In this document: positions 1 through 64,000 of the stretch, in pieces | Layout of the letters: each line of letters opens with the position of its first letter | How positions within the stretch are numbered: position 1 is the first letter of the stretch | DNA from: an uncultured Acidobacteriota bacterium | GTDB taxonomy: Bacteria; Acidobacteriota; Thermoanaerobaculia; Multivoradales; DATKCC01 | Length of the DNA: 64,000 bases | Direction of reading: 5' to 3' | Assembly (NCBI GenBank): GCA_963741925.1 | Contig: CAVUJU010000005.1 | Location: 2,369,447-2,433,446, forward strand | Notes under the pieces: generated by a model | What the model was told of the DNA's origin: nothing | The model's input: the letters and a program-made list of their open reading frames with translations, nothing else | The model's database searches: none | Program-made: the position numbers and the translations under genes

Positions 1-1
1 G

Positions 2-619
2 ATGGACTTCATCCTGGGCAACGACGACCCGTCGGACCCGAACTACGACTTCAACGGGCCGTACGACACCGCCGCCGGGCGCCTCAGCCTGGTGATCAGC
101 CTCTCGGGCGCCCACCGGGGCTCGGAGGGCGCCGACGCGGTGTGCGGCAACTCGAACCTCTTCTGCAACTTCCTGGCCTTCTTCATCCAGGACTGCGACG
201 ACGCCACCTACTGGCTCCGGAGCGACGACTCGGTGCAGGTCAAGACCTATGCCTCGCCGCCGGCGCGCAACGTCTACATGACCGGCGGCTACGAGGCGAT
301 CTTCGGCGCCAGCGCCTGCCTCTCGGGCGAGGACGACGGGATCGTCCAGTACGCCTCGACCTACGCCTGCGGCGGCAGCGCCACCGCCGGCTACGACAAC
401 TCCAACGTGTGCGGGAGCTCGTTCAAGCAGGAGGCCTCCGGCTTCCACAACCTCGACGGCGCGCACGAGAACCACAGCGACATCCGCGACGCCTCCGACT
501 CGGACACGAGGAAGGCGATCCCCGACGGCATCTGGACCTGCGGCGGCGTGCCCTGCTCGCCGAACACCACGGTCCAGAGCTCCATGACCACCGCCGCCTT
601 CGTGGCGCTGCTCTACTGA
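2..619 (+). CDS. Cys/Asp-rich hypothetical protein, C-terminal part (gene probably starts upstream of the window); ends in a hydrophobic tail ...TAAFVALLY
   Basis: ORF runs from the window edge with GC-rich third codon positions; hydrophobic C-terminus; no recognisable family. Confidence 0.4.
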   Translation: MDFILGNDDPSDPNYDFNGPYDTAAGRLSLVISLSGAHRGSEGADAVCGNSNLFCNFLAFFIQDCDDATYWLRSDDSVQVKTYASPPARNVYMTGGYEAIFGASACLSGEDDGIVQYASTYACGGSATAGYDNSNVCGSSFKQEASGFHNLDGAHENHSDIRDASDSDTRKAIPDGIWTCGGVPCSPNTTVQSSMTTAAFVALLY

Positions 620-634
620 GCCGAGGAGAGAGAC

Positions 635-1654
635 ATGACCCGAGCGATCGAGACCCGTATCCGCTTCCGTATCCTCACCCTCGCCCTCTCCGCCCTCCTG
701 GTCATGGCCCTGGCGGTGCCGCCGCCGGCCGCGGCGCAAGGCGCCTCCGCCCTCGCCCGGTCCGCGGCCGCCGACTACCTCCAGGCGGCGCGCTACCCCG
801 CGAGCTCCCGGCCCGTGCCGGCGGGGCGGCCGGACCCGATCCTCGCCGCGCGCACGCCGCAGGCCCACTCGCTGGCCGGTCCCGACGGCGCGCCGCCCCG
901 GCTCGAGGTCTGGCCCGCCCGGGTCGGCTTCGTGGCTCCGGAGCCTGTGGATCTCTACGCCACGCTCCGGGGAGCCGGCGGCACGGCGCTCGCCGGCGCG
1001 GTCGTCACCGGCCGGGTGCGCGACGAGTCGGGAGCCGAGATCGGCTCTGTGACCTACGCCGACGACGGCGTGGGTCCGGACCGGCGCGCCGGCGACGGCG
1101 TCTACTCGGCCCGCTTCGAGATGCCGGTGGGCGCCGCGCCGGCCCTGGCCGCCGCCGACCTGGTGGAGGTCCTCGCCACGCTGCCCGACGGCACGGAGCG
1201 GAAGGTGGCGGCGGGCTTCCTCTACAGCCGGCCCTGGGCGCGCCTGACCGGCCGCTACCGGGACTCGCTGGTGGACGGGAGCCTGGTGGTCGCGACCGAG
1301 GTGGCGGTGGAGAGGGCGGGGCGCTTCTACCTGGAGGGGACGCTGCACACCATGACCGGTGAGCCGGTGGCGTGGGCGCAGCAGGCAACGGAGCTCGCGC
1401 CCGGCCGGCATTGGGTCGACCTGTCGTTCTACGGCCTGGCCCTCCGAGACCGGGGCGTGGCCGGCCCGTACCGGCTGGGGAGCGTGACGCTGGCGACGAC
1501 CGGAGACATGCCCAACGCCCTGGGACCGGTGGTGGCGGACGCCTTCGTCACGCGGCCGGTCCGCCTCGACCGCCTGACGGCGGCGCCGTTCGGCGCGGCG
1601 GGGCTCGAGGAGGCGGCCCGGCGGCTGGCGGGGGAGGGGGGCGGAGAGCGCTGA
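635..1654 (+). CDS. secreted hypothetical protein (N-terminal signal peptide ILTLALSALLVMALAVPPPAAAQG)
   Basis: 339-aa ORF with signal peptide and correct GC3 bias; no family recognised. Confidence 0.5.
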   Translation: MTRAIETRIRFRILTLALSALLVMALAVPPPAAAQGASALARSAAADYLQAARYPASSRPVPAGRPDPILAARTPQAHSLAGPDGAPPRLEVWPARVGFVAPEPVDLYATLRGAGGTALAGAVVTGRVRDESGAEIGSVTYADDGVGPDRRAGDGVYSARFEMPVGAAPALAAADLVEVLATLPDGTERKVAAGFLYSRPWARLTGRYRDSLVDGSLVVATEVAVERAGRFYLEGTLHTMTGEPVAWAQQATELAPGRHWVDLSFYGLALRDRGVAGPYRLGSVTLATTGDMPNALGPVVADAFVTRPVRLDRLTAAPFGAAGLEEAARRLAGEGGGER

Positions 1655-1739
1655 GCCGCGCCCGGATCCGGGGTGAGTCCGGCTTCGGCGTCTCGGCCCC
1701 GGGGACGGGCCGTTGCCAGGGCCACCGTCGGGCCGGCCG

Positions 1740-1960
1740 AGACAGAGCTCGGCCGCTTCACCCGGGATTGCCGTCTCGGCGCGTTCCCGACGGATGAAGC
1801 GGCCGAGCTCCGCCTCGGCCGGGCGATCGGGGTGAGGAGCACCGAGCGCGCCGACCTGCCCGAGGTCCGCCTCGGCCGGTTCACCCGGGATTGCCGTCTC
1901 GGCGCGTTCCCGACGGATGAAGCGGCCGAGCTCCGCCTCGGCCGGGCGATCGGCGTGGTG
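1740..1960. repeat. REP-like hairpin doublet (2 direct copies, ~121 bp period), each carrying the palindromes CGGCCGAG-ACAGAG-CTCGGCCG and GGCCGAGCTCCGCCTCGGCC
   Basis: near-identical direct repeat 1746-1832 / 1867-1953 with perfect short inverted repeats; lies immediately beside the RAYT gene. Confidence 0.75.
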
Positions 1961-1976
1961 AGCACCGAGCGCCTCG

Positions 1977-2462
1977 CTACCCCGATCCCAGCCGTTCCGG
2001 CTTCACCACCGAGTACGGGTACTCCTCGCGGCTTCGCACCAGGCGGGCCCTGACCGGGTTGTCCAGGAGGTAAGCGACCACCGCCTCCAGGCTCTCCCGC
2101 CGGCGGACGACGTGGTCCCAGAACGAGCGCTGCCAGAGGGGCTCGCCGTATCCCGCTCTCCGGACCCGCCGGGTGGAGTAGGACTTGAAGGCCCGGACCG
2201 TCTCGATGACCCGGGCCGCGTCGTCCAGGAGCCAGTGGAGGTGGCCGGGCATGAGGCAGGCCGCGAGAGTGGCCGCGTGCTCCGCGAGGGCCTCGAAGAC
2301 CGGCAGCGCGACTCGGGGAAGGGTGAACGGCTCACCGTCACCCACGGTGCAGAGGGTGACGTGCACCGGCCGCTGGGGCGGATACAGGCCCGGCGGCAGC
2401 CGGTTGCCGCGGCTGCGGCGCCAGGTGCGGTACACGCTGCTGGCCGGGGGCGTGCGCGTCAT
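1977..2462 (-). CDS. rayT: REP-associated tyrosine transposase (RAYT; IS200/IS605-like TnpA_REP)
   Basis: HuH-like HLHWLL, and the C-terminal stretch GEPLWQRSFWDHVVRRRESLEAVVAYLLDNPVRARLV typical of RAYT/IS200 TnpA (WQxxF.DH...Y..NPV); flanked both sides by REP hairpins. Confidence 0.8.
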   Translation of the reverse strand: MTRTPPASSVYRTWRRSRGNRLPPGLYPPQRPVHVTLCTVGDGEPFTLPRVALPVFEALAEHAATLAACLMPGHLHWLLDDAARVIETVRAFKSYSTRRVRRAGYGEPLWQRSFWDHVVRRRESLEAVVAYLLDNPVRARLVRSREEYPYSVVKPERLGSG

Positions 2463-2524
2463 CTCATCCTTCAGGACGCGACGGAGCGGCGGAACCTTGC
2501 AGGTCGGCGGCGTTCGGTGCCCGC

Positions 2525-2745
2525 CGGAGGGCTCGGCCGGCCGAGACAGAGCTCGGCCGCTTCATGGGCCTGGTGAGGTGGCAACGGCGACGCCGGGTGA
2601 AGCGGCCGAGCTCTGCCTCGGCCGGGGCGGGTGGGGGAGACAGAGGTCGATCGCTTCATGGGCCTGGTGAGGTGGCAACGGCGACGCCGGGTGAAGCGGC
2701 CGAGCTCTGCCTCGGCCGGGGCGGGTGGGGGAGCGTCCGGAGGTC
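2525..2745. repeat. REP-like hairpin doublet (2 copies, ~110 bp) related to 1740-1960 (GGCCGAGCTCTGCCTCGGCC palindrome)
   Basis: direct repeat 2530-2640 / 2640-2745 with the same palindromic core; sits between the RAYT gene and the 3' end of the gvp operon. Confidence 0.75.
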
Positions 2746-2880
2746 GCCGGGGTCTCGGGCCGGCACCGAGCTCGCCGGGGCAGGGCGAAGCCGAGGCGCT
2801 CGCCGGCGTTTCACCGCCTCCGAGCGGCGCGCGCCGTGCGCAAGGGCGAAAGCCCCCGGCCCGGCGCGGCCCGGCCCGTG

Positions 2881-3640
2881 TCAGGTGAGCTTGCCGAGGG
2901 GGCCGAGGTCGAGGTTGAGGTCGCCGGGATCGAGGCCGAAGCGGGCGGCGATCTCGACCAGGGTCTCCTCGAGGCGCATCAGGGCGCGGCCGAGGCGCTC
3001 GACCTCCTCCGGCGTCAGCGTCTCCTCCTCCATGCGCCGGATCGCCTGGCGCTCCAGGAGCTGGCGGACGAAGTCCACGAGGGTCAGCACCAGGCGCGCC
3101 ACCGAGCGTTCCACGTCGTCCGGCTCCGGGTTCCAGCGGGCCACCTCGGTCGCCGGGTCGCGGCTCCGGGCCTCGAGCTCGGTGCGGAGCGCCTCGGCGT
3201 CGGCGGGCGCCACCCCGGCCCGCGGGGCGGGACCGGCGGGGGAAGGAGCGGAGGCGGTGGCCGGGGCGGGCGAGGCGACGGCCGGTGACGGCGACGGGGC
3301 GGGTTCTGCTCCCCCCGCGTCCGCCGCCTCGTCCGGCGCGCCCGGTCCGCCCGGGGCGACCGGTCCACCCGGGGCGGGCCCGGTCCCCTCGCCGTCCCGG
3401 CGGCGGAAGACCCGGTCCGCGGCGGCGAGCAGGGTCGAGAGCTTCAGGTAGATCAGGTCCACGTCGGCCAGGCCCAGGACCACGTCGCCGGTGAGCATGA
3501 CGCCGCGCTCGAGGAGCGAGTCCACCACCTCCACCAGGCGGGTATCGGCGTCCTCGAGGACGTGGGCCGTGGCCTCCCGCGTGTGGAGGGCGCCCGCGAC
3601 CCGCTCGCTGGTCCCGTTCGGGTCGCCCTCGCGGCTCACG
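2881..3640 (-). CDS. gvpJ/gvpK: gas vesicle protein GvpJ-like domain fused in frame to a GvpK-like domain (start GTG overlapping the upstream TGA)
   Basis: N-terminal LVEVVDSLLERGVMLTGDVVLGLADVDLIYLKLSTLLAAADRV (GvpA/J fold); Pro/Ala linker; C-terminal ARLVLTLVDFVRQLLERQAIRRMEE...LGRALMRLEETLVEI..LNLDLGPLGKL (GvpK signature); no stop between the two domains. Confidence 0.6.
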
Positions 3641-4403
3641 ACGCCTCCTCGCCGGCGAAGTTGTACGGCGGCCAGGGGCCGGTCAGGACCAGCTCGCACC
3701 CGGCGCCGTCGAGGGTGCGCGCCGCCGCCTCGGCCACCTCGCGAAAGGCGTCCTCGCCGTCGCGCGGCACCAGGAACGCGGCGTCGAGGAGCACGGCGCC
3801 GCCGGGCACAGGATCCTGGCGGCGGGACGCGACCGCCGCGGCGGCGAGCGCGGCGAACGCGCTCTCGACCGCCGCCGTCGTCTCGGCCGAGGGCGCCCGC
3901 CCGGCGTCGCGCAGGCGCTTCTTGCGCTCGAGGAAGGCCCGGCCGGAGGCGGCCGGCCGGGCGGCTCCGCCCGCCTCCGAGAGGACCCGGGCGCGCTCCG
4001 CGTCCCACCGCGCCCGCACCCCCCACTCCCGGCGACCGGTCACCCGGGCGAGAGCGCGGCGCACCTCGTGGCGGCGGGAGCGCACGTCCGCGAGCGCCCG
4101 CTCGTCGCTCGAGAAGAGGGTGAAGAGCTTCATCGGCAGGAGAGCGCCCGCGCCGGTGAAGTGCTCGACCAGCGCCTCGTGGGCGAGGGCCCGGTCGGAG
4201 ACCCAGGAGAGGTCCTGGAGGCGCGCCTCGATCTCGCCCGGGCCGTAGGTCTCGAGCGGGGCGCTCGCGGCGACCAGCCAGAGCCCGCCGCCCACCGCCA
4301 GGAGGCGGGGCGCCGCGGCGTCGGGAAGGCCCCGCGGGGCCCCTTCGAGCGCCGGCGGCTCGGGGTTCTCGACCAGGCAGTAGAGGTAGGTCGCCGTCGT
4401 CAT
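3636..4403 (-). CDS. gvpL: gas vesicle protein GvpF/GvpL family (copy 2)
   Basis: YLYCLV...PWPPYNF motifs; ATG overlaps the upstream stop (ATGA); the 845-aa ORF in the track is an over-extension. Confidence 0.8.
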   Translation of the reverse strand: MTTATYLYCLVENPEPPALEGAPRGLPDAAAPRLLAVGGGLWLVAASAPLETYGPGEIEARLQDLSWVSDRALAHEALVEHFTGAGALLPMKLFTLFSSDERALADVRSRRHEVRRALARVTGRREWGVRARWDAERARVLSEAGGAARPAASGRAFLERKKRLRDAGRAPSAETTAAVESAFAALAAAAVASRRQDPVPGGAVLLDAAFLVPRDGEDAFREVAEAAARTLDGAGCELVLTGPWPPYNFAGEEAS

Positions 4404-6417
4404 TCGAGGCTTGCCTCGGTCCACCGCCGGGCCCAGCGCTCGAGGGCCGCGGCGCCCCGGGGCGGGGGGTACTCGGCAGGGGCGCTCAGTATAGTGCAGC
4501 GGCAGCGCCGGCCGAGCTCCGCGAGGTGCCGGAGGGCGCCTCTCCGGGCCTCCCGGCAGCGGCGGCACGAGCCCTCCGGCAGGACGTTGGCCACCACCGC
4601 GGGAACGTGGACCTCCAGCGCCTCCAGGCGGGCGAGAAGGCGCTCGGTCTCGCGCCCGGGAAGCTCTCCCGCCCGGGTGACGGCCACGAACCGGCAGCGC
4701 GCGCGGTCGGCGAGCAGGGCCCGGAGGCGCTTGAGCGTGGCGGCGAGCTCCAGGAGGTCGCGCGCCAGGTCGCCCAGCCCGACCGCGTCCCGGTACTCGA
4801 GGAGCAGGGCGAGCAGGGCGTGGTCCCACTCGAGGGCGAGCGCGGGCATCTCGAGGAGGCGGAGGGCGTGGCCGGTGGGGGCGGTGTCCACCACCAGCAA
4901 CGGGCCGGCCGGACCGTCGCCGTCTCCGGGTCCGGCGCCGTCGAGGGCGTCGGTCAGCTCGCTCACCGCCACCAGCTCGTCGAGGCCGGGGGGCGTCGCC
5001 TCGAGGAGCCGCTCGAGGACCTCCCGCTCGAAGGGGGTGTCGATCCCCGAGCCGCCGCGGGCGAAGGCGCCGAACCCCCGCTCCAGGGCGTCGCGGTAGC
5101 GCTCCCGGCGGGCCGCGAAGCGGCCTCCGGCGTCGAGCTCCCGGGCGCGGAGCCCCTCCGGGCCGCCGGGCACCGGCCGCTCGGCGTCGCCCAGGTCCGC
5201 CTCGATCGCGTCGCCCAGGGAGTGGGCCGGGTCGGTGGAGAGGAGGACGACCCGCGAGGGCGGTGGCCCGTCGTTGCGGCCGGATCGCGCCAGGAGGAGG
5301 GCGAGGGCGGCGGCGCAGGTGGTCTTGCCGACGCCCCCTTTGCCGCCGACCAGGAGGAGCCGGAGGCCGGGAGGCGCGAGCTCGCTCAGCCAGGCGGGCG
5401 GACGTGCGGCCAGGGGCGGCGAGGGTGGCTGCGGCACCGGCTCCGGCGCCACCGGCTCGGGCGCCGGCAGGGGCCGGAGCGGAGCGCCGAGAGAGCCGCC
5501 GAGCGCGGCCAGGGCCGCCCGTCCCCGGGGCTCGGCGTCGAGCTCGGCCACGACGCGGAGGGGGAGCGTGGGGAAGGCCGCCCCGACCGTGGCCACGATC
5601 TCCGACTCGGCGCGGCGGCGGGCGGCGCACTCGGGGCAGGACGCGTCGGCGGGCAGGGGGTCCGGCGCCAGCCGGTTGACCACCAGCTCGTCGACGGTGA
5701 CGCCGGCGGCGGCGAGCGCGGCCAGGGCGTCGCGCGTCTCGGCGAGCGCCAGGGCCTCGGGCAGGAGGACCCAGACGAAGCGCGTCCGCTCCGGATCGCG
5801 GATCCGGCGGCCGATCTCTTGGGCCTCGGTCGCCACCGCCTCGGCGAGCTCGTCGGCCGCATCGGGCCGGAAGGCTCCGGTCAGGCGCCGGGCGAGCTCC
5901 TCGTGCCGGGCCGCGAAGGCCAGCAGCACGGCGGCGAAGCGCTCGAGGGCGGCGGGCATCTCGAGCAGGCGCAGGGTGTGGGCGGTAGGGGCGGTGTCGA
6001 CGATCACCCGGGTCGCGCCCGAGCCCTGGCCGAGGCGGGCGAGCTCGACCAGGCCCACCAGCTCGTCGACCCCCGGCACGGGCAGGTCGAGGAGCCGCTC
6101 GATCTCGGACGCGTCGAGGAGCGTGCCGCGCTCGGCGAGCGTCCGCAGGCCCGCGCGCCGCTCGCCGAGCCACCGGCGCCAGGCCGCTTCGGCGGCGAGC
6201 TCGGCGGCCAGGAGCCGGCCCCCGGCGCCGGGTGTGCCGGGAAGGAGCCGCGGCTCGGGGCCCAGGGGCACGTCCAGGGCGTCGCCCAGGGAGTGGGCGG
6301 GATCGGTCGAGATCACCAGCACGTCCTCGCCCGCTTCCGCGCGGGCGACGGCGGCCGCGGCGGCGAGGGTGGTCTTGCCGACGCCGCCCTTGCCGGCGAA
6401 GAAGGTATAGCGGATCA
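4400..6417 (-). CDS. ArsA/Get3-family ATPase, two tandem halves (anion-transporting / tail-anchored-protein ATPase-like)
   Basis: two P-loops, FFAGKGGVGKTT and LLLVGGKGGVGKTT; two DTAPTGH/DTAPTAH-TLRLLEMP signatures; STDPAHSLGDA x2. The first P-loop lies upstream of the first ATG and no canonical in-frame start occurs before the gvpG stop, so the start is uncertain (non-canonical CTG/ATC, or an indel). Confidence 0.7.
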
Positions 6418-6708
6418 GGGTCCCTCGTCGGGCCCGAAGCTCACCTCGGCGCCCACCACCTTCGAGGACATGGAGAGGCCCTGCCCCTCGCCCCGCTCCT
6501 CGCGGATCGAGCGCAGCCGGGCCAGGATCTCGCGCTCGGTCGCCGCGAACTCCTCGTCGCTGATCTCGCCGAGCTCGAGCCGCATCTGGGCCGCCAGGAG
6601 CTCCTGCTTCAAGTTGCCCTCGTCGTCCATCTCGGCCTCGACGGCCGCCGCCACCTTCTCGAGCACGAAGCGCAGCGGCGCGGTCAGCAGCCGGTCGATG
6701 ACGATCAC
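6415..6708 (-). CDS. gvpG: gas vesicle protein GvpG
   Basis: 97 aa, MIVIDRLLTAPLRFVLEKVAAAVEAEMDDE...ELGEISDEEFAATEREILARL matches the GvpG pattern; GTG start overlaps the gvpF stop (GTGA). Confidence 0.7.
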   Translation of the reverse strand: MIVIDRLLTAPLRFVLEKVAAAVEAEMDDEGNLKQELLAAQMRLELGEISDEEFAATEREILARLRSIREERGEGQGLSMSSKVVGAEVSFGPDEGP

Positions 6709-7571
6709 TCGTTGCCCACCGCGCGCTCGAGCTTGAGCCGGATGTTGACGAAGTTGTACGGCGGCCAGGGGCCGGTGTACTTGAAGCTCAGGTGGTCGTA
6801 GCGCCCGGCGACCTCCTTGACCCGGGCGTCGAAGTCCTCTTCGCGGTTGCGGCCGACCAGGAACGCGGCGTTGAGGATCATCTTCTCGCCGATCGGCTTG
6901 TTGGCGCGCGAGGCGACCGACACGTCGCCGAGGGAGATCATGATCTCGGAGGCCAGCTCCTCGGAGCGCTCCTGGAGCAGCGAGTCGACCAGGCGGCCGT
7001 ACTGCATCCTGGCGAAGTAGGTGGAGCCCCTCTGGGACTGGATCTCCTGGCGCAGGAGGCGGAGGTTCTCGTCCTCCTTCTCGATCTCCTGGATGATCAG
7101 ATCGGGCTCCCAGAGGACCTTGAGGCCGAACTCGAGCTTGCCCTGCATCTTCACCAACACGTCCTTGAAGGCGTCGTAGGCGCTGCGCAGGAGCTCGACG
7201 ATGTCCTCCTCGGTGCGGAAGACCGTGCCGAAGGACATGGGGATGACCGTGAACTGCTGCATCACGGTCTCGTTGACCCGCTCGTGGGCGAGCACGTTCT
7301 CCCGGGTCGGGTCGTAGACCTCGAGCGGGGTGTCGGAGGCGACCGCAGCGATGTCGCGGTAGCTCACGGTGCTCACCTCGGTGGGCTCGGAGCCGATCCC
7401 GGCGTGTCCGAAGCTGAGGTGCTCGTCGCTCTGGATGATGCAGTAGACGTACTTGCCGCTCGCCTGCGGGGCGGGACGCTCCCTCTCAGGCGAGGCTCCG
7501 GCCGCGGCGTCCGAGCGGCCGAGGGCCTCGGGCCGGCCGGTGGCCAGCGGCTCGTTCGACTGGTCGCTCAC
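6705..7571 (-). CDS. gvpF: gas vesicle protein GvpF/GvpL family (copy 1)
   Basis: KYVYCII...; C-terminal GPWPPYNF; GTG start overlaps the TGA of the upstream receiver gene. Confidence 0.85.
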   Translation of the reverse strand: MSDQSNEPLATGRPEALGRSDAAAGASPERERPAPQASGKYVYCIIQSDEHLSFGHAGIGSEPTEVSTVSYRDIAAVASDTPLEVYDPTRENVLAHERVNETVMQQFTVIPMSFGTVFRTEEDIVELLRSAYDAFKDVLVKMQGKLEFGLKVLWEPDLIIQEIEKEDENLRLLRQEIQSQRGSTYFARMQYGRLVDSLLQERSEELASEIMISLGDVSVASRANKPIGEKMILNAAFLVGRNREEDFDARVKEVAGRYDHLSFKYTGPWPPYNFVNIRLKLERAVGNE

Positions 7572-7981
7572 GATTCTCCTTTCGGCTCGTCGGCGGGTGC
7601 CGAGGACCTGCCGAGCTGGCGCCGTACCTCGCGTTCCAGCTCCTTGGGCACGACCGGCTTGGTGACCACCTCGTCACAGCCCGCGGCCAGGGCGCGGTCC
7701 CGCTCGCGCGACAGGGCGTGGGCCGTCAGGGCCACGATCTTGATGTGGCGGGTGCGCTCTTCGCTGCGCAGGAGGCGGGTCGCCTCCCAGCCGTCGACCT
7801 CGGGCAGCGACAGGTCCATCAGGATCACGTCGGGCAGGAGGTCGCGGGCCTTGGTCAGCGCCTCGGCGCCGTCCGCGGCCGTCGCCACGTCGTAGCCGCG
7901 GAAGGTCAGGTACTCGGCGCACAGCTCGCGCCCCGCGGCGAAGTCGTCGACCACCAGGACGAGCGGCTTCTCGGCGCTCAC
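7568..7981 (-). CDS. single-domain response regulator (CheY-like receiver)
   Basis: LVLVVDDF...D...LMDLSLPEVDGWE...KIVALTAHA receiver motifs; GTG start overlaps the HK stop (GTGA). Confidence 0.8.
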   Translation of the reverse strand: MSAEKPLVLVVDDFAAGRELCAEYLTFRGYDVATAADGAEALTKARDLLPDVILMDLSLPEVDGWEATRLLRSEERTRHIKIVALTAHALSRERDRALAAGCDEVVTKPVVPKELEREVRRQLGRSSAPADEPKGES

Positions 7982-10131
7982 GCGACCCCCAGGCGGCGGG
8001 GCAGCAAGAGGGTGAAGGTGGAGCCGATCCCCACGGTGCTCTCCAGAGTGATGTCTCCTCCGAGGAGGGTGGCGAGACGGCGGCAGATCGAGAGTCCCAG
8101 GCCGGTGCCGGTGTGGCCGGGCGAGTAGAAGCTCTCGCTCTGTCCGAACGCCTCGAAGATGCTCTTCTGGTTGGCCTCCGAGATCCCGATGCCGGTGTCG
8201 GTCACGGCGATCGCCACCCGGTCGGTCTCCGCATCGTACCCGGTTTCGATCGTCACCCTGCCCTCGGGCGTGAACTTCAAGGCGTTCGAGAGCAGGTTGA
8301 GGAGGATCTGTTTGACCTTCTGGCGGTCGCTGATCAGCGCCGGCATGCCCTCGCCGCCGTCGAACTCGACCCGGAGCCCGCTCGAGTGGATCAGCGACTC
8401 GGCCTCGGACCGGACTTCCCGGAAGAGCTCCTCGAGCCGGAACCGCTCGGTCCGGATCGGCATCTTGCCGGACTCGATCCGGGTCAGGTCGAGGAGGTCG
8501 TTGATGATGGTCAGCAGGTGATTGGCGTTCGAGTCGACCCGCTGGAGCTTCTCCTGCTGCGGCTCGGTGAGGTCGCCGGAGATCCCCTCGAGGAGGATCG
8601 AGGTGTAGCCGACGATGGCGTGGAGCGGGGTGCGCAGCTCGTGGGAGACGTTGGCCAGGAACTGCGACTTCATGGCCGAGGCGTGCTCGAGCTGCAGGGC
8701 CTGGCGGCGCAGCAGCTCGTTCTGGTCCGCGAGCTCGCCGGTGGCCTCGCGGATCTTCTCCTGGAGCTCCTCGGAGTGGCGCTTGACCTGCTCGTAGAGG
8801 CGCGCCTTCTCGACCGCCTCGCTCTGGTCGTGGAGGATGGTCACGACCGCCGTGTCTTGCCCCGGCTTCGAGAGGGTCTTGGCGGAGATCGCCTCCATGG
8901 GGATGGCGTCGCCGGTCCGGGGGTCGAGGAGCGAGAGCTCCTTGCGCCAGCGCAGCGAGCGCCCGGCATAGATGTTCGAGGCGAACGACGTGAACACCGC
9001 GTCGTTGGCCCGCAGGCGGCGCTCGGCCTCGAAGTCGGAGCCGTCCGCGGAGGCCGTGAACAGGCGCTCGGCGGGCGGGTTCATGAGCACGATGTTGCCC
9101 ACCGGGTCGGTCACCAGGATCGGATCGAGCACCGAGTTCAGGATCAGGTCGAGGCGGTCCCGCTCGGCGCGGGTCTCGGCCTCCGCCGCCCGCAGCCGCT
9201 GGTAGTTCTCCTCGATCTCCTCGGTGGCCCGGGAGAGGTCGGTGACGTCGCGCAGGACCGAGACCATGCCGGTCTCGGAGTGGCTGATGGGGTAGGGCGT
9301 CGTCAGCAGCTCGAAGACCAGGTCCTGGCCGTCCACCGGGTCGACCAGCAGGAGCTCGCGGCGGCTCGGCCCGCCCTCCTCGGCGTTGGTGAACAGCGAG
9401 GCGGAGAAGAGCATGTTGTTGAGCGCCACCGCCCGGCGCCGGCCCTCGCCCACCTCGTCGCCGGCCGAAAGCAGGTTGTCGGCTCCTCGGTTGGCGATCA
9501 GGATGCGCCCCTCGCCGTCGGTCAGGAGGATCGGGTCGGTGACCGCCTCGATCACCCCGCGCAACCACTCGACCTCTCGCCGGTGCCGCCGGTCGTCCTC
9601 GCGCGCCCGCCGGTACCAGAGCGAGCTGAGCCGTACGCCCAGGGCGCCGGCGGCCCAGCAGAGCATCTCGGGGTCGGGCAGCGAGCTGCCGCCGGCGGCC
9701 AGGAGCAGACCGAAGCCCGGGCCGCTCGGGTCCGTCCCGTCGTTCAGGGCCGCGGCGTAGAAGGGCGCCTCGCCCAGGGGGGTGGCCGGCGGGCGCCGCG
9801 GGCTTCCCGGCTCGGGCCGGCCGAAGGGCACCGGCTCCCGGCTCTCGAGGGCGACGACCAGCGGGTGGGTGCGCTCGGCGAGCGCCACGCGGAGGCCCTC
9901 GACCTCGCCCTCCTCCATGCCCAGGCCCACCAGCCCCTCCAGGGTCTCGCCGGCGAGGTCGACGACCGCGCACAGGCCGGCCGAGACCCCGCCGTGGCGG
10001 CTGAGCCACGCGAGGGTCCGGTCCGCGCAACGGGCCGGGTCGGACTCACCCATGAGCTCCTCGGTCAACGCGAGACGGACCCGGGCGTCGTCGGCGGGCC
10101 TTGCTTCGGGCTGGATTCGGGCGACCTCCAT
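7978..10131 (-). CDS. cytoplasmic GAF/PAS sensor histidine kinase
   Basis: H-box SHELRTPLHAIVGY; N/G boxes LLNLLSNALKFT, GTGLGLSI; upstream PAS/GAF-like segments; 717 aa. Confidence 0.85.
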   Translation of the reverse strand: MEVARIQPEARPADDARVRLALTEELMGESDPARCADRTLAWLSRHGGVSAGLCAVVDLAGETLEGLVGLGMEEGEVEGLRVALAERTHPLVVALESREPVPFGRPEPGSPRRPPATPLGEAPFYAAALNDGTDPSGPGFGLLLAAGGSSLPDPEMLCWAAGALGVRLSSLWYRRAREDDRRHRREVEWLRGVIEAVTDPILLTDGEGRILIANRGADNLLSAGDEVGEGRRRAVALNNMLFSASLFTNAEEGGPSRRELLLVDPVDGQDLVFELLTTPYPISHSETGMVSVLRDVTDLSRATEEIEENYQRLRAAEAETRAERDRLDLILNSVLDPILVTDPVGNIVLMNPPAERLFTASADGSDFEAERRLRANDAVFTSFASNIYAGRSLRWRKELSLLDPRTGDAIPMEAISAKTLSKPGQDTAVVTILHDQSEAVEKARLYEQVKRHSEELQEKIREATGELADQNELLRRQALQLEHASAMKSQFLANVSHELRTPLHAIVGYTSILLEGISGDLTEPQQEKLQRVDSNANHLLTIINDLLDLTRIESGKMPIRTERFRLEELFREVRSEAESLIHSSGLRVEFDGGEGMPALISDRQKVKQILLNLLSNALKFTPEGRVTIETGYDAETDRVAIAVTDTGIGISEANQKSIFEAFGQSESFYSPGHTGTGLGLSICRRLATLLGGDITLESTVGIGSTFTLLLPRRLGVA

Positions 10132-10161
10132 GCTCTGATCGGGTACGACGGGAAACGGTTC

Positions 10162-10494
10162 CTACCGGCGTCCACCCCCGCCGGAACCGCCGGCCTTCGC
10201 CTTGTCCCGTTTCTCGGCGGCGAGCTCGGCGCGGAGCGCGGCGTTCTCCGCTTGCAGCGCTTCCCTCGGTACGGTCTCGATGGCCGGTCGGGACACGGTC
10301 GGCACCTGGCCGACGGCCTCCGAGTACTTCAGATAGGTGTCGATCGAGGCGACCACCACCCGCGCCTCGACGGTGAGCAGGTCGATCCCCACCAGGGAGA
10401 CCCGGACCCACGCATCGATCACGATGCCCTTGTCGAGCACGCGATCGAGCACGTCGATGAGGCTGGTTCCACCCGAAGCTCTTTCAACCGGCAT
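10162..10494 (-). CDS. gvpA: gas vesicle structural protein GvpA
   Basis: [51 protein letters not shown] is the canonical GvpA core; start at the internal ATG (MPVERASGG) with an upstream AGGAGA Shine-Dalgarno. Confidence 0.9.
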
Positions 10495-10495
10495 C

Positions 10496-10894
10496 CTAGT
10501 CTCCTGTCGTTGCCTTTCCGCCCTGTTTGGCCCGGCGTCCGCTCCGTTTCGCCCGAGAGGCCGCGGTGCTTCCGGCACCTTCGCCGGCCGTCGCTTCGAG
10601 CGTGGCGAGGCGGCGCTCGAGGAGGAGCACCTGCTCGCGCAGCTCGCGGTTCTCCGAGGAGAGCCTGCGGGCGGCCATCGAGAGGTTCGGGTCGTCGCGC
10701 CACCAGTCGAGCCCGACCTCCTCCGCCTTGTCGATGGAGCAGACGAGGAGCCGGATCCGGATGGTCAACAGCTCCACCTCGGCGAGCGAGACCCGGATGT
10801 CGCCGGCGATCACCAGCCCCTTGTCGAGCACCCGGTCGAGGACGTCGACCAGGCCGCTCGTCTGGCGATAGGTGGGTTGTATCGCTCCAGCCAT
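10496..10894 (-). CDS. gvpJ: GvpA/GvpJ-family gas vesicle protein (second paralogue)
   Basis: [42 protein letters not shown] core plus a charged C-terminal tail. Confidence 0.8.
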
Positions 10895-11148
10895 CTCTCG
10901 GGACCTCGCTCGCCGGCACCATCTGGCTTCGTGTGGCCGGGATTGTGTCAGACATGCCGATCCCCGGGCCACCGATGATCGACGGGGCAGGGCCTGACTC
11001 GGCGAGTTGCTGAGGGCGCTGCACGAATCGTTCCAGCGCCCGGCGCGGCGAAATGCCCGGAATCCGGCCTCCCCACGGGCCTGGAGGCGTTCCGAAGCGG
11101 CGCTCGGACGCCGCCGCCCGGCCGGAAATGGCAGAGCCTTTGTAGGAA
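10895..11148. promoter_or_regulatory. divergent intergenic region; probable promoter for the gvp operon (minus strand) and for the GT39 gene (plus strand)
   Basis: only sizeable non-coding gap upstream of the overlap-coupled gvp gene chain. Confidence 0.35.
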
Positions 11149-12819
11149 TTGCAGGCCACCGGCGGCGCCACGGCGAGCGAGCGGCGGCTGCTAGCATCCG
11201 CTCGCTTCCGCATGCCGCCCTCTCCCGATCGCTCGCCGCCCGCTCCGCGCGACGCCCGGGGCGCCGCCGCCCTGTTCTCGGCCCTCCTGGCCGGGACGCT
11301 CCTGGTCAAGGCGCTGCTCGCCGCCGCCCTGCCCGTGCTGGGCGACGAAGCCTACGTCTTCCTCTGGGGACGCAACCTCTCCCTCGGCTACTACGACCAT
11401 CCGCCGCTCGCCGGCTGGATGGCGCACCTGCTCTTCCTCTTCGGCGACTCCCTGCCGGTGCTGCGCCTGCCTTCGATCCTCCTCTCCGCCGTCATCGCCC
11501 TCGGCATGGTCGCCCTGCTGCGGCCCTACGGCGAGACGGAGGCGTACCTCGGCGCGAGCCTCTTCCTGCTCGCGCCGGTGAACGTCCTGGGGGTGCTCAC
11601 CCTCACCGACACGCCCCTCATCCTCTTCTCGTTCCTCTCGGGCGCCGCCCTGGTCCACGCCCGGCGGCGCGGCGACCATCTCGGGTGGTACGCCCTCTCC
11701 GGGGTCTTCCTCGGGCTCGCGTTCCTCTCGAAGTACCTGGCCGTCCTGCTCGCCCTGGGCTACCTCGCCTGGTTCCTGGCGGCCCTCGCCGGGAGCGCGG
11801 CGCCGCGCCGGCGCCGGCTGGCGGCGGGCGTCGCCCTGCTGGCAGCCGGCAGCCTGCCGTTCGTCGCCTTCAACCTCTGGTGGAACGCCGGCCACTGCTG
11901 GACGAACGTGATCTTCAACCTCTACTCGCGCCACGTCGGCGAGGGGAGGAACTACTCGGTGCCGCGGAACCTGCTCTTCTACCTCGGCACGCACCTCTAC
12001 ATGGCGACCCCGCCGGTGCTCGTCGTGCTCGCCCGCCGCCGCCGCCGGCTCCGGGAGGTCCTCGCCGATCCGGTCCTGCGCCCGGCGGCGTTCCTCTTCG
12101 CCGTTCCCATGGCGGCCTTCCTGGTGCTGGCCCTGACCGCCGTCTTCGGGGCCTACTGGGTCCTCGCCTTCTACCCGTTCTTCTTCCTCCTCGTGCCGCG
12201 GGTGCTCGAACGCCGCGAGCTCGCCACGGCCTGCCGCTTCATGGCGGTCTTCACGGTGCTCCAGCTGGTGGCGGTGGGGGCGGTCCTCGCCCGGCCCCTC
12301 GAGCGCTTGCGCTCCCTCGGCTTCTACGACTCTCTGGTGACCATGGAGGCCCCGGACGAGCTCCTCCGCGACCTCGCCCCCGACCGCGGCGGCGCCCACC
12401 TGGCGGCGCCGGGCTACACCCTGGCGTCGATCCTTTCCTATCGGCTGGGCGAGACGGTGAGCGTGTTCGGCCCCGGCTCGCACTACGCCCGGGAAGACGA
12501 CCTCCTGACCGACTGGCGCACCCTGGACGGGCGAGCGGTGCTGGTGGTCTCGAAGCGGCCCTTCGAGCTCGCCCGCTACCGGCCCTACTTCCGCTCCCTC
12601 GAGCTCGGCGCCTTCGAGCTTCACGGCGCGACGATCCACCTGCTGCGGGGCGAGGGGTTCGACTACCGGGCCTACCGGGCGGGGGTCCTGCGGCCGATCC
12701 TCGAGCGCTACTACCGGCTCCCCGCCTGGCTGCCCACGACCGGCTGCTACTTCTGCGCGAGGTACTTCCCCGGCCCGGACTGCCCGTCCGGCGAGGCCTC
12801 CCGGCGGGCGACGAAGTAG
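11149..12819 (+). CDS. GT39/GT83-family membrane glycosyltransferase (ArnT/PMT-like)
   Basis: DEAYVFLWGRNLSLGYYDHPPLAGWM motif, many transmembrane segments; start may be the internal ATG at 11212. Confidence 0.75.
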   Translation: MQATGGATASERRLLASARFRMPPSPDRSPPAPRDARGAAALFSALLAGTLLVKALLAAALPVLGDEAYVFLWGRNLSLGYYDHPPLAGWMAHLLFLFGDSLPVLRLPSILLSAVIALGMVALLRPYGETEAYLGASLFLLAPVNVLGVLTLTDTPLILFSFLSGAALVHARRRGDHLGWYALSGVFLGLAFLSKYLAVLLALGYLAWFLAALAGSAAPRRRRLAAGVALLAAGSLPFVAFNLWWNAGHCWTNVIFNLYSRHVGEGRNYSVPRNLLFYLGTHLYMATPPVLVVLARRRRRLREVLADPVLRPAAFLFAVPMAAFLVLALTAVFGAYWVLAFYPFFFLLVPRVLERRELATACRFMAVFTVLQLVAVGAVLARPLERLRSLGFYDSLVTMEAPDELLRDLAPDRGGAHLAAPGYTLASILSYRLGETVSVFGPGSHYAREDDLLTDWRTLDGRAVLVVSKRPFELARYRPYFRSLELGAFELHGATIHLLRGEGFDYRAYRAGVLRPILERYYRLPAWLPTTGCYFCARYFPGPDCPSGEASRRATK

Positions 12820-13592
12820 ACCCAGGCCACCTCCACCGGCTGCGCCGGGTCGGCGTGGCGCCGGGCCTCGACCAGGACCTCCTCCCGTTGCACGGCGTCC
12901 GCTCCGGGGGCGATCCGGGCGATCATCGCCGGGATCTCCGCGAGCTCCATCAGCTCGGCCTGGGGGCCACGGTGGACGAAGCGCCGGCGCTCGACGAGGG
13001 TGAAGCCGGCCTCGGCGAGCTGGCGCCCGATCCTGCCGCTCGCGATCCGATGCGGTGCGGGGACCGTCTCCCGGCCGGCGCGGCGCGCCACGGCGCGGGC
13101 GAGGGCGACCTGGTAGGGATGGACCTCCGACGGCTCGCCGGCAAGGCGCTCGGCGGGGACGTTGAACACGAAGAGGCCGCCCTCCTCGACCAGCCCGCCG
13201 AGGGCGGCGAGCACCGGCGGCCGGGCCGGGAACTGCCAGAAGGCGGCGTTCGAGACCGCCCGGTCGAAGGGCCCCGCCGCCACCCGTTCGACCCGCGCCG
13301 CGGGGGCGACGGCGAAACGGGCGCGGGGGTCTTGCACGCGCTCGCGGGCCACCGCCACCATCGCCGCCGAGCCGTCCACGCCCACGAGCTCGGCGTCGGC
13401 CGGCAGCAGCGCCAGGCAGGCCAGGGCGGTGGCTCCTGCGCCGCACGCCAGGTCGAGGACGCGGTGGGCGCCGGCGAGCTCGGCGAGCTCGGCGAGGTAC
13501 CGGTTGAGCGCCGGGTAGATCGAACGCTCGCGGGAGAAGCTGTCGTAGATCTCGGCGTTGGCGCGGTCGGACCAGGGGGAGTCCCAGGGCAT
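12747..13592 (-). CDS. class I SAM-dependent methyltransferase
   Basis: VLDLACGAGATA motif I. Confidence 0.75.
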   Translation of the reverse strand: MPWDSPWSDRANAEIYDSFSRERSIYPALNRYLAELAELAGAHRVLDLACGAGATALACLALLPADAELVGVDGSAAMVAVARERVQDPRARFAVAPAARVERVAAGPFDRAVSNAAFWQFPARPPVLAALGGLVEEGGLFVFNVPAERLAGEPSEVHPYQVALARAVARRAGRETVPAPHRIASGRIGRQLAEAGFTLVERRRFVHRGPQAELMELAEIPAMIARIAPGADAVQREEVLVEARRHADPAQPVEVAWVYFVARREASPDGQSGPGKYLAQK

Positions 13593-13666
13593 GGGGACAG
13601 TCTCTCATCCGCCGGCCGCGCGGGCGTGGTCTCTGTCACGTACCGGCTTCAGCCCGCACCAACGGG

Positions 13667-14947
13667 TTGAGTGAGCCTCTTGCCCGGGAGCTCCCCGAGA
13701 TGAATCCGATGCCGCGCACGGCGCCGTCCCTCTCGCCTGCCGACGAGGCCGAGAGCCTCGAGACCCCGGCGTTCACCTTCGCCCGCTCCGCCCGCGCCCT
13801 CGAGCGCTCGGGGCTGCGCCAGATCATGGCCGAGGCGGTCCGCCCGGGTGTGCGCTCCTTCGCCATCGGCATGCCGGGCACCGACCTGCTGCCCGCCGCC
13901 GAGCTCCGGGCGGCGGCGGCCGAGGCCCTCGCCGCGGACCCCCGCTCCCTCCAGTACGGAGAGCCGTACGCCCCCCTCAAGCGCCGGGTGGTGGAGCTCA
14001 TGGCCTGGCGCGGCGCGCCGTGCACCGAGGAGCAGGTCTTCCTGACCGCCGGAGCGCAGCAGGGCATGGACCTCGTCGCCCGCCTGCTCCTCGACCCCGG
14101 CGACCCGGTGGTCCTCGAAGAGACGATCTACGACGGCATCCAGCTCGCCCTGGCGAGCCGCGCGCCGGAGGTGGTGCCGGTGCCCACCGCGGCGGGCTCC
14201 GGCGCCGACCTCGACGCGCTGGAGGCGCTCCTCGCGGGCGGCCTGCGCCCCCGCTTCTTCTACACCGTCCCGGTGGGCCACAACCCCCTCGGCTCGACCC
14301 TCTCGGCGCCCGCCCGGCGGCGCCTGGTGACGCTCGCCCGGCGCTACCGGATGCCGGTGGTCGAAGACGACGTCTACGGCTTCCTGAGCTACGGCGACCC
14401 GGCGCCGCCGCTGCGCGCACTCGATCCGGAGTGGGTCGTCTACCTGGGCTCGTTCTCGAAGATCGTGGCGCCGGGCCTGCGCGCCGGCTGGATGGTGGCG
14501 CCCGCCGAGCTGGTCCCCCGCCTGTCGATGGTCAAGCACGCGGGCGACGTCGACACCTGCACCTTCAGCCAGCGCGTCCTGTGCGCCTTCCTCGACCGCG
14601 GCCTGATGGCCGGTCACCTGGCCCGGCTGCGGAGCACCTACCGGGAGCGCCGCGACGCGATGCTCGGGGCGCTCGATCGCTGGTTCCCGGCCGAGGCGCG
14701 CTGGCACCCGCCGGACAGCGGCCTCTTCGTCTGGGTGGAGCTGCCCCGGCGGGTGGATACGCGGAGCCTGCTGCGTAGCGCCGTCGACGAGGCCCGGGTG
14801 GCCTTCTGCCCCGGCGACGCCTTCGCCCTCGGCGCCGCGCGCCACGGGGCCCACTGCATGCGCCTGAGCTTCGCGGACGCGACGCCCGGCGAGATCGACG
14901 AGGGGATGGAGCGCCTCGGCCGGGTGGTGGCGGCCGCCTGCCGCTGA
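13667..14947 (+). CDS. PLP-dependent aminotransferase (2-aminoadipate/MocR-type aminotransferase domain)
   Basis: fold-type I aminotransferase pattern, SFSKIVAPGLRAGW (PLP-binding lysine). Confidence 0.8.
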   Translation: MSEPLARELPEMNPMPRTAPSLSPADEAESLETPAFTFARSARALERSGLRQIMAEAVRPGVRSFAIGMPGTDLLPAAELRAAAAEALAADPRSLQYGEPYAPLKRRVVELMAWRGAPCTEEQVFLTAGAQQGMDLVARLLLDPGDPVVLEETIYDGIQLALASRAPEVVPVPTAAGSGADLDALEALLAGGLRPRFFYTVPVGHNPLGSTLSAPARRRLVTLARRYRMPVVEDDVYGFLSYGDPAPPLRALDPEWVVYLGSFSKIVAPGLRAGWMVAPAELVPRLSMVKHAGDVDTCTFSQRVLCAFLDRGLMAGHLARLRSTYRERRDAMLGALDRWFPAEARWHPPDSGLFVWVELPRRVDTRSLLRSAVDEARVAFCPGDAFALGAARHGAHCMRLSFADATPGEIDEGMERLGRVVAAACR

Positions 14948-15045
14948 CGCCGGGCCCGGCGCAGAGCCCGTGAATCGATCTCCGTCCGTCGCGAGGGGTG
15001 ATTCGGGGGCGCCCGCAGCAGGGCGGAGATGGCTTCACGAGCTCC

Positions 15046-16404
15046 TCAGGCCGGGAGCACGCCGAAGACCTCCGAGAGCAGCCACCAGGCGCCGACCGCC
15101 AGGATCGCGGCCGGGACAACCCAGCGCAGCCAGTAGTAGAGCAGCACGATCGAGCGCCCCGGCTCGCCGCTCGCCAGCTCGCGGAGCGCCCGGCCGCGAT
15201 CGAGCCCCCAGCCGACCGCGACCACGGCGGCGAGCGCTCCCAGGGTCTGCATCCCCGAGCCGAAGGTGAGGTCCCAGGGCACGAAGACCTCGAGGCTCAC
15301 CATCGGCGGCAGGGCGAGGAGGAAGACGCCGCCGGCGACGGCCCAGACCGCGCGGCTGCGCGAGAGGCCGGTCGAATCGGTCAGGGCGGCGACCAGGACC
15401 TCGAAGGCGGCGACGTCGGACAGGTAGGCGGCGCCCGCCAGGCCGGTGAAGAAGAGGAGACCGAAGAGGGCGCCCAGGGGGAGGCGGTCGAAGACCTCGG
15501 GCAGGGTGGAGAAGAGGAGGCCGGGCCCGCTCGCGGGCGCGAACCCGAGGGCGATCACGGCGGGCAGGATCGCGAGCCCGGCGAGGAGGCCCGCCGCCAG
15601 GTCGCCGCCGGCGGTCCAGAAGGCGTCGCGCGCCAAAGGCTCCTCCGGTCCCAGGTAGGAGCCGTAGACCACCATGAAGGTGCCGCCCAGCGACAGGCTG
15701 AAGACCGCCTGGCCCAGGGCCGCGAGCACGGCCTCGGGAGTGAGCGCCGCGAGGTCGACCTTGGCCACGTACCAGGCGACCCCGGCGCCGGCGCCGGGCA
15801 GCGTCAGGGCGCGGGCGACCAGCACCAGGAGGCTCGCGAAGAGGAGCGGCATCAGCACCTTGCTCGCCGCCTCGATGCCCGCGCGCAGGCCCTTGACGAG
15901 CACGGCGGCGCAGGCCGCGATCACCACCGCCGTCGCCGCGGCCTGGAGCGCCAGGGAGCGGAGGTCGAAGCCGGTCGCGGGCGGCAGGATGGCGCCCATC
16001 GGCGCCATCCGGTCGGCGAGGCGGTGGGGCAGGAGCAGCCGGCCGGCCTCGCCGGCGGCGTGGTAGAGCACCCAGCCGACGGCGTTCGTGTAGTACGCGG
16101 TGGCGGCGGCGACCACCGCGAAGAAGAACCAGCCCAGGGGCCGGCCGAACGGCAGGCCGGCGCGCTCGAAGGCGCCCACCGGCCCCCGGCGGGTGGCCCG
16201 GCCGAGCGTCCATTCGGCCATCAGCGCCGGCACGCCCACCAGGAGCGTCGCGAGGACGTAGACGAGGACGAACGGCGCGCCGCCGTAGCGCCCGACCATG
16301 TAGGGGAACCGCCAGACGTTGCCGAGGCCGACGGCGACGCCGATCATGGTCACCACCAGCCCGAGGCGGGAGGCGAAGGTGGCGCGCGGGGAAGGCGGGC
16401 TCAA
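15046..16404 (-). CDS. sodium-dependent transporter, NSS/SNF family
   Basis: SRLGLVVTMIGVAVGLGNVWRFPYMVGRYGG signature; TTG start overlaps the upstream TGA (TTGA). Confidence 0.85.
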   Translation of the reverse strand: MSPPSPRATFASRLGLVVTMIGVAVGLGNVWRFPYMVGRYGGAPFVLVYVLATLLVGVPALMAEWTLGRATRRGPVGAFERAGLPFGRPLGWFFFAVVAAATAYYTNAVGWVLYHAAGEAGRLLLPHRLADRMAPMGAILPPATGFDLRSLALQAAATAVVIAACAAVLVKGLRAGIEAASKVLMPLLFASLLVLVARALTLPGAGAGVAWYVAKVDLAALTPEAVLAALGQAVFSLSLGGTFMVVYGSYLGPEEPLARDAFWTAGGDLAAGLLAGLAILPAVIALGFAPASGPGLLFSTLPEVFDRLPLGALFGLLFFTGLAGAAYLSDVAAFEVLVAALTDSTGLSRSRAVWAVAGGVFLLALPPMVSLEVFVPWDLTFGSGMQTLGALAAVVAVGWGLDRGRALRELASGEPGRSIVLLYYWLRWVVPAAILAVGAWWLLSEVFGVLPA

Positions 16405-17648
16405 CTCCCGCCCCCGCCGCCGTTCCGGACGATCTCGGCCAGGGCGTCCAGGGCCGCGTCCACGTCGGCGGGGGCGGTGAAGAAGTGGGGCGCGAGACGG
16501 ACCGCCGGACCGCGCGCCGAGGCGAGGACGCCGCGCTCGCGCAGCGCCGCCTCGACGCGGTGGGAGTCCCCCGGCACCCGGATGGCCGTCGACGGGGTCT
16601 TGCGCGCCCGGTCGCTCGGGCCGAGCACCTCGAGGCCGCGCTCCCGGGCGCCCGCGAGCAGGCGGCGCGAGAGGCCGCCGGTCCAGCCGGCGACCGCGGC
16701 CGGGCCGACCTCGAGGATCGCGGCGAGCCCGGCGCGGGCGACGTAGGCCGCGCCCACCGGCGGGGTGCCGGTGTCGAGGCGCCGAGCCGTGTCGGCCCAG
16801 TCCAGCCGGTCGGGGCGGAAGGCGAAGGGATCGGCACGGCCGAGCCAGCCGGTGACCGCCGGGCGGAGCTCCTCGACCAGCTCCCGGCGGACGTAGAGGA
16901 AGGCCAGCCCCTCGGGGCCCAGGAGGTACTTGAGCGTGCCCGACGCCAGGAAGTCGACGCCCAGCGCCCGCACGTCGATCGGCACGACGCCCGCGGTCTG
17001 GTAGGCATCGACGAACACCCGCGCCCCGGCGGCGTGGGCCCGCTCGGCGATCGCCGCCACGTCCTGGAGAAAGCCGTTCTGGTAGTAGGCGTGGCAGGCC
17101 GAGACCAGGGCGGTCTCCCGGTCGAGGGCCCGCTCGTAGGCGGCGAGCGCGATCGTCCCGCCGGCCTCGCCCCGGCGGCCGGCGTCCGCCGCGAACGGCA
17201 CCCACTCGACGCGCGCGCCGCGGCCCTCCTGGGCCAGCCAGACGTGGCCGACGGTGGGGAACTCGGCGGCGCTCGCCACGACCTTCCGCCGGCCGCCGCC
17301 GAAGTCGAGGGCGCTCGCCAGCCGCGCGGTGGCGTCGGAGACCGAGGTGCAGACGGCCACCTCGTCGGGCGAGGCGCCGATCAGGCGGGCGAAGGCGGCG
17401 CGCGCCGCCTCGACCTCCTCGAGCCAGGCCTCCCAGTCCATCCCCCGCCGCTCCCACGAGTCGAGCCAGGCGTCGGCCGCCCGCCGCGCCCGATCGAGAA
17501 GCGGCCCGCGCGAGCAGCTCGCCAGGTGGACGTAGCGCGCCAGGATGGGGATGCGCCGGCGCCAGCCCTCGAGGTCGTAGGGCGGTGGGGCGCCCGGGGC
17601 CGGTTCGCCGGCTTCGCGGGATTCGCCGGATGGGGGCATGGCGGGCAT
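16401..17648 (-). CDS. class V aminotransferase-fold PLP enzyme (kynureninase/cysteine-desulfurase-like)
   Basis: ASGTLKYLLGPEG PLP-lysine motif, 415 aa. Confidence 0.8.
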   Translation of the reverse strand: MPAMPPSGESREAGEPAPGAPPPYDLEGWRRRIPILARYVHLASCSRGPLLDRARRAADAWLDSWERRGMDWEAWLEEVEAARAAFARLIGASPDEVAVCTSVSDATARLASALDFGGGRRKVVASAAEFPTVGHVWLAQEGRGARVEWVPFAADAGRRGEAGGTIALAAYERALDRETALVSACHAYYQNGFLQDVAAIAERAHAAGARVFVDAYQTAGVVPIDVRALGVDFLASGTLKYLLGPEGLAFLYVRRELVEELRPAVTGWLGRADPFAFRPDRLDWADTARRLDTGTPPVGAAYVARAGLAAILEVGPAAVAGWTGGLSRRLLAGARERGLEVLGPSDRARKTPSTAIRVPGDSHRVEAALRERGVLASARGPAVRLAPHFFTAPADVDAALDALAEIVRNGGGGGS

Positions 17649-17709
17649 TCTACCGACCGGGTAGACTCACCGCTCTGGCGAACGAGATCCGGGGAGAGAC
17701 GAGGCGACC

Positions 17710-18138
17710 ATGAGCGAGACCGAAGACCTGAAGCGCCGCGTCGAGGGGGGCGACGGCATCTCGGTGCTGCGCGCCAGCGAGACCTTCCGCGGCTGGAACG
17801 GCATCCGCTACAAGGCGGGGCTGTCGGCGAAGAACGTCGGCGCCCGCCAGCTCTCGATGAACGTCGCCACCATCCCGCCCGGGGGCGTGGCCCACGCCCA
17901 CGTCCACGTCGGCTTCGAGGTGATGCTCTACATCCTCGAGGGGCGGGTGCGCCACGAGTACGGCGAGGGCCTGGCGCAGAGCGTCGAGAACCGGGCCGGC
18001 GACTTCCTCTTCATCGAGCCCGGCGTCCCCCACGAGGTGTTCAACCTGAGCGACTCCGAGCCGGTGGTGGCGGTGGTCGCCCGCTCCGACGCCAGCGAGT
18101 GGGAGAACATCGAGCCCTACGAGCGCCCGGCCGGATAG
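17710..18138 (+). CDS. cupin-domain protein
   Basis: HAHVHVGFEV...GD..FIEPGVPHEV cupin motifs. Confidence 0.7.
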   Translation: MSETEDLKRRVEGGDGISVLRASETFRGWNGIRYKAGLSAKNVGARQLSMNVATIPPGGVAHAHVHVGFEVMLYILEGRVRHEYGEGLAQSVENRAGDFLFIEPGVPHEVFNLSDSEPVVAVVARSDASEWENIEPYERPAG

Positions 18139-18167
18139 CCCCGGCCTCCCGGCCCGGCGCGGCGCGC

Positions 18168-18602
18168 TCAGCAGGCGATCTGCTGCTCGGGGGCGGCCGC
18201 GAGGTCCGAGCCCGAGACCAGGTCCTCGATCACCGCCACCAGCTCCTCGAGGTCGAAGGGCTTGTCGAGCATCCGGTCGGCCTGCGAGAAGTCGAGGAAG
18301 ATCCGCTCCCGGTCCGACGCCACGCCGAGGTTGCGCGCCGTCAAGAGGACGATCCTGAGGCCGGCCGGGTAGACCCCCTTCGCCTCATCCTCCCGCAGCA
18401 TGCGCGACACCCGGTAGCCGTTCTCCCGGGGCATCATCACGTCGAGCACCACCAGGTCCGGCTGGTTCGCGCGGGCCGCTCCCAGGGCTTCCACTCCGTC
18501 GCGCGCGGTCAGGACCTCGTAGCCCTCCTGCATCAGCCGGTACTTGACCGTCTCCACCACGTCGTCTTCGTCGTCCACCACCAGAATCTTGACTCCGCTC
18601 AT
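18168..18602 (-). CDS. single-domain response regulator (CheY-like)
   Basis: MSGVKILVVDDEDD...DLVVLDVMMPRENG...LTAR; own Shine-Dalgarno AAGGAGAG 5 nt upstream of the ATG. Confidence 0.8.
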   Translation of the reverse strand: MSGVKILVVDDEDDVVETVKYRLMQEGYEVLTARDGVEALGAARANQPDLVVLDVMMPRENGYRVSRMLREDEAKGVYPAGLRIVLLTARNLGVASDRERIFLDFSQADRMLDKPFDLEELVAVIEDLVSGSDLAAAPEQQIAC

Positions 18603-18605
18603 CAG

Positions 18606-18950
18606 TCTCTCCTTCTCGGTTTCGGTTGGCGTCCCGGCCCGCCTCCGGGGCGGCCGCCGCCGGCAGGCAGGTTGCGACGAGCTCCCGGCCCGACTCGCCG
18701 TCGTCCGGGAAGACGGCGGGCCCCAGGACGCGGGGCGGCGGCACCACGACTCCGTCGCTGCGGATCGCGGTCTCGGCCAGGCGCCGTTCGAGCCGGCGCC
18801 GGACGATCTCGGTGCCCTCCCGCGGCGTGGCCAGGAGGACCAGGACCAGGCGGCGGTGGGCCGGCTGGACGGTGAACAGGTCGCAGTCGCGGGGCAGGAC
18901 CTGGCGCAGGTCGTCGCGGACCGCGAGCAGCACCGAGAGGAGGCTCTCGG
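18606..18950 (-). other. ~115-codon segment with strong coding signal in the -1 frame relative to the HK body and the RR (ESLLSVLLAVRDDLRQVLPRDCDLFTVQPAHRRLVLVLLATPREGTEIVRRRLERRLAE...). Either an HK C-terminal extension or a small gene disrupted by indels
   Basis: third-codon-position G/C bias switches frame at the CGCCCGAG C-run; no start or stop at the junction. Confidence 0.4.
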
Positions 18951-20519
18951 GCGGGCGAGGGGCGCGAGCTTCGCCTCGGCGGTGCTCCAGCCGACCACCA
19001 GGAGGCCGAAGAACGGGTACTTCCGGTGCTCCCGGATCTCGCTCTCGAAGGCGACCGCTTCGTGGGCCCGGGCCAGGTCGGCCGGCAGGCGCACGAGGAA
19101 GCGGCTGCCGAGGCCCTCGGCGCTGGTCACGGAGAGGTCGCCGCCGTGGGCCCGCACCCTCTCCCGGGCGATCGAGAGGCCGAGGCCGGTGCCCCGGACC
19201 GTGCGGGTGAGGCAGTCCTCGGCCTGGTAGAAGGGCTCGAAGATCCGCCGGCGGTGCTCGCGGGAGATGCCCGGCCCGGTGTCCGAGACCGCGAGCTCGG
19301 CCCACCCGCCGTGGCGCCGGACGCCGACCTCGACGCGCCCGCCCGCCGGCGTGAGCTTGAGGGCGTTCGATACCAGGTTGGTGACCACCTGGGCGAGCCG
19401 CTGCGGGTCGGCGAGGACGGTGGGCGTCGGCCGGTCGAGCGCCAGGTCGAGCGTCACCGAGGAGGCCTCGGCCTGCGGGACGAAGGTGGCGCGGAGGTCG
19501 TCGAGGAGCCCGGCGAGGGGCACCGGCTCGAAGCGGTACTCGAGCTTCCCCGCCTCGATCTTCGACAGGTCGAGGAGGTCGTCGATGATCACCGCCAAGC
19601 GCTCGACGTTCCTCCGGGCCATGGCGAGGAACCGCTTCTGGGGCTCGGCGAGCGCTCCGGTCTGCTCGCGCCGGACCAGGTCGATCGAGCTCTTGATCGA
19701 GGTCAGCGGGGTGCGCAGCTCGTGCGACACGGTGGAGACGAAGGCGCTCTTGAGCTCGGAGAGCTTGGCCAGCTCCCGGTTCGCGTGCTGGAGCCGGCCC
19801 TCGACCCGGCGCCGCTCCTCGACCTCTTCCTCGAGGCGGCGGTTGGCGAGCTCCAGGCCGACGCGCACCTCCTCCAGGCGGCGCACGGCCTCGGCCTCGG
19901 AGTGGGCCCGGTTCTGCTCCCGGCGCACCCGGTCGACCAGGTAGCCGTAGAACGAGGCGACGGCGAACAGGAAGGGGATCCGGATGAGCGAAGCGGTGGT
20001 GAGGACGCCGCTCGCCCCCGACGTCGACAGGCCGTAGAGGTAGGCCGAGCAGACGACGACGGAGCCCAGGGCGATGAGCGCCAGGCTCTCGCCGATGGCG
20101 GCGAGGAAGAGGACGAAGAAGTAGAGGTAGAAGAACTCGGTGCCGAAGTGGCGGGTCAGGATCAGGGCGGTGGTGATCCACGCCCTGTCGGCCACCAGCA
20201 CTCCGGCGGTGAAGGGGCGGCTCCCGAGCCAGCGTGCGGGAAGCCTGGCGATCGCCACGTTCGAGGCGATCGCCAGGACGATGAGCGCGGTGAGCCCCGT
20301 CGAGAGCCCGGAGAACCCGGTCTCCGAGAGCACCATGTAGGAGGTCGCGATGATCAGGGTGAAGCGCAGCAGGACGAAGGCGTGGCCCCGGCTGCGGAGG
20401 GCCTGGCTGGATCCCCCCCGGAACCCCTCGACCCCCGTCCCGCCCCCGGGGGGCGAAGGGGATGCCCCCTCCCCGTCGCGATCGGGGCGTCGCTGGTTGC
20501 CCTCGGTCTCTTGGTCCAT
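18950..20519 (-). CDS. membrane sensor histidine kinase (multi-TM N-terminus + HisKA + HATPase_c); 3' end unresolved because of a frame break
   Basis: H-box SHELRTPLTSIK; N/G boxes VTNLVSNALKLT, GTGLGLSIARE; GC3 signal leaves this frame near 18950. Confidence 0.75.
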
Positions 20520-20532
20520 CGCCCGTCCAGGC

Positions 20533-20698
20533 TAGTGGTCCGTCAACCTTCAATTGACGGGTCCCGACGGTCCTTCACGTTGCTGGCGGCGTGGCTCCTC
20601 CTCGACGTAGGCCCCGCTACGCCTGCGTCGGAGCGCCTGGCCAGCGACGCGAAATCCTCGCCGGATACCTCTGTCAAGTGAAGATTGACGGACCACTA
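20533..20698. repeat. MITE-like ~165 bp element, copy 1, with terminal inverted repeats CTAGTGGTCCGTCAA...TTGACGGACCACTAG
   Basis: TIRs at both ends; internal core CTCCTCGACGTAGGCCCCGCTACGCCTGCGTCGG shared with the copies at 24184-24345 and 49700-49870. Confidence 0.7.
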
Positions 20699-20780
20699 GG
20701 GCGGGGCCCGGGCCGCCGCCATCGCGGTCGGTCCGGTTCGGGGGTCGGTGGCGCGGGCGACCCCGGCGTAGGACGGCCGC

Positions 20781-22490
20781 CTACTCGTCCCGGGGCAGGG
20801 GCTTCCTGGGCAGCGGCTCGTCGCGCATGGCGGCGTCGTAGAGGAAGGCCGCCATCACCACCGAGGCCTGCACCATGTCGTCGCGGTTCAGGTGGTCGAA
20901 CGTGTCCGCCGCGGTGTGGTGGGTGAGGGCGAAGTAGTCCCGCATGTCCTGGATGAACTGGAAGCCGGGCAGGCCGACCCGGTCGAAGGAGAGGTGGTCG
21001 GTGCCACCGGTGTCCTGGGTCGACACGGTGGTCGCCCCCAGGTCGTGGAAGGGGGCGAGCCAGGCCTGGAAGATGGGTACCACCGCCGCGTTTTCCTGGG
21101 TGTAGATGCCGCGGATCCGGCCGCCGCCGTTGTCCAGGTTGAAGTAGGCGGCGAGGTCGGCGTGCTCGGGCTTGACGGTGAGCGGCCCGCGCTCCGTGCG
21201 CAGGTAGGAGGGGAGCGCCTTCTGCTCCGGGTCCTCGGGCTCCGGCCGCGAGGCGAAGTGATGGGCCACGTAGGCCTGGGAGCCGAGGAGGCCCTGCTCC
21301 TCGCCGCTCCACAGACCCACCCGGATGGTCCGGCGCGGCTGGACGCCCAGGGCCTCGAGGATGCGCACCGCCTCCATGACCATCGCGCAGCCGGCGGCGT
21401 TGTCGGTCGCCCCGGTCCCGGTATGCCAGGAATCGAGGTGAGCGCCCGCCATGACCACCTGGTCGGCGAGGTCGGTCCCGGGGATCTCGGCGATCGTGTC
21501 GTAGGCCATGGGGTCGTCGTCGTAGAAGCGAGCGGCGACGTCCACCTCGATCAGGAGCGGCGCCACCTCGACCGCCGTCACCTCCTCGACCGCCGGCTCG
21601 CCGGCCGGCCGGGAGGCGCCCGCCATGCCGTCCGCCGCCTCGCCGGCCGCCGCCGAGGTCGTCTCCGCCTCGTCGTGGGCGGCCTCCAGGATCCGGACCA
21701 GCCGGTTGTACTGCTCGGCCTGCACCACCAGCGCCGGCACGCCGGGGCTCTCCCCGGCCTCGCGCGAGCCGCCGCCCGAGACCGACAGGATGCCGGCGTC
21801 CCGGAAGCTCGGCTCGAGGGTGGCGAGGGCCCCCTCCGACGCGAAGAGCTCGTTCATCTTGCGGCGCAGCTCCCAGCGCTTGCGGGCGCGGTCCCGCCAG
21901 TCCCCGCGGCGCGCGCCGGGGATCTCCAGGGTCTCGAGGGCGGCCAGGTGCTCGGCGTCCTCGCGCTGGACCACCGGGTCGTCCCAGCTCCGCAGCTCCC
22001 GGGCGTCGTCGAGGAGCAGGATCTTGCCGGCGAGCTTGCCCCGGTACTGCGCCAGGTCGTCCTCGCTCTCGATCGTCACCCGCATCGCCGGGCCGCGCAC
22101 GGGGCCGTCGGTGCCCGGGGTCCAGGCCTTGGGCAGGGCGATCAGCGGCATCTGGAACGGCTCGAGCTCGGTCACCGAGGCGCGGCTGAACGACCAGCCG
22201 CGGCCGAACGGCCCCCAGGGCTCCAGGTGGGCGTTGGCGAGCCCCCAGCCGGCGAGCTGGTCCCGGGTCCACTCGTTGGCCCGCTTCATGGCGGGCGAGC
22301 CGGTCAGGCGGGCGCCGATCCGAGTGGTGAGGTCGCGGGCGATCTCCATGACGTGGGAGTGGTGCAACCCTTCGTCCCGGATCCGGTTCATGGCGTCCAG
22401 GTTCACCGGCTCCTCGGCGCGGAGTGGGGCGGCGAGGACGCAGGGGACGGTGAGCAGGACGAGGACGAGCAGGAGACGGGCCTGGCGCAT
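20781..22490 (-). CDS. secreted M28-family aminopeptidase with PA domain
   Basis: signal peptide; HLDSW...D..SG...EE...GS (M28 metal ligands); 569 aa. Confidence 0.85.
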   Translation of the reverse strand: MRQARLLLVLVLLTVPCVLAAPLRAEEPVNLDAMNRIRDEGLHHSHVMEIARDLTTRIGARLTGSPAMKRANEWTRDQLAGWGLANAHLEPWGPFGRGWSFSRASVTELEPFQMPLIALPKAWTPGTDGPVRGPAMRVTIESEDDLAQYRGKLAGKILLLDDARELRSWDDPVVQREDAEHLAALETLEIPGARRGDWRDRARKRWELRRKMNELFASEGALATLEPSFRDAGILSVSGGGSREAGESPGVPALVVQAEQYNRLVRILEAAHDEAETTSAAAGEAADGMAGASRPAGEPAVEEVTAVEVAPLLIEVDVAARFYDDDPMAYDTIAEIPGTDLADQVVMAGAHLDSWHTGTGATDNAAGCAMVMEAVRILEALGVQPRRTIRVGLWSGEEQGLLGSQAYVAHHFASRPEPEDPEQKALPSYLRTERGPLTVKPEHADLAAYFNLDNGGGRIRGIYTQENAAVVPIFQAWLAPFHDLGATTVSTQDTGGTDHLSFDRVGLPGFQFIQDMRDYFALTHHTAADTFDHLNRDDMVQASVVMAAFLYDAAMRDEPLPRKPLPRDE

Positions 22491-22694
22491 GGTGGCAGCT
22501 CCGGTGCAGAGGGTGACGGGGATCGGGGAAACCGCCGGAGACTGTATCGCACCCGCGTCCCCCCGGCGGCGAACGCTCGCGGCCGGGCGCGTCCGATCGC
22601 CGGCGGACGGTACTCCGCCGGGCCGCTCTTGTGGTAGGAAGGGCCTCCCGATCCCGGCGCGTCTCGACGCCCGGCCCGGGGAGGAGGCCGCGCC

Positions 22695-23174
22695 ATGAGA
22701 CCGATCACCGCCAGCGACCTGATGAACCCGGAGGTTCTCACCGTCCCCGAGGACATGACCGTCCGCGAGCTCGCCGCCTTCCTGGTGGACAACGAGATCA
22801 CGGGAGCGCCGGTCACCGACCGCGACGGCCGGCTGGTCGGCGTCGTGTCAGTGATGGACATCGCCGAGACCGCCGCCGGCGACGAGGAGTCGCCCCTGGC
22901 CGACGGCCCGGACTACTTCGGCCGCGGCTGGGAGCAGGGCCTGAGCGACGACGAGCGCGAGGAGCTCGACCTCTTCGAGGACGAAGAGGAGCTGCTGGTG
23001 GGGGAGATCATGAACCCGGAGGTCCACTCCGTGCCCGAGGACACCTCGGTCTCGGAGATCGCCATGACCATGCTCTCGAACCACATCCACCGCCTCCTGG
23101 TGATCGACGAGGGAAAGGCGGTGGGGATCATCACCACCTCGGACCTCCTCGGGCTGCTGGTCGACGAGGCGTGA
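22695..23174 (+). CDS. CBS-pair domain protein
   Basis: two CBS motifs. Confidence 0.8.
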   Translation: MRPITASDLMNPEVLTVPEDMTVRELAAFLVDNEITGAPVTDRDGRLVGVVSVMDIAETAAGDEESPLADGPDYFGRGWEQGLSDDEREELDLFEDEEELLVGEIMNPEVHSVPEDTSVSEIAMTMLSNHIHRLLVIDEGKAVGIITTSDLLGLLVDEA

Positions 23175-23914
23175 GCCGGGCCGCTTCGCCGCCCGCGCCG
23201 CCGCTCGGCATCGTCGGAGGGATGGGGCCCCTGGCGTCGGCCGAGCTCCTGGCTACCATCTACCGCCTCGACGTCCCCGAGCGCGAGCAGGAGGCGCCGG
23301 CGGTGGTCCTGCTCTCGGACCCCTCGGTGCCCGACCGCACCGAGGCGATCCTCCGCGGCGAGACCGGCGAGCTGGTGCGGCGCCTGGCGGCGGCGATCCG
23401 CGACCTCGCGGGGATGGGGGCCGAGCGGGTGGTGATCGCCTGCTTCACGATCCATCGCGTGTTGCCCGAGCTGCCGGAGGAGCTGCGGCGGCGAGTCGTC
23501 TCGCTGGTCGACCTGACGGTGGAGGCGCTCCTCGCCGACCCTCGGCCGCGCCTGCTCCTCGCCACCACCGGCTCGCGCCGGAGCGGCCTGTTCACCGGTC
23601 ACCCGCGTTGGGCCGAGGCGGCGGGGCGCGTCGCCGTGCCGTCCGAGGGCGACCAGGAAGCCCTCCACGAGCGCCTCTACCGCCTCAAGAGGGGAGAACC
23701 GCCGGCGGCCATGGTGGCCTGGCTCGAGGAGCTCGCCGGCCGCTACCCGGCCACCGAGGGCTTCGTCTTCGGCTGCACCGAGCTCCACCTGCTCGAGCGC
23801 CCTCTCGCCGAGCGCTGGGGCGAGGCGGCGGCCCGCCGGCGGGTGGTCGACGCCCTCGCCATCGTCGCCCGGCGAGCGCGGGAGCTGGCGGTCGAGCCCA
23901 TGGCGGCCGGCTGA
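23171..23914 (+). CDS. aspartate/glutamate racemase family protein
   Basis: LGIVGGMGPLASAELL...VVIACFTIH motifs; GTG start overlaps the CBS-gene TGA (GTGA). Confidence 0.75.
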   Translation: MSRAASPPAPPLGIVGGMGPLASAELLATIYRLDVPEREQEAPAVVLLSDPSVPDRTEAILRGETGELVRRLAAAIRDLAGMGAERVVIACFTIHRVLPELPEELRRRVVSLVDLTVEALLADPRPRLLLATTGSRRSGLFTGHPRWAEAAGRVAVPSEGDQEALHERLYRLKRGEPPAAMVAWLEELAGRYPATEGFVFGCTELHLLERPLAERWGEAAARRRVVDALAIVARRARELAVEPMAAG

Positions 23915-23926
23915 TAACCTGGCGCT

Positions 23927-24187
23927 ATGGCCGCTCCGCGCCAGGGACCGCTCTCCGGTGTCGTCGGGCGCTTCGCCTCCCGCCTGCGCTTCCCCCAGCT
24001 CTTCGCGTTCTTCCTGGTCGTCTTCCTGGTCGACCTCGTCGTCCCCGACGCCATCCCCTTCGCCGACGAGATCCTGTTCGGGCTGCTCACCGTCCTCCTC
24101 GGCTCCCTGCGCCGCGGCGAGCCGCAGCCACCGCCAGGATCGCCGGGAGAGCGGGTGGAGAAGAACGTCACCCCGCCGAAGCGCTAG
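23927..24187 (+). CDS. small hydrophobic hypothetical protein
   Basis: 86 aa with two hydrophobic helices; weak support. Confidence 0.35.
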   Translation: MAAPRQGPLSGVVGRFASRLRFPQLFAFFLVVFLVDLVVPDAIPFADEILFGLLTVLLGSLRRGEPQPPPGSPGERVEKNVTPPKR

Positions 24188-24345
24188 TGGTCCGTCGACC
24201 CTCAACGGACACGGTATCTGGCGAGGATTTCGCGTCGCTGGCCAGGCGCTCCGACGCAGGCGTAGCAGGGACTACGTCGAGGAGGAGCCACGCCGCCAGC
24301 GGCGTGAAGGACCGTCAAGACCCGTCAGTTGAGGATTGACGGACC
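24184..24345. repeat. MITE-like element copy 2 (inverted relative to copy 1), TIRs GTGGTCCGTCGAC...TTGACGGACCAC
   Basis: reverse-complement match to the copy 1 core, plus TIRs. Confidence 0.65.
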
Positions 24346-24349
24346 ACCC

Positions 24350-24650
24350 GCAGGGCTCGAGCCCAACCGGTACCTGGGAGGGGGCGTCCCCTTCCCCCCC
24401 CTCGGGGGTGGGAAGGGGATCGAGGGGATGCGGGGGGGATCCGGTGGATCGTCCCCTTCCCCCCCCTCGGGGGTGGGAAGGGGATCGAGGGGATGCGGGG
24501 GGGATCCGGTGGATCGTCCCCTTCCCCCCCCTCGGGGGTGGGAAGGGGATCGAGGGGATGCGGGGGGGATCCGGTGGATCGTCCCCTTCCCCCCCCCGCG
24601 GGGGTGGGAAGGGGATCGAGGGGATGCGGGGGGGGGACCTAAAAGACGCG
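24350..24650. repeat. G-tract/C-tract tandem repeat array A (~4.5 units of 61-65 bp)
   Basis: unit GGTGGATCGTCCCCTTCCCCCCCCTCGGGGGTGGGAAGGGGATCGAGGGGATGCGGGGGGGATCC repeated head-to-tail. Confidence 0.9.
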
Positions 24651-25856
24651 GCAGACCAGGCCCTTGAGGTAGGTTCCTTCGGGGAAGGGCAGGGCGGTCG
24701 GATGATCGGGCGCCTGCTCGAGGCGGTGGGTGAGCCGGGCGTCGCGCCCCGCGTCGAGGGCGGCGTCGGCGACGATCTTCTGGAACAGGTCCGTCTTGAG
24801 GGCCCCGGAGCAGGAGAAGGTGACCAGGTACCCCCCCGGCTCGAGGAGCTGGCAGGCGAGGAGGTTGACGTCCTTGTAGCCACGGGCCGCCGCCTCGACG
24901 CGGCTCGGGGAGTCGGCGAACTTCGGCGGGTCGAGGACCACCAGGTCGAACCGGCGGCCCGCGGCCCGGAAGCCGCGCAGCACGGAGAAGGCGTTGCCCT
25001 CGGCCACCTCGAAGCGGTCCGGGCCGAAGCCGTTGAGCTCGGCGGTTCGCGCGAGGATCGCGCCGAGCGCCGGCGACGACTCGACGTGGGTCACGTGCCC
25101 GGCGCCGGCCGCGAGGGCGGCGTGGCCGAAGCCGCCGGTGTAGGCGAAGGCGTTGAGCACGCGGGCGCCCGCCGCCCGCCCGGCGACCAGCTCGCCCAGG
25201 CGGACGCGGTTCTCGCGCTGGTCGAGGTAGCAGCCGGTCTTGTGCCCGTGCCGGACGTCGACCAGGTGCCGGCAGGGGCCCTCGCGGATCTCCAGGAGCT
25301 CGGGCGGCGGCTCGCCCGCCAGCACGCCGGTGGCCGGCTCGAGTCCCTCCTTGGCCCGGGCCTCGGCGTCCGAGCGCTCGAAGACCCCCGCCGCCGGGAC
25401 GAGCTCGGCGAGCCGGCCGACGATCTCCGCCTTCCAGCGCTCCGCACCGGCGGAGAGGAACTGGCCCACCAGGTGATCGCCGTAGCGGTCCACCACCACC
25501 CCCGGAAGGCCGTCGGACTCGCCGTAGACCAGGCGCCGCCCGGCGGGCTCGTCGCCGGCGGGCACCGGCTCGCGGGTGGCGAGGGCCCGCTCCAGCCGGC
25601 GGCGGAAGAAGCCGGAGCCGACCTCCTCGTCGGGATCGAACGTCCAGATCCGCACCCGGATCTGCGAGGCCGGGGAGAGGGCGCCGCGAGCGAGGAAGGA
25701 GCCGTCGGCCGCGCGCACGTCGACGGTCGCGCCGAGGCCCTCCGCACCGCCCGGCGCGCCCTCGACTCGGGCGATCGCCCCGGAGAAGACCCAGGGGTGG
25801 CGGCGCAGGAGCGACTTCTCCCGGCCGCGGGAGAGGGTGACGGTGGGGTACGGCAC
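24639..25856 (-). CDS. rlmI: 23S rRNA m5C methyltransferase RlmI-like (PUA + SAM-MTase)
   Basis: LLRRHPWVFSGAI N-terminus; VLNAFAYTGGFG, LDPPKF motifs; GTG start. Confidence 0.75.
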   Translation of the reverse strand: MPYPTVTLSRGREKSLLRRHPWVFSGAIARVEGAPGGAEGLGATVDVRAADGSFLARGALSPASQIRVRIWTFDPDEEVGSGFFRRRLERALATREPVPAGDEPAGRRLVYGESDGLPGVVVDRYGDHLVGQFLSAGAERWKAEIVGRLAELVPAAGVFERSDAEARAKEGLEPATGVLAGEPPPELLEIREGPCRHLVDVRHGHKTGCYLDQRENRVRLGELVAGRAAGARVLNAFAYTGGFGHAALAAGAGHVTHVESSPALGAILARTAELNGFGPDRFEVAEGNAFSVLRGFRAAGRRFDLVVLDPPKFADSPSRVEAAARGYKDVNLLACQLLEPGGYLVTFSCSGALKTDLFQKIVADAALDAGRDARLTHRLEQAPDHPTALPFPEGTYLKGLVCRVF

Positions 25857-25939
25857 GGCGGTGGGTCCGATCGGGCTGGGCTCAGAACCTGTGAAGAACT
25901 CTCCGCCCGTAGCGGGGCCGGAGATTCTCTCACAGGCTC

Positions 25940-26482
<543 letters not shown>

Positions 26483-26622
26483 CCCGGTGAGTCTACCGCC
26501 GGCCGCGCCGCGAATCGCGGTCCGGATCTTGCTTATAGCGCGGGGAGAATATCCCTGCGCAAGGCCGGCAGCGGCAAAGGGCGATCCGACGATCGGAACA
26601 GGCGGAGAGGTTCGCGGCACAG

Positions 26623-26991
26623 ATGAGCCAGAGGCGATTTCCGAGGGTGGAGGCGGTGCGGCCCGTGGTGCTCGAGACGTTCGACGGTGCCGAGCTCGCC
26701 CGTCACTTCGTGCGCGCCGAGACGATCGGCCTCGGCGGCTGCATGGTGCGCTGCCCGGCGCCCCTGGCCCGCGGCACCGAGGTCGCGGTGCGGATCTGCC
26801 TCGCCGGCGGAGTGATCCGCGCCGAGTCCCGCGTGGCGTACGTCCGGGCGGGGAACGGCCGGGGCTACGAGATCGGGCTGGAGTTCCTGAGCATCCCGGA
26901 AGCCGACCGGCCGCTCCTCGACGCGGTGGTGGCGCGTGGCGGCGTCGCCCGGGCCGCGGCGGGCGAGGGGGCGGCGGAGCCGGCGGAGTAG
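26623..26991 (+). CDS. PilZ-domain protein (c-di-GMP receptor-like)
   Basis: RRFPRV...DLSLGG-type PilZ motifs (RxxxR ... GLGG). Confidence 0.6.
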   Translation: MSQRRFPRVEAVRPVVLETFDGAELARHFVRAETIGLGGCMVRCPAPLARGTEVAVRICLAGGVIRAESRVAYVRAGNGRGYEIGLEFLSIPEADRPLLDAVVARGGVARAAAGEGAAEPAE

Positions 26992-26995
26992 CGCC

Positions 26996-27580
26996 TCAGG
27001 GGTAGAGGAGGGTCGAGGTCCAGCCGGCGCCCTCGCGGGTGTAGAGGCGTCGCTCGTGCAGGCGGTCGGCCCGGTTCCACCAGAGCTCGATCCGCTCCGG
27101 CGCGAGGCGGAAGCCGCCCCAGAACGGGGGACGGGGCACGGCGCGGGCCGCGAAGCGCGCCTCGTACTTGGCCACCCGCACCACCAGGCGGGCCCGGCTG
27201 TCGAGGGGCGAGCTCTGGCGCGAGGCCCAGGCACCGATCTGGCTGCCCCGGGCGCGGCTCGCGAAGTAGGCGTCCGACTCCTCCTCGGGGACCCGGGCCA
27301 CCGGCCCTTCGACCCGCACCTGGAGGGCGAGGGAGGGCCAGTAGATGCACAGCGCGGCGTGCGGGTTCTCGGCAAGCTGCGCCGCCTTGCGGCTGGTGTA
27401 GTTGGTGAAGAAGACGAAGCCGCGCTCGTCGACCTGCTTGAGGAGCACCATCCGGGCCGAGGGCCGCCCCTCGGCGTCGGCCGTGGCGAGGGCCATGGCG
27501 GTGGCGTCGCCGGTCTCGGTCTGCTTCGCCTTCTCGAAGTGGGCGCGGATCTCCGCGATGGGGTCGGACGGGCGGGCCAT
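26996..27580 (-). CDS. pdxH: pyridoxamine 5'-phosphate oxidase
   Basis: PdxH family conservation; C-terminal RLHER.LYTR...W..LYP. Confidence 0.85.
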   Translation of the reverse strand: MARPSDPIAEIRAHFEKAKQTETGDATAMALATADAEGRPSARMVLLKQVDERGFVFFTNYTSRKAAQLAENPHAALCIYWPSLALQVRVEGPVARVPEEESDAYFASRARGSQIGAWASRQSSPLDSRARLVVRVAKYEARFAARAVPRPPFWGGFRLAPERIELWWNRADRLHERRLYTREGAGWTSTLLYP

Positions 27581-27691
27581 GGGTCGTGGGGAGCGTGGCG
27601 GAGGATCACTCCGGGGTGCGGAGTGTAGCAGCGGCGGGTGTTCCATTTACAGCGCGCGTGCAGGAAGTTCCCGCCCGGCCCGGACGGTAGG

Positions 27692-28681
27692 ATGGCCGCC
27701 ATGGACTACGTGAACCTCGGAAAGACCGGGCTCAAGGTCTCGCGCCTGTGCCTGGGATGCATGAGCTTCGGCGATCCGGGCTGGCGCGAGTGGGTGTTGT
27801 CCGAGCCCGAGGCGCGGCCGTTCTTCGAGCGGGCCCTCGAGCACGGGATCAACTTCTTCGACACCGCGGACATGTACTCGCTCGGGGCGAGCGAGGAGGT
27901 GACCGGCCGGGCCCTCGGCGAGCTGGCGCGGCGCGACGAGGTGGTGATCGCCACCAAGGTCTTCTTCCCGGTGAAGAAACACCCCAACGGCGGCGGGCTC
28001 TCGCGCAAGCACATCCTGGATGCGATCGACGGCTCGCTGCGGCGCCTCGGGACGGAGTACGTGGACCTCTACCAGATCCACCGCTGGGACGACGAGACGC
28101 CCATCGACGAGACCCTGGAGGCGCTCCACGACATGGTGCGCGCGGGCAAGGCGCGCTACGTCGGCGCCTCGAGCATGTACGCCTGGCAGTTCGCGAGCGC
28201 CCTCTACCGCGCCGACCTCCACGGCTGGACCCGCTTCGTCTCGATGCAGAACCACTACAACCTGGTCTACCGCGAGGAGGAGCGGGAGATGATCCCGCTG
28301 TGCCGCGCCGAGGGCATCGGCGTGATCCCCTGGAGCCCGATCGCCCGGGGCCTGCTGGCCGGCAACCGGGGGCGCGACGACGAGGGACGGACGAAGCGCG
28401 CGAAGGAGGACGACTACTCGCACCGCATGTACACGCGCGAGAGCGACTTTCAGGTGGTCGACCGGACGGCGGAGGTGGCGGGGGAGCTGGGGGTGTCGCC
28501 GGCGCAGGTGGCGATTGCCTGGCTCCTCCACCGGCCCGGGGTCACGGCGCCGATCGTCGGGGCGACGAAGCTCGAGCACCTGGAGGAGGCGGTGGCGGCG
28601 GTGGGGGTCGAGCTCGGCGACGACCAGATGGCGCGGCTCGAGGAGCCGTACGTGCCGCACCCGGTGCTCGGGCACTCCTGA
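27692..28681 (+). CDS. aldo/keto reductase
   Basis: GINFFDTADMY...; AKR catalytic tetrad context. Confidence 0.85.
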   Translation: MAAMDYVNLGKTGLKVSRLCLGCMSFGDPGWREWVLSEPEARPFFERALEHGINFFDTADMYSLGASEEVTGRALGELARRDEVVIATKVFFPVKKHPNGGGLSRKHILDAIDGSLRRLGTEYVDLYQIHRWDDETPIDETLEALHDMVRAGKARYVGASSMYAWQFASALYRADLHGWTRFVSMQNHYNLVYREEEREMIPLCRAEGIGVIPWSPIARGLLAGNRGRDDEGRTKRAKEDDYSHRMYTRESDFQVVDRTAEVAGELGVSPAQVAIAWLLHRPGVTAPIVGATKLEHLEEAVAAVGVELGDDQMARLEEPYVPHPVLGHS

Positions 28682-28889
28682 AGTCGGCTGGAAGGTTTGG
28701 TGGGTAGCCACGCCCGCGGGGCGGGTGGCTTTCTCGGCGGCAAACTGCGCCGGCGAGAAACCACCGCGCCCCGCGGGCTGCCCCCTCGGCGGTCGAGGCG
28801 GGCCCTTCGCCGGGGGGTACCTCCCCGAGCTGGTGGGAGAGAAGGGGGGATCGGCGGGGTTGCCGGTTTCACCGGCGAGAGGCGTTCTC

Positions 28890-28965
28890 GGGCGGCGGCC
28901 CGGGCGGCCGAGCCACAGCTCGGCTGCTTCATAGGACTCGAACGCGTGAAGCGGCCGACCTCTGC
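28890..28965. repeat. solo REP-like double hairpin between convergent genes (possible terminator)
   Basis: GCCGAGC-CAC-AGCTCGGC and GGCCGAC-CTCTGC-GTCGGCC palindromes resembling the RAYT-flanking REPs. Confidence 0.6.
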
Positions 28966-29030
28966 GTCGGCCGACCGGGCCGGAGGCCCGGCCCCGCCGA
29001 GGTCTCGCAGCCGGGGCGGCAGCCGGGGCG

Positions 29031-29075
29031 GTGGCGTCCCCTGGGGGAGGGAAGGGGATCGAGGGGATGTGGGGA
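29031..29075. repeat. solitary unit of the G-tract repeat family
   Basis: GGGGAGGGAAGGGGATCGAGGGGATGTGGGG. Confidence 0.6.
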
Positions 29076-29083
29076 GATCCGCT

Positions 29084-30598
29084 CTACTGGCTCCTCGCGG
29101 TGCGGATCTCGAGGCCTCGCGTTCGCGGCTCGATCTGGAGGTGCGCCAGCTCGTCCTCGGAGAGCACCCGGTCGAGGGCGATGTCCAGGACGTACTGGTG
29201 GCGCAGCTCCTGGTCGATCTCGGCGTAGGCCCGCGCCAGGTCGTCCCGGCTCTGGATCCGGAGGAAGCGCCCACCGGTCTCCCGGGCGACGCTCGCCAGC
29301 CGCAGCGGCGGCTCGAAGTTCGTCCGCCCGGTCGCCAGGCCGCCGATGCCGAGGACGTAGACCGGCACGCCGGCCCGCCGCGCGTAGAGCGAGGCCTGGC
29401 CGGCGTCGAGGTGGCTGCTCGAGTCCTCGCCGTCGGTGAGCACCACCAGGGCCCGCCGGCCGACCTGGCGCTCGAGCGCGAGGGTGGCGAAGACGATCGA
29501 GTCCCAGAGCGCCGTCTCACCGCCGGCCTCCAGCTCGTCGAAGGCGGCCGCGAGGTCGGCGGGCTCGCCGGTGAGGTCGTGGACCAGCCGGGGCGCGGTG
29601 TCGACGTCGACCAGGAGGGCTCGGTCGCCGGGGATCAGGGTCGCTTCGAGGAACTGCTCCGCGGCGTCCTTCGTCTCGCCCAGTACCGGCGTCATGCTGA
29701 CCGAGGAGTCGACCAGCAGGCCGAGGACCAGGGGGACCTGGCGGGCCTTGCGGAAGCGTTCGATGGCGACCTCTCGGCCGCCCAGACGGACCGCGAAGTC
29801 TTCGGGCCCGAGACTCGCGACGGGGCGCCCGCGCCGGTCGGTCGCGACCGCGAAGAGCTCGACCAGGTTGACGTCCACGTGGCCGGCGGCGCCCTCGCCG
29901 AGCAGGGGGCGAGCGTCTTCGAGGCTGCTCCCGTCGGCGAGGTAGGCGACCGCCCGCAGGTAGTCCCCGGCTCCGGGGTCGGGGGTCGGCACCCGGGCCC
30001 GGAAGGGCGGCCGGTCGAGGCGGGCGACCCGCTCCTGGTTGCGGAAGAGCTCGACGTGGTCGAGGGTCTCGCCCGGAGGCAGGGCGACCGCCATCTCGAC
30101 CTCCACCGCGCCCGTTGCGGGCCGCCCGCTCACCCGTTCGATGGTGACGCCGGAGGCGCTCTGCCGCGGGTCGAGGGTGAGGGAGTCCTCGCCGAGCCGC
30201 CGGCCGTCGGCGCCGTAAGCGACCGCCTGGAGCGTCCGCGGTGCGTCGCCCCCGGGCAGATCGAGGCGCACCGAGAAGGGCCAGTAGCCGTCGGCCGCCG
30301 CCTCGCGCCCGTCGACGAAGAACACCACCCGGTCGATGTCGGAGGAGGTCGAGACGGTGTCGATCCGGACCCGCCCCGCGACCCGCGGCGGGGGAACGAG
30401 GAGGAGCGGCGGGCCGGCGGGAGCGCCGACCGGATCGCGGCTCCGGTCGGCGGCGGCGCCCGGCCGAGCCGCCGGCGCCTGGGCGCGGCTCTCGCGAGGC
30501 CAGGGCCCGAGGGCGGCCAGAAGCGCCAGTGCCAGGACGGCCGCGAAAGCCGGCGACCGCCGCCGGACGAACCGGGCGTCGATCGGCGTCGAGCGCAT
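29084..30598 (-). CDS. secreted von Willebrand factor A (VWA) domain protein
   Basis: signal peptide; VLGLLVDSSVSM...TALWDSI (MIDAS DxSxS...T...D). Confidence 0.75.
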   Translation of the reverse strand: MRSTPIDARFVRRRSPAFAAVLALALLAALGPWPRESRAQAPAARPGAAADRSRDPVGAPAGPPLLLVPPPRVAGRVRIDTVSTSSDIDRVVFFVDGREAAADGYWPFSVRLDLPGGDAPRTLQAVAYGADGRRLGEDSLTLDPRQSASGVTIERVSGRPATGAVEVEMAVALPPGETLDHVELFRNQERVARLDRPPFRARVPTPDPGAGDYLRAVAYLADGSSLEDARPLLGEGAAGHVDVNLVELFAVATDRRGRPVASLGPEDFAVRLGGREVAIERFRKARQVPLVLGLLVDSSVSMTPVLGETKDAAEQFLEATLIPGDRALLVDVDTAPRLVHDLTGEPADLAAAFDELEAGGETALWDSIVFATLALERQVGRRALVVLTDGEDSSSHLDAGQASLYARRAGVPVYVLGIGGLATGRTNFEPPLRLASVARETGGRFLRIQSRDDLARAYAEIDQELRHQYVLDIALDRVLSEDELAHLQIEPRTRGLEIRTARSQ

Positions 30599-30639
30599 GA
30601 TGCTGGTGAGAGTCTACCCGATGCCTGGACTCCCCTGCC

Positions 30640-30895
30640 GAAGCGGTGGTAGGGGGCGTCCCCTTCCCCCCCGGTGGGGAGGGAAGGGAATGGACGGGAT
30701 GTGGGGGGGATGCGGGGGGCATCCGGTCAATCGTCCCCTTCCCCCCCCGTGGGGAGGGAAGGGAATGGACGGGATGTGGGGGGGATGCGGGGGGCATCCG
30801 GTCAATCGTCCCCTTCCCCCCCCCCGCTGGGGTGGGAAGGGAATGGACGGGATGTGGGGGGGGGGATGCGGGAGGCATCCGGAAGACCGGCGGGT
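30640..30895. repeat. G-tract tandem repeat array B (~3.5 units of ~75 bp) in a divergent promoter region
   Basis: unit GTCCCCTTCCCCCCCCGTGGGGAGGGAAGGGAATGGACGGGATGTGGGGGGGATGCGGGGGGCATCCGGTCAATC. Confidence 0.9.
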
Positions 30896-30910
30896 AACAT
30901 CGTCGCCGTC

Positions 30911-31702
30911 ATGGAGCTCCGCCGCCTCGCCTGGACCGTCGTCACCTCGGAGAGCCTCGCCGAGAAGCTGGCGTCCCCGGAGGTGCCGCCGGCCGAGCTC
31001 ACCGACCGCGAGCCCGGGCCGGCGCTGCGCCTCGCGGCCCCGGGGCGGCCGCCGGGGCTCGAGATCCAGCCCGTCGCCCGCGCCCGCGTGCCGTCGATCG
31101 GCGGCATGGCCGACCCGGCGCAGCGCGCCCGGATCCTCCACGCCCTGGCCAACCACGAGCTCCAGGCGGCCGAGCTCTTCGCCTGGGCGCTCCTCGCCTT
31201 CCCCGGAGCCCCGCCGGCCTTCCGGCGCGGCCTGGCGGGCATCCTCCTCGACGAGCAGCGCCACACCCGCATGTACCTCGCCCGGCTGGAGGCCCTGGGC
31301 GAGCGCTTCGGCGCCCATCCGGTCAGCGGTTACTTCTGGAACAAGGTGGAGGCGATCGACTCGCCGGCCGCCTTCGTCGCCGCGATGTCCCTGACCTTCG
31401 AGAACGCCAACCTGGACCACACGGTGGACTACGCCGCCGCCGCCCGGGCGGCCGGCGACGGGGCGACGGCGGCGGTCATCGACCGCGTGCACCGCGACGA
31501 GGTGGAGCACGTGCGCTTCGGCTGGATCTGGCTCGAGCGGCTCAAGCCTCCGGACCAGTCGATGTGGGACGCGTTTCGCGCCCAGCTCACCTGGCCCCTG
31601 CGCCCGGCGAAGGCGCGCGGGGCGACCTTTCATCGCGCGGGGCGGGAGGCCGCCGGGCTCGACCCTGAGTTCATCCGCCGCCTCGAGGAGAGCGAGCCGT
31701 GA
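30911..31702 (+). CDS. ferritin-like DUF455 family protein
   Basis: HALANHELQAAELFAWALLAFP...DEQRHTRMYLARLEALG...GYFWNK. Confidence 0.7.
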   Translation: MELRRLAWTVVTSESLAEKLASPEVPPAELTDREPGPALRLAAPGRPPGLEIQPVARARVPSIGGMADPAQRARILHALANHELQAAELFAWALLAFPGAPPAFRRGLAGILLDEQRHTRMYLARLEALGERFGAHPVSGYFWNKVEAIDSPAAFVAAMSLTFENANLDHTVDYAAAARAAGDGATAAVIDRVHRDEVEHVRFGWIWLERLKPPDQSMWDAFRAQLTWPLRPAKARGATFHRAGREAAGLDPEFIRRLEESEP

Positions 31703-32770
31703 GCCCCAAAGCCGATGGGGGCGCCGATGAGAGCGCCGGCGAGCCGCGCCTGATCGTCGCCAACCTGGGCTGGGAGGAGGAGCTCGCAGGGGGTACCCGG
31801 CCGGGCGAACGAGCCCTGTCGAGGCGGGCGCGATCGGTGGTGGGTTCTGCCGCCGGCTGGCTCCGTCTGCTCGCCCGCGACGGCGACCGCCTCTGGGTAC
31901 CGGACGCCGCAGAGGCCGTCGACGTCGAGCCGCCGGGGGGCCGTCGGCTCGTCCTGCCGCGGGTGCGGCTGGAGCGTGGGGCCGCGGCCGGAATCGCGCC
32001 CGCGACGGAGGTGCTGGCCTGGGGGGAGAGCCCGGCCGTGGCGGCGCTCCGGCGGGGCTCACGGCCTTCCGGGGGAGCCTTCGCAAGCCACGGGTCGCTC
32101 CACCAGGCCCTCTGGTCGCTGGCTCCGGCGCCGCCGGAGGTCGCCGCCGCCTGCCACCATCGCGCCTTCGCCCTGGCGGCGGTCGAGGCGCTCCAGGAGG
32201 CGCGGCCCCGCGAGGAGGGGTGGGCGCTGCCCGGCGCGCGGATGGTCGCTTCCGTCGGCGAGCTCGAGCGGCACCTGGCGGCGGGCGGTGCGGCGGCGGG
32301 CGGCGGGCGCTGGGTGCTGAAATCGCCGTGGTCGGCGGCCGGCCGCGGGCGGCACCTGGGCACGGGGCCGGGCGACCTTCGCGAGCCGGCGAGCCGGCGC
32401 CACGTCGAGCGACTCCTGGAGCGCCACGGATCGCTCCTCTTCGAGCCGTGGGTGGACCGGCTGGCCGACTTCGGCGCCGCCGCCCTGGTGACGCCGGAGG
32501 GCCTCCGGCGGGTCGGCGTCCACGGCCAGGAGGTCGACGGTCGCGGGGTCTTCGCGGCGATCCAGCTCGCTCCGGAGCTCGCCGCCGACGAGCGCCGGCG
32601 CCTGGAGGCGGCCGTCGAGTCGGTGGGGGAGCGCCTGAGGGCCGCCGGCTACGTGGGGCCCTTCGGCGTCGACGCGTACCGCTTCCGGACGCCGGACGGC
32701 CGGCTCGTCTTCCGCCCCCTTTCAGAGGTCAACGCCCGGATGACCTTCGGGCTCCTCGCGCACGTCTTGA
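31699..32770 (+). CDS. hypothetical protein, possibly ATP-grasp-like; 3' end runs into repeat array C, so the true stop is uncertain
   Basis: GC3-biased ORF; GTG start overlaps the DUF455 TGA. Confidence 0.5.
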
Positions 32771-33730
32771 CCGGATGCCCCCCGCATCCCCTCGATCCCC
32801 TTCCCTCCCCACGGGGGGGAAGGGGACGGTTGACCGGATGCCCCCCGCATCCCCTCGATCCCCTTCCCTCCCCACGGGGGGGGGGAAGGGGACGGTTGAC
32901 TGGATGCCCCCCGCATCCCCTCGATCCCCTTCCCTCCCCACGGGGGGGAAGGGGACGGTTGACTGGATGCCCCCCGCATCCCCTCGATCCCCTTCCCTCC
33001 CCACGGGGGGGGAAGGGGACGGTTGACTGGATGCCCCCCGCATCCCCTCGATCCCCTTCCCTCCCCACGGGGGGGGGAAGGGGACGGTTGACTGGATGCC
33101 CCCCGCATCCCCTCGATCCCCTTCCCTCCCCACGGGGGGGAAGGGGACGGTTGACTGGATGCCCCCCGCATCCCCTCGATCCCCTTCCCTCCCCACGGGG
33201 GGGAAGGGGACGGTTGACCGGATGCCCCCCGCATCCCCTCGATCCCCTTCCCTCCCCACGGGGGGGAAGGGGACGGTTGACTGGATGCCCCCCGCATCCC
33301 CTCGATCCCCTTCCCTCCCCACGGGGGGGGGAAGGGGACGGTTGACTGGATGCCCCCCGCATCCCCTCGATCCCCTTCCCTCCCCACGGGGGGGGGAAGG
33401 GGACGGTTGACCGGATGCCCCCCGCATCCCCTCGATCCCCTTCCCTCCCCACGGGGGGGGGAAGGGGACGGTTGACTGGATGCCCCCCGCATCCCCTCGA
33501 TCCCCTTCCCTCCCCACGGGGGGGAAGGGGACGGTTGACTGGATGCCCCCCGCATCCCCTCGATCCCCTTCCCTCCCCACGGGGGGGAAGGGGACGGTTG
33601 ACTGGATGCCCCCCGCATCCCCTCGATCCCCTTCCCTCCCCACGGGGGGGAAGGGGACGGTTGACCGGATGCCCCCCGCATCCCCTCGATCCCCTTCCCT
33701 CCCCACGGGGGGGGGAAGGGGACGCCCCCT
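32760..33730. repeat. C-tract/G-tract tandem repeat array C (~15 units, 62-66 bp; G-run length varies 7-10)
   Basis: unit CCGGATGCCCCCCGCATCCCCTCGATCCCCTTCCCTCCCCACGGGGGGGAAGGGGACGGTTGA is the reverse complement of the array A/B unit; no unique spacers. Confidence 0.95.
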
Positions 33731-33768
33731 CCCGCTCTCTCGGCTCCCCGCGAAACTCGGCTCGTTCG

Positions 33769-35346
33769 TCACGATTCTGGCCGAATCAGACTCCTCGCGT
33801 AGAACTTCGCCAGGTCCTCCTTGAGCTGCTTGCGCGCCTCCGGGTGGATGTAGATCATGTGGCCGGACGGGTAGTAGCCCCACGTGAGGTTCTTCTCGAG
33901 CGAGGGGTCGAGGCCCATGTGCGAGACCGTGTACTCGGTCTCGAAGAAGGGCGTCGCGAAGTCGAAGTAGCCGTTGGCGAAGAAGACCTCGAGCCCCGGG
34001 TTCGCCGACATCGCCTGGCGCAGATCCTCCGCGACGTCGGGCAACGGGGCACCGCGACCGAACCGCCCGCCGCCGTGATGGTCGTCCCAGTCGCGCCCGA
34101 CCTCCGGGTAGTTCGTCGGCTTGTAGAGGTCGTCGCTCTCGTACCCCAGCTCGCCGGTCGAGTACGCGTTCCAGGACGCGACGAACGCCGCCGCGAAGGC
34201 GGCCTCCGAGGCGTCCGACTCCGGGCGCTCGCCGGCCGCGTCGTGATCGATGCCGAGATACCGCGCGTCGAGCCGCCCCACGGTGCGCCGCTCGCCCCGC
34301 AACAGCTCCTTCTGGAAGCGCCCCGGAGCGATGCGCAGGTTCGCCTCGCGCAGGAAGTCCTCGGGCATCGCCGTGTAGCGGTGGAGCTTCGCCACGACCG
34401 CGTTGCGCTCCGCCTCGCCGAGGTGGCTTCCCTTGGCGAGCGCCGCGGCGTAGTCGCCGGAAGCGAACTCGCGCACCTCGTCCAGGAAGGCGTCGAGGTC
34501 GGCGGGCTTCGGATCGATCCGGTCGTGGTACCAGGCCGTCGCGGCCATCGTCGGAAGGTAGAGCTCGTACGGCAGGTCGTTCGAGAAGGGCGGCCCGGCG
34601 AAGTCGTGGTAGGGGTTCAGGTACGAGGAGATCATGACCGCGCCGTTGAACGCCATCCCCTGGTCCTGGAGCCAGGCGAGGAGCCCGGCATTGCGGGTCG
34701 TTCCGTACGACTCGCCGAGGAGGAACTTCGGCGAGTTCCAGCGCCGGTTCTCGCCCACCCAGCGCTCGATGAACTGCCCGAACGCCGCGATGTCCGCGTC
34801 GGTACCGTAGAAGTCCTTCGGCTTGCCTTTGCCGACGATCCGGGAGTAGCCCGTACCCATCGCGTCGATGAAGACGAGATCGGTCACGTCGAGCAGGCTT
34901 TCCGGATTCGGCTCGATCTCGTAAGGAGGCGGGGGCGTCGGCTCGGCGTCCGAGGCGTCGACCCGCACCGGCCCGAACGATCCCATCTCGAGCCACATCG
35001 TCGAGGAGCCCGGGCCGCCGTTGTAGCAAAACGTCACGGGCCGCTTCGTCGCGTCGGTGATCCCGTCTTGGGTGTAGGCGACATAGAACATCCGCCCGAT
35101 CGTCTCGTCCTTGTCGTTCGTGAGATCGATCGTCGCGGCTGTCGCCGTGTACGGGATCGTCCGTGCGCCGAGAGAGATCTTGTGGTGCGTCACCGCGGCC
35201 GCGGGCGCCGGCTCGACTTTCTCCGCCTTCGGTTTCTCCATCTCGCCGGCCTTGCCCATCGGCGGTTCCGCGGCCAGGGCGATCGCCGCGCTGAAAAGAC
35301 CCGCAGAGAGACCACAGCCGATGACGAACCTCGCAAACTGTTTCAT
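33769..35346 (-). CDS. secreted serine carboxypeptidase, peptidase S10 family
   Basis: signal peptide; GESYGT catalytic serine motif. Confidence 0.85.
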   Translation of the reverse strand: MKQFARFVIGCGLSAGLFSAAIALAAEPPMGKAGEMEKPKAEKVEPAPAAAVTHHKISLGARTIPYTATAATIDLTNDKDETIGRMFYVAYTQDGITDATKRPVTFCYNGGPGSSTMWLEMGSFGPVRVDASDAEPTPPPPYEIEPNPESLLDVTDLVFIDAMGTGYSRIVGKGKPKDFYGTDADIAAFGQFIERWVGENRRWNSPKFLLGESYGTTRNAGLLAWLQDQGMAFNGAVMISSYLNPYHDFAGPPFSNDLPYELYLPTMAATAWYHDRIDPKPADLDAFLDEVREFASGDYAAALAKGSHLGEAERNAVVAKLHRYTAMPEDFLREANLRIAPGRFQKELLRGERRTVGRLDARYLGIDHDAAGERPESDASEAAFAAAFVASWNAYSTGELGYESDDLYKPTNYPEVGRDWDDHHGGGRFGRGAPLPDVAEDLRQAMSANPGLEVFFANGYFDFATPFFETEYTVSHMGLDPSLEKNLTWGYYPSGHMIYIHPEARKQLKEDLAKFYARSLIRPES

Positions 35347-35458
35347 GACTCTCCAATCTCCTGAGATGGGGGATCGTGTCGTGCGACCGGTCCCGCCAGG
35401 TCATGGTGGTTCGATCTCAGGGCGCGACGCCGAGACTCGGTCGCGCCCTCGCCGGCCG

Positions 35459-36868
35459 CTACGGGCTCGGCCGGCCCGAGCCCGCGGGCCGAGGCGAGAG
35501 GGCCGGGGACCGGTCTTCGCCCGCGATGTCCGGGTCGCCCAGGTGCTCGGCCTTCCAGCGCATGGCCATCTCGATCCGGGCCCGGCCGCTCGGGTGGTCG
35601 TAGAAGAGCCACTCCTCGAGCCGGCCGGGCTCGAGCTTGCGGTAGTCGGCGAGCTTCAGGGCGACGGTCGCGAAGCCGTCGGGCTCGCGGGCCGCGTTCA
35701 GGCCGAAGATGTCCGCCTCCTGCTCGTTCGAGCGGATGACGGTGTTGATCACCGGCGTCAGCACGAAGAAGTAGATCGAGACCAGGACCACGACCAGCGG
35801 CAGGCCCGCCACGTCGCCGATCCCCCGGATTCCCCAGCGCGCCCCCCAGCGCCGCCGGGCGCGCTCGAAGCCCCAGCGCAGGAAGGCCAGCGCCCCCACC
35901 AGGATCACGCCGAGCTCGACCAGCATCTCGTAGATGTGGTGGAGCACGTAGTGCCCCAGCTCGTGGCCCATGACCGCCTTGATCTCGGGTAGCGTGCAGC
36001 GCTTCAAGAGGTTGTCGTTGAGGCGCACCCGCATGGTGCCGGCGAAGCCGCTGACGTTGGCGGAGATCCGGTTGCTCTGACGCGAGGCGTCGAACTCGTA
36101 GACCTCCTTGGCCGGCACGCCGTTGGCCCGGGCCATGGAGAGGATCGGGTCGCGCACCCGGGGGTCCTCGAGCGGCTTGTAGGTGTTGAACAGCGGATCG
36201 AGGTAGACCGGCGAGATCAGGATGACGACGGTGAGGAAGACGAGGCCGACGGCGCTGCCCCAGATCCACCAGGTGCGGGGCGCCCGCCGGATCACGGCGT
36301 AGAGCGCCACGAGGAGCGCCGTGCCCAGGATCAGCCCGACCCCGAGACCCACCGCCTGGTCCCGCAACCAGCCCGCGAAGCCCTGGGTGGCGAGGCCGTA
36401 GCGGTGCTCCCGGAAGAAGCCCTGGTAGACGGCCAGCGGGAAGGTGAGGGCCGTCGTCAACAGGATGTAGCCGAGGCTGTAGAGGGCGGTCTGGACGGGC
36501 CGGAGCCGCGTGATCCGCTCGGTGCTGTCGCGCAAGCGGGCCGAGAGGCCGGTCCCGAGGAGGAGCCAGGCGACCCCGAGGCCGTAGAGGAAGCCCCAGA
36601 GCTGCAGCCAGTAGCCGCCCTCGAAGTAGGCGTCGGAGCGGGCCTTCTTCTCGGGCGAGAGCGTGTCGAGGTAGGCGCGGGTCGCGGCCTCGGGATCGAA
36701 CTCGCCGACCGGGCGGGCGGCCGCGGGCGGGACCCGGAGGGCGCCGGCCCCGGCCTCGGGGTGGGCGCCGGCGGCGGCGTCACCGCCCTGGGCGAGGGCG
36801 GGTACGGGCGCGAGGGCGGGGACGGCCAGCAGCAGAACGACGGCGAGGACCGGGATTCGGGCACGCAT
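35459..36868 (-). CDS. M48-family zinc metalloprotease (Ste24/HtpX-like)
   Basis: HELGHYVLHH (HExxH), multiple TM segments. Confidence 0.85.
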   Translation of the reverse strand: MRARIPVLAVVLLLAVPALAPVPALAQGGDAAAGAHPEAGAGALRVPPAAARPVGEFDPEAATRAYLDTLSPEKKARSDAYFEGGYWLQLWGFLYGLGVAWLLLGTGLSARLRDSTERITRLRPVQTALYSLGYILLTTALTFPLAVYQGFFREHRYGLATQGFAGWLRDQAVGLGVGLILGTALLVALYAVIRRAPRTWWIWGSAVGLVFLTVVILISPVYLDPLFNTYKPLEDPRVRDPILSMARANGVPAKEVYEFDASRQSNRISANVSGFAGTMRVRLNDNLLKRCTLPEIKAVMGHELGHYVLHHIYEMLVELGVILVGALAFLRWGFERARRRWGARWGIRGIGDVAGLPLVVVLVSIYFFVLTPVINTVIRSNEQEADIFGLNAAREPDGFATVALKLADYRKLEPGRLEEWLFYDHPSGRARIEMAMRWKAEHLGDPDIAGEDRSPALSPRPAGSGRPSP

Positions 36869-36994
36869 CGGGACCTCCGGAAGAGATTGAGTGTCGCGGC
36901 ATCCTACTCGCTGTACGTGGGCGCGACGGGAGAGTTGCCGGCCGGCCGTCGAAGGCTTCGGGGGAACGCGTCCCGAGGCGAGGGGGGCGGCTCG

Positions 36995-39166
36995 TCAGGG
37001 CCCGGAATCGAAGCGGTTGCCGTCGCCGTCGAGCCGGTCGACGAGCTCCGACTCGGGGACCGAACGGGAGAGAAGCCACCCCTGTCCCAGGTTGCACTCG
37101 ATCTCGAGGAGGGCCTCGATCTGCGCCTGGCGCTCGATCCCTTCGGCGACGACCTCGAGCGAGAGACCGTGCCCGAGCTTGACGACGGCCTGCACCAGCG
37201 CGGTCGTCCCCGCGTCGCGGATCAGGCCGTCGACGAACACCCGGTCGATCTTGACCGCGTCCACCGGGAAGCTCCGGACGTAACTGAGCGACGAGTAGCC
37301 GGTGCCGAAGTCGTCGAGCGCCAGCTGGACGCCGAGCTTCTTGAGGCGGCGCAGGATCTGGCCGGCGCTGTCCACGTCCCCGAGGACGGCCCCCTCGGTG
37401 ATCTCCAGGGTGAGCTTCTCCGGCGCCAGGCCCGCCGAGGAGAGGGCGGCGGCCACCTCGTCGATGATCCGCGGGTGGTGGAGACGGCTGGGGGAGAGAT
37501 TGACGTTGACCTGGAGGGGCCGGGCGCCCGCGCCCCGGCGGTCCAGGGCCTCGGCCACCCGGCAGGCCTCGCCGAGCACCCAGCGGTCGATCTCGGCCAG
37601 GATCCCGGCGTGCTCGGCGAACGGCACGAAGGCCGAGGCGGGAAGCAGCCCGCGCTGCGGGTGCAGCCAGCGCACCAGGGCCTCGAAGCCGGTGGCCGAG
37701 AGCTCTCGCAGGTCGTAGATCGGCTGGAAGTGCACCTGGAGCTCGCCCTGGGCGAGGGCGCGCCGCAGCTCGGACTCGAGGTCGAGCTGGCTCAAGGCCC
37801 GGGTGTGCATGGCGCGCTCGAAGATGAGGATCAGGCCCTTGCCCTTCTCCTTGGCCGCGTGGAGGGCGGTGTCGGCGTTGCGCAGCAGCTCCTCCTGGGA
37901 GGTCGAGCCGGGGGACTCGAGGGCGATGCCGACGCTGCCCGTGAGGCTGACCTCGCGGTCGCCCACCGGGAAGGGCCGCGCCAGCACCTCGAGCAGCCGC
38001 TCGGCGGCGGCGACCGCCTCGCCCGCGCCGCGGATGTCCTCGACCAGCACCGCGAACTCGTCGCCGCCGAAGCGCGCCACCGTGTCGGTGGAACGCACCG
38101 AGGTGCGGATGCGCTCGGCGAAGGCGATCAGCACCTCGTCGCCCGCCGCGTGCCCCAGGCTGTCGTTGATCCGCTTGAAGTCGTCGAGGTCGAGGAAGAG
38201 CAGCGCCACCCGGTCCTCTTCGCGCCGGTGGCGGGCCAGGGCCCGGGCGACCCGCTCGAGAAAGAGGGCGCGGTTCGGCAGGCGGGTGAGCGAGTCGTGG
38301 AGGGCCTGGAAGAGCTTCTGGGAGGCGACCAGCCGTTGCGCCTGGTAGAGCTGGGCGTTGGCGATCGCCGAGGCCGCCTGCTCGCCGAACAGGGAGAGGG
38401 CGCGCAGGTCGTGCTCGGTATAGGTGCGGTCGGCGCCGGCGTTCAGGTTGAGCACGCCGAGCAGGTCGTCGCGATGGACCAGCGGCACGGACATGGCGCT
38501 CGACGGCGAGGTCACGCCGGGCTGCTGGGCCGAGGGGTCGCGGTCGAGAGCCCCCGAGATGAGCAGGGGCTCGCCGGTGGCGGCGACCCGGCCGGCGACC
38601 CCCGCGCCGAAGGCGACCCGGGCGCCGTCGGCGGCGCTCCGGCCCGCCGTCGCCACGGTGCGCAGCTCGCGCCCGCCCGAGGCGAGCATGATCGACCCGT
38701 CGCGCCCCCCCAGGAGCTCCATGGCGCAGCGCAGGATGGTCGCGAGGACCTCGTCGAGATCGAGGCCCAGGTTGATCGACTTGCCCGCCTCGAGCAGAGC
38801 GCTGAGCTCGAGCAGGCGGTTGGTCAATGCGGCGGTGAGGACCTTCTCCTCGACCAGGAGGTTGGTCAGCCGCCGGAGCTGGAGCTCCTTCTCGATGGCG
38901 TAGGCGCAGAACAGCCCGATCAGGGCGAGCAGGCCGTACTCGACGACGGCGGGGTCGAGCCAGGCAGGCAGACGACTCTCCGGCAAGAACGTCAGCAGCA
39001 CCAGGGCGGCGGCGACGGTCACGAGCAGCAGCAGGGTCAGGACCCAGAGCTGCAACCGTCGTCGCTCGACGGCCTCCAGAGTGGGGGGTTCCAGCTCGTG
39101 CAGCCCCGCGATCCGCGCGGCGCGCTCGACCAGGCCCACCCCCGACCCGCCGGGGGGTTCAGTCAC
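36995..39166 (-). CDS. GAF-GGDEF-EAL protein (diguanylate cyclase/phosphodiesterase)
   Basis: RFGGDEFAVL (GGDEF); EALVRW, DDFGTGYSSL (EAL); TM N-terminus. Confidence 0.9.
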   Translation of the reverse strand: MTEPPGGSGVGLVERAARIAGLHELEPPTLEAVERRRLQLWVLTLLLLVTVAAALVLLTFLPESRLPAWLDPAVVEYGLLALIGLFCAYAIEKELQLRRLTNLLVEEKVLTAALTNRLLELSALLEAGKSINLGLDLDEVLATILRCAMELLGGRDGSIMLASGGRELRTVATAGRSAADGARVAFGAGVAGRVAATGEPLLISGALDRDPSAQQPGVTSPSSAMSVPLVHRDDLLGVLNLNAGADRTYTEHDLRALSLFGEQAASAIANAQLYQAQRLVASQKLFQALHDSLTRLPNRALFLERVARALARHRREEDRVALLFLDLDDFKRINDSLGHAAGDEVLIAFAERIRTSVRSTDTVARFGGDEFAVLVEDIRGAGEAVAAAERLLEVLARPFPVGDREVSLTGSVGIALESPGSTSQEELLRNADTALHAAKEKGKGLILIFERAMHTRALSQLDLESELRRALAQGELQVHFQPIYDLRELSATGFEALVRWLHPQRGLLPASAFVPFAEHAGILAEIDRWVLGEACRVAEALDRRGAGARPLQVNVNLSPSRLHHPRIIDEVAAALSSAGLAPEKLTLEITEGAVLGDVDSAGQILRRLKKLGVQLALDDFGTGYSSLSYVRSFPVDAVKIDRVFVDGLIRDAGTTALVQAVVKLGHGLSLEVVAEGIERQAQIEALLEIECNLGQGWLLSRSVPESELVDRLDGDGNRFDSGP

Positions 39167-39214
39167 GGCGCCATGCTACCGCGGAAAGGGAGCGGCAAGC
39201 GACGGGTGGTCCCG

Positions 39215-40999
39215 TCAGCTCGAGACGGTCTCGGTGTGGGCGGGGTCCGGCGCCTCCGCACCTTCCGGAGGAGCCGGCACGACCACCGCCGCGACGCCCG
39301 TGACCTGGCCGTCTCCGAGGCGGAAGTGGGCCTCGCCGATCCGCGCGCCGCCGCCCCGCGGGTCGCGGGCGAGGGCGCCGAGCTCGACGGTGCAGCGGAT
39401 CGGGCCATCGACCGGCAGGGTCCCGGTGCAGGTCAGCGAGAGACGGGTGGCCCAGACCGGCCCGGCCTTCTCGGTCCACCCGAGCTCGCGCCCGACGGCG
39501 ATGATCGTGGCGTCGCCGGCCAGGCGCACGGCGAAGGGCATGGCCACGAAGCCGACCTCGGCGCGCGGCTCCATCTCCACCACGTAGGCGCCCGGGCCGG
39601 TGCGGCGGACCTCGGTGACGTCGTAGAGGTCGAGGTTCGCCAGGCGGTGCATGTACGCGCTCTCGAGGGCATGGACCCGGTCCGAGGTCAGGGCCTCGCC
39701 GGTCCCCGGGACGAAGCGCTCGGGCCGCCAGAGGGCCGGCTGGTAGGTCTGGTGGGCCGGGTCGAAGAACGGGTCCTCGCGGGTGCGGGCGAGGCGCGGC
39801 TCGCCGTCGTCGCCGAGGACCACCTGGGCCGGTGCGCGGCGGCCGTTGAAGCGGCTCGAGAGCGCCTCGCAGTAGGCGCCGGCGTGCTGGACCAGGAGCG
39901 GGTCGCCGGTCGCGAGCCCGCCCACGTCGGTCGCGGGGAAGAGCACGTCGCCGGCGAAACAGAGCGGGCCGGCCAGGCCGTCCGGCCCCTCCCGGGGCAG
40001 CGGGCGGTGGTCCGGGCCCACGATCTGGTGCTCCCAGCGCGCGACGGTGAACTTGACGAGCTGGTCGGTGCCCACGTCGACGATCGCCCAGCGCTTGCCG
40101 CGGGTCGTCTTGGTGGCGACCACGCGGGTGAGCAGGGCGGCGCTCTCGCCGACCAGCGAGTTGCCCGGCTCGACCTGGTAGACCAGGCCGGGGCGCAGGT
40201 GCGGGCGGAGCGCGGCGGCGAGCTCCTCGATGGTGGGGAAGGCCTGGTCGTCGAAGAACGGGATCCCCAGGCCGCCGCCCAGGTTCAAGACCTCGATGCG
40301 GTGGCGGGTGCGCTCGGCGACGAGGTCGGCGAGGTGGTGGAGCAGGCCCAGGCCCGCGCCGAAGGCCTCGAGGTTGTCCATCTGGGTGCCGACGTGGAGA
40401 TGGAGCCCGGTGACCGGGAGGGGGTAGCCCAGGAGGTGCTCGACGAGCTCCTCGGACGGGATGCCGAACTGACTGGTCCCGGCGCCGTGGGCGGTGTAGC
40501 GCTGGACGTCGGAGGCCACGCGATAGCCGGGCAGCGAGCCCGGGTTGACCCGGGCGAGCAGCCGGCCGCTCGGCCGGTCCGCCTTCGCCCCCGAGGGGTC
40601 GAGGTGGCGCCGGAGCTCCGGGCGCCCCGCCAGGGCCGCGAGCGCCTGCGGGGAGTCGGCGACCACGCTCGCGCCGGAGGCGAGGAGCCCCGCCCCGAGG
40701 CCCGGGTCGAAGGCCGGCGTGGTGTAGCTGATCCGCTCGAGGGGAATGCCGGCCGCCTGGGCGATCCGCACCTCCGAGGCCGAGGCGCAGTCGGCGCCGC
40801 CTCCCATCTCGGCCAGGGTGCGGACGACGATCGGGGAGGGGTTGGCCTTGACCGGGTAGAGGACGTTGCCCGGCTCACCGACCAGCTCGAGATAGGCGCA
40901 AAAGCGGGAGCGCAGGGTCTCCAGGTGGTGGACGTAGAGCGGCGTCCCGAAGCGGCCGGCGAGGGACCTCAAGTCCAGACTGCGTGACCAGGACTCCAT
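39215..40999 (-). CDS. Orn/DAP/Arg decarboxylase-fold (type III PLP) enzyme with ~170-aa C-terminal extension
   Basis: YPVKANPSP PLP-lysine motif, GGGLGIPF; extra C-terminal domain of unknown (possibly hotdog-like) fold. Confidence 0.75.
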   Translation of the reverse strand: MESWSRSLDLRSLAGRFGTPLYVHHLETLRSRFCAYLELVGEPGNVLYPVKANPSPIVVRTLAEMGGGADCASASEVRIAQAAGIPLERISYTTPAFDPGLGAGLLASGASVVADSPQALAALAGRPELRRHLDPSGAKADRPSGRLLARVNPGSLPGYRVASDVQRYTAHGAGTSQFGIPSEELVEHLLGYPLPVTGLHLHVGTQMDNLEAFGAGLGLLHHLADLVAERTRHRIEVLNLGGGLGIPFFDDQAFPTIEELAAALRPHLRPGLVYQVEPGNSLVGESAALLTRVVATKTTRGKRWAIVDVGTDQLVKFTVARWEHQIVGPDHRPLPREGPDGLAGPLCFAGDVLFPATDVGGLATGDPLLVQHAGAYCEALSSRFNGRRAPAQVVLGDDGEPRLARTREDPFFDPAHQTYQPALWRPERFVPGTGEALTSDRVHALESAYMHRLANLDLYDVTEVRRTGPGAYVVEMEPRAEVGFVAMPFAVRLAGDATIIAVGRELGWTEKAGPVWATRLSLTCTGTLPVDGPIRCTVELGALARDPRGGGARIGEAHFRLGDGQVTGVAAVVVPAPPEGAEAPDPAHTETVSS

Positions 41000-41142
41000 C
41001 TACGCTCCTCGCGGTCCGCCGCGGAGGCGGCTTGCCGCGAAGGTTCTCGGCAATGATTTCGCATGGACAGAGATTTGTCAAGGCGCATAGACCCCCGGCC
41101 CGGCGGGCCGGCTGGCGCCGTTCTTGAATCCTCCCCCGGGAC

Positions 41143-42839
41143 ATGACGCTCTCCCTGCGCCCCGACCAGCTCCGAAGGTACAAGGACGTGGCCCGCCTGC
41201 TGCTCAAGCACGGCCACGCCGACCTCTTCGCCTCGGGCGGGCTCGAGCGGGCGTTGCTGGGCGAGGAGGGCGCCCGGCGCCAGCCGGTCGACGGCGATCC
41301 GGGAGAAGCTCGCCGCGGATCTCGAAGCCCTCGGGCCTACCTTCGTCAAGCTCGGCCAGCTCCTCTCCACCCGCTCCGACCTCCTGCCGGTGCCCTACCT
41401 CGAGGCCCTGGCCCGCCTCCAGGACCACGTCGAGCCGTTTCCCTGGGACGAGGTGGAGCCGCTGGTCGCCGAAGAGCTCGGGGTCCGGGTATCGAAGGCC
41501 TTCGAGTCGTTCGACCGCAAGCCGCTCGCCGCGGCCTCGCTGGGACAGGTGCACCGGGCGATGCTGCACGACGGTCGGGCGGTGGCGGTCAAGGTGCAGC
41601 GCCCGGGGATCCGGCAGGTGATCCTCGACGACCTCGAGGCCTTCGACGCCCTCGCCGAGATCATCGACCGCCACACCGAGGCGGGGCGCCGCCTGGCCCT
41701 GGGCGACCTGCTCGAGGAGTTCCGGCGCGTGCTGCTGCGGGAGCTCGACTACCGCCGCGAGGCGCGGAACCTCGAGACTCTCGCCGACAAGCTCGACGGC
41801 TACTCGCGCCTGGTCGTGCCGCGGCCGATCGGCGACTACACGTCGTCGCGGGTCCTGACCATGAGCTTCATCCCGGGAACCAAGATCACCGAGCTGTCGT
41901 CCATGGCCCGCCTCGACCTGGACGGCGCGGGCTTGGCCGAGGAGCTCGCCGAGGCCTACATCCAGGGCGTCCTGGTGGACGGCTTCTTCCACGCCGATCC
42001 CCATCCGGGCAACATCCTGGTCACCCACGACCATCGCCTGGCCCTGATCGACCTCGGGATGGTGGCGAGGATCGATCCCCACATGCGCGAGCGCCTGCTC
42101 CGGCTGGTCGTGGCGATCACCGGCGGGCGGGGCTACGAGGCGGCCCAGCTCAGCCAGCAGGTGGGCACCCGGCTCGACGACTTCGACGAGGACCGCTACA
42201 TCCGCCAAGTGACCGATCTGGTGGGCGACCTCCAGGACCGGTCGATCACCGAGGTCAACATCGGCCGGGCGGTGCTCGAGCTCGCCCGCCGGGCCGGCGA
42301 GACGGGCCTGCGGCCGGCGCCGGAAGCTCGCCCTGCTCGGCAAGACCATGTTGCAGGTCAACGAGATCGGCCTCCATCTCGATCCGGAGTTCGAGCCCAA
42401 CCAGATCGTGCGGCGCCAGGCGCGCACCATCCTGCGCCACCGGATGGTCCACGGAGTCTCGCCGAACCGGGTCCTCTCGTCGCTGCTCGAGGTCACCGAG
42501 CTCGTCCAGGAGCTGCCGGGGCGGCTGAACCGGCTCTTCGAGTCGCTCCTGCGCGGCGAGCTGGCGATCGACATCGACGTGGTCGACGAGCGCCTGCTCA
42601 TGTCGAACCTGCAGAAGATCGCCAACCGGATCGCCCTCGGCCTGATCCTGGCGGCGCTGATCGTGGGCGCGGCACTGATGATGCGGATCGACACCGAGCT
42701 CACGATCCTCGGCTACCCCGGCATCGCCATGCTCCTGTTCCTGGCCGCGGCCGCCTGCGGCTTCGTGCTGGTCTTCAGCATCCTCTACCACGACTTCTGG
42801 AAGGAGAGGCGGCGCCGCCCCCGCCGGCACCGGCGGTGA
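41143..42839 (+). pseudogene. ubiB: UbiB/ABC1-family atypical kinase interrupted by two +1 frame breaks (~41315 and ~42325)
   Basis: the N-terminus, the GPTFVKLGQLLSTRSDLLP core and the C-terminal TM part lie in three successive frames; breaks at CCGGG and GGAAG runs. Confidence 0.7.
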
Positions 42840-43479
42840 GCGCCGCTCCGGCGTCTCCCCCCTCCAGGAAGGCGCAGATCGCCTCGAACACGTCGCGGCG
42901 GCTCATCAAGAAGGTGTGGACGCCGTGGACCAGGACTCGGGGAACGCCGTCGATGGAGGTCTCGGAGACCCGCACGATGCCGTCGTTGGGCTCCGGTCCG
43001 GGCGGCAGCCAGGAGGCGCGGGGGCCGCGGGTGCCCGCGACCACGAGCGACGGCACGGCCGGGAGCGGCAGGCGCTCGAAAAACGCCGGGTCGGCCAGCT
43101 TCTGCCCGGCGTCGCCCGCCACCAGGCGGTAGACCGGGTTCTTCCTCAGCGCCCGGGCGACCGCCGGGGAGCGGCTCGGGACGCCGAGCATCACGAACCG
43201 GCAGAAGCCGGGCGGCAGCCCGGTCGCCGCCAGACGGGTGACGACGCCGCCCAGGGAGTGGGCGACGACGGCGTACTCCAGGAGCGCCCCGTCGGCGGCG
43301 TCTTCGGCCAGCACCCGGAGCACCCGCTCGACGAAGCGGTGGCCGATCGCCTCGAGGTCGGCGGTGACGACCTGGTAGCCGAAGAGCGTCGTCCGGTGCC
43401 CCGCCCTCTCGAGGCGGTGGGCGAGGAGCGCCATCGAGACGACCGTCCGGCCGAGGCCGTGGAGCAGGAAGACGCGCAC
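42775..43479 (-). CDS. alpha/beta hydrolase (lipase/esterase-like)
   Basis: VAHSLGG nucleophile elbow. Confidence 0.6.
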   Translation of the reverse strand: MRVFLLHGLGRTVVSMALLAHRLERAGHRTTLFGYQVVTADLEAIGHRFVERVLRVLAEDAADGALLEYAVVAHSLGGVVTRLAATGLPPGFCRFVMLGVPSRSPAVARALRKNPVYRLVAGDAGQKLADPAFFERLPLPAVPSLVVAGTRGPRASWLPPGPEPNDGIVRVSETSIDGVPRVLVHGVHTFLMSRRDVFEAICAFLEGGDAGAALTAGAGGGGAASPSRSRGRGC

Positions 43480-43592
43480 GGAGCGGAGGATATGCCAGCC
43501 CGGCTGGGTGGGGCTCGCCGCCCCGGCGGCTGCTATGCTGGCCGTGGAGAGCGGGGCGCGGCGCCCGCCGGCGGCGCCGCGCGACCCGGGAG

Positions 43593-44741
43593 ATGCGACG
43601 CGAGGGAAGGGGGAATCCCGTGTTCGGCAAGAGCTTCGATCTCTTCAGCGTCTTCGGCTTCAAGATCCGGCTCGACCTGAGCTGGTTCGTCATCGCCGCG
43701 CTCATCACCTGGTCGCTCGCGAGGCAGGCGTTCCCCCACCTCGTGCCGGGCCTCGGGACCGCGACCTACTGGGTCATGGGGGTCGCCGGCGCCGTCGGGC
43801 TGTTCGTCTCGGTGGTGGCCCACGAGGTCTCCCACGCCATGGTCGCCCGCCGCTTCGACATGGAGATGCGCGGCATCACGCTCTTCATCTTCGGCGGCGT
43901 CGCCGAGATGAGCGACGAGCCGCCGAGCCCCAAGGCCGAGTTCTGGATGGCCATCGCCGGGCCGATCATGAGCTTCGTGGTGGCCGGGATCTGCGCCGTC
44001 GTCGGCCTGGCCGGCCTGCCGACCGCGGTGGCGGGGGTGGTCGGCTACCTCGCCCTGATCAATGTCATCCTCGGTGTCTTCAACCTCATTCCGGCCTTCC
44101 CGCTCGACGGCGGCCGGGTGCTGCGCTCGATCCTCTGGCAGACGAAGGGCGACCTCAAGCGGGCGACGCGGATCACCTTTATGATCGGCTCGGGCTTCGG
44201 CTTCGCGCTGATCGGCTTCGGCGTCCTCCGGGTCCTGGTCTGGGGCGACCTGATCGGTGGCGTCTGGATGTTCCTGATCGGGCTCTTCCTGCGCAACGCG
44301 GCCCAGATGTCCTACCAGCAGCTCCTGCTGCGCCGGGTCCTCGAGGGCGAGCCGGTCTCCCGGTTCATGCAGGGCGACCCGGTGACCGTACCGCGCGCCA
44401 TCTCGGTCGAGCAGCTCGTCGAGGAGTACGTCTACAAGTACCACTTCAAGATGTTCCCGGTGGTCGACGGCGAGCGCCTCGTCGGGTGCGTGACGACGCG
44501 CCAGATCAAGGAGCTGCCGCGCGAGGAGTGGGACCGGACCAGCGTCGGCGCCCTGGCGAGCGGCTGCTCGCAGGACAACACCGTGCCTCCCGGCGCCGAT
44601 GCCATGGAGGCCCTCGCCACCATGAACCGGAACCAGGCGTCCCGGCTCATGGTGGTCGAGGGCGACCGGCTCTTGGGCGTCCTGACCCTCAAGGACCTGC
44701 TGCAGTTCTTCTCCCTGAAGATCGAGCTCGATAGCGCCTGA
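43593..44741 (+). CDS. site-2 protease (M50) with C-terminal CBS pair
   Basis: HEVSHA (HExxH), LDGG motif, CBS domains. Confidence 0.85.
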   Translation: MRREGRGNPVFGKSFDLFSVFGFKIRLDLSWFVIAALITWSLARQAFPHLVPGLGTATYWVMGVAGAVGLFVSVVAHEVSHAMVARRFDMEMRGITLFIFGGVAEMSDEPPSPKAEFWMAIAGPIMSFVVAGICAVVGLAGLPTAVAGVVGYLALINVILGVFNLIPAFPLDGGRVLRSILWQTKGDLKRATRITFMIGSGFGFALIGFGVLRVLVWGDLIGGVWMFLIGLFLRNAAQMSYQQLLLRRVLEGEPVSRFMQGDPVTVPRAISVEQLVEEYVYKYHFKMFPVVDGERLVGCVTTRQIKELPREEWDRTSVGALASGCSQDNTVPPGADAMEALATMNRNQASRLMVVEGDRLLGVLTLKDLLQFFSLKIELDSA

Positions 44742-46097
44742 TCAGAGCGACATCAGGTAGGCCGCGAGGTCGGCCTTCTCGGCCTCGGTCAGCCCGAGCC
44801 CGAAGTGGTCGTCGTAGTGGTCGATGACCGCCCGCAGGGTCGGGAAGCGGCCGTCGTGGTAGAAGCCGCCCTTGGTGTGGGTCCACAGGCCCTTGAGCGG
44901 TGTCGTCCGGTAGCGCCCGGTGGGTCCGCGGTCGGCCTGGAACGAGTCGATCCCGATCTCCTCGGGGGTGTGGAGGTTCCAGCCCGGCTCGGTGAAGAGC
45001 GGCGGGACGTGGCAGCGCGCGCACTGGGCCTTGCCGGCGAACAGCGTCTCGCCGCGGGCGGCGGCCGCCGGATCGAAGCTCCCGGCCGGCGGCGTCGGGG
45101 CGGCGAGGGCGAGCTGGTAGAAGTGCAAGGGGGCCAGGACGCCGGTCACCACGTCCGGCTCGTCGCGGACGTCGTCGAAGCCGGCGGCCGCGGCCACCGG
45201 GAACTTCGCCGGATCGGCCAGGCGCGGGTCCCAGAAGGTGCCCTTGCCGTTCATCTCGAGGTTGCCGACGAAGGCGTTCCAGTAGGTCACCGAGCCCCAG
45301 CCCTCGTAGGTGTGGAGGTTCACCCCGGCGAGACCGAAGGCCGGCGGGATGAGGACCGACGCGGACTTGCCGTCGGGGCGGAAGGCGACGCCGTCGAGGT
45401 TGAGCTCGGCGTCGAACCTGCCCGGCCCCCAGCTCGTGAGGACCGCCCTGACCGTCGCCACGTCGACGCCCAGCAGGTCGGCCAGCGGCTGGAGGTTGGG
45501 CGCGATCGCGATGATCTTGCCCACGTCGAGGTCGCGGTTCGCCCAGCCGTCGAGACGCTTGCCGACGCCCGGTGCGATCGAATCGTCGACCGTCGAGTGG
45601 CACAGCGCGCAGGTGATGCCCACCTCCCACAGGCCCTGGCCGTTGGGCGTGATCTGGCCCACCACGCCGACCACCGCGTTGAGCTGAATGAGGAGGCGGG
45701 TCACGGCCGGGTCGTCCAGGTTCACCTGGCCCGCCTGCAGGGCCGCGATCACCGCCGGCGGCAGGGCGTCCGCGTCGACCTTGAGGCCGAGGGCGAGGGC
45801 CTGGTTCGGGGTGACGTGGTCGAGGGCGCGGTGGATCTTCAGGGTGCGACTGAAAAAGGTGTGGCTGCCCATCCGGTCGTAGCGGAACACCTGGCGGCCC
45901 TGGCCGATCAGGTCCGCGGCGTGGGCGACCACCGGGTCGTCGGCGCCGGGTCGGGCCGCGGCGGCGGAGCCGGGCTCCGGGCCCGGCCGGACGCCGGGAA
46001 GGTCGGCGGCCACCAGACTGACGGCGGCCAGAGCCAGGCCGGCGGCGATCGCGCCGGTGCGGGCGCGGTGTCTCTTCGTACGATGGGTCATGGGCAT
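44742..46097 (-). CDS. secreted di-haem cytochrome c (cytochrome c peroxidase-like)
   Basis: two CxxCH motifs (CALCH, CARCH); signal peptide. Confidence 0.7.
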   Translation of the reverse strand: MPMTHRTKRHRARTGAIAAGLALAAVSLVAADLPGVRPGPEPGSAAAARPGADDPVVAHAADLIGQGRQVFRYDRMGSHTFFSRTLKIHRALDHVTPNQALALGLKVDADALPPAVIAALQAGQVNLDDPAVTRLLIQLNAVVGVVGQITPNGQGLWEVGITCALCHSTVDDSIAPGVGKRLDGWANRDLDVGKIIAIAPNLQPLADLLGVDVATVRAVLTSWGPGRFDAELNLDGVAFRPDGKSASVLIPPAFGLAGVNLHTYEGWGSVTYWNAFVGNLEMNGKGTFWDPRLADPAKFPVAAAAGFDDVRDEPDVVTGVLAPLHFYQLALAAPTPPAGSFDPAAAARGETLFAGKAQCARCHVPPLFTEPGWNLHTPEEIGIDSFQADRGPTGRYRTTPLKGLWTHTKGGFYHDGRFPTLRAVIDHYDDHFGLGLTEAEKADLAAYLMSL

Positions 46098-46207
46098 CTC
46101 CTCCTGGGTGGGGCTCGGGGAACCGGTAGTTTTCCAAGAATCTTCCTGTTAAACTACAGAGTGTCGAAACCGGCGCCGGTTACACGAAGAGCGAAGGAGG
46201 GGACGAG

Positions 46208-46942
46208 ATGATCGCGAGCCTGGCCGAAGGACGGGAGGAGGTTGCGGGTGGGAAGGGGCTTTCGCCGCAGTCGGCGGGCGTCGCCGATCCGGAGGTGGTC
46301 GCCCGCGTCCTGGCCGGCGAGACCGCCCTGTTCGAGGTCGTCATGCGGCGCTACAACCGGCGGCTGTTCCGGGTGGTCTGGTCGATCCTGCTCGACGAAG
46401 GGGAGGCCGAGGACGTGGTCCAGGACGCCTACGTGCGTGCCTACCAGCACCTGAACCAGTTCGACGGCCGCGCGCCCTTCGCCACCTGGCTGACCAAGAT
46501 CGCGGTCTACGAGGCGAGCGCGCGGCGCAAGCGGCGGCGGCGCCAAGTGCCTCTCGAAGCCCTGGCGCCGCCCGAGAAGGAGGCGTTGATGGCGGAGTCG
46601 GCGAAGGCGCCGGCGAGCGGCGAGGACCGGATGCTCACCCGCGACCTGCGGAACCTGCTCGAGCGCGCGGTGGCGGCCTTGCCCTCGCCGTACCGCCAGG
46701 TGTTCGTGCTGCGCGAGGTCGAGGAGCTGTCGACCGAGGAGACCGCCCAGGTCCTGGGCGTCAGCCGCACGGCGGCCAAGGTCCGCCTGTTCCGGGCCAA
46801 GAGGCTCCTCCGAGGTGAGGTCGAGAGGCTCCTGGGCGCCGGCGCCCGCCAGCTCCTCGCCTTCGCCGGCGAGCGCTGCGACCGGACCGTCGCCCGCGTC
46901 CTCGCCCGTCTCGCGAAGCTCCGCCTCGAACCGACGAGCTGA
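46208..46942 (+). CDS. ECF sigma factor with ~60-aa C-terminal extension
   Basis: sigma-70 regions 2 (VQDAYVRAY) and 4 (LSTEETAQVLGVS..TAKVRL). Confidence 0.8.
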   Translation: MIASLAEGREEVAGGKGLSPQSAGVADPEVVARVLAGETALFEVVMRRYNRRLFRVVWSILLDEGEAEDVVQDAYVRAYQHLNQFDGRAPFATWLTKIAVYEASARRKRRRRQVPLEALAPPEKEALMAESAKAPASGEDRMLTRDLRNLLERAVAALPSPYRQVFVLREVEELSTEETAQVLGVSRTAAKVRLFRAKRLLRGEVERLLGAGARQLLAFAGERCDRTVARVLARLAKLRLEPTS

Positions 46943-47154
46943 GTGGCGGGAAGCGACTCCGGACACGGCGGCCACCGGCCCCGGGGGAACCCGCTCGGCG
47001 CGACCTCACCGGCCCCGGGCCTTGCTCGTCGCAGAGACCTCCCGGATCGTCCCCCGCACCCTCGATCCCTCGCTGCCGATCAGGGCGGGGAGGCGGCGGG
47101 TCGTTCACGACCGGGCAGAGGGGCTTCCCGGTGTAGTCTTGCCCCCCGGTCATC

Positions 47155-49710
47155 ATGCGTCTCTCCCGTACCCTCGGCCCGGTCCTGGGCGTCGCGCTGT
47201 TCGCGGGCGCGCTCTGGATCCTGCGCAGGGAGCTGGGGGCCTACCACTACGCCGACATCGCCCAGGCGATCCGCGAGCTGGCCCCCGTGCAGCTCGCCGC
47301 CGCCCTCGTCCTGACTGTCGCCGGCTACACCCTGCTGGTGGGCTACGACCTCCTCGGCCTGGGCTACGCCGGCCATCGGCTGCCGGTGGGGCGGGTGGCG
47401 GTGGCGGCGTTCACCGGCTACGCCTTCAGCAACTCCTTCGGCAACCCCCTGGTCACCGGCGCGCCGATCCGCTACCGGTTCTATTCGGCCTCGGGGCTCT
47501 CGACCTTCGACATCGCCCGCGTCGTCGGGTTCTCCTTCGTCACCTTCTGGTCCGGCGTCCTGACCCTGGGCGGGATTCTCTTCCTGGTCGAGCCCCTGCC
47601 CATCCCGTCGGCGCTCCGCCTCCACCTCCACCTCGCCTCGGCCCGGCCCCTGGGCGCCCTGCTCCTCGCGATCGAGCTCGCCTACCTCGCGGCGGCGGCC
47701 TCCTGGCGGCGCCCCCTGCGCCTGGGCTCCTGGGAGGCGGCCCTGCCCGGGGTCCGCTTCGCCGCCGGCCAGGCGGTGCTCGCTTCGCTCGAATGGGCGG
47801 TGGCCGGCTCGGTGCTCTACGTCCTGCTGCCGGCCTCGGGGCGCCCGCCCTGGCTCGTGTTCCTCGGCATCTTCCTGTTCGCCCAGGTCGCCGGCGTCCT
47901 CTCCCAGGTGCCGGGTGGCCTCGGCGTGTTCGAGACCGTCGTCGTGCTCCTCATGGGCGACTGGGTGGCGGCCTCCGCGGTCGCCGGCTCGCTGCTGGTC
48001 TACCGCGCCTTCTACTACCTGCTCCCCCTGGTCTGCGGCACGGTCACGCTGGCGGTCTCCGAGATCGCGGAGCGCCGGCACCTCCTGACCCGCGCCGCCC
48101 GGCTGACCGGCAAGTGGGTCTCGCCCCTGGTGCCCGACGCCCTGGCCTTCACGACCTTTCTCGGCGGCGTGGTGCTGCTGGCGTCCGGGGCAACCCCCAG
48201 CCTGCACAGCCGGATGGCGTGGCTCAACGACGTGCTCCCGCTGCCGGTGGTCGAGCTGTCGCACTTCGTCGGCAGCCTCGTCGGGGTCGGCCTGCTGTTC
48301 CTCGCCTGGGGCCTGCAACGGCGGCTCGACGCCGCCTACGATCTGTCGGTCCTGCTCCTCGCGACCGGCATCGTGGTATCGCTCCTGAAGGGCCTCGATT
48401 ACGAGGAGGCGATCGCCCTGGCGGTGATGCTCGCGCTGCTCGTCTCGGCGCGCGACCACTTCTACCGCAAGGCCTCCCTGGTTCACGACCTGCCCACCGT
48501 CCGGTGGTTCGTGGCGATGGGGGTGGTGGTCCTCGCCTCGGTCTGGCTCGGCGCCTTCGCCTTCAAGCACGTCGAGTACTCCGACCAGCTCTGGTGGCGC
48601 TTCAGCATCCACGGCGACGCGCCCCGCTTCCTTCGCGCCTCGGTGGGCGCGGGGGTCCTGACCCTCGTGCTGGCGCTCACCCGCCTGATGCGCCCGGCCC
48701 GCCCCGAGCCCGAGCCACCGACCCCGGAGCTCCGGCGGCGCGTGGACGCCATCGTCGAGGCCTCGCCCCGGACCGAGGCCAGGCTGGCCTACCTGGACGA
48801 CAAGTCGTTCCTCCTCGCCCCCTCGGAGCACGCCTTCATCATGTACGCGGTCCAGGGTTCGAGCTGGGTCGCCATGGGCGACCCGGTAGGCCCCCACGAA
48901 GAGTGGCCGGACCTCGTCTGGCGCTTCCGCGAGCTCGCCGACCAGCACGCCGGCCGGCCGATCTTCTACCAGGTGGGGCCGGAGAACCTGCCGGTCTACG
49001 TCGAGGCCGGCCTCACCCTGCTCAAGCTCGGCGAGGAGGCCCTCGTTCCCCTGGCGACGTTCGACCTCGAGGGCGGAGAGCGCAAGAAGCTGCGCTACGT
49101 CCGCCGCAAGCTGGCGGCGGACGGGTTCGCCTTCGAGGTGCTCTCCGCCCAGGAGGTGCCGGCGCTCCTGCCGGAGCTCGCCCAGGTCTCCAACCGCTGG
49201 CTGGCGGAGAAGGGGGTGCGCGAGAAACGCTTCTCCCTGGGACGCTTCGACCCCACGTACCTGGAACGGCTGCCGATCACCGTCGTGCGGCGGGAGGGCC
49301 GGGTCTACGCCTTCGCCAACCTGTGGCCGGGAGCCGGCCGCGAGGAGATCTCCGTCGACCTGATGCGCCACCTGCCCGAGGCGCCCGCCGGGGTGATGGA
49401 CTTCCTGTTCACCGAGCTCCTGCTCTGGAGTCGCGCGGAGGGCTACCACTGGTTCAACCTGGGGATGGCGCCGCTCTCCGGCCTCCAGGCCCATCCCCTG
49501 GCGCCGGTCTGGAACCGCCTCGGCGCCTTCCTCTTCAGCCACGGGGAGCTCCTCTACCACTTCCAGGGCCTGCGCCACTACAAGGAGAAGTTCGAGCCCG
49601 CCTGGCGGCCGCGCTACCTCGCGTCTCCCGGCGGTCTCGCCCTGCCCCGGGCGCTCGCCGACGTCACGGCCCTGGTCTCGGGCGGCCTGACCGGAGTGCT
49701 CGGGAGGTGA
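47155..49710 (+). CDS. mprF: MprF-like lysylphosphatidylglycerol synthase/flippase
   Basis: N-terminal flippase TM domain plus C-terminal DUF2156 lysyl-transferase domain, 851 aa. Confidence 0.85.
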   Translation: MRLSRTLGPVLGVALFAGALWILRRELGAYHYADIAQAIRELAPVQLAAALVLTVAGYTLLVGYDLLGLGYAGHRLPVGRVAVAAFTGYAFSNSFGNPLVTGAPIRYRFYSASGLSTFDIARVVGFSFVTFWSGVLTLGGILFLVEPLPIPSALRLHLHLASARPLGALLLAIELAYLAAAASWRRPLRLGSWEAALPGVRFAAGQAVLASLEWAVAGSVLYVLLPASGRPPWLVFLGIFLFAQVAGVLSQVPGGLGVFETVVVLLMGDWVAASAVAGSLLVYRAFYYLLPLVCGTVTLAVSEIAERRHLLTRAARLTGKWVSPLVPDALAFTTFLGGVVLLASGATPSLHSRMAWLNDVLPLPVVELSHFVGSLVGVGLLFLAWGLQRRLDAAYDLSVLLLATGIVVSLLKGLDYEEAIALAVMLALLVSARDHFYRKASLVHDLPTVRWFVAMGVVVLASVWLGAFAFKHVEYSDQLWWRFSIHGDAPRFLRASVGAGVLTLVLALTRLMRPARPEPEPPTPELRRRVDAIVEASPRTEARLAYLDDKSFLLAPSEHAFIMYAVQGSSWVAMGDPVGPHEEWPDLVWRFRELADQHAGRPIFYQVGPENLPVYVEAGLTLLKLGEEALVPLATFDLEGGERKKLRYVRRKLAADGFAFEVLSAQEVPALLPELAQVSNRWLAEKGVREKRFSLGRFDPTYLERLPITVVRREGRVYAFANLWPGAGREEISVDLMRHLPEAPAGVMDFLFTELLLWSRAEGYHWFNLGMAPLSGLQAHPLAPVWNRLGAFLFSHGELLYHFQGLRHYKEKFEPAWRPRYLASPGGLALPRALADVTALVSGGLTGVLGR

Positions 49711-49870
49711 GAGCTCGTGAAGGAATCTCCGACCTACTGCGGGCGCCCCCGAATCGCCCCTCGCGGCGTTACGCCTCCTCGACGTAGGCCCCGCTACGCC
49801 TGCGTCGGCGCGCCTTGCGAGGGGCGCCCGGGAACGCCCTCGCGACGGCCGGAGATTCATTCACAAGCTC
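49700..49870. repeat. MITE-like element copy 3 (core conserved, ends diverged)
   Basis: CTCCTCGACGTAGGCCCCGCTACGCCTGCGTCGGCGCGCC core. Confidence 0.55.
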
Positions 49871-49904
49871 TGAGAGCTGCTACGATCGAGAGGAGGGGGA
49901 CACC

Positions 49905-50321
49905 ATGAGCCAGGTCGCCACCCGAAGAGACTCGACCGGCGCCGTGAAGCGCGCCGAGGAGGTGGAGCGGTCCCGCGTCGCGGCGGGGACGGCCACCGAG
50001 GTCCAGGTCCTGATCGACGAGCGCGACGGCGCGCCCGCCTTCCGCATGCGCCGCTTCCTCATGGGCGAGGGCGGCGGGATGCCGCGCCACACCAACCGGG
50101 TCGAGCACGAGCAGTACGTCCTCGCCGGCCGGGCGCGCGTCGGCGTGGGGGAGACGGTGCACGACGTCCAGGCGGGCGACGTGCTCTTCATCCCCGCCGG
50201 CACCCCGCACTTCTACGAGGTGGTCGAGGCCCCCTTCGAGTTCCTGTGCATGGTCCCGTCCCGCGAGGACCGGATCGAGGTGTTGGAGCCGGCGGGCCCG
50301 GGCGAGGCGCGCGGGCGCTGA
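49905..50321 (+). CDS. cupin-domain protein
   Basis: GGGMPRHTNRVEHEQYVLAG...GDVLFIPAGTPH; Shine-Dalgarno GAGGAGG. Confidence 0.7.
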   Translation: MSQVATRRDSTGAVKRAEEVERSRVAAGTATEVQVLIDERDGAPAFRMRRFLMGEGGGMPRHTNRVEHEQYVLAGRARVGVGETVHDVQAGDVLFIPAGTPHFYEVVEAPFEFLCMVPSREDRIEVLEPAGPGEARGR

Positions 50322-50368
50322 GGGCGTCCCGGCCCGTCCGTGGGGCAGGACGCCGGCCGGGTCGAAGG

Positions 50369-51676
50369 TCAGCGGGCTCCGGCCCGGCGATCCTGGTCGA
50401 GCCGGGCGATCGCGGCTTCGAGGAGATCCCGCGTGAGGGCGTCGCGCCGGGCCGCCGCCTCCAGGAGCTCGAGCGACGCGCGAGTCTCGCGCTCGACCTG
50501 CTGCTCGGCGAAGACCTGCACGGCCTCCATCGCCAGCCGTCTCGCCTCGGCCGTTCGGCCCCGGGCCAGGTGAACGAGGGCGAGCTCCAGGCCCACGAGC
50601 CCCGCGTCCCAGGCGATCCCGCGCTCCAAGGCCCGCCCCCGGGCCTCGCTGAACAGCCGCTGGGCGGCGTCGAGGTCAGCTCGGCTCCAGGCGATCCGGG
50701 CCCTCAGCCAGACGAGCAGGTTGGCCAGTTGATCGCTGGCGCCCTGGATCAGGTCTTCGTGAGCCGCGAGCTCGGCCTCGGCCCGGTCGGTCTGGCCGTC
50801 CACGTGGAGGTGGAACGCCAGGTCGTAGTGAGCGTAACCGAGGAGCCAGGACTCTGAGCCAGCATCGAGGAGGCCGAGGGCTTCCTCCGTCACGGCCACG
50901 GCGGCGCTGGACTCGTGACGTGCATAGTAGATCGCCCCGAGCGTCAGGAGGACCCTGGCCTCACTCTCCCGATCGTGGAGAAGGCTATACAGCGCCGCCG
51001 CTCGGCGCAGATGCTGAGTCGCCTCCTCGAAGCGGCCCTGGTCCTTGCGGAGCGAGCCAAGGAAGCTGTAGACCTCGGCCGGAGTCTCCAGGTCCGTCAC
51101 GCCCGACGAGTCGAGGAGCCGCTGAGCCTCTTCGAGATCCGCCTCGCCGTCGAGAAGGCGGCCCAGGGCTCGCCGGGCGTTGCCCCGGACGGCCAGGCTC
51201 GGGGCCTGGATCTCGGGGTCCGGCTTGTAGACCGCGGTCTTCTCGTTCGCCGCCAGGGCGGCGTCGGCCAGGGACTCGGCCTCGGCCGGGTGGCCCGGAA
51301 TCCTCCGCCGGGCGGCCTCCAGGAGCATCAGGCAGAAGAAGGGGCCCTTGAAGCGCACGTAGGCCCTGGAGACCTTGCTGCGGCGCTCCTCTGGTGGCAG
51401 CTTCACCACGTCCTTGACCCACTGGCGGGCCGTGTCCTCGTGGGCCTTGAGTTTCACCTCGGAGAGGTCCAGGCGCTCGCGCAGCCGCTCCAGGCGGTCT
51501 GGCGGCTCCTCGCGGCTCAGCAAGCCCGGCTGGCGCAACCGCGCCTCGTGGGTCGAGAACCTCGCCTCGCACACCTGGCACAGGGCGATGGTGTGCTCCC
51601 TCTCGATCTCGTCGAGAAGCTCCTGGGGCGCCTCGCCCCGGGCCACGGCGTCCAGCAGCTCCAGCGGAACATGCAT
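50369..51676 (-). CDS. TPR-repeat protein with N-terminal CxxC zinc-finger-like motif (possible anti-sigma/regulatory)
   Basis: ALCQVCEARF; multiple TPR-like helices. Confidence 0.55.
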   Translation of the reverse strand: MHVPLELLDAVARGEAPQELLDEIEREHTIALCQVCEARFSTHEARLRQPGLLSREEPPDRLERLRERLDLSEVKLKAHEDTARQWVKDVVKLPPEERRSKVSRAYVRFKGPFFCLMLLEAARRRIPGHPAEAESLADAALAANEKTAVYKPDPEIQAPSLAVRGNARRALGRLLDGEADLEEAQRLLDSSGVTDLETPAEVYSFLGSLRKDQGRFEEATQHLRRAAALYSLLHDRESEARVLLTLGAIYYARHESSAAVAVTEEALGLLDAGSESWLLGYAHYDLAFHLHVDGQTDRAEAELAAHEDLIQGASDQLANLLVWLRARIAWSRADLDAAQRLFSEARGRALERGIAWDAGLVGLELALVHLARGRTAEARRLAMEAVQVFAEQQVERETRASLELLEAAARRDALTRDLLEAAIARLDQDRRAGAR

Positions 51677-51815
51677 GTGCTCCTCCTAGAAAGTACAGGT
51701 GTTCAGCGCTTGCGACTCTATCTCGCCCGGTGCTCCGCTGCAAGAATATGAGACTCGGAGAAGGAGAACCGCCGGCGCCGGTGGGGGAGTGTCGCCGGCG
51801 CCGGCGCTCCAACCG

Positions 51816-52121
51816 CTAGCCGGTGGGGGCGTCGTCCGGGCTCGCCGGCGATGGTGCCGCCCACCCGTCGCCGGCGGGTTGCGGCGCGCCGTTCGGATCG
51901 CCTACAGGTCCCAAGGCTTCCCAAGCTGAACTTGGCGGCGAGGGCTCGCCGAACCCCTGCCAGAGCCCCGCCAGCCAGACGCTCACGGCTTCGATCACCG
52001 GCGTGGCGACGCGTGGCTGATCGGTGGTTCGTCGGGGCGCCGCCGCGGCGGGCCAGGCGGCGGACACCAGGGCGAGGACGACCAGGATGACGGCGACGTT
52101 CCGCACTCCGATCGTGTGCAT
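51816..52121 (-). CDS. small secreted hypothetical protein
   Basis: signal peptide VAVILVVLALVSAAWPAAAAP; weak support. Confidence 0.3.
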   Translation of the reverse strand: MHTIGVRNVAVILVVLALVSAAWPAAAAPRRTTDQPRVATPVIEAVSVWLAGLWQGFGEPSPPSSAWEALGPVGDPNGAPQPAGDGWAAPSPASPDDAPTG

Positions 52122-52439
52122 GGGATCTCCTCCCGGGAGCAGCTCCAGACGGCCGGCGGCAGGCCGGCGCCGTCCGCCCCCGTCAAGATAGTGCACCATC
52201 TTGAGCGTTTGACCTGGAAAGAGTCGCCGAACTCGGGTCCAAATTGAGGGGCAAACTTTTCGTCCCAGCGCCCCCGAATTTGCCCCTCCAGCTCGGCCCA
52301 ACTGGGGGGTTTGCATCTCGCGGCCGGTTCCCTACCCTTGTCGCATGCACGAACGATCTGTCGCCGGACGCCCGCTCGATCCCGCCGGCCCGGCGCTCCA
52401 TACGGCTCGTCGGGACGATCCCGCGCGGGGCGCCCGCCC

Positions 52440-52817
52440 ATGAGCGCCACCCGCAAGCCCCATCCGCCACTCGACCCGAGGGACCGGATCGCCTTCCGGG
52501 AGATCTTCCTCCTCCACGTCCCGGCGGCCGGGGCCGCGACCTTTCGCCAGTTCGGCCGCTACATGTTCGACACGCTGGCCGAGGGGGGACCCCGGGAGGC
52601 GCTCGAGCCTCGGGTGGGCGCCCGGGTGCGGGCACTCGCCGAGGACCTGCGGTTCTCGGCCCAGGCGCTCGCCAGGCTGGGCGGGGCGCGAGCGGAGGGC
52701 GGCCGGCCCCCGGAGGAGGCGGCCCTGGCGAAGAAAGCCGAGTCCTGGGCGCGTGAGGTCTTGGATCTCGTCCGGGCCATGGAAGCCGCGTCTGCCGGCG
52801 CGGGGGAGGTGAGATGA
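52440..52817 (+). CDS. hypothetical protein
   Basis: GC3-biased ORF from the internal ATG. Confidence 0.4.
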   Translation: MSATRKPHPPLDPRDRIAFREIFLLHVPAAGAATFRQFGRYMFDTLAEGGPREALEPRVGARVRALAEDLRFSAQALARLGGARAEGGRPPEEAALAKKAESWAREVLDLVRAMEAASAGAGEVR

Positions 52818-53158
52818 GCGGCTGCGATGGTGTACTCAAGCGACGGGTGAAGACCGCCGAGGACGCCCGCATCGTCGTGGGCACCGCCCTCGCCCTCCTC
52901 GAGGTCGTCGCCGAGGTGCTCGACAAGGTCCCGCCCCCCGAGACGACCTTCCCCTTGGGGGACCGGGGAGCTCTACCGCTACCTCCAGGCAGCCGAGGCC
53001 GCGAGGAGCTGGCTCGTGGGCCACGAGATCGGCAACAGCGTCGAGTGCCCCGCCGTGGGCTCCGCCCTGGGCGACGGCATCACGATCTACGCCTGGGACG
53101 AGGAGGAGACCGCGCGCCACTTCGCGGCCGCCCTCCGCGACTGGAGCGAGCGGCAGTG
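52814..53158 (+). CDS. hypothetical protein with a +1 frame break at the GGGG run (~52968)
   Basis: coding signal continues in the +1 frame (ELYRYLQAAEAARSWLVGHEIG...DWSERQ*). Confidence 0.35.
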
Positions 53159-53181
53159 AGCTGAGCCCGGGAGGCGCCCCG

Positions 53182-53409
53182 GTGAACGTCCTCTACGTCG
53201 CCCCCGACGGCACGGTCCGCTCCGGCCGGCTGATCGACGAGGCCGGGCCGGCAGAGGGCGAGGGCGCCACCGCCCTCGAGAGCCCGGCCGGCGCGCGCCT
53301 CGCTCCGGCCGACGTCCGAGCCCTCCTGGCGCCGCATCATCCGACCGAGCCCCAGCGCGAAGTCCTCTGGCGCGCCCACCTGGCCGGCTATCGGGTGGAG
53401 AAGGCCTGA
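53182..53409 (+). CDS. small hypothetical protein
   Basis: GC3-biased 75-codon ORF. Confidence 0.35.
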   Translation: MNVLYVAPDGTVRSGRLIDEAGPAEGEGATALESPAGARLAPADVRALLAPHHPTEPQREVLWRAHLAGYRVEKA

Positions 53410-53580
53410 GCGCATGGTCCGGATGTCCGCACTACGGATCGCGACACGAGGTCTCGTCGCGGCCCTACGTACACTTCGCGTATACTGCTCAGTGGCATCT
53501 TCGGTACCTTGGGATGATGCGCCGGCCGGGCAGCTCTCCGCTTCCCGGCGCCGGCGGCAGCTTCGAGAGGAGGCCGAAAC

Positions 53581-56500
53581 GTGGCGAATCGAGATGCGGC
53601 GAAGCTCCGTCGCTGTTGGCTCTTCACACTCGCGCCGGTCCCGGTTCGCCCGGTCGCGGCGATTCTGGCCTCGACGCTCCTGGCCTCGACGCTCCTGGCC
53701 TCGACGCTCCTGGTGCCGGCCGCCTCCGGGCAGGCGATTCCTGGAAAGGCGTGTGGCCCCGAGGTGGCAGAGGGGACCACGTTCCACTTCGAGGAGGAGA
53801 CGAGCGCTCAGCTCCCTGCTGGTGTCTGCTTCGTCACCGCGTTCCACTGCGACCAGCCCGAGGAGGATGGAGGGCCGACCTACCAGCTGCTCGACGCCGG
53901 GTGCGACCCGACGGCCGGACCGTGCCGGGTCCAGGTTCGCGTGCCGCTGAAGTTCCCGGGCAACCAGGACAACATCCACGACGGCCCCCTCCACGTCGAG
54001 GAGGTGCGCTGGTACGTCCTGTCGGCGGCCCCGTCGTGCGAGGACTCGGTCCAGTGCGGCCAGGTCTCCACCTGTGGCAAGGAGGGCACCGGCACGGCGA
54101 CCATCAACACCGAGCGCGCGGTGTTCACCGCCACCCGCAGCTTGTCCTGCGCCGACGTCCAGCACACCGACCAGCCGCTGTCGCTCACCGCCTGGGCGTG
54201 CGTCACCACCTCGGGCTGCAAGCAGCGGCTCGACATCAACGGTCTCGACCTCGACGGGCCGGACGTGGCCGCACAGATCGGCTGCCCGGACCCGCCGAAG
54301 CAGAACTGCGGCGCGGGCGACGCGTCGAGCTGCCAGGTGTGCACGCCGGCCGGGGTCGGCCCGGGCTTCGGCCTTCCCGGGTACGGCGGGCCGGGGGACG
54401 GGGCGACCGGCCCGAACGCGACGTTGCGATATTCGTCAAAGGGCGCAGGCCACCCTGGCTACCCCGGCACGCCCTCTAGGAACGTCGCGTTGGGCCGCTA
54501 CTGGAGCCACGACTACGCCGAGCGGATCGTCGCCGTCGGGAGCCCGAACCCGGAGGATCACGTCTGGATGATCACGAAGTACGGGACCTTCCGCGAGTGG
54601 AGCGCTCCGGACGCGGGCACGGGCGTCTACGCGACCGTCTCGCCGTCCGACGAGTACCGCACCCTCACCTGGACCGGCTCGGGCTGGACCTTGACCGACC
54701 TCGACGGGACGGTCGAGGAGTTCGATGCCGCGGGGCTCTGGCGCTCGACCACCGACCGCAATCTCAACCAGAAGATCGCGACCTACACGGCGGGCCAGCT
54801 CACCTCGGTCGCCCTGCCGGACGGCCGCCGGGAGGACTTCACCTACTACCCGGCGGGCGATCCCGCCGAGGGCAAGCTCGCGTCGATCACCGAGTACGGC
54901 ACGGACGGCGTCACCCACTTGCCCGCGTGGGACTACAGGTGGACCGGCGACGACCTGACCGAGATCGACCGCCCCGACGGGACGGCGCTCCTCTTCGAGT
55001 ACGACGGGACGACCGGGTACCTTGCCAAAGTCAGGCTCCGCGAGAGGAACGGCACCGCGACCCGGGTGCTCCGGGCCTGGTCGTACACCCCGGACGGTAA
55101 GGTCTCCGAGACCTGGAAGGGCGGCGACACCCCGGCCGCAGGCACCGAGGACTGGAAGCTCTCCTACGACAGCTCGACCCAGACGACGGTGACCGATCCG
55201 CTGGGCAAGCCCATCGTCTACACCTACGAGCTCGACCCGGCGAGCCCGAACGTCCGGGTGACGCAGATCTCGGGAGATTGCCCCGTCTGCGGCCTCGCCC
55301 CGAACGTCCAGCTCGGCTACAGCGATCCCGCGAACCCTCTCCGCCCCACGGCCACCACCGACGGCCGCGGCATCACCACGGCGATGAGTTACGACACCCA
55401 CGGCCAGGTGACCTCCCGGACCGAGGCCATGGGCGAGCCCGAGGCCCGGACCACCGAGTGGGCCTACGACCCGGCGTTCCCGGCCCTCGCGACCTCGATG
55501 GACCAGCCCTCGGTCGCCGGCGGGGCCTCGCTGCGGACAACCGACTGGACCCGCGACGGCTCCGGCAACCCGACGGACCGGACGATCTCGGGCTCCGAAG
55601 CCGGCTCGGCCTTCACCTTGACGACGGCGAGCAGCTTCAACGCCGCCGGCCTCCCCCTGACGATCGACCCGCCCGGCTACACGACCACCGACCAGACGAG
55701 CTTCACCTACGACGCGACCGGCCTGATTCCCATGACCCGGACCGACCCGCTCGTCGGCACGACCACCTTCGGCCACGACGCCTTCAACCGCCGGACCTCG
55801 GTGACCGACCCGAACGGCCTCGAGACCACCACGGCCTACGACGAGCTCGACCGGGTGACCGAGGTCCGCCAGCTCGGGCCCGCGACGCCCACCGACGACC
55901 TGGTGACCGCCTACGAGTACACGAGCTTCGGGGATCTCTTCCGGACCACCCTGCCCGCCGGCAACGTCGTCGAGTACGCCTACGACCCCGCCGGCCGGTT
56001 GACCTCCGTCGAGCGGCGGCCCGACGCCACCACCCACGGCGAGCGGGTCGTCTACACCCTGGACGCCGCCGGCAACCGGACCCGGGAGGAGCGCCAGCGG
56101 TGGGACGCCGGGAGCTCCACCTGGGTGCCCGTCTCGGCCACCGCCTACGACTACCAGAACCGCTGCCAGGTCGACCAGGTCCGCCAGGGCGCGGACCAGC
56201 CCGAGGAGGCGACGACCGCCTTCGAATACGACTGCGACGGCAACCTGACCTCCGTCTGGGACCCTGACCACGACCGGGCGACCGACCCGCCGACCACCAC
56301 CTATGGCTACGACCTCTTGAACCGCCTGACGAGCGTCTCTCAAGCCTGGCAGCCTCCCGGCGGGACCCCGGGCACGGCCGTCACCACGTACTCCTATGAC
56401 GTCCAGGACCACCTGACAGGCGTCACCGACGCCGAGGGGAACCCGACCACCTACGTCGACTCGGACCGGGACCTCCTGACCCAGGAGGACTCCCTCGTCT

Positions 56501-58701
56501 CGGGGACGACGACCCATCGCTACAACGAGCACGGCGAGGAGGACCGCTCGACCGACGCCCGGGGGATCGTCGTCGCCCGCACGATCGACGCGCTCGACCG
56601 GGTGACGAACGTCGACTACCCCGACGACACCCTGGACACGACCTACCTCTACGACACGGCGCCCGGCTCCTGCGCCGCTCCGGGCTCGCCCGTCGGCCGC
56701 CTGGCCTCCATCACCCGGAACGGCGAGACGCTCGACTTCTGCCACGACCACTTCGGGCGGATGGTGAAGGACGGCGAGCTCGGCTACACCTGGGACGCCA
56801 ACGGCAACCGCACCGGGATCGTCTATCCTGGAGGGGTGAGCGCGGCCTACGGCTTCGACTTCGCCGACCGGGAGACGAGCCTCTCGGTGACGACCCCCGC
56901 GGGGGGCGTCACGCCCACCGGCGTCGTCACGGCCGCCGCCTACCTGCCCTCGGGACCGCTCTCGAGCCTCGCCCTCGGCAACGCCACCACCGAGACCCGG
57001 GCCTTCGACGGCCGCTACGTCCCCTCCGGGATCACCCTCTCGGGCCTGGCCGGAGGCGTCCCCGGCCACACCTGGACGTATGCCACCGACCGGGTGGGCA
57101 ACGTCACCGAGATCGTCGAGACCCCGGAGTGCTCCGGCGGTGGCTCGACCCTCGTCCTCGAGAACCAGACCGTCACGACGGATGAGACCTTCACCTCCTG
57201 CGCCGACCTCCAGGCGGGAAACGGCTTCACCGTCCAGAGCCCCGGGAACGTGACCTTCCAGGCGCAGGGCAAGGTCGTCCTCACCAGCGGCTTCTCGGTG
57301 GGCAACGGCGCCTCCTTCGCCGCCGGCTCCGGGTCGCTGCCAACCTTCTCCGATCGGACCTTCAGCTACCAAGCGCCGCAATACTTCCTCACCTCCGCCG
57401 CCCTCACCCGGGCCGCCGGCTCCTGGGGCACCCGCGACTGGTCGTACGACAAGATCGGCAATCGCCTCAGCGAGAGCCGGGACAGCGGAGCCAGCTCCGA
57501 CGGCTACGTCTACACGACGAACGCCGCCTCCGGCGATACCCCCGTCCTCGACCTCGTGAACCTCACCGTCAGCGGCACCCGCGACTACACCTGGGACGCC
57601 GCCGGCAACCTCGACTCCGTGGCCCCCGGCGGGAACCTCGTCGACTTCACCTTCGACGACGCGAGCCGCTTGTCTGCCGCCGGCCACCCGGCCTCGGGAG
57701 CGAGCGCCGCCTTCCTCTACGACGGCCGAGGCTTCCTCCGGAGCGCCACTCAGACCGCCGGCGGCACCGCCTCCGTCACCCCCCTCTACGACTCCGCCGG
57801 CCTCCTCCACGCCCTCCGCCGCCAGCCCAGCCCCACGGACCCGCTCGACACGACCTACGTCTTCTACCTCGCCGACCGCCCCGTCGCCCAGCTCCAAATC
57901 GACGGCACCGGCACCGAGACCTGGACCTACCTGACCACCGACCACCTCGGCACTCCCCTCATCGCCACCGACCAGAGCGGCGCGATCACCTGGGAAGGCG
58001 GCTTCGAACCCTTCGGTACCGACTACCAGGCGGGGATGACGGGGGTGGGGGCCTCGGAGAACGGGATCGACCTGAGGCTCCCCGGCCAGTGGGTCGACGA
58101 CACCTGGGCCGATGCCACCTCCGGAGCTGGGATCCACTACAACGTCTGGCGGTTCCTCGAAACACAGACTGGACGCTATACCCGGCCCGATCCCAAGCGA
58201 CTCCGGAGCGGAGAGTCGAACCTCTATCTCTACGCTCGGAACAACCCGCTGCTCAGCAGCGACCCCCTCGGGCTCTACACAGTCCTCGGTCCAGGCGCTC
58301 ACAGGGTGCGGGAGGCTTTCGATCTCCTCCGTCCGCTCGTCCTTCCCGGGAACAAGCAGCGCGACCCATGCGATCCGTGCCAGAAGATCTTCCGGAAGCT
58401 CGGGCTGGACCCTCGAATGCTCGACGAGAACGGTGCCGCCCCCATCATCTACACCGCTGCAGCTCCTCTCGATCCATCCCAAGCCTACGGCACCTACAAG
58501 TGCTCCGATTGGATCTGGATCGATCGCCGGCTCACCGAGGGCTCCGACCCGAAAAGACTCCGGTGCCTGGCTGCGAAACTCGCTCATGAGCTCGCCCACT
58601 TCCTGGCGGGTCATTGCCTTACAGAGGGGCCGGAAGGGCAAGGTGCTGAGAAGGCTTGCTTCGGGCGTCTCGTCGAAGGGACCAGCGAATGCGGGTTCTA
58701 G
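53581..58701 (+). CDS. rhs: Sec-secreted Rhs/YD-repeat polymorphic toxin whose C-terminal tip carries an HExxH motif
   Basis: signal peptide; Cys-rich N-domain; dozens of YD repeats; RHS core ending GIHYNVWRFLETQTGRYTRPDP...DPLGL; C-terminal tip with HELAHF. Confidence 0.9.
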   Translation: MANRDAAKLRRCWLFTLAPVPVRPVAAILASTLLASTLLASTLLVPAASGQAIPGKACGPEVAEGTTFHFEEETSAQLPAGVCFVTAFHCDQPEEDGGPTYQLLDAGCDPTAGPCRVQVRVPLKFPGNQDNIHDGPLHVEEVRWYVLSAAPSCEDSVQCGQVSTCGKEGTGTATINTERAVFTATRSLSCADVQHTDQPLSLTAWACVTTSGCKQRLDINGLDLDGPDVAAQIGCPDPPKQNCGAGDASSCQVCTPAGVGPGFGLPGYGGPGDGATGPNATLRYSSKGAGHPGYPGTPSRNVALGRYWSHDYAERIVAVGSPNPEDHVWMITKYGTFREWSAPDAGTGVYATVSPSDEYRTLTWTGSGWTLTDLDGTVEEFDAAGLWRSTTDRNLNQKIATYTAGQLTSVALPDGRREDFTYYPAGDPAEGKLASITEYGTDGVTHLPAWDYRWTGDDLTEIDRPDGTALLFEYDGTTGYLAKVRLRERNGTATRVLRAWSYTPDGKVSETWKGGDTPAAGTEDWKLSYDSSTQTTVTDPLGKPIVYTYELDPASPNVRVTQISGDCPVCGLAPNVQLGYSDPANPLRPTATTDGRGITTAMSYDTHGQVTSRTEAMGEPEARTTEWAYDPAFPALATSMDQPSVAGGASLRTTDWTRDGSGNPTDRTISGSEAGSAFTLTTASSFNAAGLPLTIDPPGYTTTDQTSFTYDATGLIPMTRTDPLVGTTTFGHDAFNRRTSVTDPNGLETTTAYDELDRVTEVRQLGPATPTDDLVTAYEYTSFGDLFRTTLPAGNVVEYAYDPAGRLTSVERRPDATTHGERVVYTLDAAGNRTREERQRWDAGSSTWVPVSATAYDYQNRCQVDQVRQGADQPEEATTAFEYDCDGNLTSVWDPDHDRATDPPTTTYGYDLLNRLTSVSQAWQPPGGTPGTAVTTYSYDVQDHLTGVTDAEGNPTTYVDSDRDLLTQEDSLVSGTTTHRYNEHGEEDRSTDARGIVVARTIDALDRVTNVDYPDDTLDTTYLYDTAPGSCAAPGSPVGRLASITRNGETLDFCHDHFGRMVKDGELGYTWDANGNRTGIVYPGGVSAAYGFDFADRETSLSVTTPAGGVTPTGVVTAAAYLPSGPLSSLALGNATTETRAFDGRYVPSGITLSGLAGGVPGHTWTYATDRVGNVTEIVETPECSGGGSTLVLENQTVTTDETFTSCADLQAGNGFTVQSPGNVTFQAQGKVVLTSGFSVGNGASFAAGSGSLPTFSDRTFSYQAPQYFLTSAALTRAAGSWGTRDWSYDKIGNRLSESRDSGASSDGYVYTTNAASGDTPVLDLVNLTVSGTRDYTWDAAGNLDSVAPGGNLVDFTFDDASRLSAAGHPASGASAAFLYDGRGFLRSATQTAGGTASVTPLYDSAGLLHALRRQPSPTDPLDTTYVFYLADRPVAQLQIDGTGTETWTYLTTDHLGTPLIATDQSGAITWEGGFEPFGTDYQAGMTGVGASENGIDLRLPGQWVDDTWADATSGAGIHYNVWRFLETQTGRYTRPDPKRLRSGESNLYLYARNNPLLSSDPLGLYTVLGPGAHRVREAFDLLRPLVLPGNKQRDPCDPCQKIFRKLGLDPRMLDENGAAPIIYTAAAPLDPSQAYGTYKCSDWIWIDRRLTEGSDPKRLRCLAAKLAHELAHFLAGHCLTEGPEGQGAEKACFGRLVEGTSECGF

Positions 58702-59648
58702 TCCTTTTGGCGTGCGTCTTGCTGCCCACCCGGCCGGCTTGCGCCGAAGACACCCAGAGCCTACGGCTCGAGCTCATCCTCCCCTCGACAACGGTGCCCC
58801 TCGGCGAGCCCTTCATCATCCGAGCCGTCCTGCTCAACGAGTCAACCGCCCCGGTGCGGGTCGCCCCTGTCTTCTTCCTCTCGCATGACAACCTCGAGTT
58901 GCAGCTAACCGATGCCGAAGGCGACAGCGTTGATGCGCCGAGCGGTGCGATCGAGGTCTGTGGCCGCGTGAACCGCGACTGGCTGATTCTTCTCGGCGCC
59001 CGCGAGCTCATCGGCGCGGACTTCAAGATCTCTCCCACACTCCCCGATAGCCTGAATTACATCTACGGGCTGCGGGCGGGCTGCTACACCTTCTCTGCCA
59101 TATTCCATCTCCACGACTTCGCGGACTGCCTCAATGCCCAGGCTGTACCCACTCCAGCGCCGGTACACGGTCCTGTCGCCTCCGAGCCGCAGAAGCTTTG
59201 CTTCGGCCCCCCCCTGCCAGAGCGGGTCACGGAGTTCCGAAACAAGCTCAGCTCGGGTCAATTGGACCAAGTCATCGAAGGACTCCTCTATTTCTCCAAC
59301 GTCGCTGATCCACGGGCAAGTGCCGAGATCCGCTCGCTCCTTGGTGCCGCCGAAGGCTGGCAATCTCGCTTCGTGGACCAGTTCCACGCCCTGACAGCCT
59401 TGCGCCGTCAGCGAGACCCCGCCAATGCACCCTACTTTCGAGAGGCGCTGCATGGTCGCTTCTCCGCACTCGCCGCCAAGGCTCTCCAGGAGGTCCGGGT
59501 TTCTCCCTCCACTTCCGCCAATCCGAACCGCTACCGTGACCGGGGCACGGAGCCCAACGCCAGTAGGAATTCATGCAGCTACGACTACCATGCAGGATTT
59601 CGGAGCGCTCTTGGACCTACCTCTGCGCCGATCACCTGGAGGCGCTAG
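58689..59648 (+). CDS. secreted candidate immunity protein for the Rhs toxin tip
   Basis: ATG lies inside the rhs stop region; signal peptide; paralogue of 63104-63895. Confidence 0.55.
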   Translation: MRVLVLLACVLLPTRPACAEDTQSLRLELILPSTTVPLGEPFIIRAVLLNESTAPVRVAPVFFLSHDNLELQLTDAEGDSVDAPSGAIEVCGRVNRDWLILLGARELIGADFKISPTLPDSLNYIYGLRAGCYTFSAIFHLHDFADCLNAQAVPTPAPVHGPVASEPQKLCFGPPLPERVTEFRNKLSSGQLDQVIEGLLYFSNVADPRASAEIRSLLGAAEGWQSRFVDQFHALTALRRQRDPANAPYFREALHGRFSALAAKALQEVRVSPSTSANPNRYRDRGTEPNASRNSCSYDYHAGFRSALGPTSAPITWRR

Positions 59649-59666
59649 CCGTGGCCGCCAACCGGG

Positions 59667-60401
59667 ATGGCGGCATCACCTGGCAAGGGTAGCTTCGAAC
59701 CCTTCGGCACCGACTACCAGGCCGGCACCGGCAACGGAGCGAGCGACAATGGCATCTCCCTCCGCCTCCCCGGCCAGTGGGAAGACGGCACCTGGGCCGA
59801 CGCGACCTCCGGAGCCGGGATCTACCAGAACACCTGGCGGTTCCTCGAAACGCAGACTGGACGTTATACCCGGCCCGATCCCTTGGGGCTTGACGGTGGC
59901 ATCAACCCCTACCGCTACGCCTTCTCGAATCCCCTTCGCCTTTCCGATCCAACCGGCCGGCATGTGACATGGGTCGACCCTCAGCTTGACCACCTTTTCA
60001 ACTGCGCTATCAAAGGCTCTTCCGAGTTCCGCCATCGTTATCTCGACTGGTTCATCAGGGATTCTCACGACTGGGAGATTCACGTTCACCCTCATCCGGT
60101 GGGTGACCCAGCGCCTCTCCCGGGCTACTGTTCTGGCTCAAGCTGCTGGGTTCGTCCCGGACCTTTCCACGCCGGTCAAGTTTTCATCATTCCTACCGGT
60201 GACTGCCTCACGGATACCAAGTCCCTGATGCACGAGCTCCTGGAGATCTTTGCGAATCGGGCGCTCGGCCTCTCGACAAGCGCTCTGGACGCCGTTGCAG
60301 TCAACGATCCCAACGATCCGTACCAGTCGCCGGCTCACCACTACGCGAAGGCGCACGACAGTGACCTCGCCAAGGAGATTTGCTGCCGGTGCCAACCATA
60401 A
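59667..60401 (+). CDS. orphan Rhs C-terminal fragment (core end + alternative toxin tip)
   Basis: FEPFGTDYQAG...TWRFLETQTGRYTRPDPLGLDG, then an unrelated tip (..MHELLEIF..). Confidence 0.6.
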   Translation: MAASPGKGSFEPFGTDYQAGTGNGASDNGISLRLPGQWEDGTWADATSGAGIYQNTWRFLETQTGRYTRPDPLGLDGGINPYRYAFSNPLRLSDPTGRHVTWVDPQLDHLFNCAIKGSSEFRHRYLDWFIRDSHDWEIHVHPHPVGDPAPLPGYCSGSSCWVRPGPFHAGQVFIIPTGDCLTDTKSLMHELLEIFANRALGLSTSALDAVAVNDPNDPYQSPAHHYAKAHDSDLAKEICCRCQP

Positions 60402-61234
60402 TCGGTAGTAGCTCTGGTCTTTCTTGGGCCTGGCTACTAGAGTTCACGTACTTGTTACCGGCTTCGCTGGCGGCCATGGTGGTCGTCGTCTCTTGTGGAC
60501 TAGCCATCACTCGCAAAGAGCCCTTCTCGGGCTCCGATTATCCGATCTTCGTCAGAGATCTAGCCGTCCTGCTGCCACCTGTCGTAGCCGCACAGACCTT
60601 CCTGGCCTCACTCGATAGATCTACCAGCCTAGACCCGTCGGGCCCCCAGGAGATTCTGCTGGCAAAAGCTTTCCTGGCCGCTGCAGTGACGGCCTACGTC
60701 TCTTGTCTCCTGCTCGCGTTCGCCTATCTTCTCGCCAGGCGGCTCGCCGCCTCCGCGGTGCTTGGAGCGACAAGAAGACGTTCGCTTCTGTCTCTCGGTG
60801 GGATCGTGTTAATCCCGACTGGCACCGCCGCCTTTCAGTTCGAGTGCTTCGGCGTCAAGCTCTTCCCTGGCGACGCCTTTGTCTCACGACAACTCGGCTA
60901 CCCGACGACCCTATTGCGGGTGTCGATCTCGCTCTCGGACGTTCTCGTAGCGGCCCTTCTCCTCGGCTCCGCACTCGTAGCTTTCGCCCTTTGGGGCCTC
61001 GTCTCTCACGGTTCTCGCCCGGCGCTAATCGCCCGTCCTACGACGTACGCTTTCGCGGCTATAGGGGCCCTAGCTGCTCTCGACGTTTACTCCTCCTTTT
61101 TCGCTCACTTCGACTCAGCCCACCCTACTCGTCTTGCTCCTGCTCTCGCGCTTCTATCGACTGTGATTCTAGTTACAGCTTATTATCTGCTCGTGGTTCG
61201 AGTACTGGTGCAGGCTCGCGCTCAGACAAAGTGA
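60380..61234 (+). CDS. multi-pass membrane protein, candidate immunity for orphan tip 1
   Basis: 7-8 TM helices; lower GC than surrounding DNA. Confidence 0.55.
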   Translation: MLPVPTIIGSSSGLSWAWLLEFTYLLPASLAAMVVVVSCGLAITRKEPFSGSDYPIFVRDLAVLLPPVVAAQTFLASLDRSTSLDPSGPQEILLAKAFLAAAVTAYVSCLLLAFAYLLARRLAASAVLGATRRRSLLSLGGIVLIPTGTAAFQFECFGVKLFPGDAFVSRQLGYPTTLLRVSISLSDVLVAALLLGSALVAFALWGLVSHGSRPALIARPTTYAFAAIGALAALDVYSSFFAHFDSAHPTRLAPALALLSTVILVTAYYLLVVRVLVQARAQTK

Positions 61235-61259
61235 AGCCAACGGCCACGGGGCACAGATA

Positions 61260-63116
61260 CGCCAGGTTTCAAGGTGACGTGACCGCCACCTACGGCCTCG
61301 ACTACGCCGACCGGGAGGTAAGCCTCTCGGTCAACACCCCGGCAGGCGGGATGACGCCCCACTCCGTCGTCTCCGGCGCCGCCTACCTGCCCTCGGGACC
61401 GCTTTCGAGCCTGGTCTTCGGCAACGGTGCCACCGAGGACCGCGCCTTCGATCAACGCTACTCCCCCTCTGGCATCACCTTCTCCGGCCTCGCCGCCGGA
61501 GTGCCCGGCCACACCTGGACCTACACCGTCTCGATCCGGTGGGCAACGTGACCGAGATCTTGGAGACCCCGGAGTGCACCGGCGGCGGCTCGGGGCTGGT
61601 CCTCGAGAACCAGACTGTCACGGCGGACAAGACCTTCACCTCCTGCGCGGATCTCCAAGCGGGCAACAACTTCGCCGTCGAGAGCCCCGGGAACGTGACC
61701 TTCCAGGCGCAGGGCAAGGTCGTCCTGACCAGCGGCTTCTCGGTGGGCTCCGGAGCCTCCTTCGCCGCCGGCTCCGGGTCGCTGCCAACCTTCTCCGATC
61801 GGACCTTCAGCTACCAAGCGCCGCAATACTTCCTCACCTCCGCCGCCCTCACCCGGGCCGCCGGCTCCTGGGGCACCCGCGACTGGTCGTACGACAAGAT
61901 CGGCAATCGCCTCAGCGAGAGCCGGGACAGCGGAGCCAGCTCCGACGGCTACGTCTACACGACGAACGCCGCCTCCGGCGACACCCCCGTCCTCGACCTC
62001 GTGAACCTCGCCGTCAGCGGAACCCGCGACTACACCTGGGACGCCGCCGGCAACCTCGACTCCGTGGCCCCCGGCGGGAACCTCGTCGACTTCACCTTCG
62101 ACGACGCGAGCCGCTTGTCTGCCGCCGATCACCCGGCCTCGGGAGCGAGCGCCGCATTCCTCGACGACGGCCGAGGCTTCCTCCGCAGCGCCACCCAGAC
62201 CGCCGGCGGCACCGCCTCCGTCACCCCGCTCTACGACTCCTCCGGCCTCCTCCACGCCCTCCGCCGAAAGCCCAGCCCCACGGACCCGCTCGACACGACC
62301 TACGTCTTCTACCTCGTCGGCCGCCCCGTCGCCCAGCTCCAAATCGACGGCACCGGCACCGAGACGTGGACCTACTTGACGACCGATCACCTGGGAACGC
62401 CGCTCGTTGCCACGAACCAGACCGCGGCCATCACTTGGGAAGGCGGGTTCCGCCCGTTCGGCACCGACTACCAGGCCGGGCTCCCCACTGGCGCTAGCGA
62501 GAACGGGATCGACCTCCGGTTGCCTGGAGAGTGGGACGACACCGCCTGGACCGATGCGACGTCGGGCGCGAGCGTTCACTACAACGTCTGGCGGTGGCTC
62601 GAGCCAGAGACGGGGCGATACACTCGACCCGATCCACTTAGATCTCAGAGACGGGGAACGGATTACCTCTATGCTCAAGACAATCCGATACTCAACACAG
62701 ATGCCACTGGTCGTTATCGAGTCATAGGCGGCGGAGCAGAAAATGTCCACCAGGCATTCCAGGACTTATTGCAGCGGATTCACACAAATTGCGATTGCTA
62801 CCAATTCTTCCATGATCTGGGCCTAGTCCCTTCAATGCTCGACCCTAATGGCGCGCCTCCTTACATCGCCACAGGAGGCTCCCCCCTCTCCCGCAACCAA
62901 ACGCTCTACGGCGCTTATAACTGCCGCACCGACTATATCTTTATCGACGCAAGGCTAGTCCAGGATTCACGTCACCGGCGATGCCTGGAGGCCAAGCTCG
63001 CCCATGAAGTGGCGCACTTTCTTGCACGCTCCTGCGAAGAAGGGCCCGAAGGCACGGGAGCCGAGAAGGCCTGTCTGGGGCGTGTCTACGAGGGCAAAGA
63101 CGATTGCGGATTCTAA
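61260..63116 (+). pseudogene. orphan Rhs 3' fragment (~620 codons homologous to 56820-58701) with an internal frame break ~61540; intact tip with HEVAHF
   Basis: near-identical stretches to the main rhs (SFSYQAPQYFLTSAALTRAAGSWGTRDWSYDKIGNRLSESRDSG...); 2-nt indel relative to the main copy. Confidence 0.7.
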
Positions 63117-63895
63117 CTCTCGCCCTCCTGCTGCTCCAACTCGGTTCCGCCAAGTCAGTCGACCTACGCTTGGTTCTTGCCGGCCCCAAGGAAGCGGTTC
63201 CACTCGGCGAGCCGTTCGCTTACCAAGTCACGCTTGTGAACAAGACTGGGGCTCGAGTGCGAGTAGTCCCGATCTTCTTTCACTCCGAGGATTACTTGGA
63301 CCTCCGACTAAAGAGCTCCACGAACCCATTACCCGAAGTCGCCCAGTTTGCAGCTGATTTCGAAAGCGGTCTCAACCGTGAAGACTTCGTCCTTCTAGGA
63401 GACCGCAACTTTATCGGACAGGAGTTCTTCGTGAGGCCCGAAAATCCCTTCGAATACATCTATGGCCTTCGGGAGGGAACTTACTCGGCGCAAGCCGTTC
63501 TGCACCTTCACTCGTTTTCGAGCAAATTTCAGTGGGATGACCTTCCGGCGGTCGAAGCGACCTTGAGCTCCAACGAAATCACCCTAACCTTCGGCCCACC
63601 CCGACCGACTACCATCGACTACCGCAAGCGAGAACTGAAGTTACACGATGAAACGAAGCAAAGTCAGGCTCTGGCATATTTTTCTAGTGTTCGCGCACCC
63701 GGAGTTGCAGCTGCCGTTCGCGAGATTCTTGGTCAACCTGCCGACTGGCTAAACCGTTTCCACGACCCAGCGGGCGCCCTCCTCGCCCTCCGCCGAAACT
63801 CGGAGGCCGCAAATTTTCCCTATATCAACGCCGCACTGACGTCGAGGTTTCGCGATCTGGCCCGGGAGGCACTCAAGGCGACACCGCCTCGCTAG
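63104..63895 (+). CDS. secreted candidate immunity protein 2 (paralogue of 58689-59648)
   Basis: signal peptide; shared ...PLGEPF...V.VVP.FF.S.D.L.L.L... pattern. Confidence 0.55.
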   Translation: MRILTLALLLLQLGSAKSVDLRLVLAGPKEAVPLGEPFAYQVTLVNKTGARVRVVPIFFHSEDYLDLRLKSSTNPLPEVAQFAADFESGLNREDFVLLGDRNFIGQEFFVRPENPFEYIYGLREGTYSAQAVLHLHSFSSKFQWDDLPAVEATLSSNEITLTFGPPRPTTIDYRKRELKLHDETKQSQALAYFSSVRAPGVAAAVREILGQPADWLNRFHDPAGALLALRRNSEAANFPYINAALTSRFRDLAREALKATPPR

Positions 63896-64000
63896 GACAG
63901 ACGGCTTCCTCCTACGGAGCCGACCAGCGAAGCACCTGGCACCTCCAGGGCGCGGCCTCGAGGAGAACTCCAGCTACGACTCGACGATCGGCAAGCTCGT

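Follow-up and report, generated by a model that had tools for sequence, protein, structure and literature searches.

Based on the protein profile, the catalytic residues, the fold and the REP array, it was concluded that the locus was very probably a REPtron, in which an apparently single-copy and vertically inherited RAYT (TnpA_REP) gene was located amid its cognate REPs, arranged as REPINs. This bore out the preliminary description of the locus, which had proposed a RAYT transposase between REP hairpin doublets. The locus was analyzed within the whole 64-kb stretch of DNA, referred to as the window. To our knowledge, REP/RAYT systems have been studied almost wholly in Proteobacteria and, to some extent, in Cyanobacteria and Bacteroidetes. 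The neighbors of the REPtron were a GvpJ/K fusion gene (2881-3630, minus strand), the last of a gvp cluster, and a convergent gene of a DUF4785-domain protein (635-1654, plus strand), and the element had been placed correctly between the 3' end of the gvp operon and the secreted-protein genes. By definition, a REPtron combines a tnpA_REP gene with inverted copies of one REP family to its left and right, and with dispersal of this REP to extragenic positions in other parts of the genome (Ton-Hoang 2012), and a REPIN is a pair of inverted REPs that are separated by a short spacer and form one long hairpin (Bertels & Rainey 2011). The locus adds to the known REPtrons one with a non-GT[AG]G tag and is no new class of system.

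The REP was a 28-nt unit, TGAAG-CGGCCGAG-N6-CTCGGCCG-G. When up to two mismatches were allowed, the hairpin pattern CGGCCGAG-N6-CTCGGCCG matched the window 10 times against 0.9 expected, a number equalled by none of 100 shuffles, and the full 28-nt REP with up to three mismatches was matched 7 times against 0 expected. A covariance model run with the filters off gave 8 REP matches in the window at 37.7-46.6 bits, the next best match scoring 18.8. Two REP motifs had been described earlier, and both were real; however, they were one REP in opposite orientations and not two types, because ACAGAG and CTCTGT, the two loops, are reverse complements of each other. The perfect palindrome attributed to the REP was found in the 8-bp stem only, but not in the remainder of the unit. 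No Rfam family was matched in the window.

The six intact and two degraded REPs (1733-2719) were paired head to head into four REPINs, with two to either side of RAYT (Table). Tandem doublets were thus present on both sides, as had been reported, but one arm of one doublet per side was degenerate. The left arm of REPIN 2 was chimeric, carried the tag TGAAC and a 6-bp stem, and was located at the junction of a 123-nt tandem duplication. The left arm of REPIN 4 had lost its hairpin and showed 77% identity over a 30-nt span (2629-2658). REPIN 1 was predicted to fold into a single long hairpin at -47 to -50 kcal/mol (z -7.1 and -7.8), and a value of -44 kcal/mol (z -7.6 and -9.7) was obtained for REPIN 3. 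For the REPIN doublets, spacers of 34, 33 and 15 nt were found, with minimum free energies from -31 to -50 kcal/mol and z from -4.5 to -9.7.

The doublet on the 3' side of the gene was doubled by the 123-nt tandem duplication (1748-1849 and 1871-1972, 96% identical), and the one on the 5' side by a 94-nt tandem duplication (2525-2618 and 2619-2712, 88% identical). The REPIN spacers were duplicated too, 1761-1794 matching 1884-1917 and 2565-2597 matching 2659-2691. A CRISPR array was ruled out, the 28-nt repeats alternating in orientation and the 33-34-nt "spacers" being duplicated, and so was a plain minisatellite, the tandem duplications being real but made of REPIN units. Around RAYT, the REPs were oriented as TGAAG-hairpin, gene, hairpin-CTTCA. 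The gene was also bracketed by an imperfect inverted repeat, and the tail motif of its left arm was seen again behind dispersed REPs in a related MAG.

Table. Coordinates of the REPtron features and of the dispersed REPIN in the 64-kb window.
Feature	Position	Strand	Remarks
Intact REPs	1733-1760(-), 1795-1822(+), 1918-1945(+), 2537-2564(-), 2598-2625(+), 2692-2719(+)
Degraded REP copies	1856-1883, 2631-2658
REPIN 1	1733-1822		RAYT 3' side; REP(-) 1733-1760, 34-nt spacer, REP(+) 1795-1822; TGAAG tags facing
REPIN 2	1856-1945		RAYT 3' side, inner; left arm 1856-1883 degraded, right arm 1918-1945 intact
Inverted repeat, left arm	1917-1973	+	57 nt, imperfect; REP and ~28-nt tail GGCGATCGGCGTGGTGAGCACCGAGCGCC; 79% complementary to 2509-2565
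RAYT (TnpA_REP) gene	1977-2462	-	Putative HUH H74-L75-H76, catalytic Y131, N135
Shine-Dalgarno-like purine-rich stretch	2463-2472	-	GAAGGATGAG; directly upstream of the RAYT ATG, read from sequence
Inverted repeat, right arm	2509-2565	+	57 nt; RAYT gene bracketed between both arms
REPIN 3	2537-2625		RAYT 5' side, inner; REP(-) 2537-2564, 33-nt spacer, REP(+) 2598-2625
REPIN 4	2631-2719		RAYT 5' side, outer; left arm 2631-2658 decayed, right arm 2692-2719 intact
Dispersed REPIN, without transposase	28904-28974		REP(-) 28904-28931, 15-nt spacer, REP(+) 28947-28974

The 161-aa ORF with a HuH region and a WQRSFWDH...YLLDNPV motif, reported previously, was confirmed as an intact open reading frame of the window, which started with ATG and contained the motifs PGHLHWLL, WQRSFWDH and YLLDNPVRA. 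A comparison with a REP-transposase profile had been proposed beforehand as a check. The NCBIfam model NF047646 (REP_Tyr_transpos) gave 80.2 bits, which reached the cut-off of 80 marginally (E 1.3e-22), and the match spanned only residues 61-151. The score for Pfam Y1_Tnp was 1 bit short (22 bits, cut-off 23). In the phmmer alignment to the E. coli TnpA_REP (4ER8), H74 and H76 paired with H59 and H61, Y131 with Y115 and N135 with N119. The tag-contacting residues of the E. coli protein, W94, Q95, E100, H101 and R104, were aligned with W110, Q111, D116, H117 and R120 of RAYT. In a 13-sequence alignment, H74/H76, Y131, N135/P136, W110/Q111, W115/D116/H117 and R120 were invariant or nearly so, and the HUH, the conserved region WQ...W(E/D)H..R and the Y-x3-NP tyrosine motif were all present in RAYT. 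The AlphaFold model (pLDDT 85.2, pTM 0.80) had 4er8_A as its top PDB match (E 4e-6, TM 0.60, 143 columns), followed by the IS200, ISDra2 and IS608 transposases. Alignment and structural modeling therefore showed RAYT, by its family, predicted catalytic residues and predicted fold, to be a class 2 HUH-Y1 protein, from the HUH single-tyrosine ssDNA endonuclease/transposase family.

Further, the REPtron was compared with four homologous loci (L001, L119, L121 and L120), the RAYT homologs of which were 81, 65, 52 and 51% identical, respectively. All four genes were flanked by hairpins in the arrangement TGAAG-hairpin, gene, hairpin-CTTCA. The tag TGAAG and the stem base CGGCCG were retained at the four loci, and the upper stem and the loop diverged. 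Standard pairs were formed by 98.6% of the REP stem cells; two upper stem pairs were changed on both sides (A-T to G-C and G-C to C-G), and the covariation score of the stem was reached by none of 500 shuffles. The REP foot was TGAAG in 52 of the 53 distinct copies from 8 genomes, the remaining one being CGAAG, and the base preceding the T of the tag was A, C, G or T. In the GTAG-tagged REP superfamily, a 5' GT[AG]G is found at the hairpin foot (Di Nocera 2013; the canonical REPs of Quentin 2018); this canonical tag was absent from the REP foot, GAAG and GTAG being one position apart. The homologs of 51-65% identity were located in other gene contexts, with REPs still flanking them. The linkage of REP and RAYT holds in five independent lineages, and across the five related loci the transposase and its repeat were shown to diverge together, as judged by sequence comparison.

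REPs beyond the locus, which the preliminary description had led one to expect, were found both as a REPIN 26 kb away in the window and as the same 28-mer on many contigs of three related Acidobacteriota/Thermoanaerobaculia MAGs. This dispersal and the profile match, the two points on which the preliminary description could have failed, both supported it. The REPIN in the window was located between two convergent genes (27629-28681, plus strand, and 29084-30613, minus strand; gene frames assigned by GC3). It gave covariance scores of 44.4 and 37.7 bits and a fold z of -4.5, had 3-4 mismatches to the REP, and was the only dispersed REPIN in the ~62 kb of the window outside the RAYT locus. With 0-2 mismatches, the 28-mer was present at a minimum of 13 loci on at least 10 contigs of MAG MFD01721.bin.1.17, at 7 or more loci of the Thermoanaerobaculia MAG D5M12_1, and at no fewer than 3 loci of MAG SRP214966_co3_65; these counts are lower bounds from a pattern scan of genome contigs, in which at least 117 stretches were matched, none of those listed belonging to the source genome. 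Among the matches listed, most other genomes had one each, scored on the hairpin pattern, in line with the tens of chance matches estimated for it. The dispersal of the REPs was mostly extragenic: of the 33 copies in related MAGs, 27 lay outside high-GC3 ORFs and 6 at ORF 5' edges. In a sister genome, the REP hairpin also appears to be a landing site for a group II intron.

Of the four REPINs at the locus, two separated the start of the RAYT gene from the stop of the co-oriented gvpK (2881), and the other two lay where the 3' ends of RAYT and of the convergent DUF4785 gene face each other. This location, its conservation in L001 and the very stable structures (-44 to -50 kcal/mol) would suit hairpin doublets acting mainly in the regulation of the neighboring operons, as a terminator, attenuator, mRNA 3'-end stabilizer or insulator, with the transposase link being secondary; a role as terminator or insulator had been suggested in the preliminary description. 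In E. coli, upstream mRNA can be stabilized and transcription attenuated by REPs and BIMEs (summarized in PMC6006769 and PMC3733652). We considered such a primary role unlikely. The hairpins had no T run behind them and no terminator-like sites were found; a scan of positions 1500-3100 gave no rho-independent terminators or promoters, which at 72% GC is weak evidence. The same 28-mer flanked RAYT homologs in unrelated contexts and was dispersed elsewhere, hence the sequence follows the transposase and not the gvp operon. Regulation as the primary role would also leave the conserved tag and the RAYT linkage unexplained, and it is plausible as a moonlighting role of the REPINs.

The order gvpK - REPINs - RAYT - REPINs - DUF4785 gene was the same in the window and in L001, where the 81%-identical ortholog occupied the same place after gvpK. 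The identity of the two RAYT proteins fell inside the 72-88% found for full-length neighbor genes. The dN/dS of RAYT against this ortholog was 0.26 (0.26-0.40 for the neighbors), the genome with the same site occupied differed by ~16% in nucleotides, and the GC3 of the RAYT gene was 0.90, like that of host genes. By its synteny, purifying selection and host-like codon composition, RAYT was shown to behave like a resident chromosomal gene.

Residue 73, directly before the HUH, was G in RAYT and D in 11 of the 12 homologs of the 13-sequence alignment, and a D or N occupies this position in every TnpA-Y1 subclass (PMC6006769 Table 1). The substitution could weaken the activity of RAYT. The locus might then be a relic, with the transposase inactive or weakened by G73 and the repeats changed only by replication slippage and recombination rather than by transposase-driven mobility. 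Such a relic would also be in line with 2 of the 8 flanking REP arms being degraded, with the simple 123-nt and 94-nt tandem duplications that explain the doubling of the doublets, and with the single, mismatched REPIN in the remainder of the window. It was nevertheless judged quite improbable. The full-length homolog P0012 had A at the position of residue 73, therefore D is not strictly required within the clade. Moreover, the ORF was intact with every catalytic and DNA-contact residue present, the dN/dS against the ortholog was low as given above, and the Shine-Dalgarno-like sequence GAAGGATGAG was conserved in L001, where CAAGGATGAG was found in its place.

An autonomous insertion sequence of the IS200/IS605 family, transposing whole and ending in hairpins on the left and on the right, was considered highly improbable: RAYT shares the HUH-Y1 fold with the IS200, IS608 and ISDra2 transposases, presumably together with the recognition of hairpins in single-stranded DNA, and the 57-nt imperfect inverted repeats with hairpins bracket the gene, but the IS200 model (NF033573) gave 12.2 bits where 55 are required, whereas the cut-off of the RAYT model was reached, the tyrosine motif was Y-x3-NP and not the IS200 Y-x3-Q (PMC6006769 Table 1), no tnpB gene was found at the locus, RAYT was present in one copy in the window and in each related locus compared and appears not to be a mobile unit, the same chromosomal site was occupied in a genome ~16% different, hairpins occurred elsewhere without the gene, and the GC3 was host-like.

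As a REPtron, the locus resembled that of E. coli K-12 (tnpA_REP/yafM, REP-BIME, PDB 4ER8) in the set of HUH, Y and N residues and the monomer-type fold, in the gene located between REPs in inverted pairs, in the short REP hairpin whose stem is preceded at its foot by a conserved 5' tag, and in the conserved tag-contacting W, Q, H and R (PMC6006769). The two differed in that the proteins were only 17% identical over the structural alignment, the tag was GTAG there and TGAAG here, and E100 was replaced by D. The E. coli REP has a long bulged stem, whereas the REP described here had a GC-rich stem of 8 perfect base pairs and a loop of 4-6 nt, and the host belongs to an acidobacterial lineage of 72% GC.

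The REPIN-RAYT systems of Pseudomonas and Xanthomonads (Group 3 of Bertels, equal to subclass 2.5 of Quentin) were similar in protein length (~150-160 aa) and in the DH[LF]H-type HuH found in the clade. They also shared the change of E100 to D, the Y-I/V/L-x-x-NP motif and short REP hairpins, as well as the pairing of REPs into REPINs, the synteny, and the apparent single copy and vertical inheritance (PMC6006769 Table 1). The GT[AG]G tag of that group was missing here and the phylum was different. Our guess, made on motifs only, is that the RAYT clade described here could be sister to subclass 2.5/Group 3. In Acidobacteria, tyrosine transposase genes lying between inverted repeats or atypical hairpins, which can be genome-repeated, were described as TIRYT/TIRtrons (Di Nocera 2013) and as class 3 TnpA-Y1 (Quentin 2018), and the 57-nt inverted repeats around RAYT are a similar feature. 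However, class 3 proteins have NHVH, Y-x4-Q and ~178 aa, whereas RAYT had (D/G)HLH, Y-x3-NP and 161 aa; the class 3 foot is CnGA in contrast to TGAAG, and the repeats here were true short REP hairpins. Membership in class 3/TIRYT was ruled out by the Y and HuH signatures.

For the REPtron, a mechanism was modeled on the E. coli TnpA_REP and the IS608 TnpA; catalysis, tag recognition, any current mobility and any benefit to the host are inferred. RAYT would bind the 8-bp REP hairpin on single-stranded DNA and would read the 5' tag conserved at the stem foot, TGAAG in place of GT[AG]G. Cutting and rejoining of the DNA would proceed by covalent attachment to Y131, and H74 and H76 would hold a metal ion. 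The expected result is the copying or rearrangement of REP/REPIN units, whereas the gene itself would not be moved.

The close RAYT clade was very small, with 4 clusters (50% identity) at E<=1e-30 among 5,579 matches. We tentatively proposed, at somewhat less than even chances, that it might be an undescribed small RAYT clade of Acidobacteriota/Thermoanaerobaculia with an invariant TGAAG foot, though the GTAG-contact residues of E. coli are retained. No paper combining RAYT and Thermoanaerobaculia was found in the literature, and a search for the REP core sequence gave no relevant paper, the matches being primers and similar. If the proposal is true, the clade would offer a natural variant in specificity from which to study how HUH-Y1 enzymes read the guide/tag sequence. 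The TGAAG tag also makes tag recognition simple to probe by experiment. The REPtron is a clean example from a high-GC lineage of acidobacteria that is represented by MAGs alone, and comparison is possible across five related loci. The joint divergence of transposase and repeat, the fixed tag and stem base with a covarying upper stem, and the resident-like behavior of the gene fit the picture of a "domesticated transposase" and extend it to another phylum. For the annotation of the region, several ORFs across the repeat arrays were flagged as spurious.

The best-supported reading of the locus was a REPtron, i.e., a gene for a REP-associated tyrosine transposase (RAYT) with flanking REP hairpins, and the preliminary description of it as such was borne out by the protein profile, the fold, the REP linkage and the dispersal. 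The Thermoanaerobaculia-like acidobacterium thus carries a RAYT/REPIN system, where a REPIN is a doublet of inverted REPs. The translated RAYT ORF of the window (72% GC) contained the motifs PGHLHWLL, WQRSFWDH and YLLDNPVRA, the last two having already been noticed. The NCBIfam equivalog model for REP-associated tyrosine transposases, the profile search suggested at that stage, was passed narrowly: with the cut-off at 80, the match over residues 61-151 scored 80.2 bits (E 1.3e-22). For IS200 the score was 12 bits where 55 are required, and Pfam Y1_Tnp scored 1 bit under its cut-off; the latter shortfall was expected, since this profile gives incomplete coverage of class 2 proteins (Quentin et al., PMC6006769).

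In a phmmer alignment, H74/H76, Y131 and N135 corresponded to H59/H61, the catalytic Y115 and N119 of E. coli TnpA_REP (4ER8), while W110, Q111, D116, H117 and R120 corresponded to W94, Q95, E100, H101 and R104, which contact the GTAG tag in the E. coli enzyme. The HUH, Tyr, Asn and tag-contact positions were invariant or nearly so in an alignment of 13 homologs. The AlphaFold model (pLDDT 85, pTM 0.80, disorder confined to residues 1-17) matched 4er8_A best in the PDB (E 4e-6, TM 0.60), followed by the IS200, ISDra2 and IS608 transposases. The residue preceding HUH (codon 2243-2245) was G73, whereas 11 of 12 homologs had Asp and the remaining one Ala; according to PMC6006769 Table 1, the consensus of each TnpA-Y1 subclass has D or N there. 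Judged from the sequence, G73 may be an attenuating substitution. A basic motif, YRTWRRSRGNRLP (window 2415-2441, residues 8-16), was strongly conserved across the clade; it lay outside the NCBIfam and Pfam matches, mostly at pLDDT below 50, and may form an additional DNA-binding arm.

By its motifs, the clade most closely resembled Quentin subclass 2.5, equal to Bertels Group 3 (PMC6006769 Table 1), sharing DHLH (in most members), D in place of E100 and Y-[ILV]-x-x-NP, as well as the protein length (~157-161 aa) and the shortness of the REPs. These motifs, rather than a phylogeny, suggest that the two are akin. The close clade was small, with 4 clusters at 50% identity and E<=1e-30 among 1.84 billion representatives, rising to 469 at E<=1e-10 and 5,579 at E<=0.001.

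Within the window, the hairpin CGGCCGAG-N6-CTCGGCCG had 10 matches at <=2 mismatches (0.9 expected), a number reached by 0 of 100 shuffles, and the full 28-mer TGAAGCGGCCGAGCTCYGCCTCGGCCGG had 7 at <=3 mismatches (0 expected). A covariance model trained on 18 REP variants and run without filters returned 8 matches of 37.7-46.6 bits, the next best scoring 18.8 bits. Hairpin doublets on both sides of the gene were therefore confirmed, but the two motif types proposed initially proved to be a single REP in opposite orientations, since the ACAGAG loop is the reverse complement of CTCTGT.

Features of the RAYT locus, the further REPIN and the intron of the ortholog locus L001
Feature	Position	Strand	Remark
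REP	1733-1760	minus	intact
REP	1795-1822	plus	intact
REP	1856-1883	minus	chimeric, degraded
REP	1918-1945	plus	intact
RAYT gene	1977-2462	minus	161 aa
REP	2537-2564	minus	intact, beyond RAYT gene in plus-strand order
REP	2598-2625	plus	intact
REP	2631-2658	minus	decayed
REP	2692-2719	plus	intact
Gas-vesicle cluster	2881-12000	minus	
Further REPIN	28904-28974		gap between convergent genes 27629-28681(+) and 29084-30613(-)
Group II intron	L001 10661-12509		within REPIN adjoining RAYT
Intron domains V/VI	L001 10661-10741	minus	Rfam RF00029, 57 bits
Intron RT+GIIM ORF	L001 10753-11976	minus	

The eight REPs paired into four head-to-head doublets with spacers of 33-34 nt, two per side of the gene, each folding into one long hairpin (-44 to -50 kcal/mol, z -7 to -10). 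Tandem duplication accounted for the doubling, with 123-nt repeats (96% identical) on one side and 94-nt repeats (88% identical) on the other. RAYT was bracketed by the two innermost REPs with their ~28-nt tails, which together formed an imperfect inverted repeat of 57 nt (79% complementary). At the junction of the 123-nt duplication, the REP(+) 3' half CCGAGGTCCGCCTCGGCCGG was joined to the REP(-) tail TTCACCCGGG, giving the chimeric REP with a TGAAC tag and a stem cut to 6 bp; either transposase action or slippage may have produced it. The window had two repeat units per side, while upstream of RAYT in L001, the ortholog locus of MAG MFD01721.bin.1.17, four unit copies at 170-356 nt spacing and shorter 93-nt repeats were found. 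Compared as sequences, the arrays adjoining RAYT are clearly dynamic.

Many REPs were followed by a semi-conserved tail of ~28 nt, GSCGAWCGGTG-N6-8-CACCGAGCG, with a possible second small hairpin (CGGTG/CACCG), at window 1823-1853, 1946-1973 and 2509-2536 and in L001, L011, L085 and other loci. A G-rich tail, GGGYGGGYGGGGG, occurred instead at 2626-2640 and 2720-2734, in the more distant homolog locus L119 and in MAG D5M12_1. Two REP subfamilies thus appear to coexist in the window REPtron. Long ORFs crossed the arrays (window 1673-2053(+), 1429-1965(-) and 2471-2659(-); L001 9728-9901); they derive from the repeats and are almost certainly spurious, including a called 57-aa 'gene' in L001.

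The layout TGAAG[hairpin] .. gene .. [hairpin]CTTCA was found at all four homolog loci compared with their flanks (L001, L119, L121 and L120, with 81%, 65%, 52% and 51% identity to the window RAYT), although the gene contexts of the latter three were unrelated to that of the window. The TGAAG tag and the CGGCCG stem base were invariant across loci (52 of 53 distinct copies from 8 genomes had TGAAG, the other CGAAG), while two upper stem pairs varied compensatorily (AG/CT, AC/GT, GG/CC, GC/GC) and the loop measured 4-6 nt. In the 18-sequence alignment, 98.6% of stem cells were standard pairs and 12 were changed on both sides; the covariation score was reached by 0 of 500 shuffles, and every slid register dropped to 13-46% paired. 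Such co-divergence is what recognition of its own REP by each RAYT would produce.

REPs also occurred away from RAYT, as the further REPIN of the window and as the 28-mer dispersed in related MAGs. One genome per species was scanned with GAAGCGGCCGASN6STCGGCC, the locus counts being lower bounds: at least 13 loci on at least 10 contigs in the Acidobacteriota MAG MFD01721.bin.1.17, at least 7 in the Thermoanaerobaculia MAG D5M12_1 and at least 3 in MAG SRP214966_co3_65. The full 28-mer was read in these three, with 0-2 mismatches; 27 of their 33 copies lay outside high-GC3 ORFs and the other 6 at the 5' edge of stop-to-stop ORFs. The other genomes among the matches listed mostly had one pattern match each (one had two); these were judged from the pattern alone and attributed to chance, some tens of chance matches having been estimated for it. 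The genome-wide REP count suggested at the outset was thus addressed by proxy, in the related MAGs.

It was proposed, by analogy with E. coli TnpA_REP and IS608 (PMC6006769), that the resident HUH-Y1 enzyme would bind the REP hairpin in single-stranded DNA, read its 5' tag, and cleave and rejoin DNA through Y131. REP/REPIN units, and not the RAYT gene itself, would thereby be moved or amplified, probably to the present day. The system is of a known kind and differs from the canonical one both in its tag and in its stem, which is short and perfect: canonical REPs are defined by a GT[AG]G foot (PMC3733652; PMC6006769), which TGAAG does not match, GAAG and GTAG being one base apart.

The RAYT gene was single-copy in the 64-kb window and the retrieved homolog loci, and was probably inherited vertically. 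Window and L001 shared the order gvp cluster, REPINs, RAYT, REPINs, DUF4785-domain gene, with 84% nucleotide identity over 9.2 kb. The identity of RAYT to its L001 ortholog fell inside the 72-88% span of full-length neighbours, its dN/dS (0.26) was similar to theirs (0.26-0.40), its GC3 of 0.90 was host-like, and a purine-rich ribosome-binding stretch preceded the ATG in both. The gvp order was GvpA, GvpA, histidine kinase, response regulator, GvpF/L, GvpG, ArsA-like ATPase, GvpF/L and GvpJ-GvpK fusion. In the window cluster, with its GvpJ/A-GvpK fusion and two GvpF/L genes, the ATPase was a tandem-domain protein of 640 aa, and the kinase-regulator pair was recognised by homology with L001.

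It had been suggested initially that the element may act as a terminator or insulator. REPINs did fill the stretch from the gvpK stop codon to RAYT, which has the same orientation, and also the gap where RAYT and the DUF4785 gene converge at their 3' ends. Given E. coli precedents, it is plausible that the REPINs moonlight as a barrier at mRNA 3' ends or as an attenuator. However, the terminator scan of the locus found no T run after any REPIN hairpin, and the same REP sequence accompanies the transposase into unrelated gene contexts.

The REPtron of L001 was interrupted by a group II intron absent from the window. On its own strand it started 3 nt past the REP hairpin, and we take it to resemble class C introns, whose homing sites follow terminator-like stem-loops. 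The plus strand read ..GGCGGATGA, intron, AAGCGGCCGACCTCTGCGTCGGCCGG, and the TGAAG tag was therefore split by the intron.

Follow-up and report, generated by a model that had tools for sequence, protein, structure and literature searches.

The window, that is, the whole stretch of 64,000 nucleotides from an uncultured Acidobacteriota bacterium that was analysed here, carries on its minus strand one tightly packed gas-vesicle operon that runs from 10894 to 2881 and reads gvpJ-like, gvpA, a histidine kinase gene (HK), a response regulator gene (RR), gvpF, gvpG, arsA-like, gvpL/F and a gvpS-gvpK fusion. The first gene (10496..10894) encodes a small GvpJ/M-like gas-vesicle protein (Pfam Gas_vesicle, 5.4e-17) whose NCBIfam GvpJ/GvpA matches stay under their cutoffs, and its homologue stands 5' of gvpA in those related loci that extend far enough. 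The gene for the major structural protein, gvpA (10162..10494; Pfam Gas_vesicle, 1.2e-16), passes the NCBIfam GvpA subfamily model with 113.8 bits for a cutoff of 100; as read from the sequence, it is separated from gvpJ by 1 nt and preceded by a Shine-Dalgarno AGGAG. Beyond HK and RR lie gvpF (6705..7571; GTG start; Pfam GvpL_GvpF, 3.9e-76), gvpG (6415..6708; Pfam GvpG, 1.7e-16; 4-nt overlap with gvpF) and a gene for a two-domain ArsA/GET3-like ATPase (4400..6418; Pfam ArsA_ATPase, 3.2e-77), which, translated from 6418, matches TIGR00345 with 316 bits in an alignment that begins at residue 6. Start-codon analysis found no canonical start 5' of the first P-loop of this ATPase, and translation likely begins, with some uncertainty, at the CTG at 6418-6416 that overlaps the TGA stop of gvpG; at least nine related loci miss the arsA-like gene altogether. 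The operon continues with a gvpL/F paralogue (3636..4403; Pfam GvpL_GvpF, 1.9e-41), joined to the arsA stop by an ATGA overlap, and ends with a single ORF (2881..3639; GTGA overlap with the gvpL stop) in which a small GvpA-like domain (Gas_vesicle, 4.7e-09), a Pro/Ala-rich linker and GvpK (2.4e-30) follow one another, an uninterrupted gvpS-gvpK fusion that two related loci, L004 and L065, share. For the core accessory gvp genes, Pfam detects GvpL_GvpF in two genes of the window together with GvpG and GvpK, and Gas_vesicle in three further ORFs or domains. When the 64-kb window and 83 related loci were searched by tblastn with Octadecabacter queries, neither GvpN nor GvpO gave a match; since actinomycete clusters are likewise devoid of GvpN, the absence of this AAA+ ATPase, which the majority of characterised clusters contain, marks a subtype and does not exclude the locus from the gvp clusters. 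The organisms that carry this cluster are known from metagenome-assembled genomes only, and we know of no cultured organism with such a cluster and observed vesicles.

The first of the two genes lying between gvpA and gvpF (7978..10131, minus strand) encodes a predicted soluble sensor histidine kinase of 717 aa, for which Pfam and structural comparison give the architecture GAF-PAS-PAS-HisKA-HATPase_c. More than 4,500 homologues were retrieved, the best 120 being nearly all full length with 60-72% identity, and an N-terminal alignment of 117 homologues backs the ATG start. Residues 1-188 (9568..10131) have no Pfam match in the window protein, GAF_2 being matched in two of nine homologues (E = 6e-6), but the AF2 model of this region (pLDDT 91.5) has only GAF domains among its top Foldseek PDB matches (probability 1.0, TM 0.65-0.72), and on this model the N-terminus is a GAF domain. 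C35, W42 and H89-P90-L91 are invariant in it. When 1.84 billion representative proteins were searched, this domain matched 348 of them, N-terminal every time, and on these searches it appears to be found only in this kinase family. Two PAS domains follow, the first at residues 190-296 (9244..9564; Pfam PAS, 7.3e-11) with the invariant motif R-R-A-x-x-L-N-N-M-L-F, and the second at about residues 326-440 (8812..9156; Pfam PAS_8 at 326-369) with the invariant motif N-D-A-V-F-T-S-F. Block identity across the 117 homologues reaches 0.85-0.86 for residues 301-360 against 0.89 for the H-box block, which places the second PAS domain and the preceding linker among the best-conserved parts of the kinase, comparable to the H-box region. 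The HisKA dimerisation and phospho-acceptor domain (residues 487-555; 8467..8673; Pfam HisKA, 5.2e-22) contains the H-box S-H-E-L-R-T-P-L with the putative acceptor His497 (codon 8643-8641), conserved in at least 95% of the 117 homologues, and in the HATPase_c catalytic domain (residues 602-712; 7996..8328; Pfam HATPase_c, 4.1e-28) the N, G1 and G2 boxes are conserved among the same homologues (motifs LLNLLSNALKFT, DTGIGI and GTGLGL). No transmembrane segment was found in the protein (maximal 19-residue Kyte-Doolittle mean 1.31), so that the kinase is predicted to be soluble and cytoplasmic, with GAF and PAS domains as its sensors.

The second gene (7568..7981, minus strand) has a GTG start and encodes a stand-alone receiver, or single-domain response regulator, of 137 aa, in which Response_reg (residues 8-119, E 9.1e-25) is the sole Pfam domain. 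The predicted acceptor is Asp56 (codon 7816-7814). In an alignment of 49 sequences (48 related loci and the window) D13 and D56 do not vary, whereas position 12 has D in 48 sequences with E in the remaining one, and position 86 has T in 48 with S in the remaining one. The K-P motif of the window protein reads V-T-K-P, and the length varies between 126 and 142 aa across loci save for one frameshifted outlier, L043. By sequence similarity the closest solved structures are PleD Rec1 (E = 5e-27) and DivK (5e-20). Because the protein has neither a DNA-binding nor any other output domain, whatever output it has must run via protein contacts, as is the case for stand-alone receivers such as DivK, and we consider it very likely that its output is a protein-protein contact. 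These results bear out the earlier note, whose coordinates for the pair were exact and which had proposed a histidine kinase and a stand-alone receiver between gvpA and gvpF: the flanking genes are genuine, the kinase is of the cytoplasmic GAF/PAS kind (Pfam PAS domains, GAF fold, no transmembrane segment), and the regulator is Response_reg only, free of a DNA-binding domain. The "second receiver" that it had reported in the window turned out to belong to an unrelated hybrid kinase (18168-20519), of which it forms the C-terminal domain. The closest genome (L004) has a comparable kinase/receiver-like match upstream of its cluster, a neighbour that is not general across the family.

At the junctions, the HK stop and the RR start share a GTGA overlap (7981-7978), as do the RR stop and the gvpF start (7571-7568), with AAGGAGA just 5' of the latter. 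The GTGA coupling to both flanking gvp genes that had been suggested holds on the gvpF side and within the pair but not on the gvpA side, where the gvpA stop (10164-10162) and the HK ATG at 10131 are set apart by a 30-nt spacer (10132..10161, minus strand) without overlap, obvious Shine-Dalgarno or hairpin-terminator match. The corresponding gap in related loci has a median of about 3 nt, and HK and RR overlap by 4 nt in 55 of 79 loci. No promoter- or terminator-like site was found between 2000 and 11600 of the window, which, with the tight spacing, is indirect evidence for a putative single transcript. In the window the Shine-Dalgarno is weak or absent at HK and strong at gvpA and gvpF, which fits a regulator of low abundance. 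Coupling of RR to gvpF is not obligatory, since in one locus, L087, the RR gene lies upstream of gvpJ.

Each of the 85 distinct related loci that we examined has the pair next to gvp genes. Of these loci, 80 belong to species genomes, one to a metagenome contig and four to very divergent family members, and they were drawn from Thermoanaerobaculia, Holophagales, Vicinamibacterales, Methylomirabilota/Rokubacteria and Myxococcota. The order gvpJ-gvpA-HK-RR-gvpF-gvpG-(arsA)-gvpL-gvpS-(gvpF/L)-gvpK recurs in the 80 species-level loci without exception, metagenome contigs are alike, and the four most divergent members of the kinase family also sit inside gvp clusters; such a recurrence is far beyond chance. 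Distance matrices correlate at r = 0.95 between HK and GvpF and at r = 0.91 between HK and RR, a mirror-tree signal that shared inheritance alone may explain. The link to gas vesicles is stronger than was first thought, both from the 85 loci and from the co-evolution with GvpF, and it seems reasonable to argue that HK and RR very probably form a gas-vesicle-dedicated two-component system whose genes belong to the gvp operon. One could object that the two genes simply came to lie in the operon and are unrelated to gas vesicles, all the more as the cluster can gain and lose accessory genes, as it does the arsA-like one; this is hardly credible in the face of an association that spans several phyla and extends to the most divergent members, of conserved catalytic and acceptor residues, of conserved translational coupling and of a GAF sensor domain that was found only in this kinase family, and conservation effectively refutes it. 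Judged by domains, residues, adjacency, orientation and co-evolution, the predicted proteins are a classical two-component pair. It has also to be considered that the RR might do no more than act as a phosphate sink or modulate HK allosterically, the output passing via a different, unlinked regulator phosphorylated by HK. Stand-alone receivers can serve in this way, as do CheY2 in Sinorhizobium and DivK on DivJ/PleC, and the RR resembles DivK in sequence; but the overlap of the two genes in most loci and the HK-RR correlation mark it as the cognate partner and no alternative partner is conserved nearby, which makes this reading improbable.

Our searches found no published description of an HK-RR pair within a gvp cluster, and comparison with known systems brings out what is particular to this one. 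The actinomycete-type cluster on a plasmid of Streptomyces sp. NBC_00984 (gvpO-A-F-G-J-L-S-K) has the same backbone, A-F-G...L-S-K, likewise lacks gvpN and belongs to soil organisms too, but the kinase, the receiver and the ArsA-like ATPase are all missing; in the window HK-RR occupies the A/F junction, arsA follows gvpG, and a gvpJ-like gene takes the place of the 5' gvpO. Because gvpF of Streptomyces begins 3 nt past gvpA, to call the pair "inserted" is apt. In the haloarchaeal vac region the regulators GvpD and GvpE are reportedly encoded by the cluster, and GvpD is said to exert its effect on a second protein directly, at the level of the protein (review by Pfeifer 2012); both are mainly transcriptional regulators, and in the Halobacterium plasmids matched here gvpE is annotated beside gvpF. 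They belong, however, to unrelated archaeal families (one a bZIP-like activator, the other a P-loop repressor) that work without phosphotransfer. The stand-alone or leading receivers of the DivJ/PleC-DivK and PleD systems of Caulobacter and of CheA-CheY work by protein contact, as the RR, a single domain with an intact pocket, would have to, whereas HK, with its GAF-PAS-PAS sensors, is of the class I HisKA kind and not a CheA, and the NCBIfam equivalogs for DivJ, PleD and others all score far under their cutoffs. A two-domain ArsA homologue within a gvp cluster was already known from the acidobacterium Ellin345, cyanobacteria and others (Castillo and Saier 2010, PMC2963123); this precedent concerns the neighbouring gene and not the HK-RR pair, the terms kinase and response regulator having no occurrence in that paper.

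The closest parallel in layout is offered by Serratia sp. ATCC 39006 and other proteobacteria, in which the genes for GvrA, GvrB and GvrC are interleaved with gvp genes, are co-transcribed with some of these and are needed for vesicles (PMC4982088, PMC6617781). The Serratia gvr genes lie in a second operon (gvrA...gvrC), and the NtrC-like GvrA drives a sigma-54 promoter at gvpA1, which is transcriptional control (PMC4982088). Compared on layout, GvrA and the sigma-54 promoter, the two systems have in common that regulatory genes are embedded among gvp genes, but ours is one operon with the pair at the gvpA-gvpF junction and an RR without output domain. No NtrC-like sigma-54 activator of the GvrA type was found among the cluster genes of the window or in the Pfam-annotated related loci, and the sigma-54 pattern TGG[CT][AC]-N6-[TC]TGC upstream of gvpJ was not found in the window, was matched in three of 64 related loci and was missing from the other 61; the likeness to gvr that the earlier note had drawn is an analogy only. 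Serratia also co-regulates flotation and motility (PMC6617781), and in line with this HK might signal outward, informing the machinery of motility, adhesion or the cell cycle in a CheY-like manner about the state of vesicles or buoyancy, or about the same cue from the environment, the pair being made only alongside vesicles and vesicle formation itself not being controlled. The RR is a stand-alone receiver of the CheY/DivK type, co-expression with gvpA would limit the signal to vesicle-forming cells, and PAS domains that rank with the best-conserved parts of HK fit a conserved protein partner, a Gvp protein for example. Such a target would nonetheless need to be conserved across several phyla, and motility, pilus and cell-cycle genes are not conserved beside the cluster; neither cell-cycle nor chemotaxis partners were found near the pair, nor Che genes in the cluster or the flanking ORFs scanned. 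We therefore regard outward signalling as very unlikely.

A more serious contender, about which we are nevertheless doubtful, leads back to transcription. The RR could be a Spo0F-like intermediate or hub that passes phosphate from the operon's HK, joined in some lineages by hybrid kinases, to an unlinked Hpt or other partner and from there to a DNA-binding regulator of the gvp promoter, in a positive autoregulation. Known gas-vesicle regulators do work on transcription (PMC4982088), and the Methylomirabilota/Rokubacteria loci harbour further hybrid kinases within the cluster or beside it, a MASE1-GAF-GAF-HK-REC protein upstream and a DUF4118-HK-REC protein between gvpF and gvpG, which gives the look of a relay in which several kinases feed into the RR and by which the signal could leave the cluster. 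Additional receivers lie 3' of gvpK in two loci, L002 and L019. A sigma-70-like element, TTGAAC-N17-TAGGAT, is conserved upstream of gvpJ in many Thermoanaerobaculia loci and could be a regulated promoter. Against such a relay, neither an Hpt protein nor a DNA-binding regulator is encoded by any cluster gene in the window or the related loci examined, the faithful association of the pair with the cluster across phyla is awkward if host-specific unlinked factors are needed, and HK and RR, being downstream of gvpA, would be made once the operon is already on. No Rfam element was found with the cluster either. That the pair is kept with the cluster across phyla, though the cluster has no DNA-binding regulator, no general sigma-54 promoter and no Rfam element, favours a target inside the cluster.

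It is thus tempting to hypothesize, for the gas-vesicle-dedicated pair that we favour, the following chain of events. The soluble kinase would read an intracellular cue via the GAF domain peculiar to its family and the two strongly conserved PAS domains and autophosphorylate at His497, from which the phosphoryl group would pass to Asp56 of the translationally coupled receiver. The phosphorylated RR, having no output domain, would bind another protein, most likely one encoded by the cluster such as a GvpF/L-type or other assembly factor, and the module would gate the nucleation or assembly of vesicles after transcription of the operon instead of switching a promoter. Taken from cue to gated assembly, this chain is plausible if somewhat short of probable, and that the target of RR is an assembly protein encoded in the cluster is, taken by itself, offered still more tentatively. 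A sharper version, which we hold to be possible but rather unlikely, is that either the phosphorylated or the unphosphorylated RR binds the GvpF/L-type nucleation factor, GvpG or the ArsA-like ATPase and in this way licenses or blocks assembly according to an intracellular cue that the GAF/PAS kinase reads, as a self-contained phosphorylation checkpoint. If true, two-component signalling would here for the first time be seen to act on the assembly of gas vesicles directly and not on gvp transcription, and the whole circuit would move with the cluster, which might make it a portable switch for engineered vesicles. On the evidence of gene layout, the HK-RR arrangement in soil Acidobacteriota and in other phyla points to an undescribed phospho-switch that would be built into the gas-vesicle cluster itself.

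The gvp operon of the window is a single compact unit on the minus strand, read from high toward low coordinates; as GC content there is ~72%, real genes were told apart from spurious ORFs by third-position GC. Gene order and family matches identify, all on the minus strand, a gvpJ/M-like gene (10894..10496), gvpA (10494..10162), the histidine kinase HK (10131..7978), the receiver-only response regulator RR (7981..7568), gvpF (7571..6705), gvpG (6708..6415), a two-domain ArsA/GET3-like ATPase gene (about 6418..4400, hereafter ArsA), a second gvpL/F (4403..3636) and a gvpS-gvpK fusion (3639..2881). HK and RR together occupy exactly 7568-10131, the interval singled out in an earlier note, and gene order and domain annotation bear out its observation of a two-component pair embedded in the gvp operon, with one detail corrected. 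It had described GTGA overlaps with the flanking gvp genes on both sides; these exist at the HK/RR and RR/gvpF junctions, but gvpA and HK are separated by a 30-nt spacer. Strong Shine-Dalgarno sequences precede gvpA and gvpF and not HK, a pattern to be expected where a structural operon includes a regulator of low abundance.

The word "inserted", used for the pair in that note, is a fair one. In a Streptomyces plasmid cluster found with GvpF, the order is gvpO-like, gvpA, gvpF, gvpG, gvpJ-like, gvpL/F, gvpS, gvpK, and gvpF begins 3 nt after gvpA. The window shares this Gvp backbone, and therefore HK-RR sits precisely at the junction of gvpA and gvpF, with ArsA placed after gvpG. GvpN and GvpO homologues are lacking from the window and from every related locus searched (related gvp loci from other genomes are numbered L002, L004 and so on, L004 being from the closest genome). 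At the distal end of the operon, gvpS, a small GvpA-like domain, and gvpK form one ORF through a Pro/Ala-rich linker (2881-3639, minus strand) and lack the third gvpF/L gene that separates them in most related clusters; the same uninterrupted fusion in L004 (16648-17295) and L065 (16796-17437) argues against a sequencing error.

Ahead of its first P-loop (6322-6418, minus strand) the ArsA-like gene lacks a canonical start codon: its frame contains no ATG, GTG or TTG from the previous in-frame stop (about 6790) to the GTG at 6322, and the conserved strand and P-loop (LIRYTFFAGKGGVGKTT) start right at the gvpG stop. A canonical start is likewise missing from 26 of about 52 related loci (L002, L004-L006, L008, L010, L013, L019, L021, L023, L024, L033, L034, L038, L040, L049, L053-L058, L062, L065, L066 and L070). 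A near-cognate codon recurrently overlaps the gvpG stop by 4 nt, as CTGA in the window and L065, as ATAG or ATAA after GGAGGAG in eight loci and as GTAG in three, pointing to termination-reinitiation at non-canonical start codons. The offset between the two frames is +1 in some loci but -1 in others, which makes a GvpG-ArsA fusion by programmed frameshifting unlikely.

The kinase (717 aa) is a soluble GAF-PAS-PAS protein, predicted to be catalytically competent. Pfam recognizes two PAS matches, HisKA and HATPase_c, and leaves residues 1-188 of the window protein without a match. With 20 homologues as input, AlphaFold models this stretch confidently (pLDDT 91.5), and every one of the top PDB matches to the model is a GAF domain; this identification from the PDB came by fold comparison only, the sequence-profile search of the region against the PDB giving no significant match, while GAF_2 was matched by two of nine homologues. 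Since HK contains no hydrophobic segment it is cytoplasmic, so that the earlier description of a cytoplasmic GAF/PAS kinase holds. Alignment with 117 homologues, which begins at the ATG at 10131, identifies this codon as the true start. Homologues number in the thousands, the best 120 being nearly all full length at 60-72% identity and mostly from Thermoanaerobaculia MAGs. A profile of the GAF domain gave 348 matches in 1.84 billion representative proteins, every one N-terminal, with full-length proteins of 711-724 aa. NCBIfam holds no curated family at cutoff for HK or RR, its matches covering the generic catalytic core or receiver only. What the kinase senses is a matter of candidates. Heme, flavin, bilin and LOV were weighed as cofactors and none could be assigned: the cysteine typical of LOV domains is absent from PAS1, and GAF-PAS-PAS is not the PAS-GAF-PHY order of phytochromes. 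Cys35 and His89-Pro-Leu are invariant in the GAF domain and could, speculatively, form a site for a cofactor or for redox sensing. Few parts of HK are as well conserved as the PAS domains and the linker, which equal the H-box region in this respect; this suggests a conserved ligand or protein partner.

RR (137 aa) is a bare receiver domain according to Pfam, as had been proposed, and its acidic pocket is intact, with the acceptor Asp56 and Thr86 present; judged from sequence, it would be the phosphorylatable cognate receiver of HK. Lacking an output domain, it can signal only through contact with another protein, and the protein-protein output claimed for it is therefore well founded. That RR serves instead as a phosphate sink or modulator seems to us improbable. 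Apart from RR, the window contains a single receiver domain, the C-terminal REC of a 783-aa hybrid histidine kinase (18168-20519, minus strand) that also has HisKA and HATPase_c and lies on the same strand as the gvp operon, 7 kb upstream; its N-terminal 250 aa are without assignment. A kinase/receiver-like match lies at a comparable upstream position in L004 and is not family-wide.

To avoid generic kinase matches, one genome per species was scanned with an alignment of the HK sensor half only. Relatives were found in 256 species genomes, and all cluster proteins of the window were searched against the best 80 of these 256 species' loci. In all 80 the genes lie on one strand in an identical order, gvpJ, gvpA, HK, RR, gvpF, gvpG, ArsA, gvpL, gvpS, gvpK, usually with a third gvpF/L between gvpS and gvpK, and with ArsA missing from at least nine; database gene calls on three metagenome contigs agree. 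The loci belong to Acidobacteriota (Thermoanaerobaculia, Holophagales, Vicinamibacterales) and, outside them, to Methylomirabilota/Rokubacteria, Polyangia and other Myxococcota, and one Phycisphaeraceae bin. The four most divergent full-length family members that could be traced all lie in gvp clusters. With two of the three metagenome contigs counted once, being the same records as L013 and L038, this makes 85 distinct loci (80 species genomes, one further contig and the four divergent members), and HK is inside a gvp cluster in 85 of 85; RR directly follows wherever the contig reaches far enough, with the sole exception of L087, where it is shifted upstream of gvpJ. The median gap from gvpA to HK is about 3 nt, and HK and RR overlap by 4 nt in 55 of 79 loci. 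Apparent natural RR-GvpF or HK-RR fusions in L043 and L070 contain internal frameshifts, with several HSPs in different frames, and were treated as assembly errors. Pairwise distances of HK correlate with those of GvpF (r = 0.95) and RR (r = 0.91), which shows that pair and cluster have evolved together as a unit. The pair is co-oriented and coupled with the gvp genes and co-occurs strictly with them; its dedication to gas vesicles, like its embedding, is well founded, and the idea that these are passenger genes is effectively excluded.

Literature searches returned two related matters. The association of ArsA with gvp genes has been known since 2010, in a paper that makes no mention of a kinase or regulator (PMC2963123), and Serratia carries gvrA, gvrB and gvrC within a second gvp operon, its GvrA, an NtrC-like protein, activating gvpA1 from a sigma-54 promoter (PMC4982088). 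The earlier note had likened the pair to these genes while stressing a different organization. The likeness stands for regulators embedded in a gvp locus and is one of functional analogy, not membership, because the cluster genes of the window include no NtrC-like activator and a pattern search upstream of gvpJ detected a sigma-54 promoter neither in the window nor in 61 of the 64 related loci covered, which rules out such a promoter as a general feature. The arrangement is a variant of cluster-embedded gas-vesicle regulation combined with two-component signalling through a stand-alone receiver. Among other expression signals, a sigma-70 promoter and terminator scan of 2000-11600 gave no sites, such a scan being uninformative in a 72% GC genome, and an Rfam riboswitch and leader search gave a single chance miRNA match (E = 0.6). 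A non-coding block ...TATGGTAGCAGG...CTCTTGCATTGAAC-N17-TAGGAT... lies ~60-120 nt before gvpJ in L006, L018, L020, L038 and other Thermoanaerobaculia loci, and resembles a promoter of the sigma-70 type preceded by a conserved box; its TTGAAC-N17-TAGGAT element is common to many Thermoanaerobaculia loci, and the window and L004 have another leader.

Around the operon, REP-like palindromic arrays with 28-57-nt arms (units CCGGCCGAGACAGAGCTCGGCCGCTTCA / TGAAGCGGCCGAGCTC...; 1731-1973 and 2509-2719) flank an ORF (1977-2561, minus strand) with a weak IS200-like Y1 transposase match (E = 2.8e-4, under the Pfam cutoff). Together they look like a RAYT/REP element directly after the operon end, whose hairpins may double as its terminator. 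A PMT_2-family glycosyltransferase gene (11149-12819, plus strand) runs divergently from the operon, and its 3' end overlaps by ~70 nt that of a convergent methyltransferase gene (12747-13592, minus strand); many related loci carry an amidohydrolase gene divergent from gvpJ instead. In the last 6 kb (58000-64000) GC is only 0.61-0.64, against ~0.72 before, and GC skew is strongly negative; the drop comes just after, or inside, a 1,728-codon ORF (53518-58701, plus strand), and this end may be foreign DNA.

The interpretation put forward in the earlier note receives partial support, and which protein RR would contact is its main conjectural point. It is tempting to look for the partner among the cluster-encoded proteins and to see the HK-RR module as a gate on gas-vesicle assembly, and this is the reading we prefer, if tentatively. 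Neither a DNA-binding regulator nor an Hpt occurs among the cluster genes of any lineage examined; a circuit kept intact across phyla is most easily explained if self-contained; HK and RR, encoded downstream of gvpA, are produced only when transcription of the operon is under way; and the strong conservation of the PAS domains and linker points the same way. The main rival, a Spo0F-like relay through RR to an unlinked transcription factor, appears somewhat unlikely. Its precedent is that known gas-vesicle regulators work on transcription, and it is favoured by additional signalling genes at some clusters: in Methylomirabilota/Rokubacteria (L073, 4767-7862 and 13464-15023; also L068, L075, L076 and L079) extra hybrid kinases lie just upstream (MASE1-GAF-GAF-HisKA-HATPase-REC) and between gvpF and gvpG (membrane DUF4118-HisKA-HATPase-REC), and L002 and L019 carry an additional stand-alone receiver after gvpK, which suggests a multi-kinase network around the same gvp cluster. 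Signalling outward from the pair to other cell machinery we regard as a distant prospect beside cluster-encoded gating of assembly.

Gas-vesicle regulation is understood in a few aquatic models only, namely haloarchaea, cyanobacteria and Serratia. The present analysis defines a widespread class of gvp cluster, so far seen in uncultured organisms only, mostly Thermoanaerobaculia and other Acidobacteriota, Rokubacteria and Myxococcota, with a sensor kinase and a receiver-only regulator of its own in all loci examined. The arrangement is conserved in this large, mostly uncultured group, and no description of such a pair in acidobacterial-type gvp clusters was found in the literature searched. Gas vesicles serve as acoustic reporter genes, for which a compact cluster-borne phospho-switch would be an attractive control element, and the family-specific conserved GAF domain and highly conserved PAS domains provide a defined target for the signal search. 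Because the cluster class carries its own kinase and receiver, the time at which its hosts build vesicles is apparently decided by a cue sensed inside the cell, and should assembly proteins be the targets of the receiver, a protein-shelled organelle would be under the direct control of phosphorylation.

Follow-up and report, generated by a model that had tools for sequence, protein, structure and literature searches.

An apparently REP/BIME-like family of G-tract hairpin repeats in Thermoanaerobaculia-type Acidobacteriota

The tandem array discussed here lies in a 64-kb window (the whole stretch of DNA that was analysed), whose genes were mapped using Pfam and a codon log-odds caller, which was self-trained and recovers the genes with Pfam support. 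A DUF6116 gene (23927-24187, plus strand), supported by both Pfam and the codon-usage caller, is followed by MITE copy 2 (24187-24347, about 161 bp, with terminal inverted repeats GTGGTCCGTCAAYCYTCAA) and then by the array, hereafter array A (24385-24636, plus strand). The MITE occupies the same spacer as array A and is unrelated in sequence to its units. On the other side of the array, an rlmI-like methyltransferase gene (24639-25856, minus strand; Pfam PUA_3 and Methyltrans_SAM) ends with the stop codon TAG at 24639-24641, and the mRNA of this gene would extend into the C-rich strand of array A. The original prediction had placed the array next to MITE copy 2 and downstream of rlmI, in agreement with the gaps of about 25-37 bp and 2 bp, respectively, that separate it from these neighbors.

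Tandem Repeats Finder reports the array at 24385-24634, with a period of 65, 3.8 copies and 98% matches, and the anchor CGTCCCCTTCC marks unit starts at 24385, 24450, 24515 and 24580. The array is therefore tandem, as originally described, but its size is about 4 rather than 4.5 units: three head-to-tail units of 65 bp and one that is truncated at its 3' end, all with the G-rich strand on plus. A leader, GGGAGGGGG (24376-24384, plus strand), precedes the first unit. Its consensus, GGGnGGGGG, sits ahead of the first unit in nearly all arrays and solo units.

Using the 21-nt core GGGAAGGGGATCGAGGGGATG with up to 3 mismatches, we found 23 matches in the window, against 0.00 expected by chance. 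Array A accounts for 4 of them, a solo unit (core at 29049-29069) for 1, array B for 3 and array C for 15. The solo unit (29031-29086, plus strand; exact 21-mer core, HMM envelope 29038-29086) is degenerate because its left hairpin arm is lost. It is a real unit at the 3' end of the VWA gene (29084-30598, minus strand), but not at the distance of 9 bp noted before: the triplet that closes the canonical unit, CTA (29084-29086), doubles as the stop codon of the VWA gene, and the distance is 0 bp. Array B (30657-30885, plus strand) consists of 3 units of 75 bp, a variant with an 11-bp internal duplication. It is located between two divergent gene starts, that of the VWA gene (30598, minus strand) and that of a DUF455 gene (30911, plus strand), so that the description of the units as lying at gene 3' ends holds for array A and the solo unit, but not for array B.

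Array C (32767-33724, minus strand) is the largest array of the window, with 15 units of 63-66 bp and C-tract lengths of 7-10. It is accompanied by a leader module of about 70 nt (33725-33797, minus strand), common to the loci L032 and L066 of a relative, which supplies the final 9 codons and stop codon of a peptidase S10 gene. The unit HMM additionally detected a second degenerate solo unit (20405-20462, minus strand) that had gone unnoticed before, about 70 bp from MITE copy 1. The G-rich strand is plus for array A, the solo unit at 29031-29086 and array B, and minus for array C and the solo unit at 20405-20462; orientation thus flips between loci, as had been stated. Array A, both solo units and arrays B and C belong to one family.

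The units are 63-75 bp long. At the start of each stands a CGTC tag; behind it come a G:C-rich hairpin of 13-14 bp (CCCCTTCCCnCCCC / GGGGnGGGAAGGGG), with TT/AA in mid-stem and a loop of 3-4 nt, a conserved tail of G-tracts that spans about 30 nt (GATCGAGGGGATGCGGGGGG) and a second hairpin, and the unit terminates with GGTCAA or GATCTA. The tag is present ahead of the stem in nearly all units, and the predicted stem takes in its T and C. The second hairpin (GGATGC/GCATCC) is weak and small, and its helix keeps only the outer 4 bp. Both strands of each unit are predicted to fold into the two hairpins, with a minimum free energy of about -40 kcal/mol per unit and, for the C-rich strand, z-scores of -3.2 to -3.8 relative to shuffled sequences.

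An alignment was made of 46 distinct units, taken from the window and from related genomes. Helix 1 was paired in 95.3% of the cells of this alignment, and two of its adjacent base pairs showed compensatory CG<->UA swaps (variants CCCTCT/AGAGGG and CCCTTT/AAAGGG). Double changes occupied 14 cells versus 4.4 +/- 1.6 in shuffles, a count exceeded in 0 of 500, and reflect few independent events, as the swaps come mostly from one subfamily. The conservation of the right arm and of the first G-tracts is partly due to ascertainment, because the loci were recruited via an exact 21-mer of the right arm. In every unit, the G-rich strand has at least five tracts of three or more G and a canonical G-quadruplex motif, defined by at least four such tracts joined by loops of 1-7 nt. 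Units account for 24 of the window's 36 motifs of this kind, and G4Hunter values are 1.9-2.1 over the 3' 40 nt of the unit. The variant subfamily has diverged in sequence and kept the G-tract pattern. The unit tail is thus predicted from its sequence to have G-quadruplex potential.

The arrays are non-coding. Their codon scores are negative in all six frames, and the unit lengths of 63, 64, 65 and 66 bp, which vary via C-tract slippage, break any reading frame. Upstream of solo units in SMAG genomes, a conserved ATGAAAC suggested a small ORF, which was dismissed because indels change its frame between loci. A CRISPR array was rejected as well, as the units abut directly, without unique spacers. 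None of the window arrays contains an intrinsic terminator (a G+C-rich hairpin with a T-run), and a reading of the units as such terminators was discarded in view of the missing T/U run and the lack of any terminator-like site in the arrays. Rfam scans at the gathering threshold gave no match in the window and only tRNAs in 16 related loci, and a scan of 20-34.5 kb by E-value yielded sub-threshold, miRNA-like hairpin noise on the arrays.

In order to place the family, one genome per prokaryotic species was scanned for the exact 21-mer pattern, which gave at least 76 loci. Among the matches listed, 71 loci were confirmed by the unit HMM; these belong to at least 16 assemblies with a Thermoanaerobaculia or Acidobacteriota label. 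Among the matches listed, MFD01721.bin.1.17 contributes 30 loci (on many contigs), MFD05684.bin.1.267 12 and SRP214966_co3_65 10. The genome of the window itself is not among them, and the closest relatives of the window by protein identity and synteny are the same MAGs that carry the listed matches. The family is not confined to one region, because the confirmed loci span many assemblies and contigs. The five loci with a 21-mer match but no HMM match were L012, in the Acidobacteriota MAG MFD05684.bin.1.267, and four loci of other phyla (L004 in Chthoniobacteraceae, L015 in Schlesneria, L029 in Naasia and L070 in Leptospirales). A Dehalococcoidia locus (L036) gave a weak HMM match of 24 bits. 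Non-acidobacterial pattern matches, all either HMM-negative or weak (L036), were set aside as chance or binning noise. No viral contig matched the unit pattern.

Solo units dominate outside the window. Among the matches listed, 69 of 91 arrays consist of a single unit, 12 of two, 3 of four and 4 of three, and arrays of 5, 8 and 9 units were found once each. The largest of these, with 9 units, compares with the 15 units of array C in the window. A dispersed distribution of solo units and arrays, from which the original prediction started, is also seen on this wider scale.

We then asked which spacers the units occupy, comparing 76 occupied spacers among the matches listed with all gene pairs in the same loci. 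Convergent spacers make up 27 of the occupied and 76 of the background spacers (odds ratio 3.9, p = 4.5e-6), tandem spacers 44 and 321, and divergent spacers 5 and 72 (odds ratio 0.34, p = 0.02). Units are extragenic, enriched in convergent spacers and depleted in divergent ones. In tandem spacers among the matches listed, their orientation is unbiased (27 versus 17, p = 0.17).

Unit ends overlap with gene ends. For 18 of the 49 genes that converge on the GGTCAA end, the stop codon lies 14-21 nt (mode 19) past the GGGGATG anchor and is therefore the unit's own TCA, CTA or TTA; for 5 of the 49, the ORF continues into the unit. On the opposite side, stop codons cluster 31-57 nt ahead of CGTCCCC, within a recurring leader module that starts with (TGA/TAG)CGAACGAG. 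Units donate stop codons to neighboring genes. A location in convergent or unidirectional spacers near 3' ends, with termini that supply stop codons, has been described for REP elements (Di Nocera, De Gregorio & Rocco, 2013; PMC3733652).

The position of units directly past stop codons and their enrichment in convergent spacers might also be explained by elements that evolved in the host for a function and do not spread by themselves, with selection and gene conversion keeping them alike. Such elements might be bidirectional factor-independent terminators, mRNA 3'-end stabilisers or G-quadruplex/i-motif regulatory switches. The compensatory changes that maintain the hairpin point in the same direction, as do the presence of a G-quadruplex motif in every unit and the preservation of the tract pattern in the divergent variant subfamily. 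However, near-identical copies of 60-75 nt at dozens of unrelated loci, in combination with presence/absence differences at orthologous sites, need copying and not convergence, and a function would hardly call for arrays of 9-15 units. Moreover, there is no U-tract, and orthologous genes do without the unit in L078 and L079. Host-evolved functional elements are thus an unlikely explanation.

Orthologous sites differ in occupancy and copy number. We compared the window with syntenic loci of relatives, in full for L078 (79% protein identity) and in part for L077 (88%), L079 (78%) and L080 (74%). At the rlmI 3' end, the window has 4 units and L078 a single degenerate one. In the VWA/DUF455 spacer, the 3 units of the window correspond to a remnant in L077 and to none in L078, where the spacer measures 100 bp. 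Between gene 9 and the peptidase S10 gene, the window has 15 units and the leader, and L080 has a degenerate solo unit of the variant subtype; the site is empty in L077 (where the genes overlap), in L078 (27-bp spacer) and in L079.

At the last of these sites, both genes end differently from their homologues. The final ~13 codons of gene 9, whose homologues end in LLAHVLAGRCGLGRLELHR and a stop codon, have been replaced by array C with its leader, as have the final ~5 codons of the peptidase S10 gene, where a terminal KFYEAAMH has given way to KFYARSLIRPES. The array begins right after codon 356 of gene 9, the stop codon of which is lost, and the ORF runs on for 192 codons to 548 amino acids. 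As this ORF (31699-33345) crosses 9 units without a stop, and as an identical 548-aa protein is on record (P0001), array C could be taken for a real C-terminal, proline-rich repeat domain of the upstream gene. Yet homologues terminate 10-20 residues past FGLLAHV, the codon score of the array is -0.34 to -0.70 over all frames versus +0.27 to +0.51 in real genes, and the same units are non-coding elsewhere, in both orientations. A genuine repeat domain is highly improbable on these grounds.

Unit identity is 97.5-100% within an array versus 77-88% between the arrays of the window, and therefore arrays grow in place. Array-specific unit variants are also present in the arrays of a relative. Because of these variants and the variable homopolymer lengths, replication slippage or unequal recombination is the most likely mode of growth. 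The idea of a mobile or recombinationally active family is supported by the array-specific variants and by the presence/absence and copy-number differences at orthologous sites, transposition itself being putative.

Target-site duplications, for which a test had been suggested, appeared neither in the listed flanks nor when empty sites were compared with filled ones, and since these sites are only 74-88% identical at the protein level, they are too diverged for base-exact insertion boundaries. Terminal inverted repeats of the G-tract units were not found in the flank listings or site comparisons either. Both features are characteristic of conventional DDE-transposase MITEs, of which the units might be copies or fragments. 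The units are short, non-coding, multi-copy and intergenic like such elements, and a true MITE copy lies beside array A and another beside the solo unit at 20405. But they are arranged head-to-tail, besides having neither terminal inverted repeats nor target-site duplications, and the neighboring MITE has terminal inverted repeats of its own and an unrelated sequence. In L078, a different MITE fills the equivalent spacers, and the adjacency of units and MITEs is therefore best attributed to shared permissive spacers. That the units are themselves MITEs is extremely improbable.

Tandem repetition and varying copy number also bring to mind minisatellites of the MIRU type (VNTR), i.e. direct tandem repeats in operons with small reading frames that couple the translation of flanking genes. 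The MIRU features used for this comparison are those reportedly given by Supply and colleagues in 1997. Like the MIRU-VNTR of M. tuberculosis, which are intergenic direct tandem repeats of 40-100 bp at many loci, the units form dispersed intergenic direct tandem repeats (63-75 bp) whose copy number varies between relatives, and their ends overlap with the stop codons of neighboring genes. In contrast to MIRU, solo units prevail (69 of 91 loci among the matches listed), there is no fixed orientation to flanking genes (27 versus 17), and convergent spacers are the enriched class. Furthermore, no frame is conserved, with negative codon scores in all frames and lengths of 63, 64, 65 and 66 bp that break any of them, and each unit is dominated by a strong hairpin. 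We consider a MIRU-like minisatellite very unlikely. Pneumococcal BOX elements (boxA-boxBn-boxC) resemble the family in having a conserved leader followed by a variable number of a central unit of about 45-65 bp, an intergenic position and predicted stable secondary structure. They are unrelated in sequence, and in our case no terminal inverted modules like boxA or boxC were found, and there are several alternative leaders and tails.

The window also contains a gene for a REP-associated tyrosine transposase (RAYT; 1977-2462, minus strand, 161 aa). Its match to NCBIfam REP_Tyr_transpos scores 80.2 bits for a cut-off of 80 (E = 1.3e-22), and its match to Pfam Y1_Tnp is slightly below the cut-off. 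REPIN-like inverted-repeat modules with arms GAGCTCGGCCGCTTCA are found on both flanks of the gene (1745-2707). Orthologues on two other contigs (L104 and L105, with 81% and 65% identity) have this GAGCTCGGCCGCTTCA-type element at their flanks as well. In the three genomes, no G-tract unit was present near the RAYT gene within the available 0.4-4 kb per side (about 0.4 kb upstream in L105), and none was present at 23 more distant metagenomic RAYT loci. The G-tract family is not the cognate repeat of this RAYT, because the gene is flanked by another inverted-repeat family.

The two families are nevertheless found together. A copy of the REPIN-like module (28916-28962) lies about 70 bp upstream of the solo unit at 29031-29086 in a mosaic arrangement. 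More generally, the mosaic partners of units are the ~70-nt leader, two kinds of tail modules that are common to many solo units, and halves of the GAGCTCGGCCGCTTCA-armed element. Such mosaics were seen in the window and in L032, L034, L046, L066 and other loci. G-tract units and REPIN-like modules co-occur in BIME-like mosaics.

Similarities to REPINs with their RAYTs and to the BIMEs of E. coli include hairpin repeats in high copy number that are maintained by vertical descent in a lineage, mosaics of a hairpin unit with other conserved motifs, and a RAYT in the genome. Unlike REPINs, which are inverted pairs with a predominance of head-to-head or tail-to-tail dimers, the units form no such pairs: all arrays are head-to-tail and solo units dominate. 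Here, moreover, the RAYT and its two orthologues are flanked by the GAGCTCGGCCGCTTCA-armed family and not by G-tract units. In BIMEs, which are bound by IHF or gyrase, REPs alternate in orientation, whereas orientation is uniform within our arrays. The comparison with REP/BIME made in the original prediction is accordingly apt for the hairpins, the extragenic placement, the stop codons at unit termini and the mosaics, but not for the head-to-tail build or for the RAYT, which has another family at its flanks.

Among the closest known systems are also the CGTC-tagged REPs of families 1-4 (Di Nocera, De Gregorio & Rocco, 2013; PMC3733652). These also have a short hairpin behind a conserved CGTC, are extragenic, mostly in convergent or unidirectional spacers near 3' ends, can provide stop codons with their termini, and do not flank a transposase gene. 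They differ in several respects. Their stem measures 8-9 bp, with A:T at positions 1-2 (versus 13-14 bp and G:C-rich here), their loop 4-5 nt (versus 3-4 nt) and their tail, CCA, 3 nt (versus a conserved segment of G-tracts, about 30 nt long). The REP tag (GTAG or CGTC) is unpaired, whereas the TC of the CGTC is predicted to pair in our units. CGTC-tagged REPs are organised as head-to-head dimers, with head-to-tail dimers being negligible (PMC3733652), in contrast to the head-to-tail arrays found here. The same study describes CGTC-tagged REPs without a dedicated transposase, as well as acidobacterial RAYTs flanked by longer inverted repeats (PMC3733652). Our data match this published picture, with CGTC repeats that lack a transposase of their own and a RAYT beside longer inverted repeats. 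CGTC repeats have been reported from five phyla, and Acidobacteriota is not among them (PMC3733652).

Together, the above observations favor the view that array A and the solo unit are non-coding, REP/BIME-like interspersed repeats specific to Thermoanaerobaculia-type Acidobacteriota, a reading to which we assign a probability of roughly 80%. The family is REP-like, with a long hairpin, a G-quadruplex-capable tail and head-to-tail arrays of up to 15 units. The category, that of REP/BIME, is familiar; what is new is a REP-like family in a phylum unlisted for CGTC repeats. Its units occupy spacers at gene 3' ends in both orientations and, once established, multiply in place head-to-tail. Spread to new sites would most likely proceed via a single-strand hairpin intermediate without target duplication. 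An HUH/Y1 enzyme acting in trans, for example the resident RAYT, is a candidate for this step; alternatively, units may hitch-hike within REPIN mosaics.

Effects of the units on the host may be expected at the RNA level. Transcripts of either strand would carry a very stable hairpin just past the stop codon, which could block 3' exonucleases, limit read-through or perturb translation termination. In E. coli, REPs that lie no more than about 15 nt from a stop codon reportedly interfere with translation termination, according to work by Liang, Rudd and Deutscher from 2015. On one strand, the G-tract tail would add the predicted G-quadruplex potential.

Two bolder proposals, which we regard as speculative and, taken together, rather unlikely, go beyond the REP/BIME-like reading. 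According to the first, the unit is a bistable hairpin/G-quadruplex switch under selection, in which the three G-tracts of the hairpin 3' arm would join the two conserved downstream G-tracts to form a quadruplex, with an i-motif opposite. According to the second, this is the first CGTC-tagged repeat family with a spread linked to a RAYT that acts in trans, via the mosaics of REPINs and G-tract units. If the bistable reading were true, there would be class-wide dispersed switches exactly at stop codons, which could act as gates on translation termination, on transcript 3' ends or on replication, besides driving their own tandem expansion.

Knowledge of dispersed hairpin repeats such as REP, BIME, MIRU and BOX stems mainly from Proteobacteria, Firmicutes and mycobacteria. 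The family described here extends this type of repeat to uncultured Thermoanaerobaculia. Its arrays are a source of annotation errors, as illustrated by the 548-aa product that is recorded for a protein of about 370 amino acids, and adjacent genes acquire new C-termini and stop codons from the elements. As related genomes differ in the number of units, the arrays are potential strain markers. Finally, the family provides a test case for how CGTC-type repeats without a flanking transposase spread, and for the function, if any, of bacterial G-quadruplex motifs at gene ends.

All five loci of the G-tract family (G-rich hairpin repeat units of 63-75 bp, solo or in head-to-tail arrays) in the window fall within a 13-kb stretch at 20405-33797, and none were found in the remaining 50 kb of the window. 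As a separate observation, the segment at 58001-64000 has a G+C content of only 0.61-0.64, down from about 0.72, together with a strongly negative GC skew, and it may have been horizontally acquired.

Upstream of array C, a gene on the plus strand (31699-33345) no longer has a stop codon of its own, and its reading frame continues through nine repeat units. An identical 548-aa product is present in public data (P0001), versus about 350-370 aa for its homologues. The 548-aa product is likely an annotation artefact, or else it carries a real repeat-encoded tail.

The window also contains two mutually inverted copies of a MITE of about 161 bp (copy 1 at 20535-20696, copy 2 at 24187-24347), whose terminal inverted repeats are GTGGTCCGTCAAYCYTCAA. 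TA is present on either side of copy 1, and copy 2 overlaps the TAG stop codon of the DUF6116 gene. At the fully syntenic locus L078, the two equivalent spacers are occupied by a different MITE (GCCTGGACTATTCATGAGCC...).

A gene for a REP-associated tyrosine transposase (RAYT) lies on the minus strand at 1977-2462. To either side of it stand tandem copies of a REPIN-like inverted-repeat module with arms GAGCTCGGCCGCTTCA (1745-1933 and 2549-2707). The pairing of RAYT gene and REPIN-like modules is kept in the orthologous loci L104 and L105. In L104, from the relative MFD01721.bin.1.17, the RAYT orthologue adjoins a group II intron reverse transcriptase (RVT_1 + GIIM) and also neighbours the gas-vesicle genes GvpL/F, GvpA and GvpK (neighbourhood at 4753-5976 and 1-3057).

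In SMAG-type genomes, solo G-tract units have a conserved module of about 45 nt (TGCTTCGAGTAGGCCTCCATCGCCACATCGCAGCG..GTTTCAT) at their right flank (loci L042, L063, L025, L024, L035, L028, L059, L027, L075, L037 and L014), and this module does not form a consistent open reading frame. One unit in locus L060 (7837-7919) contains a second small hairpin (CTGAGCTTCGCTCAG) within the apical loop of hairpin 1, the G:C-rich stem-loop of each unit, with the basal stem kept. In locus L031 (3558-4129), five G-tract units recur with a period of 129 bp, each set in the same spacer of about 70 bp. Besides the pure unit arrays there is thus also a higher-order tandem repeat built of unit plus spacer.

Follow-up and report, generated by a model that had tools for sequence, protein, structure and literature searches.

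A G-tract double-hairpin array between divergent VWA and DUF455 genes, a probable lineage-specific expansion of a dispersed Thermoanaerobaculia repeat

Array B, its flanking genes and the anatomy of its units

The window (the whole stretch of DNA that was analysed, 64 kb) belongs to a Thermoanaerobaculia genome of 72% GC. It includes a gene encoding a VWA-domain protein (29084-30598, minus strand; 504 aa; Pfam VWA_2, E 1.8e-11) and a gene encoding a ferritin-like DUF455 protein (30911-31702, plus strand; 263 aa; Pfam DUF455, E 1.2e-48), which diverge from a spacer of 312 bp (30599-30910). This arrangement, with the DUF455 ATG at 30911, had been given in the original prediction and is confirmed by the Pfam matches and by orthologues that are called with the same starts. 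The DUF455 orthologue P0001 is 95% identical and of equal length. The DUF455 gene and the next ORF overlap by 4 nt (31699). Elsewhere in the window, a gvpL/gvpF gas-vesicle protein gene (6705-7673; E 5e-76) adjoins a gene encoding an ArsA-like ATPase with a duplicated domain (4400-6787); this pair of genes (4400-7673) may belong to a gas-vesicle cluster. The gene at 53518-58701 encodes a large RHS-repeat protein (~1727 aa).

The spacer carries array B (30657-30882, plus strand), which consists of three head-to-tail units of 75 bp. It was delimited by TRF (30657-30882; period 75, 2.9 copies, 94% matches, score 377), by pattern matches and by dissection of the units. Cut at the GTCCCCTT anchor, the units are 30657-30731, 30732-30806 and 30807-30882. 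The count is thus 3.0, not the about 3.5 copies that had been proposed: positions 30638-30656 are a non-repeat leader (CCGAAGCGGTGGTAGGGGG, plus strand) and positions 30883-30910 are unique sequence. The array had also been said to fill the entire intergenic space; it occupies 226 of the 312 bp (72%), and the array-free remainder (58 + 28 bp) holds the only blocks that are conserved in orthologous loci. Units 1 and 2 differ by a single base. Unit 3, on the DUF455 side, is the most diverged (C10, G10, GGGGTGGG, GCGGGAGGC). The homopolymers of the three successive units are C7/C8/C10 and G7/G7/G10; these differences could partly be long-read sequencing errors. A coding reading of the array was rejected: the ORFs that run through it are the usual spurious ORFs of 72% GC sequence.

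The basic unit of the family has 63 bp and is made up of a leader ending in GGGAGGGGGC, hairpin 1, a G-rich linker (TCGAGGGG), hairpin 2 and a tail (GGTCAAC, or more generally RGTCAAC). All arrays and solo copies have GGG(A/T/C)GGGGGC at the start, then GTCCCC. Hairpin 1 is formed by a C-rich arm, TCCCCTTCCC(C)CCCC, a loop of 2-4 nt and a G-rich arm, GGGG(A/T)GGGAAGGGGA; the arms pair over 15-17 bp with one internal mismatch. Hairpin 2, GGATGC-GGGGG-GCATCC, has a stem of 6 bp. The description of the 75-bp unit as a variant with a 12-bp internal duplication is accurate: it is the 63-bp unit plus a 12-bp duplication of GGATGYGGGGGG, so that GGATGTGGGGGG GGATGCGGGGGG stands where the 63-bp unit has a single copy, and GATCGA is changed to AATGGAC. 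In unit 2 (plus strand), hairpin 1 (CGTCCCCTTCCCCCCCC / GGGGAGGGAAGGGAATGGACG) spans 30732-30771, the 12-bp duplication (GGATGTGGGGGG) lies at about 30772-30783, directly before hairpin 2, and hairpin 2 spans 30783-30799. Hairpin 1 of the other two units lies at 30657-30696 and 30807-30849. The 75-bp variant with AATGGAC is found in array B only, the rest of the window and 97 loci being without it; because it is private to this array, its three copies are taken to have been amplified in place.

The unit is predicted to fold as single-stranded DNA at about -20 kcal/mol, hairpin 1 of unit 2 included, with z-scores of -1.3 to -2.4 against shuffled sequences; in all, the fold z-scores range from -0.9 to -2.4. 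These z-scores are weak because the C-/G-tract composition folds well even when it is shuffled; since the shuffles fold nearly as well, the energy alone is no evidence of structure. Variation between copies is a separate source of information, and the pairs of hairpin 1 were counted across the family by an anchored regex. One unit (L024) has a compensatory change from C-G to T-A; five units from two genomes (three in L044, one in L007, one in L066) have two adjacent compensatory changes, CCCTCTCCC/GGGAGAGGG. Three more changes, from C to T, give G-T wobbles. A few copies have uncompensated changes, including a G to A that is common to all three units of array B; the array B units have an alternative outer stem, CGTCC/GGACG. 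At the level of sequence comparison, this pattern of variation shows that pairing matters. The compensatory changes could be mechanical, i.e. due to template switching in quasi-palindromes, instead of reflecting selection on a DNA or RNA structure.

Each unit of the three arrays of the window also carries one canonical G-quadruplex motif (PQS; G3+N1-7, four times) on its G-rich strand. In array B these motifs lie at 30676-30698 (unit 1, plus strand), 30751-30773 and 30829-30851, with G4Hunter scores of up to 2.44, and the array thus has the four G3+ tracts with short loops that define a potential quadruplex. Of the 36 PQS of the window, 22 fall in the three arrays. Hairpin and quadruplex are predicted to compete, because the first G-tracts of the motif are the 3' arm of hairpin 1.

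Copies, genomic positions and REP neighbours of the family

The window contains 24 units, which are distributed among arrays A, B and C and two decayed solo copies. The diagnostic pattern TCCCCTTCCCCCCN{2,10}GGGGNGGGAAGGG, which spans the main hairpin, has 22 matches in the window versus 0.00 expected from shuffles. Array A (24385-24634, plus strand; four 65-bp units, TRF) lies between convergent genes, 46 nt past a co-oriented stop codon. Array C (32767-33724, minus strand; fifteen units of 63-66 bp, TRF) lies 46 nt past the stop of a co-oriented peptidase S10 gene. The first solo copy, referred to as site D (20407-20462, minus strand), is decayed; its orthologous counterpart in L033 consists of two intact units. 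The other one (29043-29074, plus strand) is partial, being without most of the C-rich arm, and lies directly after the stop codon of the VWA gene and 80 nt past a REPIN of the RAYT family. Higher-order periodicities of array C (TRF periods 384 and 447) do not correspond to a clear block structure among the unit variants and carry no weight here as to whether homopolymer variants are genuine.

The gene that follows DUF455 (31699-33345, plus strand) has orthologues of 359-381 aa; in the window, its last ~25 codons and its stop codon are lost to array C. The ORF reads about 190 repeat codons in frame (63 bp, 21 codons) until a length variant of a C-tract shifts the frame. This extension is either a real repeat-encoded tail or an effect of homopolymer errors.

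In a pattern scan of one genome per prokaryotic species, the family was found at 92 or more loci, in at least 11 MAGs; this sample of loci is dominated by two MAGs. Among the matches listed, all loci are in Thermoanaerobaculia/Acidobacteriota MAGs. An nhmmer profile built from the units of the window detects at least 145 units in the 92 loci listed. Short-read MAGs have solo copies only; long-read MAGs (MFD...) have arrays of 2-7 units. No match to the window was found in Rfam at the gathering threshold, the hits with E up to 1 being only chance miRNA-precursor-like hairpins below threshold, and the family pattern has no match in the viral contigs of IMG/VR. Among the titles and abstracts listed for Thermoanaerobaculia repeats, none is relevant.

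Two variants of the unit and of its context were observed in other genomes. In the short-read SMAG MAGs (SMAG_U6236/U6239 and related ones; solo copies, L001-L092), the unit is the core of a composite of about 200 bp, which starts at the stop codon of the upstream gene (TAG/TAA/TGA-AACGAAA...) and has a conserved 3' module, GCTTCGAGTAGGCCTCCACCGCCACATCGCAGCGCCGTTTCATCCCTCGGGG...; some of these composites are chained. The units with CCCTCTCCC/GGGAGAGGG arms form a subfamily (L044 3520-3880, L066 6359-6445, L007 7206-7293) with a different 3' half, GGGTGAGGGGGGCGATC; it adjoins canonical units, sometimes with a spacing of ~137 bp.

The positions of the units relative to genes were analysed for 117 unit clusters of the window and 94 loci, with crude heuristic gene calls based on GC3. 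The 5' neighbour of the unit has the same orientation as the unit in 68 cases versus 39 (binomial p 0.0065). Distances from stop codon to unit form a tight cluster at 24-46 nt and are usually 30-46 nt. The 3' tail of the unit includes the last 2-5 nt of a convergent gene in 11 cases (e.g. L023 7352-7470, L017 3512-3636, L091 2913-3164). Sites between divergent genes number 4/89 or 9/85, according to the set of thresholds; compared with repeat-free gene pairs (9/85 vs 55/297), the odds ratio is 0.52 (p 0.10), which, with gene calls as crude as these GC3-based ones, is a trend only towards depletion of the family between divergent genes. The family occupies at least 117 places, mostly after co-oriented stop codons or between convergent genes, so the unit is no device specific to promoters. 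Its members typically sit at the 3' ends of genes, and array B is atypical in its placement. At 3' ends, the units plausibly act as mRNA 3'-end or terminator-like structures. The reverse complement of the unit tail, TTGACC, contains TGA, and the element seems to supply the stop codon of the convergent gene.

A gene for a REP-associated tyrosine transposase (RAYT) is found in the window (1977-2462, minus strand; NCBIfam NF047646, 80.2 bits for a cut-off of 80, E 1.3e-22; Pfam Y1_Tnp, E 1.9e-4). Its flanks (1733-1972 and 2537-2719) contain tandem REPIN-like inverted repeats, CCGGCCGAGACAGAGCTCGGCCGCTTCA...TGAAGCGGCCGAGCTCYGCCTCGGCCGG, which are distinct from the G-tract units. G-tract units do not flank this RAYT gene, the one examined. 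A physical link with RAYT-type REPs is found at other places. In the window, a RAYT-type REP (REPIN doublet) occupies 28916-28962 and precedes the solo unit at 29043 by 80 nt. The closest relative (CAWIQD01) has five arrays whose first G-tract unit is preceded, at exactly 60 nt, by such a REP; the places concerned are L017 3449-3520, L039 1425-1495, L066 6939-7010, and L077 6106-6175 and 6366-6435. These REP-linked arrays have a common leader, ...CACGAAAG..GATGGGAGGGGGC (also given as ...GCTTCATGGGTTCGGAGTGATTCCGCAGCCACGAAAG..GATGGGAGGGGGC), whose end resembles the leader of array B (CCGAAGCGGTGGTAGGGGGC). The association of REP and unit suggests composite elements or co-mobilisation; joint spread of the family and RAYT-type REPs is possible, but this is no more than a lead. 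Neither a transposase nor a target-site duplication tied to the family was found among the unit loci. A linked mobilising gene was also looked for among recurrent neighbours and rejected, as these belong to ordinary paralogous families (two-component and sigma-54 regulators, FtsX/ABC transporters, sulfatase).

Orthologous spacers and conserved blocks

The closest relative available is MFD01721.bin.1.17 (L093), with 95% identity for DUF455 and about 86-92% for DNA, and with collinearity on both sides of the locus. Exact-match queries with the DUF455 and VWA proteins, and a metagenome scan with the unique left flank, gave no hits, and the collections covered contain no genome of the same species. 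In L093, 244 bp of the window (30624-30867) are replaced by 56 bp, which contain a decayed half unit (0.6) without the C-rich arm, ...GCGGCGT-GGGCAGGGGATCGAGCGGCCGCGGGGGGCATCCGGAAG. Unit-free spacers of 100, 61 and 117 bp are found in L094 and L095/L096 (81% identity) and in L097 (76%); the VWA/DUF455 spacer of relatives has 61-125 bp. The number of units at the site of array B is thus 3 in the window, 0.6 in L093 and 0 in L094, L095 and L097, in a comparison between species with 80-95% protein identity. Other sites of the window also differ: site A has 4 units versus 1 in L094, site C has 15 units versus 0 in both L093 and L094, and site D has 1 decayed unit versus 2 in L033.

Only two blocks are conserved among the five orthologous spacers compared. 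The block on the VWA side is GAGAGTCTA(C/T)C, whose reverse complement contains TAGACT, 12 nt before the ATG. The block on the DUF455 side is G(G/A)GTAACAT, 10 nt before the DUF455 ATG. They include two -10-like boxes, TAGACT for VWA (AGTCTA on the plus strand; 30611-30616, minus strand) and TAACAT for DUF455 (30895-30900, plus strand), both of which are kept in the window, L093, L094 and L095 and have a putative promoter role. A scan of 30300-31200 for consensus promoters and terminators found no site and no sigma-70-like promoter; promoter positions are therefore based on cross-species conservation only. On this basis, we infer that the two blocks are the -10 boxes of two back-to-back promoters that would produce leaderless or near-leaderless mRNAs; if so, array B would be absent from both mRNAs. 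Both boxes are outside array B. The only part of the array that lies within the presumed promoters is the presumed -35 of DUF455 (GAGGCA, 30872-30877), which belongs to the last unit and whose repeat-derived bases are kept in L093. Since the boxes are outside the array, a change in copy number would alter the distance between the two promoters, not the -35/-10 spacing that is altered in the classical mechanism of phase variation. In phase-variable promoters, the tract is located in the core promoter or in the reading frame; given the promoter positions inferred here, array B is in neither.

A history of the site can be proposed from these comparisons. One unit would have entered the compact divergent VWA/DUF455 spacer in the common ancestor of the genome of the window and L093. 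In the lineage of the window, this unit would have gained the 12-bp duplication and would then have been copied head-to-tail to three units, presumably by replication slippage or by unequal recombination between units. In the lineage of L093, the unit would have decayed. The array would spread the two core promoters about 190-250 bp further apart and would make up the sequence immediately 5' of the DUF455 -10 box; effects on expression, if there are any, would be a by-product.

Nature of array B and significance of the family

REPs (repetitive extragenic palindromes) and BIMEs (bacterial interspersed mosaic elements) are known from enterobacteria and pseudomonads (PMC3116915, PMC3686654). The family is similar to them in being made of short, imperfect, GC-rich palindromes that occur outside genes in many copies per genome (24 units in the window, at least 145 in the 92 loci listed), mostly past gene ends and between convergent genes. 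It is also similar in that its units are clustered, mosaic with other short modules, lineage-specific in sequence, and present or absent at orthologous sites. The mosaic structure is seen in the ~200-bp SMAG composite with its 5' and 3' modules, in the REP, leader and units of CAWIQD01 and in the bare arrays of the window. The family differs in that its units are head-to-tail, up to 15, whereas BIME/REPIN clusters alternate in orientation; all its arrays are direct repeats, without the inverted doublets of REPINs. Its unit has two hairpins and long G/C tracts, without the conserved GTAG head, and the RAYT gene of the window is flanked not by this unit but by different REPINs of its own.

MIRUs, the interspersed repetitive units of mycobacteria reported by Supply et al. 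(1997), provide a second comparison. Shared features are units of 40-100 bp in direct tandem arrays at many dispersed intergenic sites (in this family, the arrays of the window and of long-read MAGs have 2-15 units of 63-75 bp), frequent abutting or overlapping of the stop codons of flanking genes, copy number that varies among related genomes, and a unit of 63 bp, divisible by 3, through which a neighbouring ORF can run in frame (array C). MIRUs differ in that they are not strongly palindromic and mostly occur within operons, oriented along transcription; variability among strains and mini-ORFs in frame have been documented for them but not for the present family. CRISPR arrays are also direct repeats that contain a palindrome in intergenic DNA; this identity was rejected, as the units are contiguous without spacers, no cas genes are nearby and the arrays are many, small and scattered. 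REP/BIME/MIRU-like repeats are a known kind of element, and this particular family appears undescribed.

Array B is best explained as a REP/BIME/MIRU-like mosaic hairpin repeat that was inserted in this lineage and then amplified locally in tandem, and that is most likely neutral or selfish here; a probability of about 0.7 is given to this reading.

The original prediction had proposed that copy number or quadruplex structure could modulate both promoters in the manner of phase variation. The simple sequence repeats of phase-variable promoters (poly-G, TA, TAAA etc.) are known in Neisseria, Haemophilus and Campylobacter, and homopolymers of 7-10 nt are of the tract length that slips in known contingency loci. 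A switch of this type, in which frequent changes in the number of units or in poly-G/poly-C length turn the VWA and DUF455 promoters on and off or tune them, would fit the location of array B between divergent genes, the presence of 7-10-nt G/C homopolymers upstream of genes, their variation between neighbouring units (C7-C10/G7-G10) and the variation of unit number among related genomes, here and at other sites; the VWA protein may moreover be extracytoplasmic. This switch is nevertheless unlikely and is not the most economical reading. The family is found mostly after stop codons, not at promoters, and array B lies outside the presumed -35/-10 window: the -10-like boxes are beyond its ends, and -35/-10 spacing and reading frames would be unaffected by changes in the repeat. 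The variation seen is between species only, the homopolymer differences are maybe sequencing errors, and no sigma-70-like promoter was found within the array. The unit of 75 bp is on the scale of a minisatellite or VNTR, not of a contingency repeat of 1-8 bp. The quadruplex part of the proposal leads to an element of DNA structure, in which the extrusion of a cruciform or a quadruplex absorbs negative supercoils and couples or insulates the divergent promoters. According to the twin-domain model, negative supercoiling is expected between divergent genes, and the position of array B fits this prediction, as do the hairpin of 15-17 bp in every unit and the concentration of PQS in the arrays, one canonical motif per unit (plus strand in array B). 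Against this, the G-arm of each PQS can pair with the C-rich arm beside it, and hairpin or duplex would compete with the quadruplex; most members of the family are in 3' regions, where the logic of supercoiling fails, and relatives do with a unit-free spacer of 61-125 bp. Such a structural role is considered quite improbable.

A little less probable again is an array of binding sites for a protein (nucleoid protein, regulator or RAYT transposase), the occupancy of which would be set by copy number. The units are very strongly conserved across the 11 listed genomes, including unpaired positions such as GGGGATCGAGGGG, the window has a RAYT gene, and five arrays of the closest relative are fused, at a fixed distance of 60 nt, to a RAYT-type REP; yet the repeats that flank the RAYT gene belong to a different sequence family, no regulator gene is recurrently linked to the units, and recent spread explains the conservation equally well. 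An artefact, i.e. a mis-assembled repeat or a chance low-complexity tract in a 72% GC genome, is the least credible explanation. Homopolymer-rich repeats are error-prone in long-read assemblies, and the restriction of short-read MAGs to solo copies could be read in the same sense; but the pattern is expected 0.00 times by chance, array B has substitutions of its own and a terminal unit that has diverged, its flanks run collinear with those of orthologous loci, and arrays occur in several independent long-read MAGs. A broader scenario, as doubtful as the phase-variable switch, combines several of these elements: the G-tract double-hairpin units would be an undescribed mobile mosaic element of Thermoanaerobaculia that hitch-hikes on RAYT-type REPs, docks at stop codons as a terminator or mRNA-end structure without a U-tail and expands into hypervariable arrays, array B being co-opted as a copy-number-tunable, supercoil-sensitive (cruciform/G4) spacer between leaderless divergent promoters.

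Taken as a lineage-specific insertion with local amplification, what looks like a special promoter feature is one instance of a genome-wide repeat family, a point that guards against over-interpretation. Tuning of the divergent promoters by array B, if real, would be a rare case of minisatellite-scale modulation of promoters outside pathogens. The family is restricted to a class of uncultured acidobacteria. In short-read assemblies its arrays break or collapse; they could be used as VNTR markers for strain typing in soil metagenomes and occasionally rewrite gene ends, where stop codons are supplied, or removed as at 32767. Physically linked as it is to RAYT-type REPs, the family could help to show how repeats of this sort spread.
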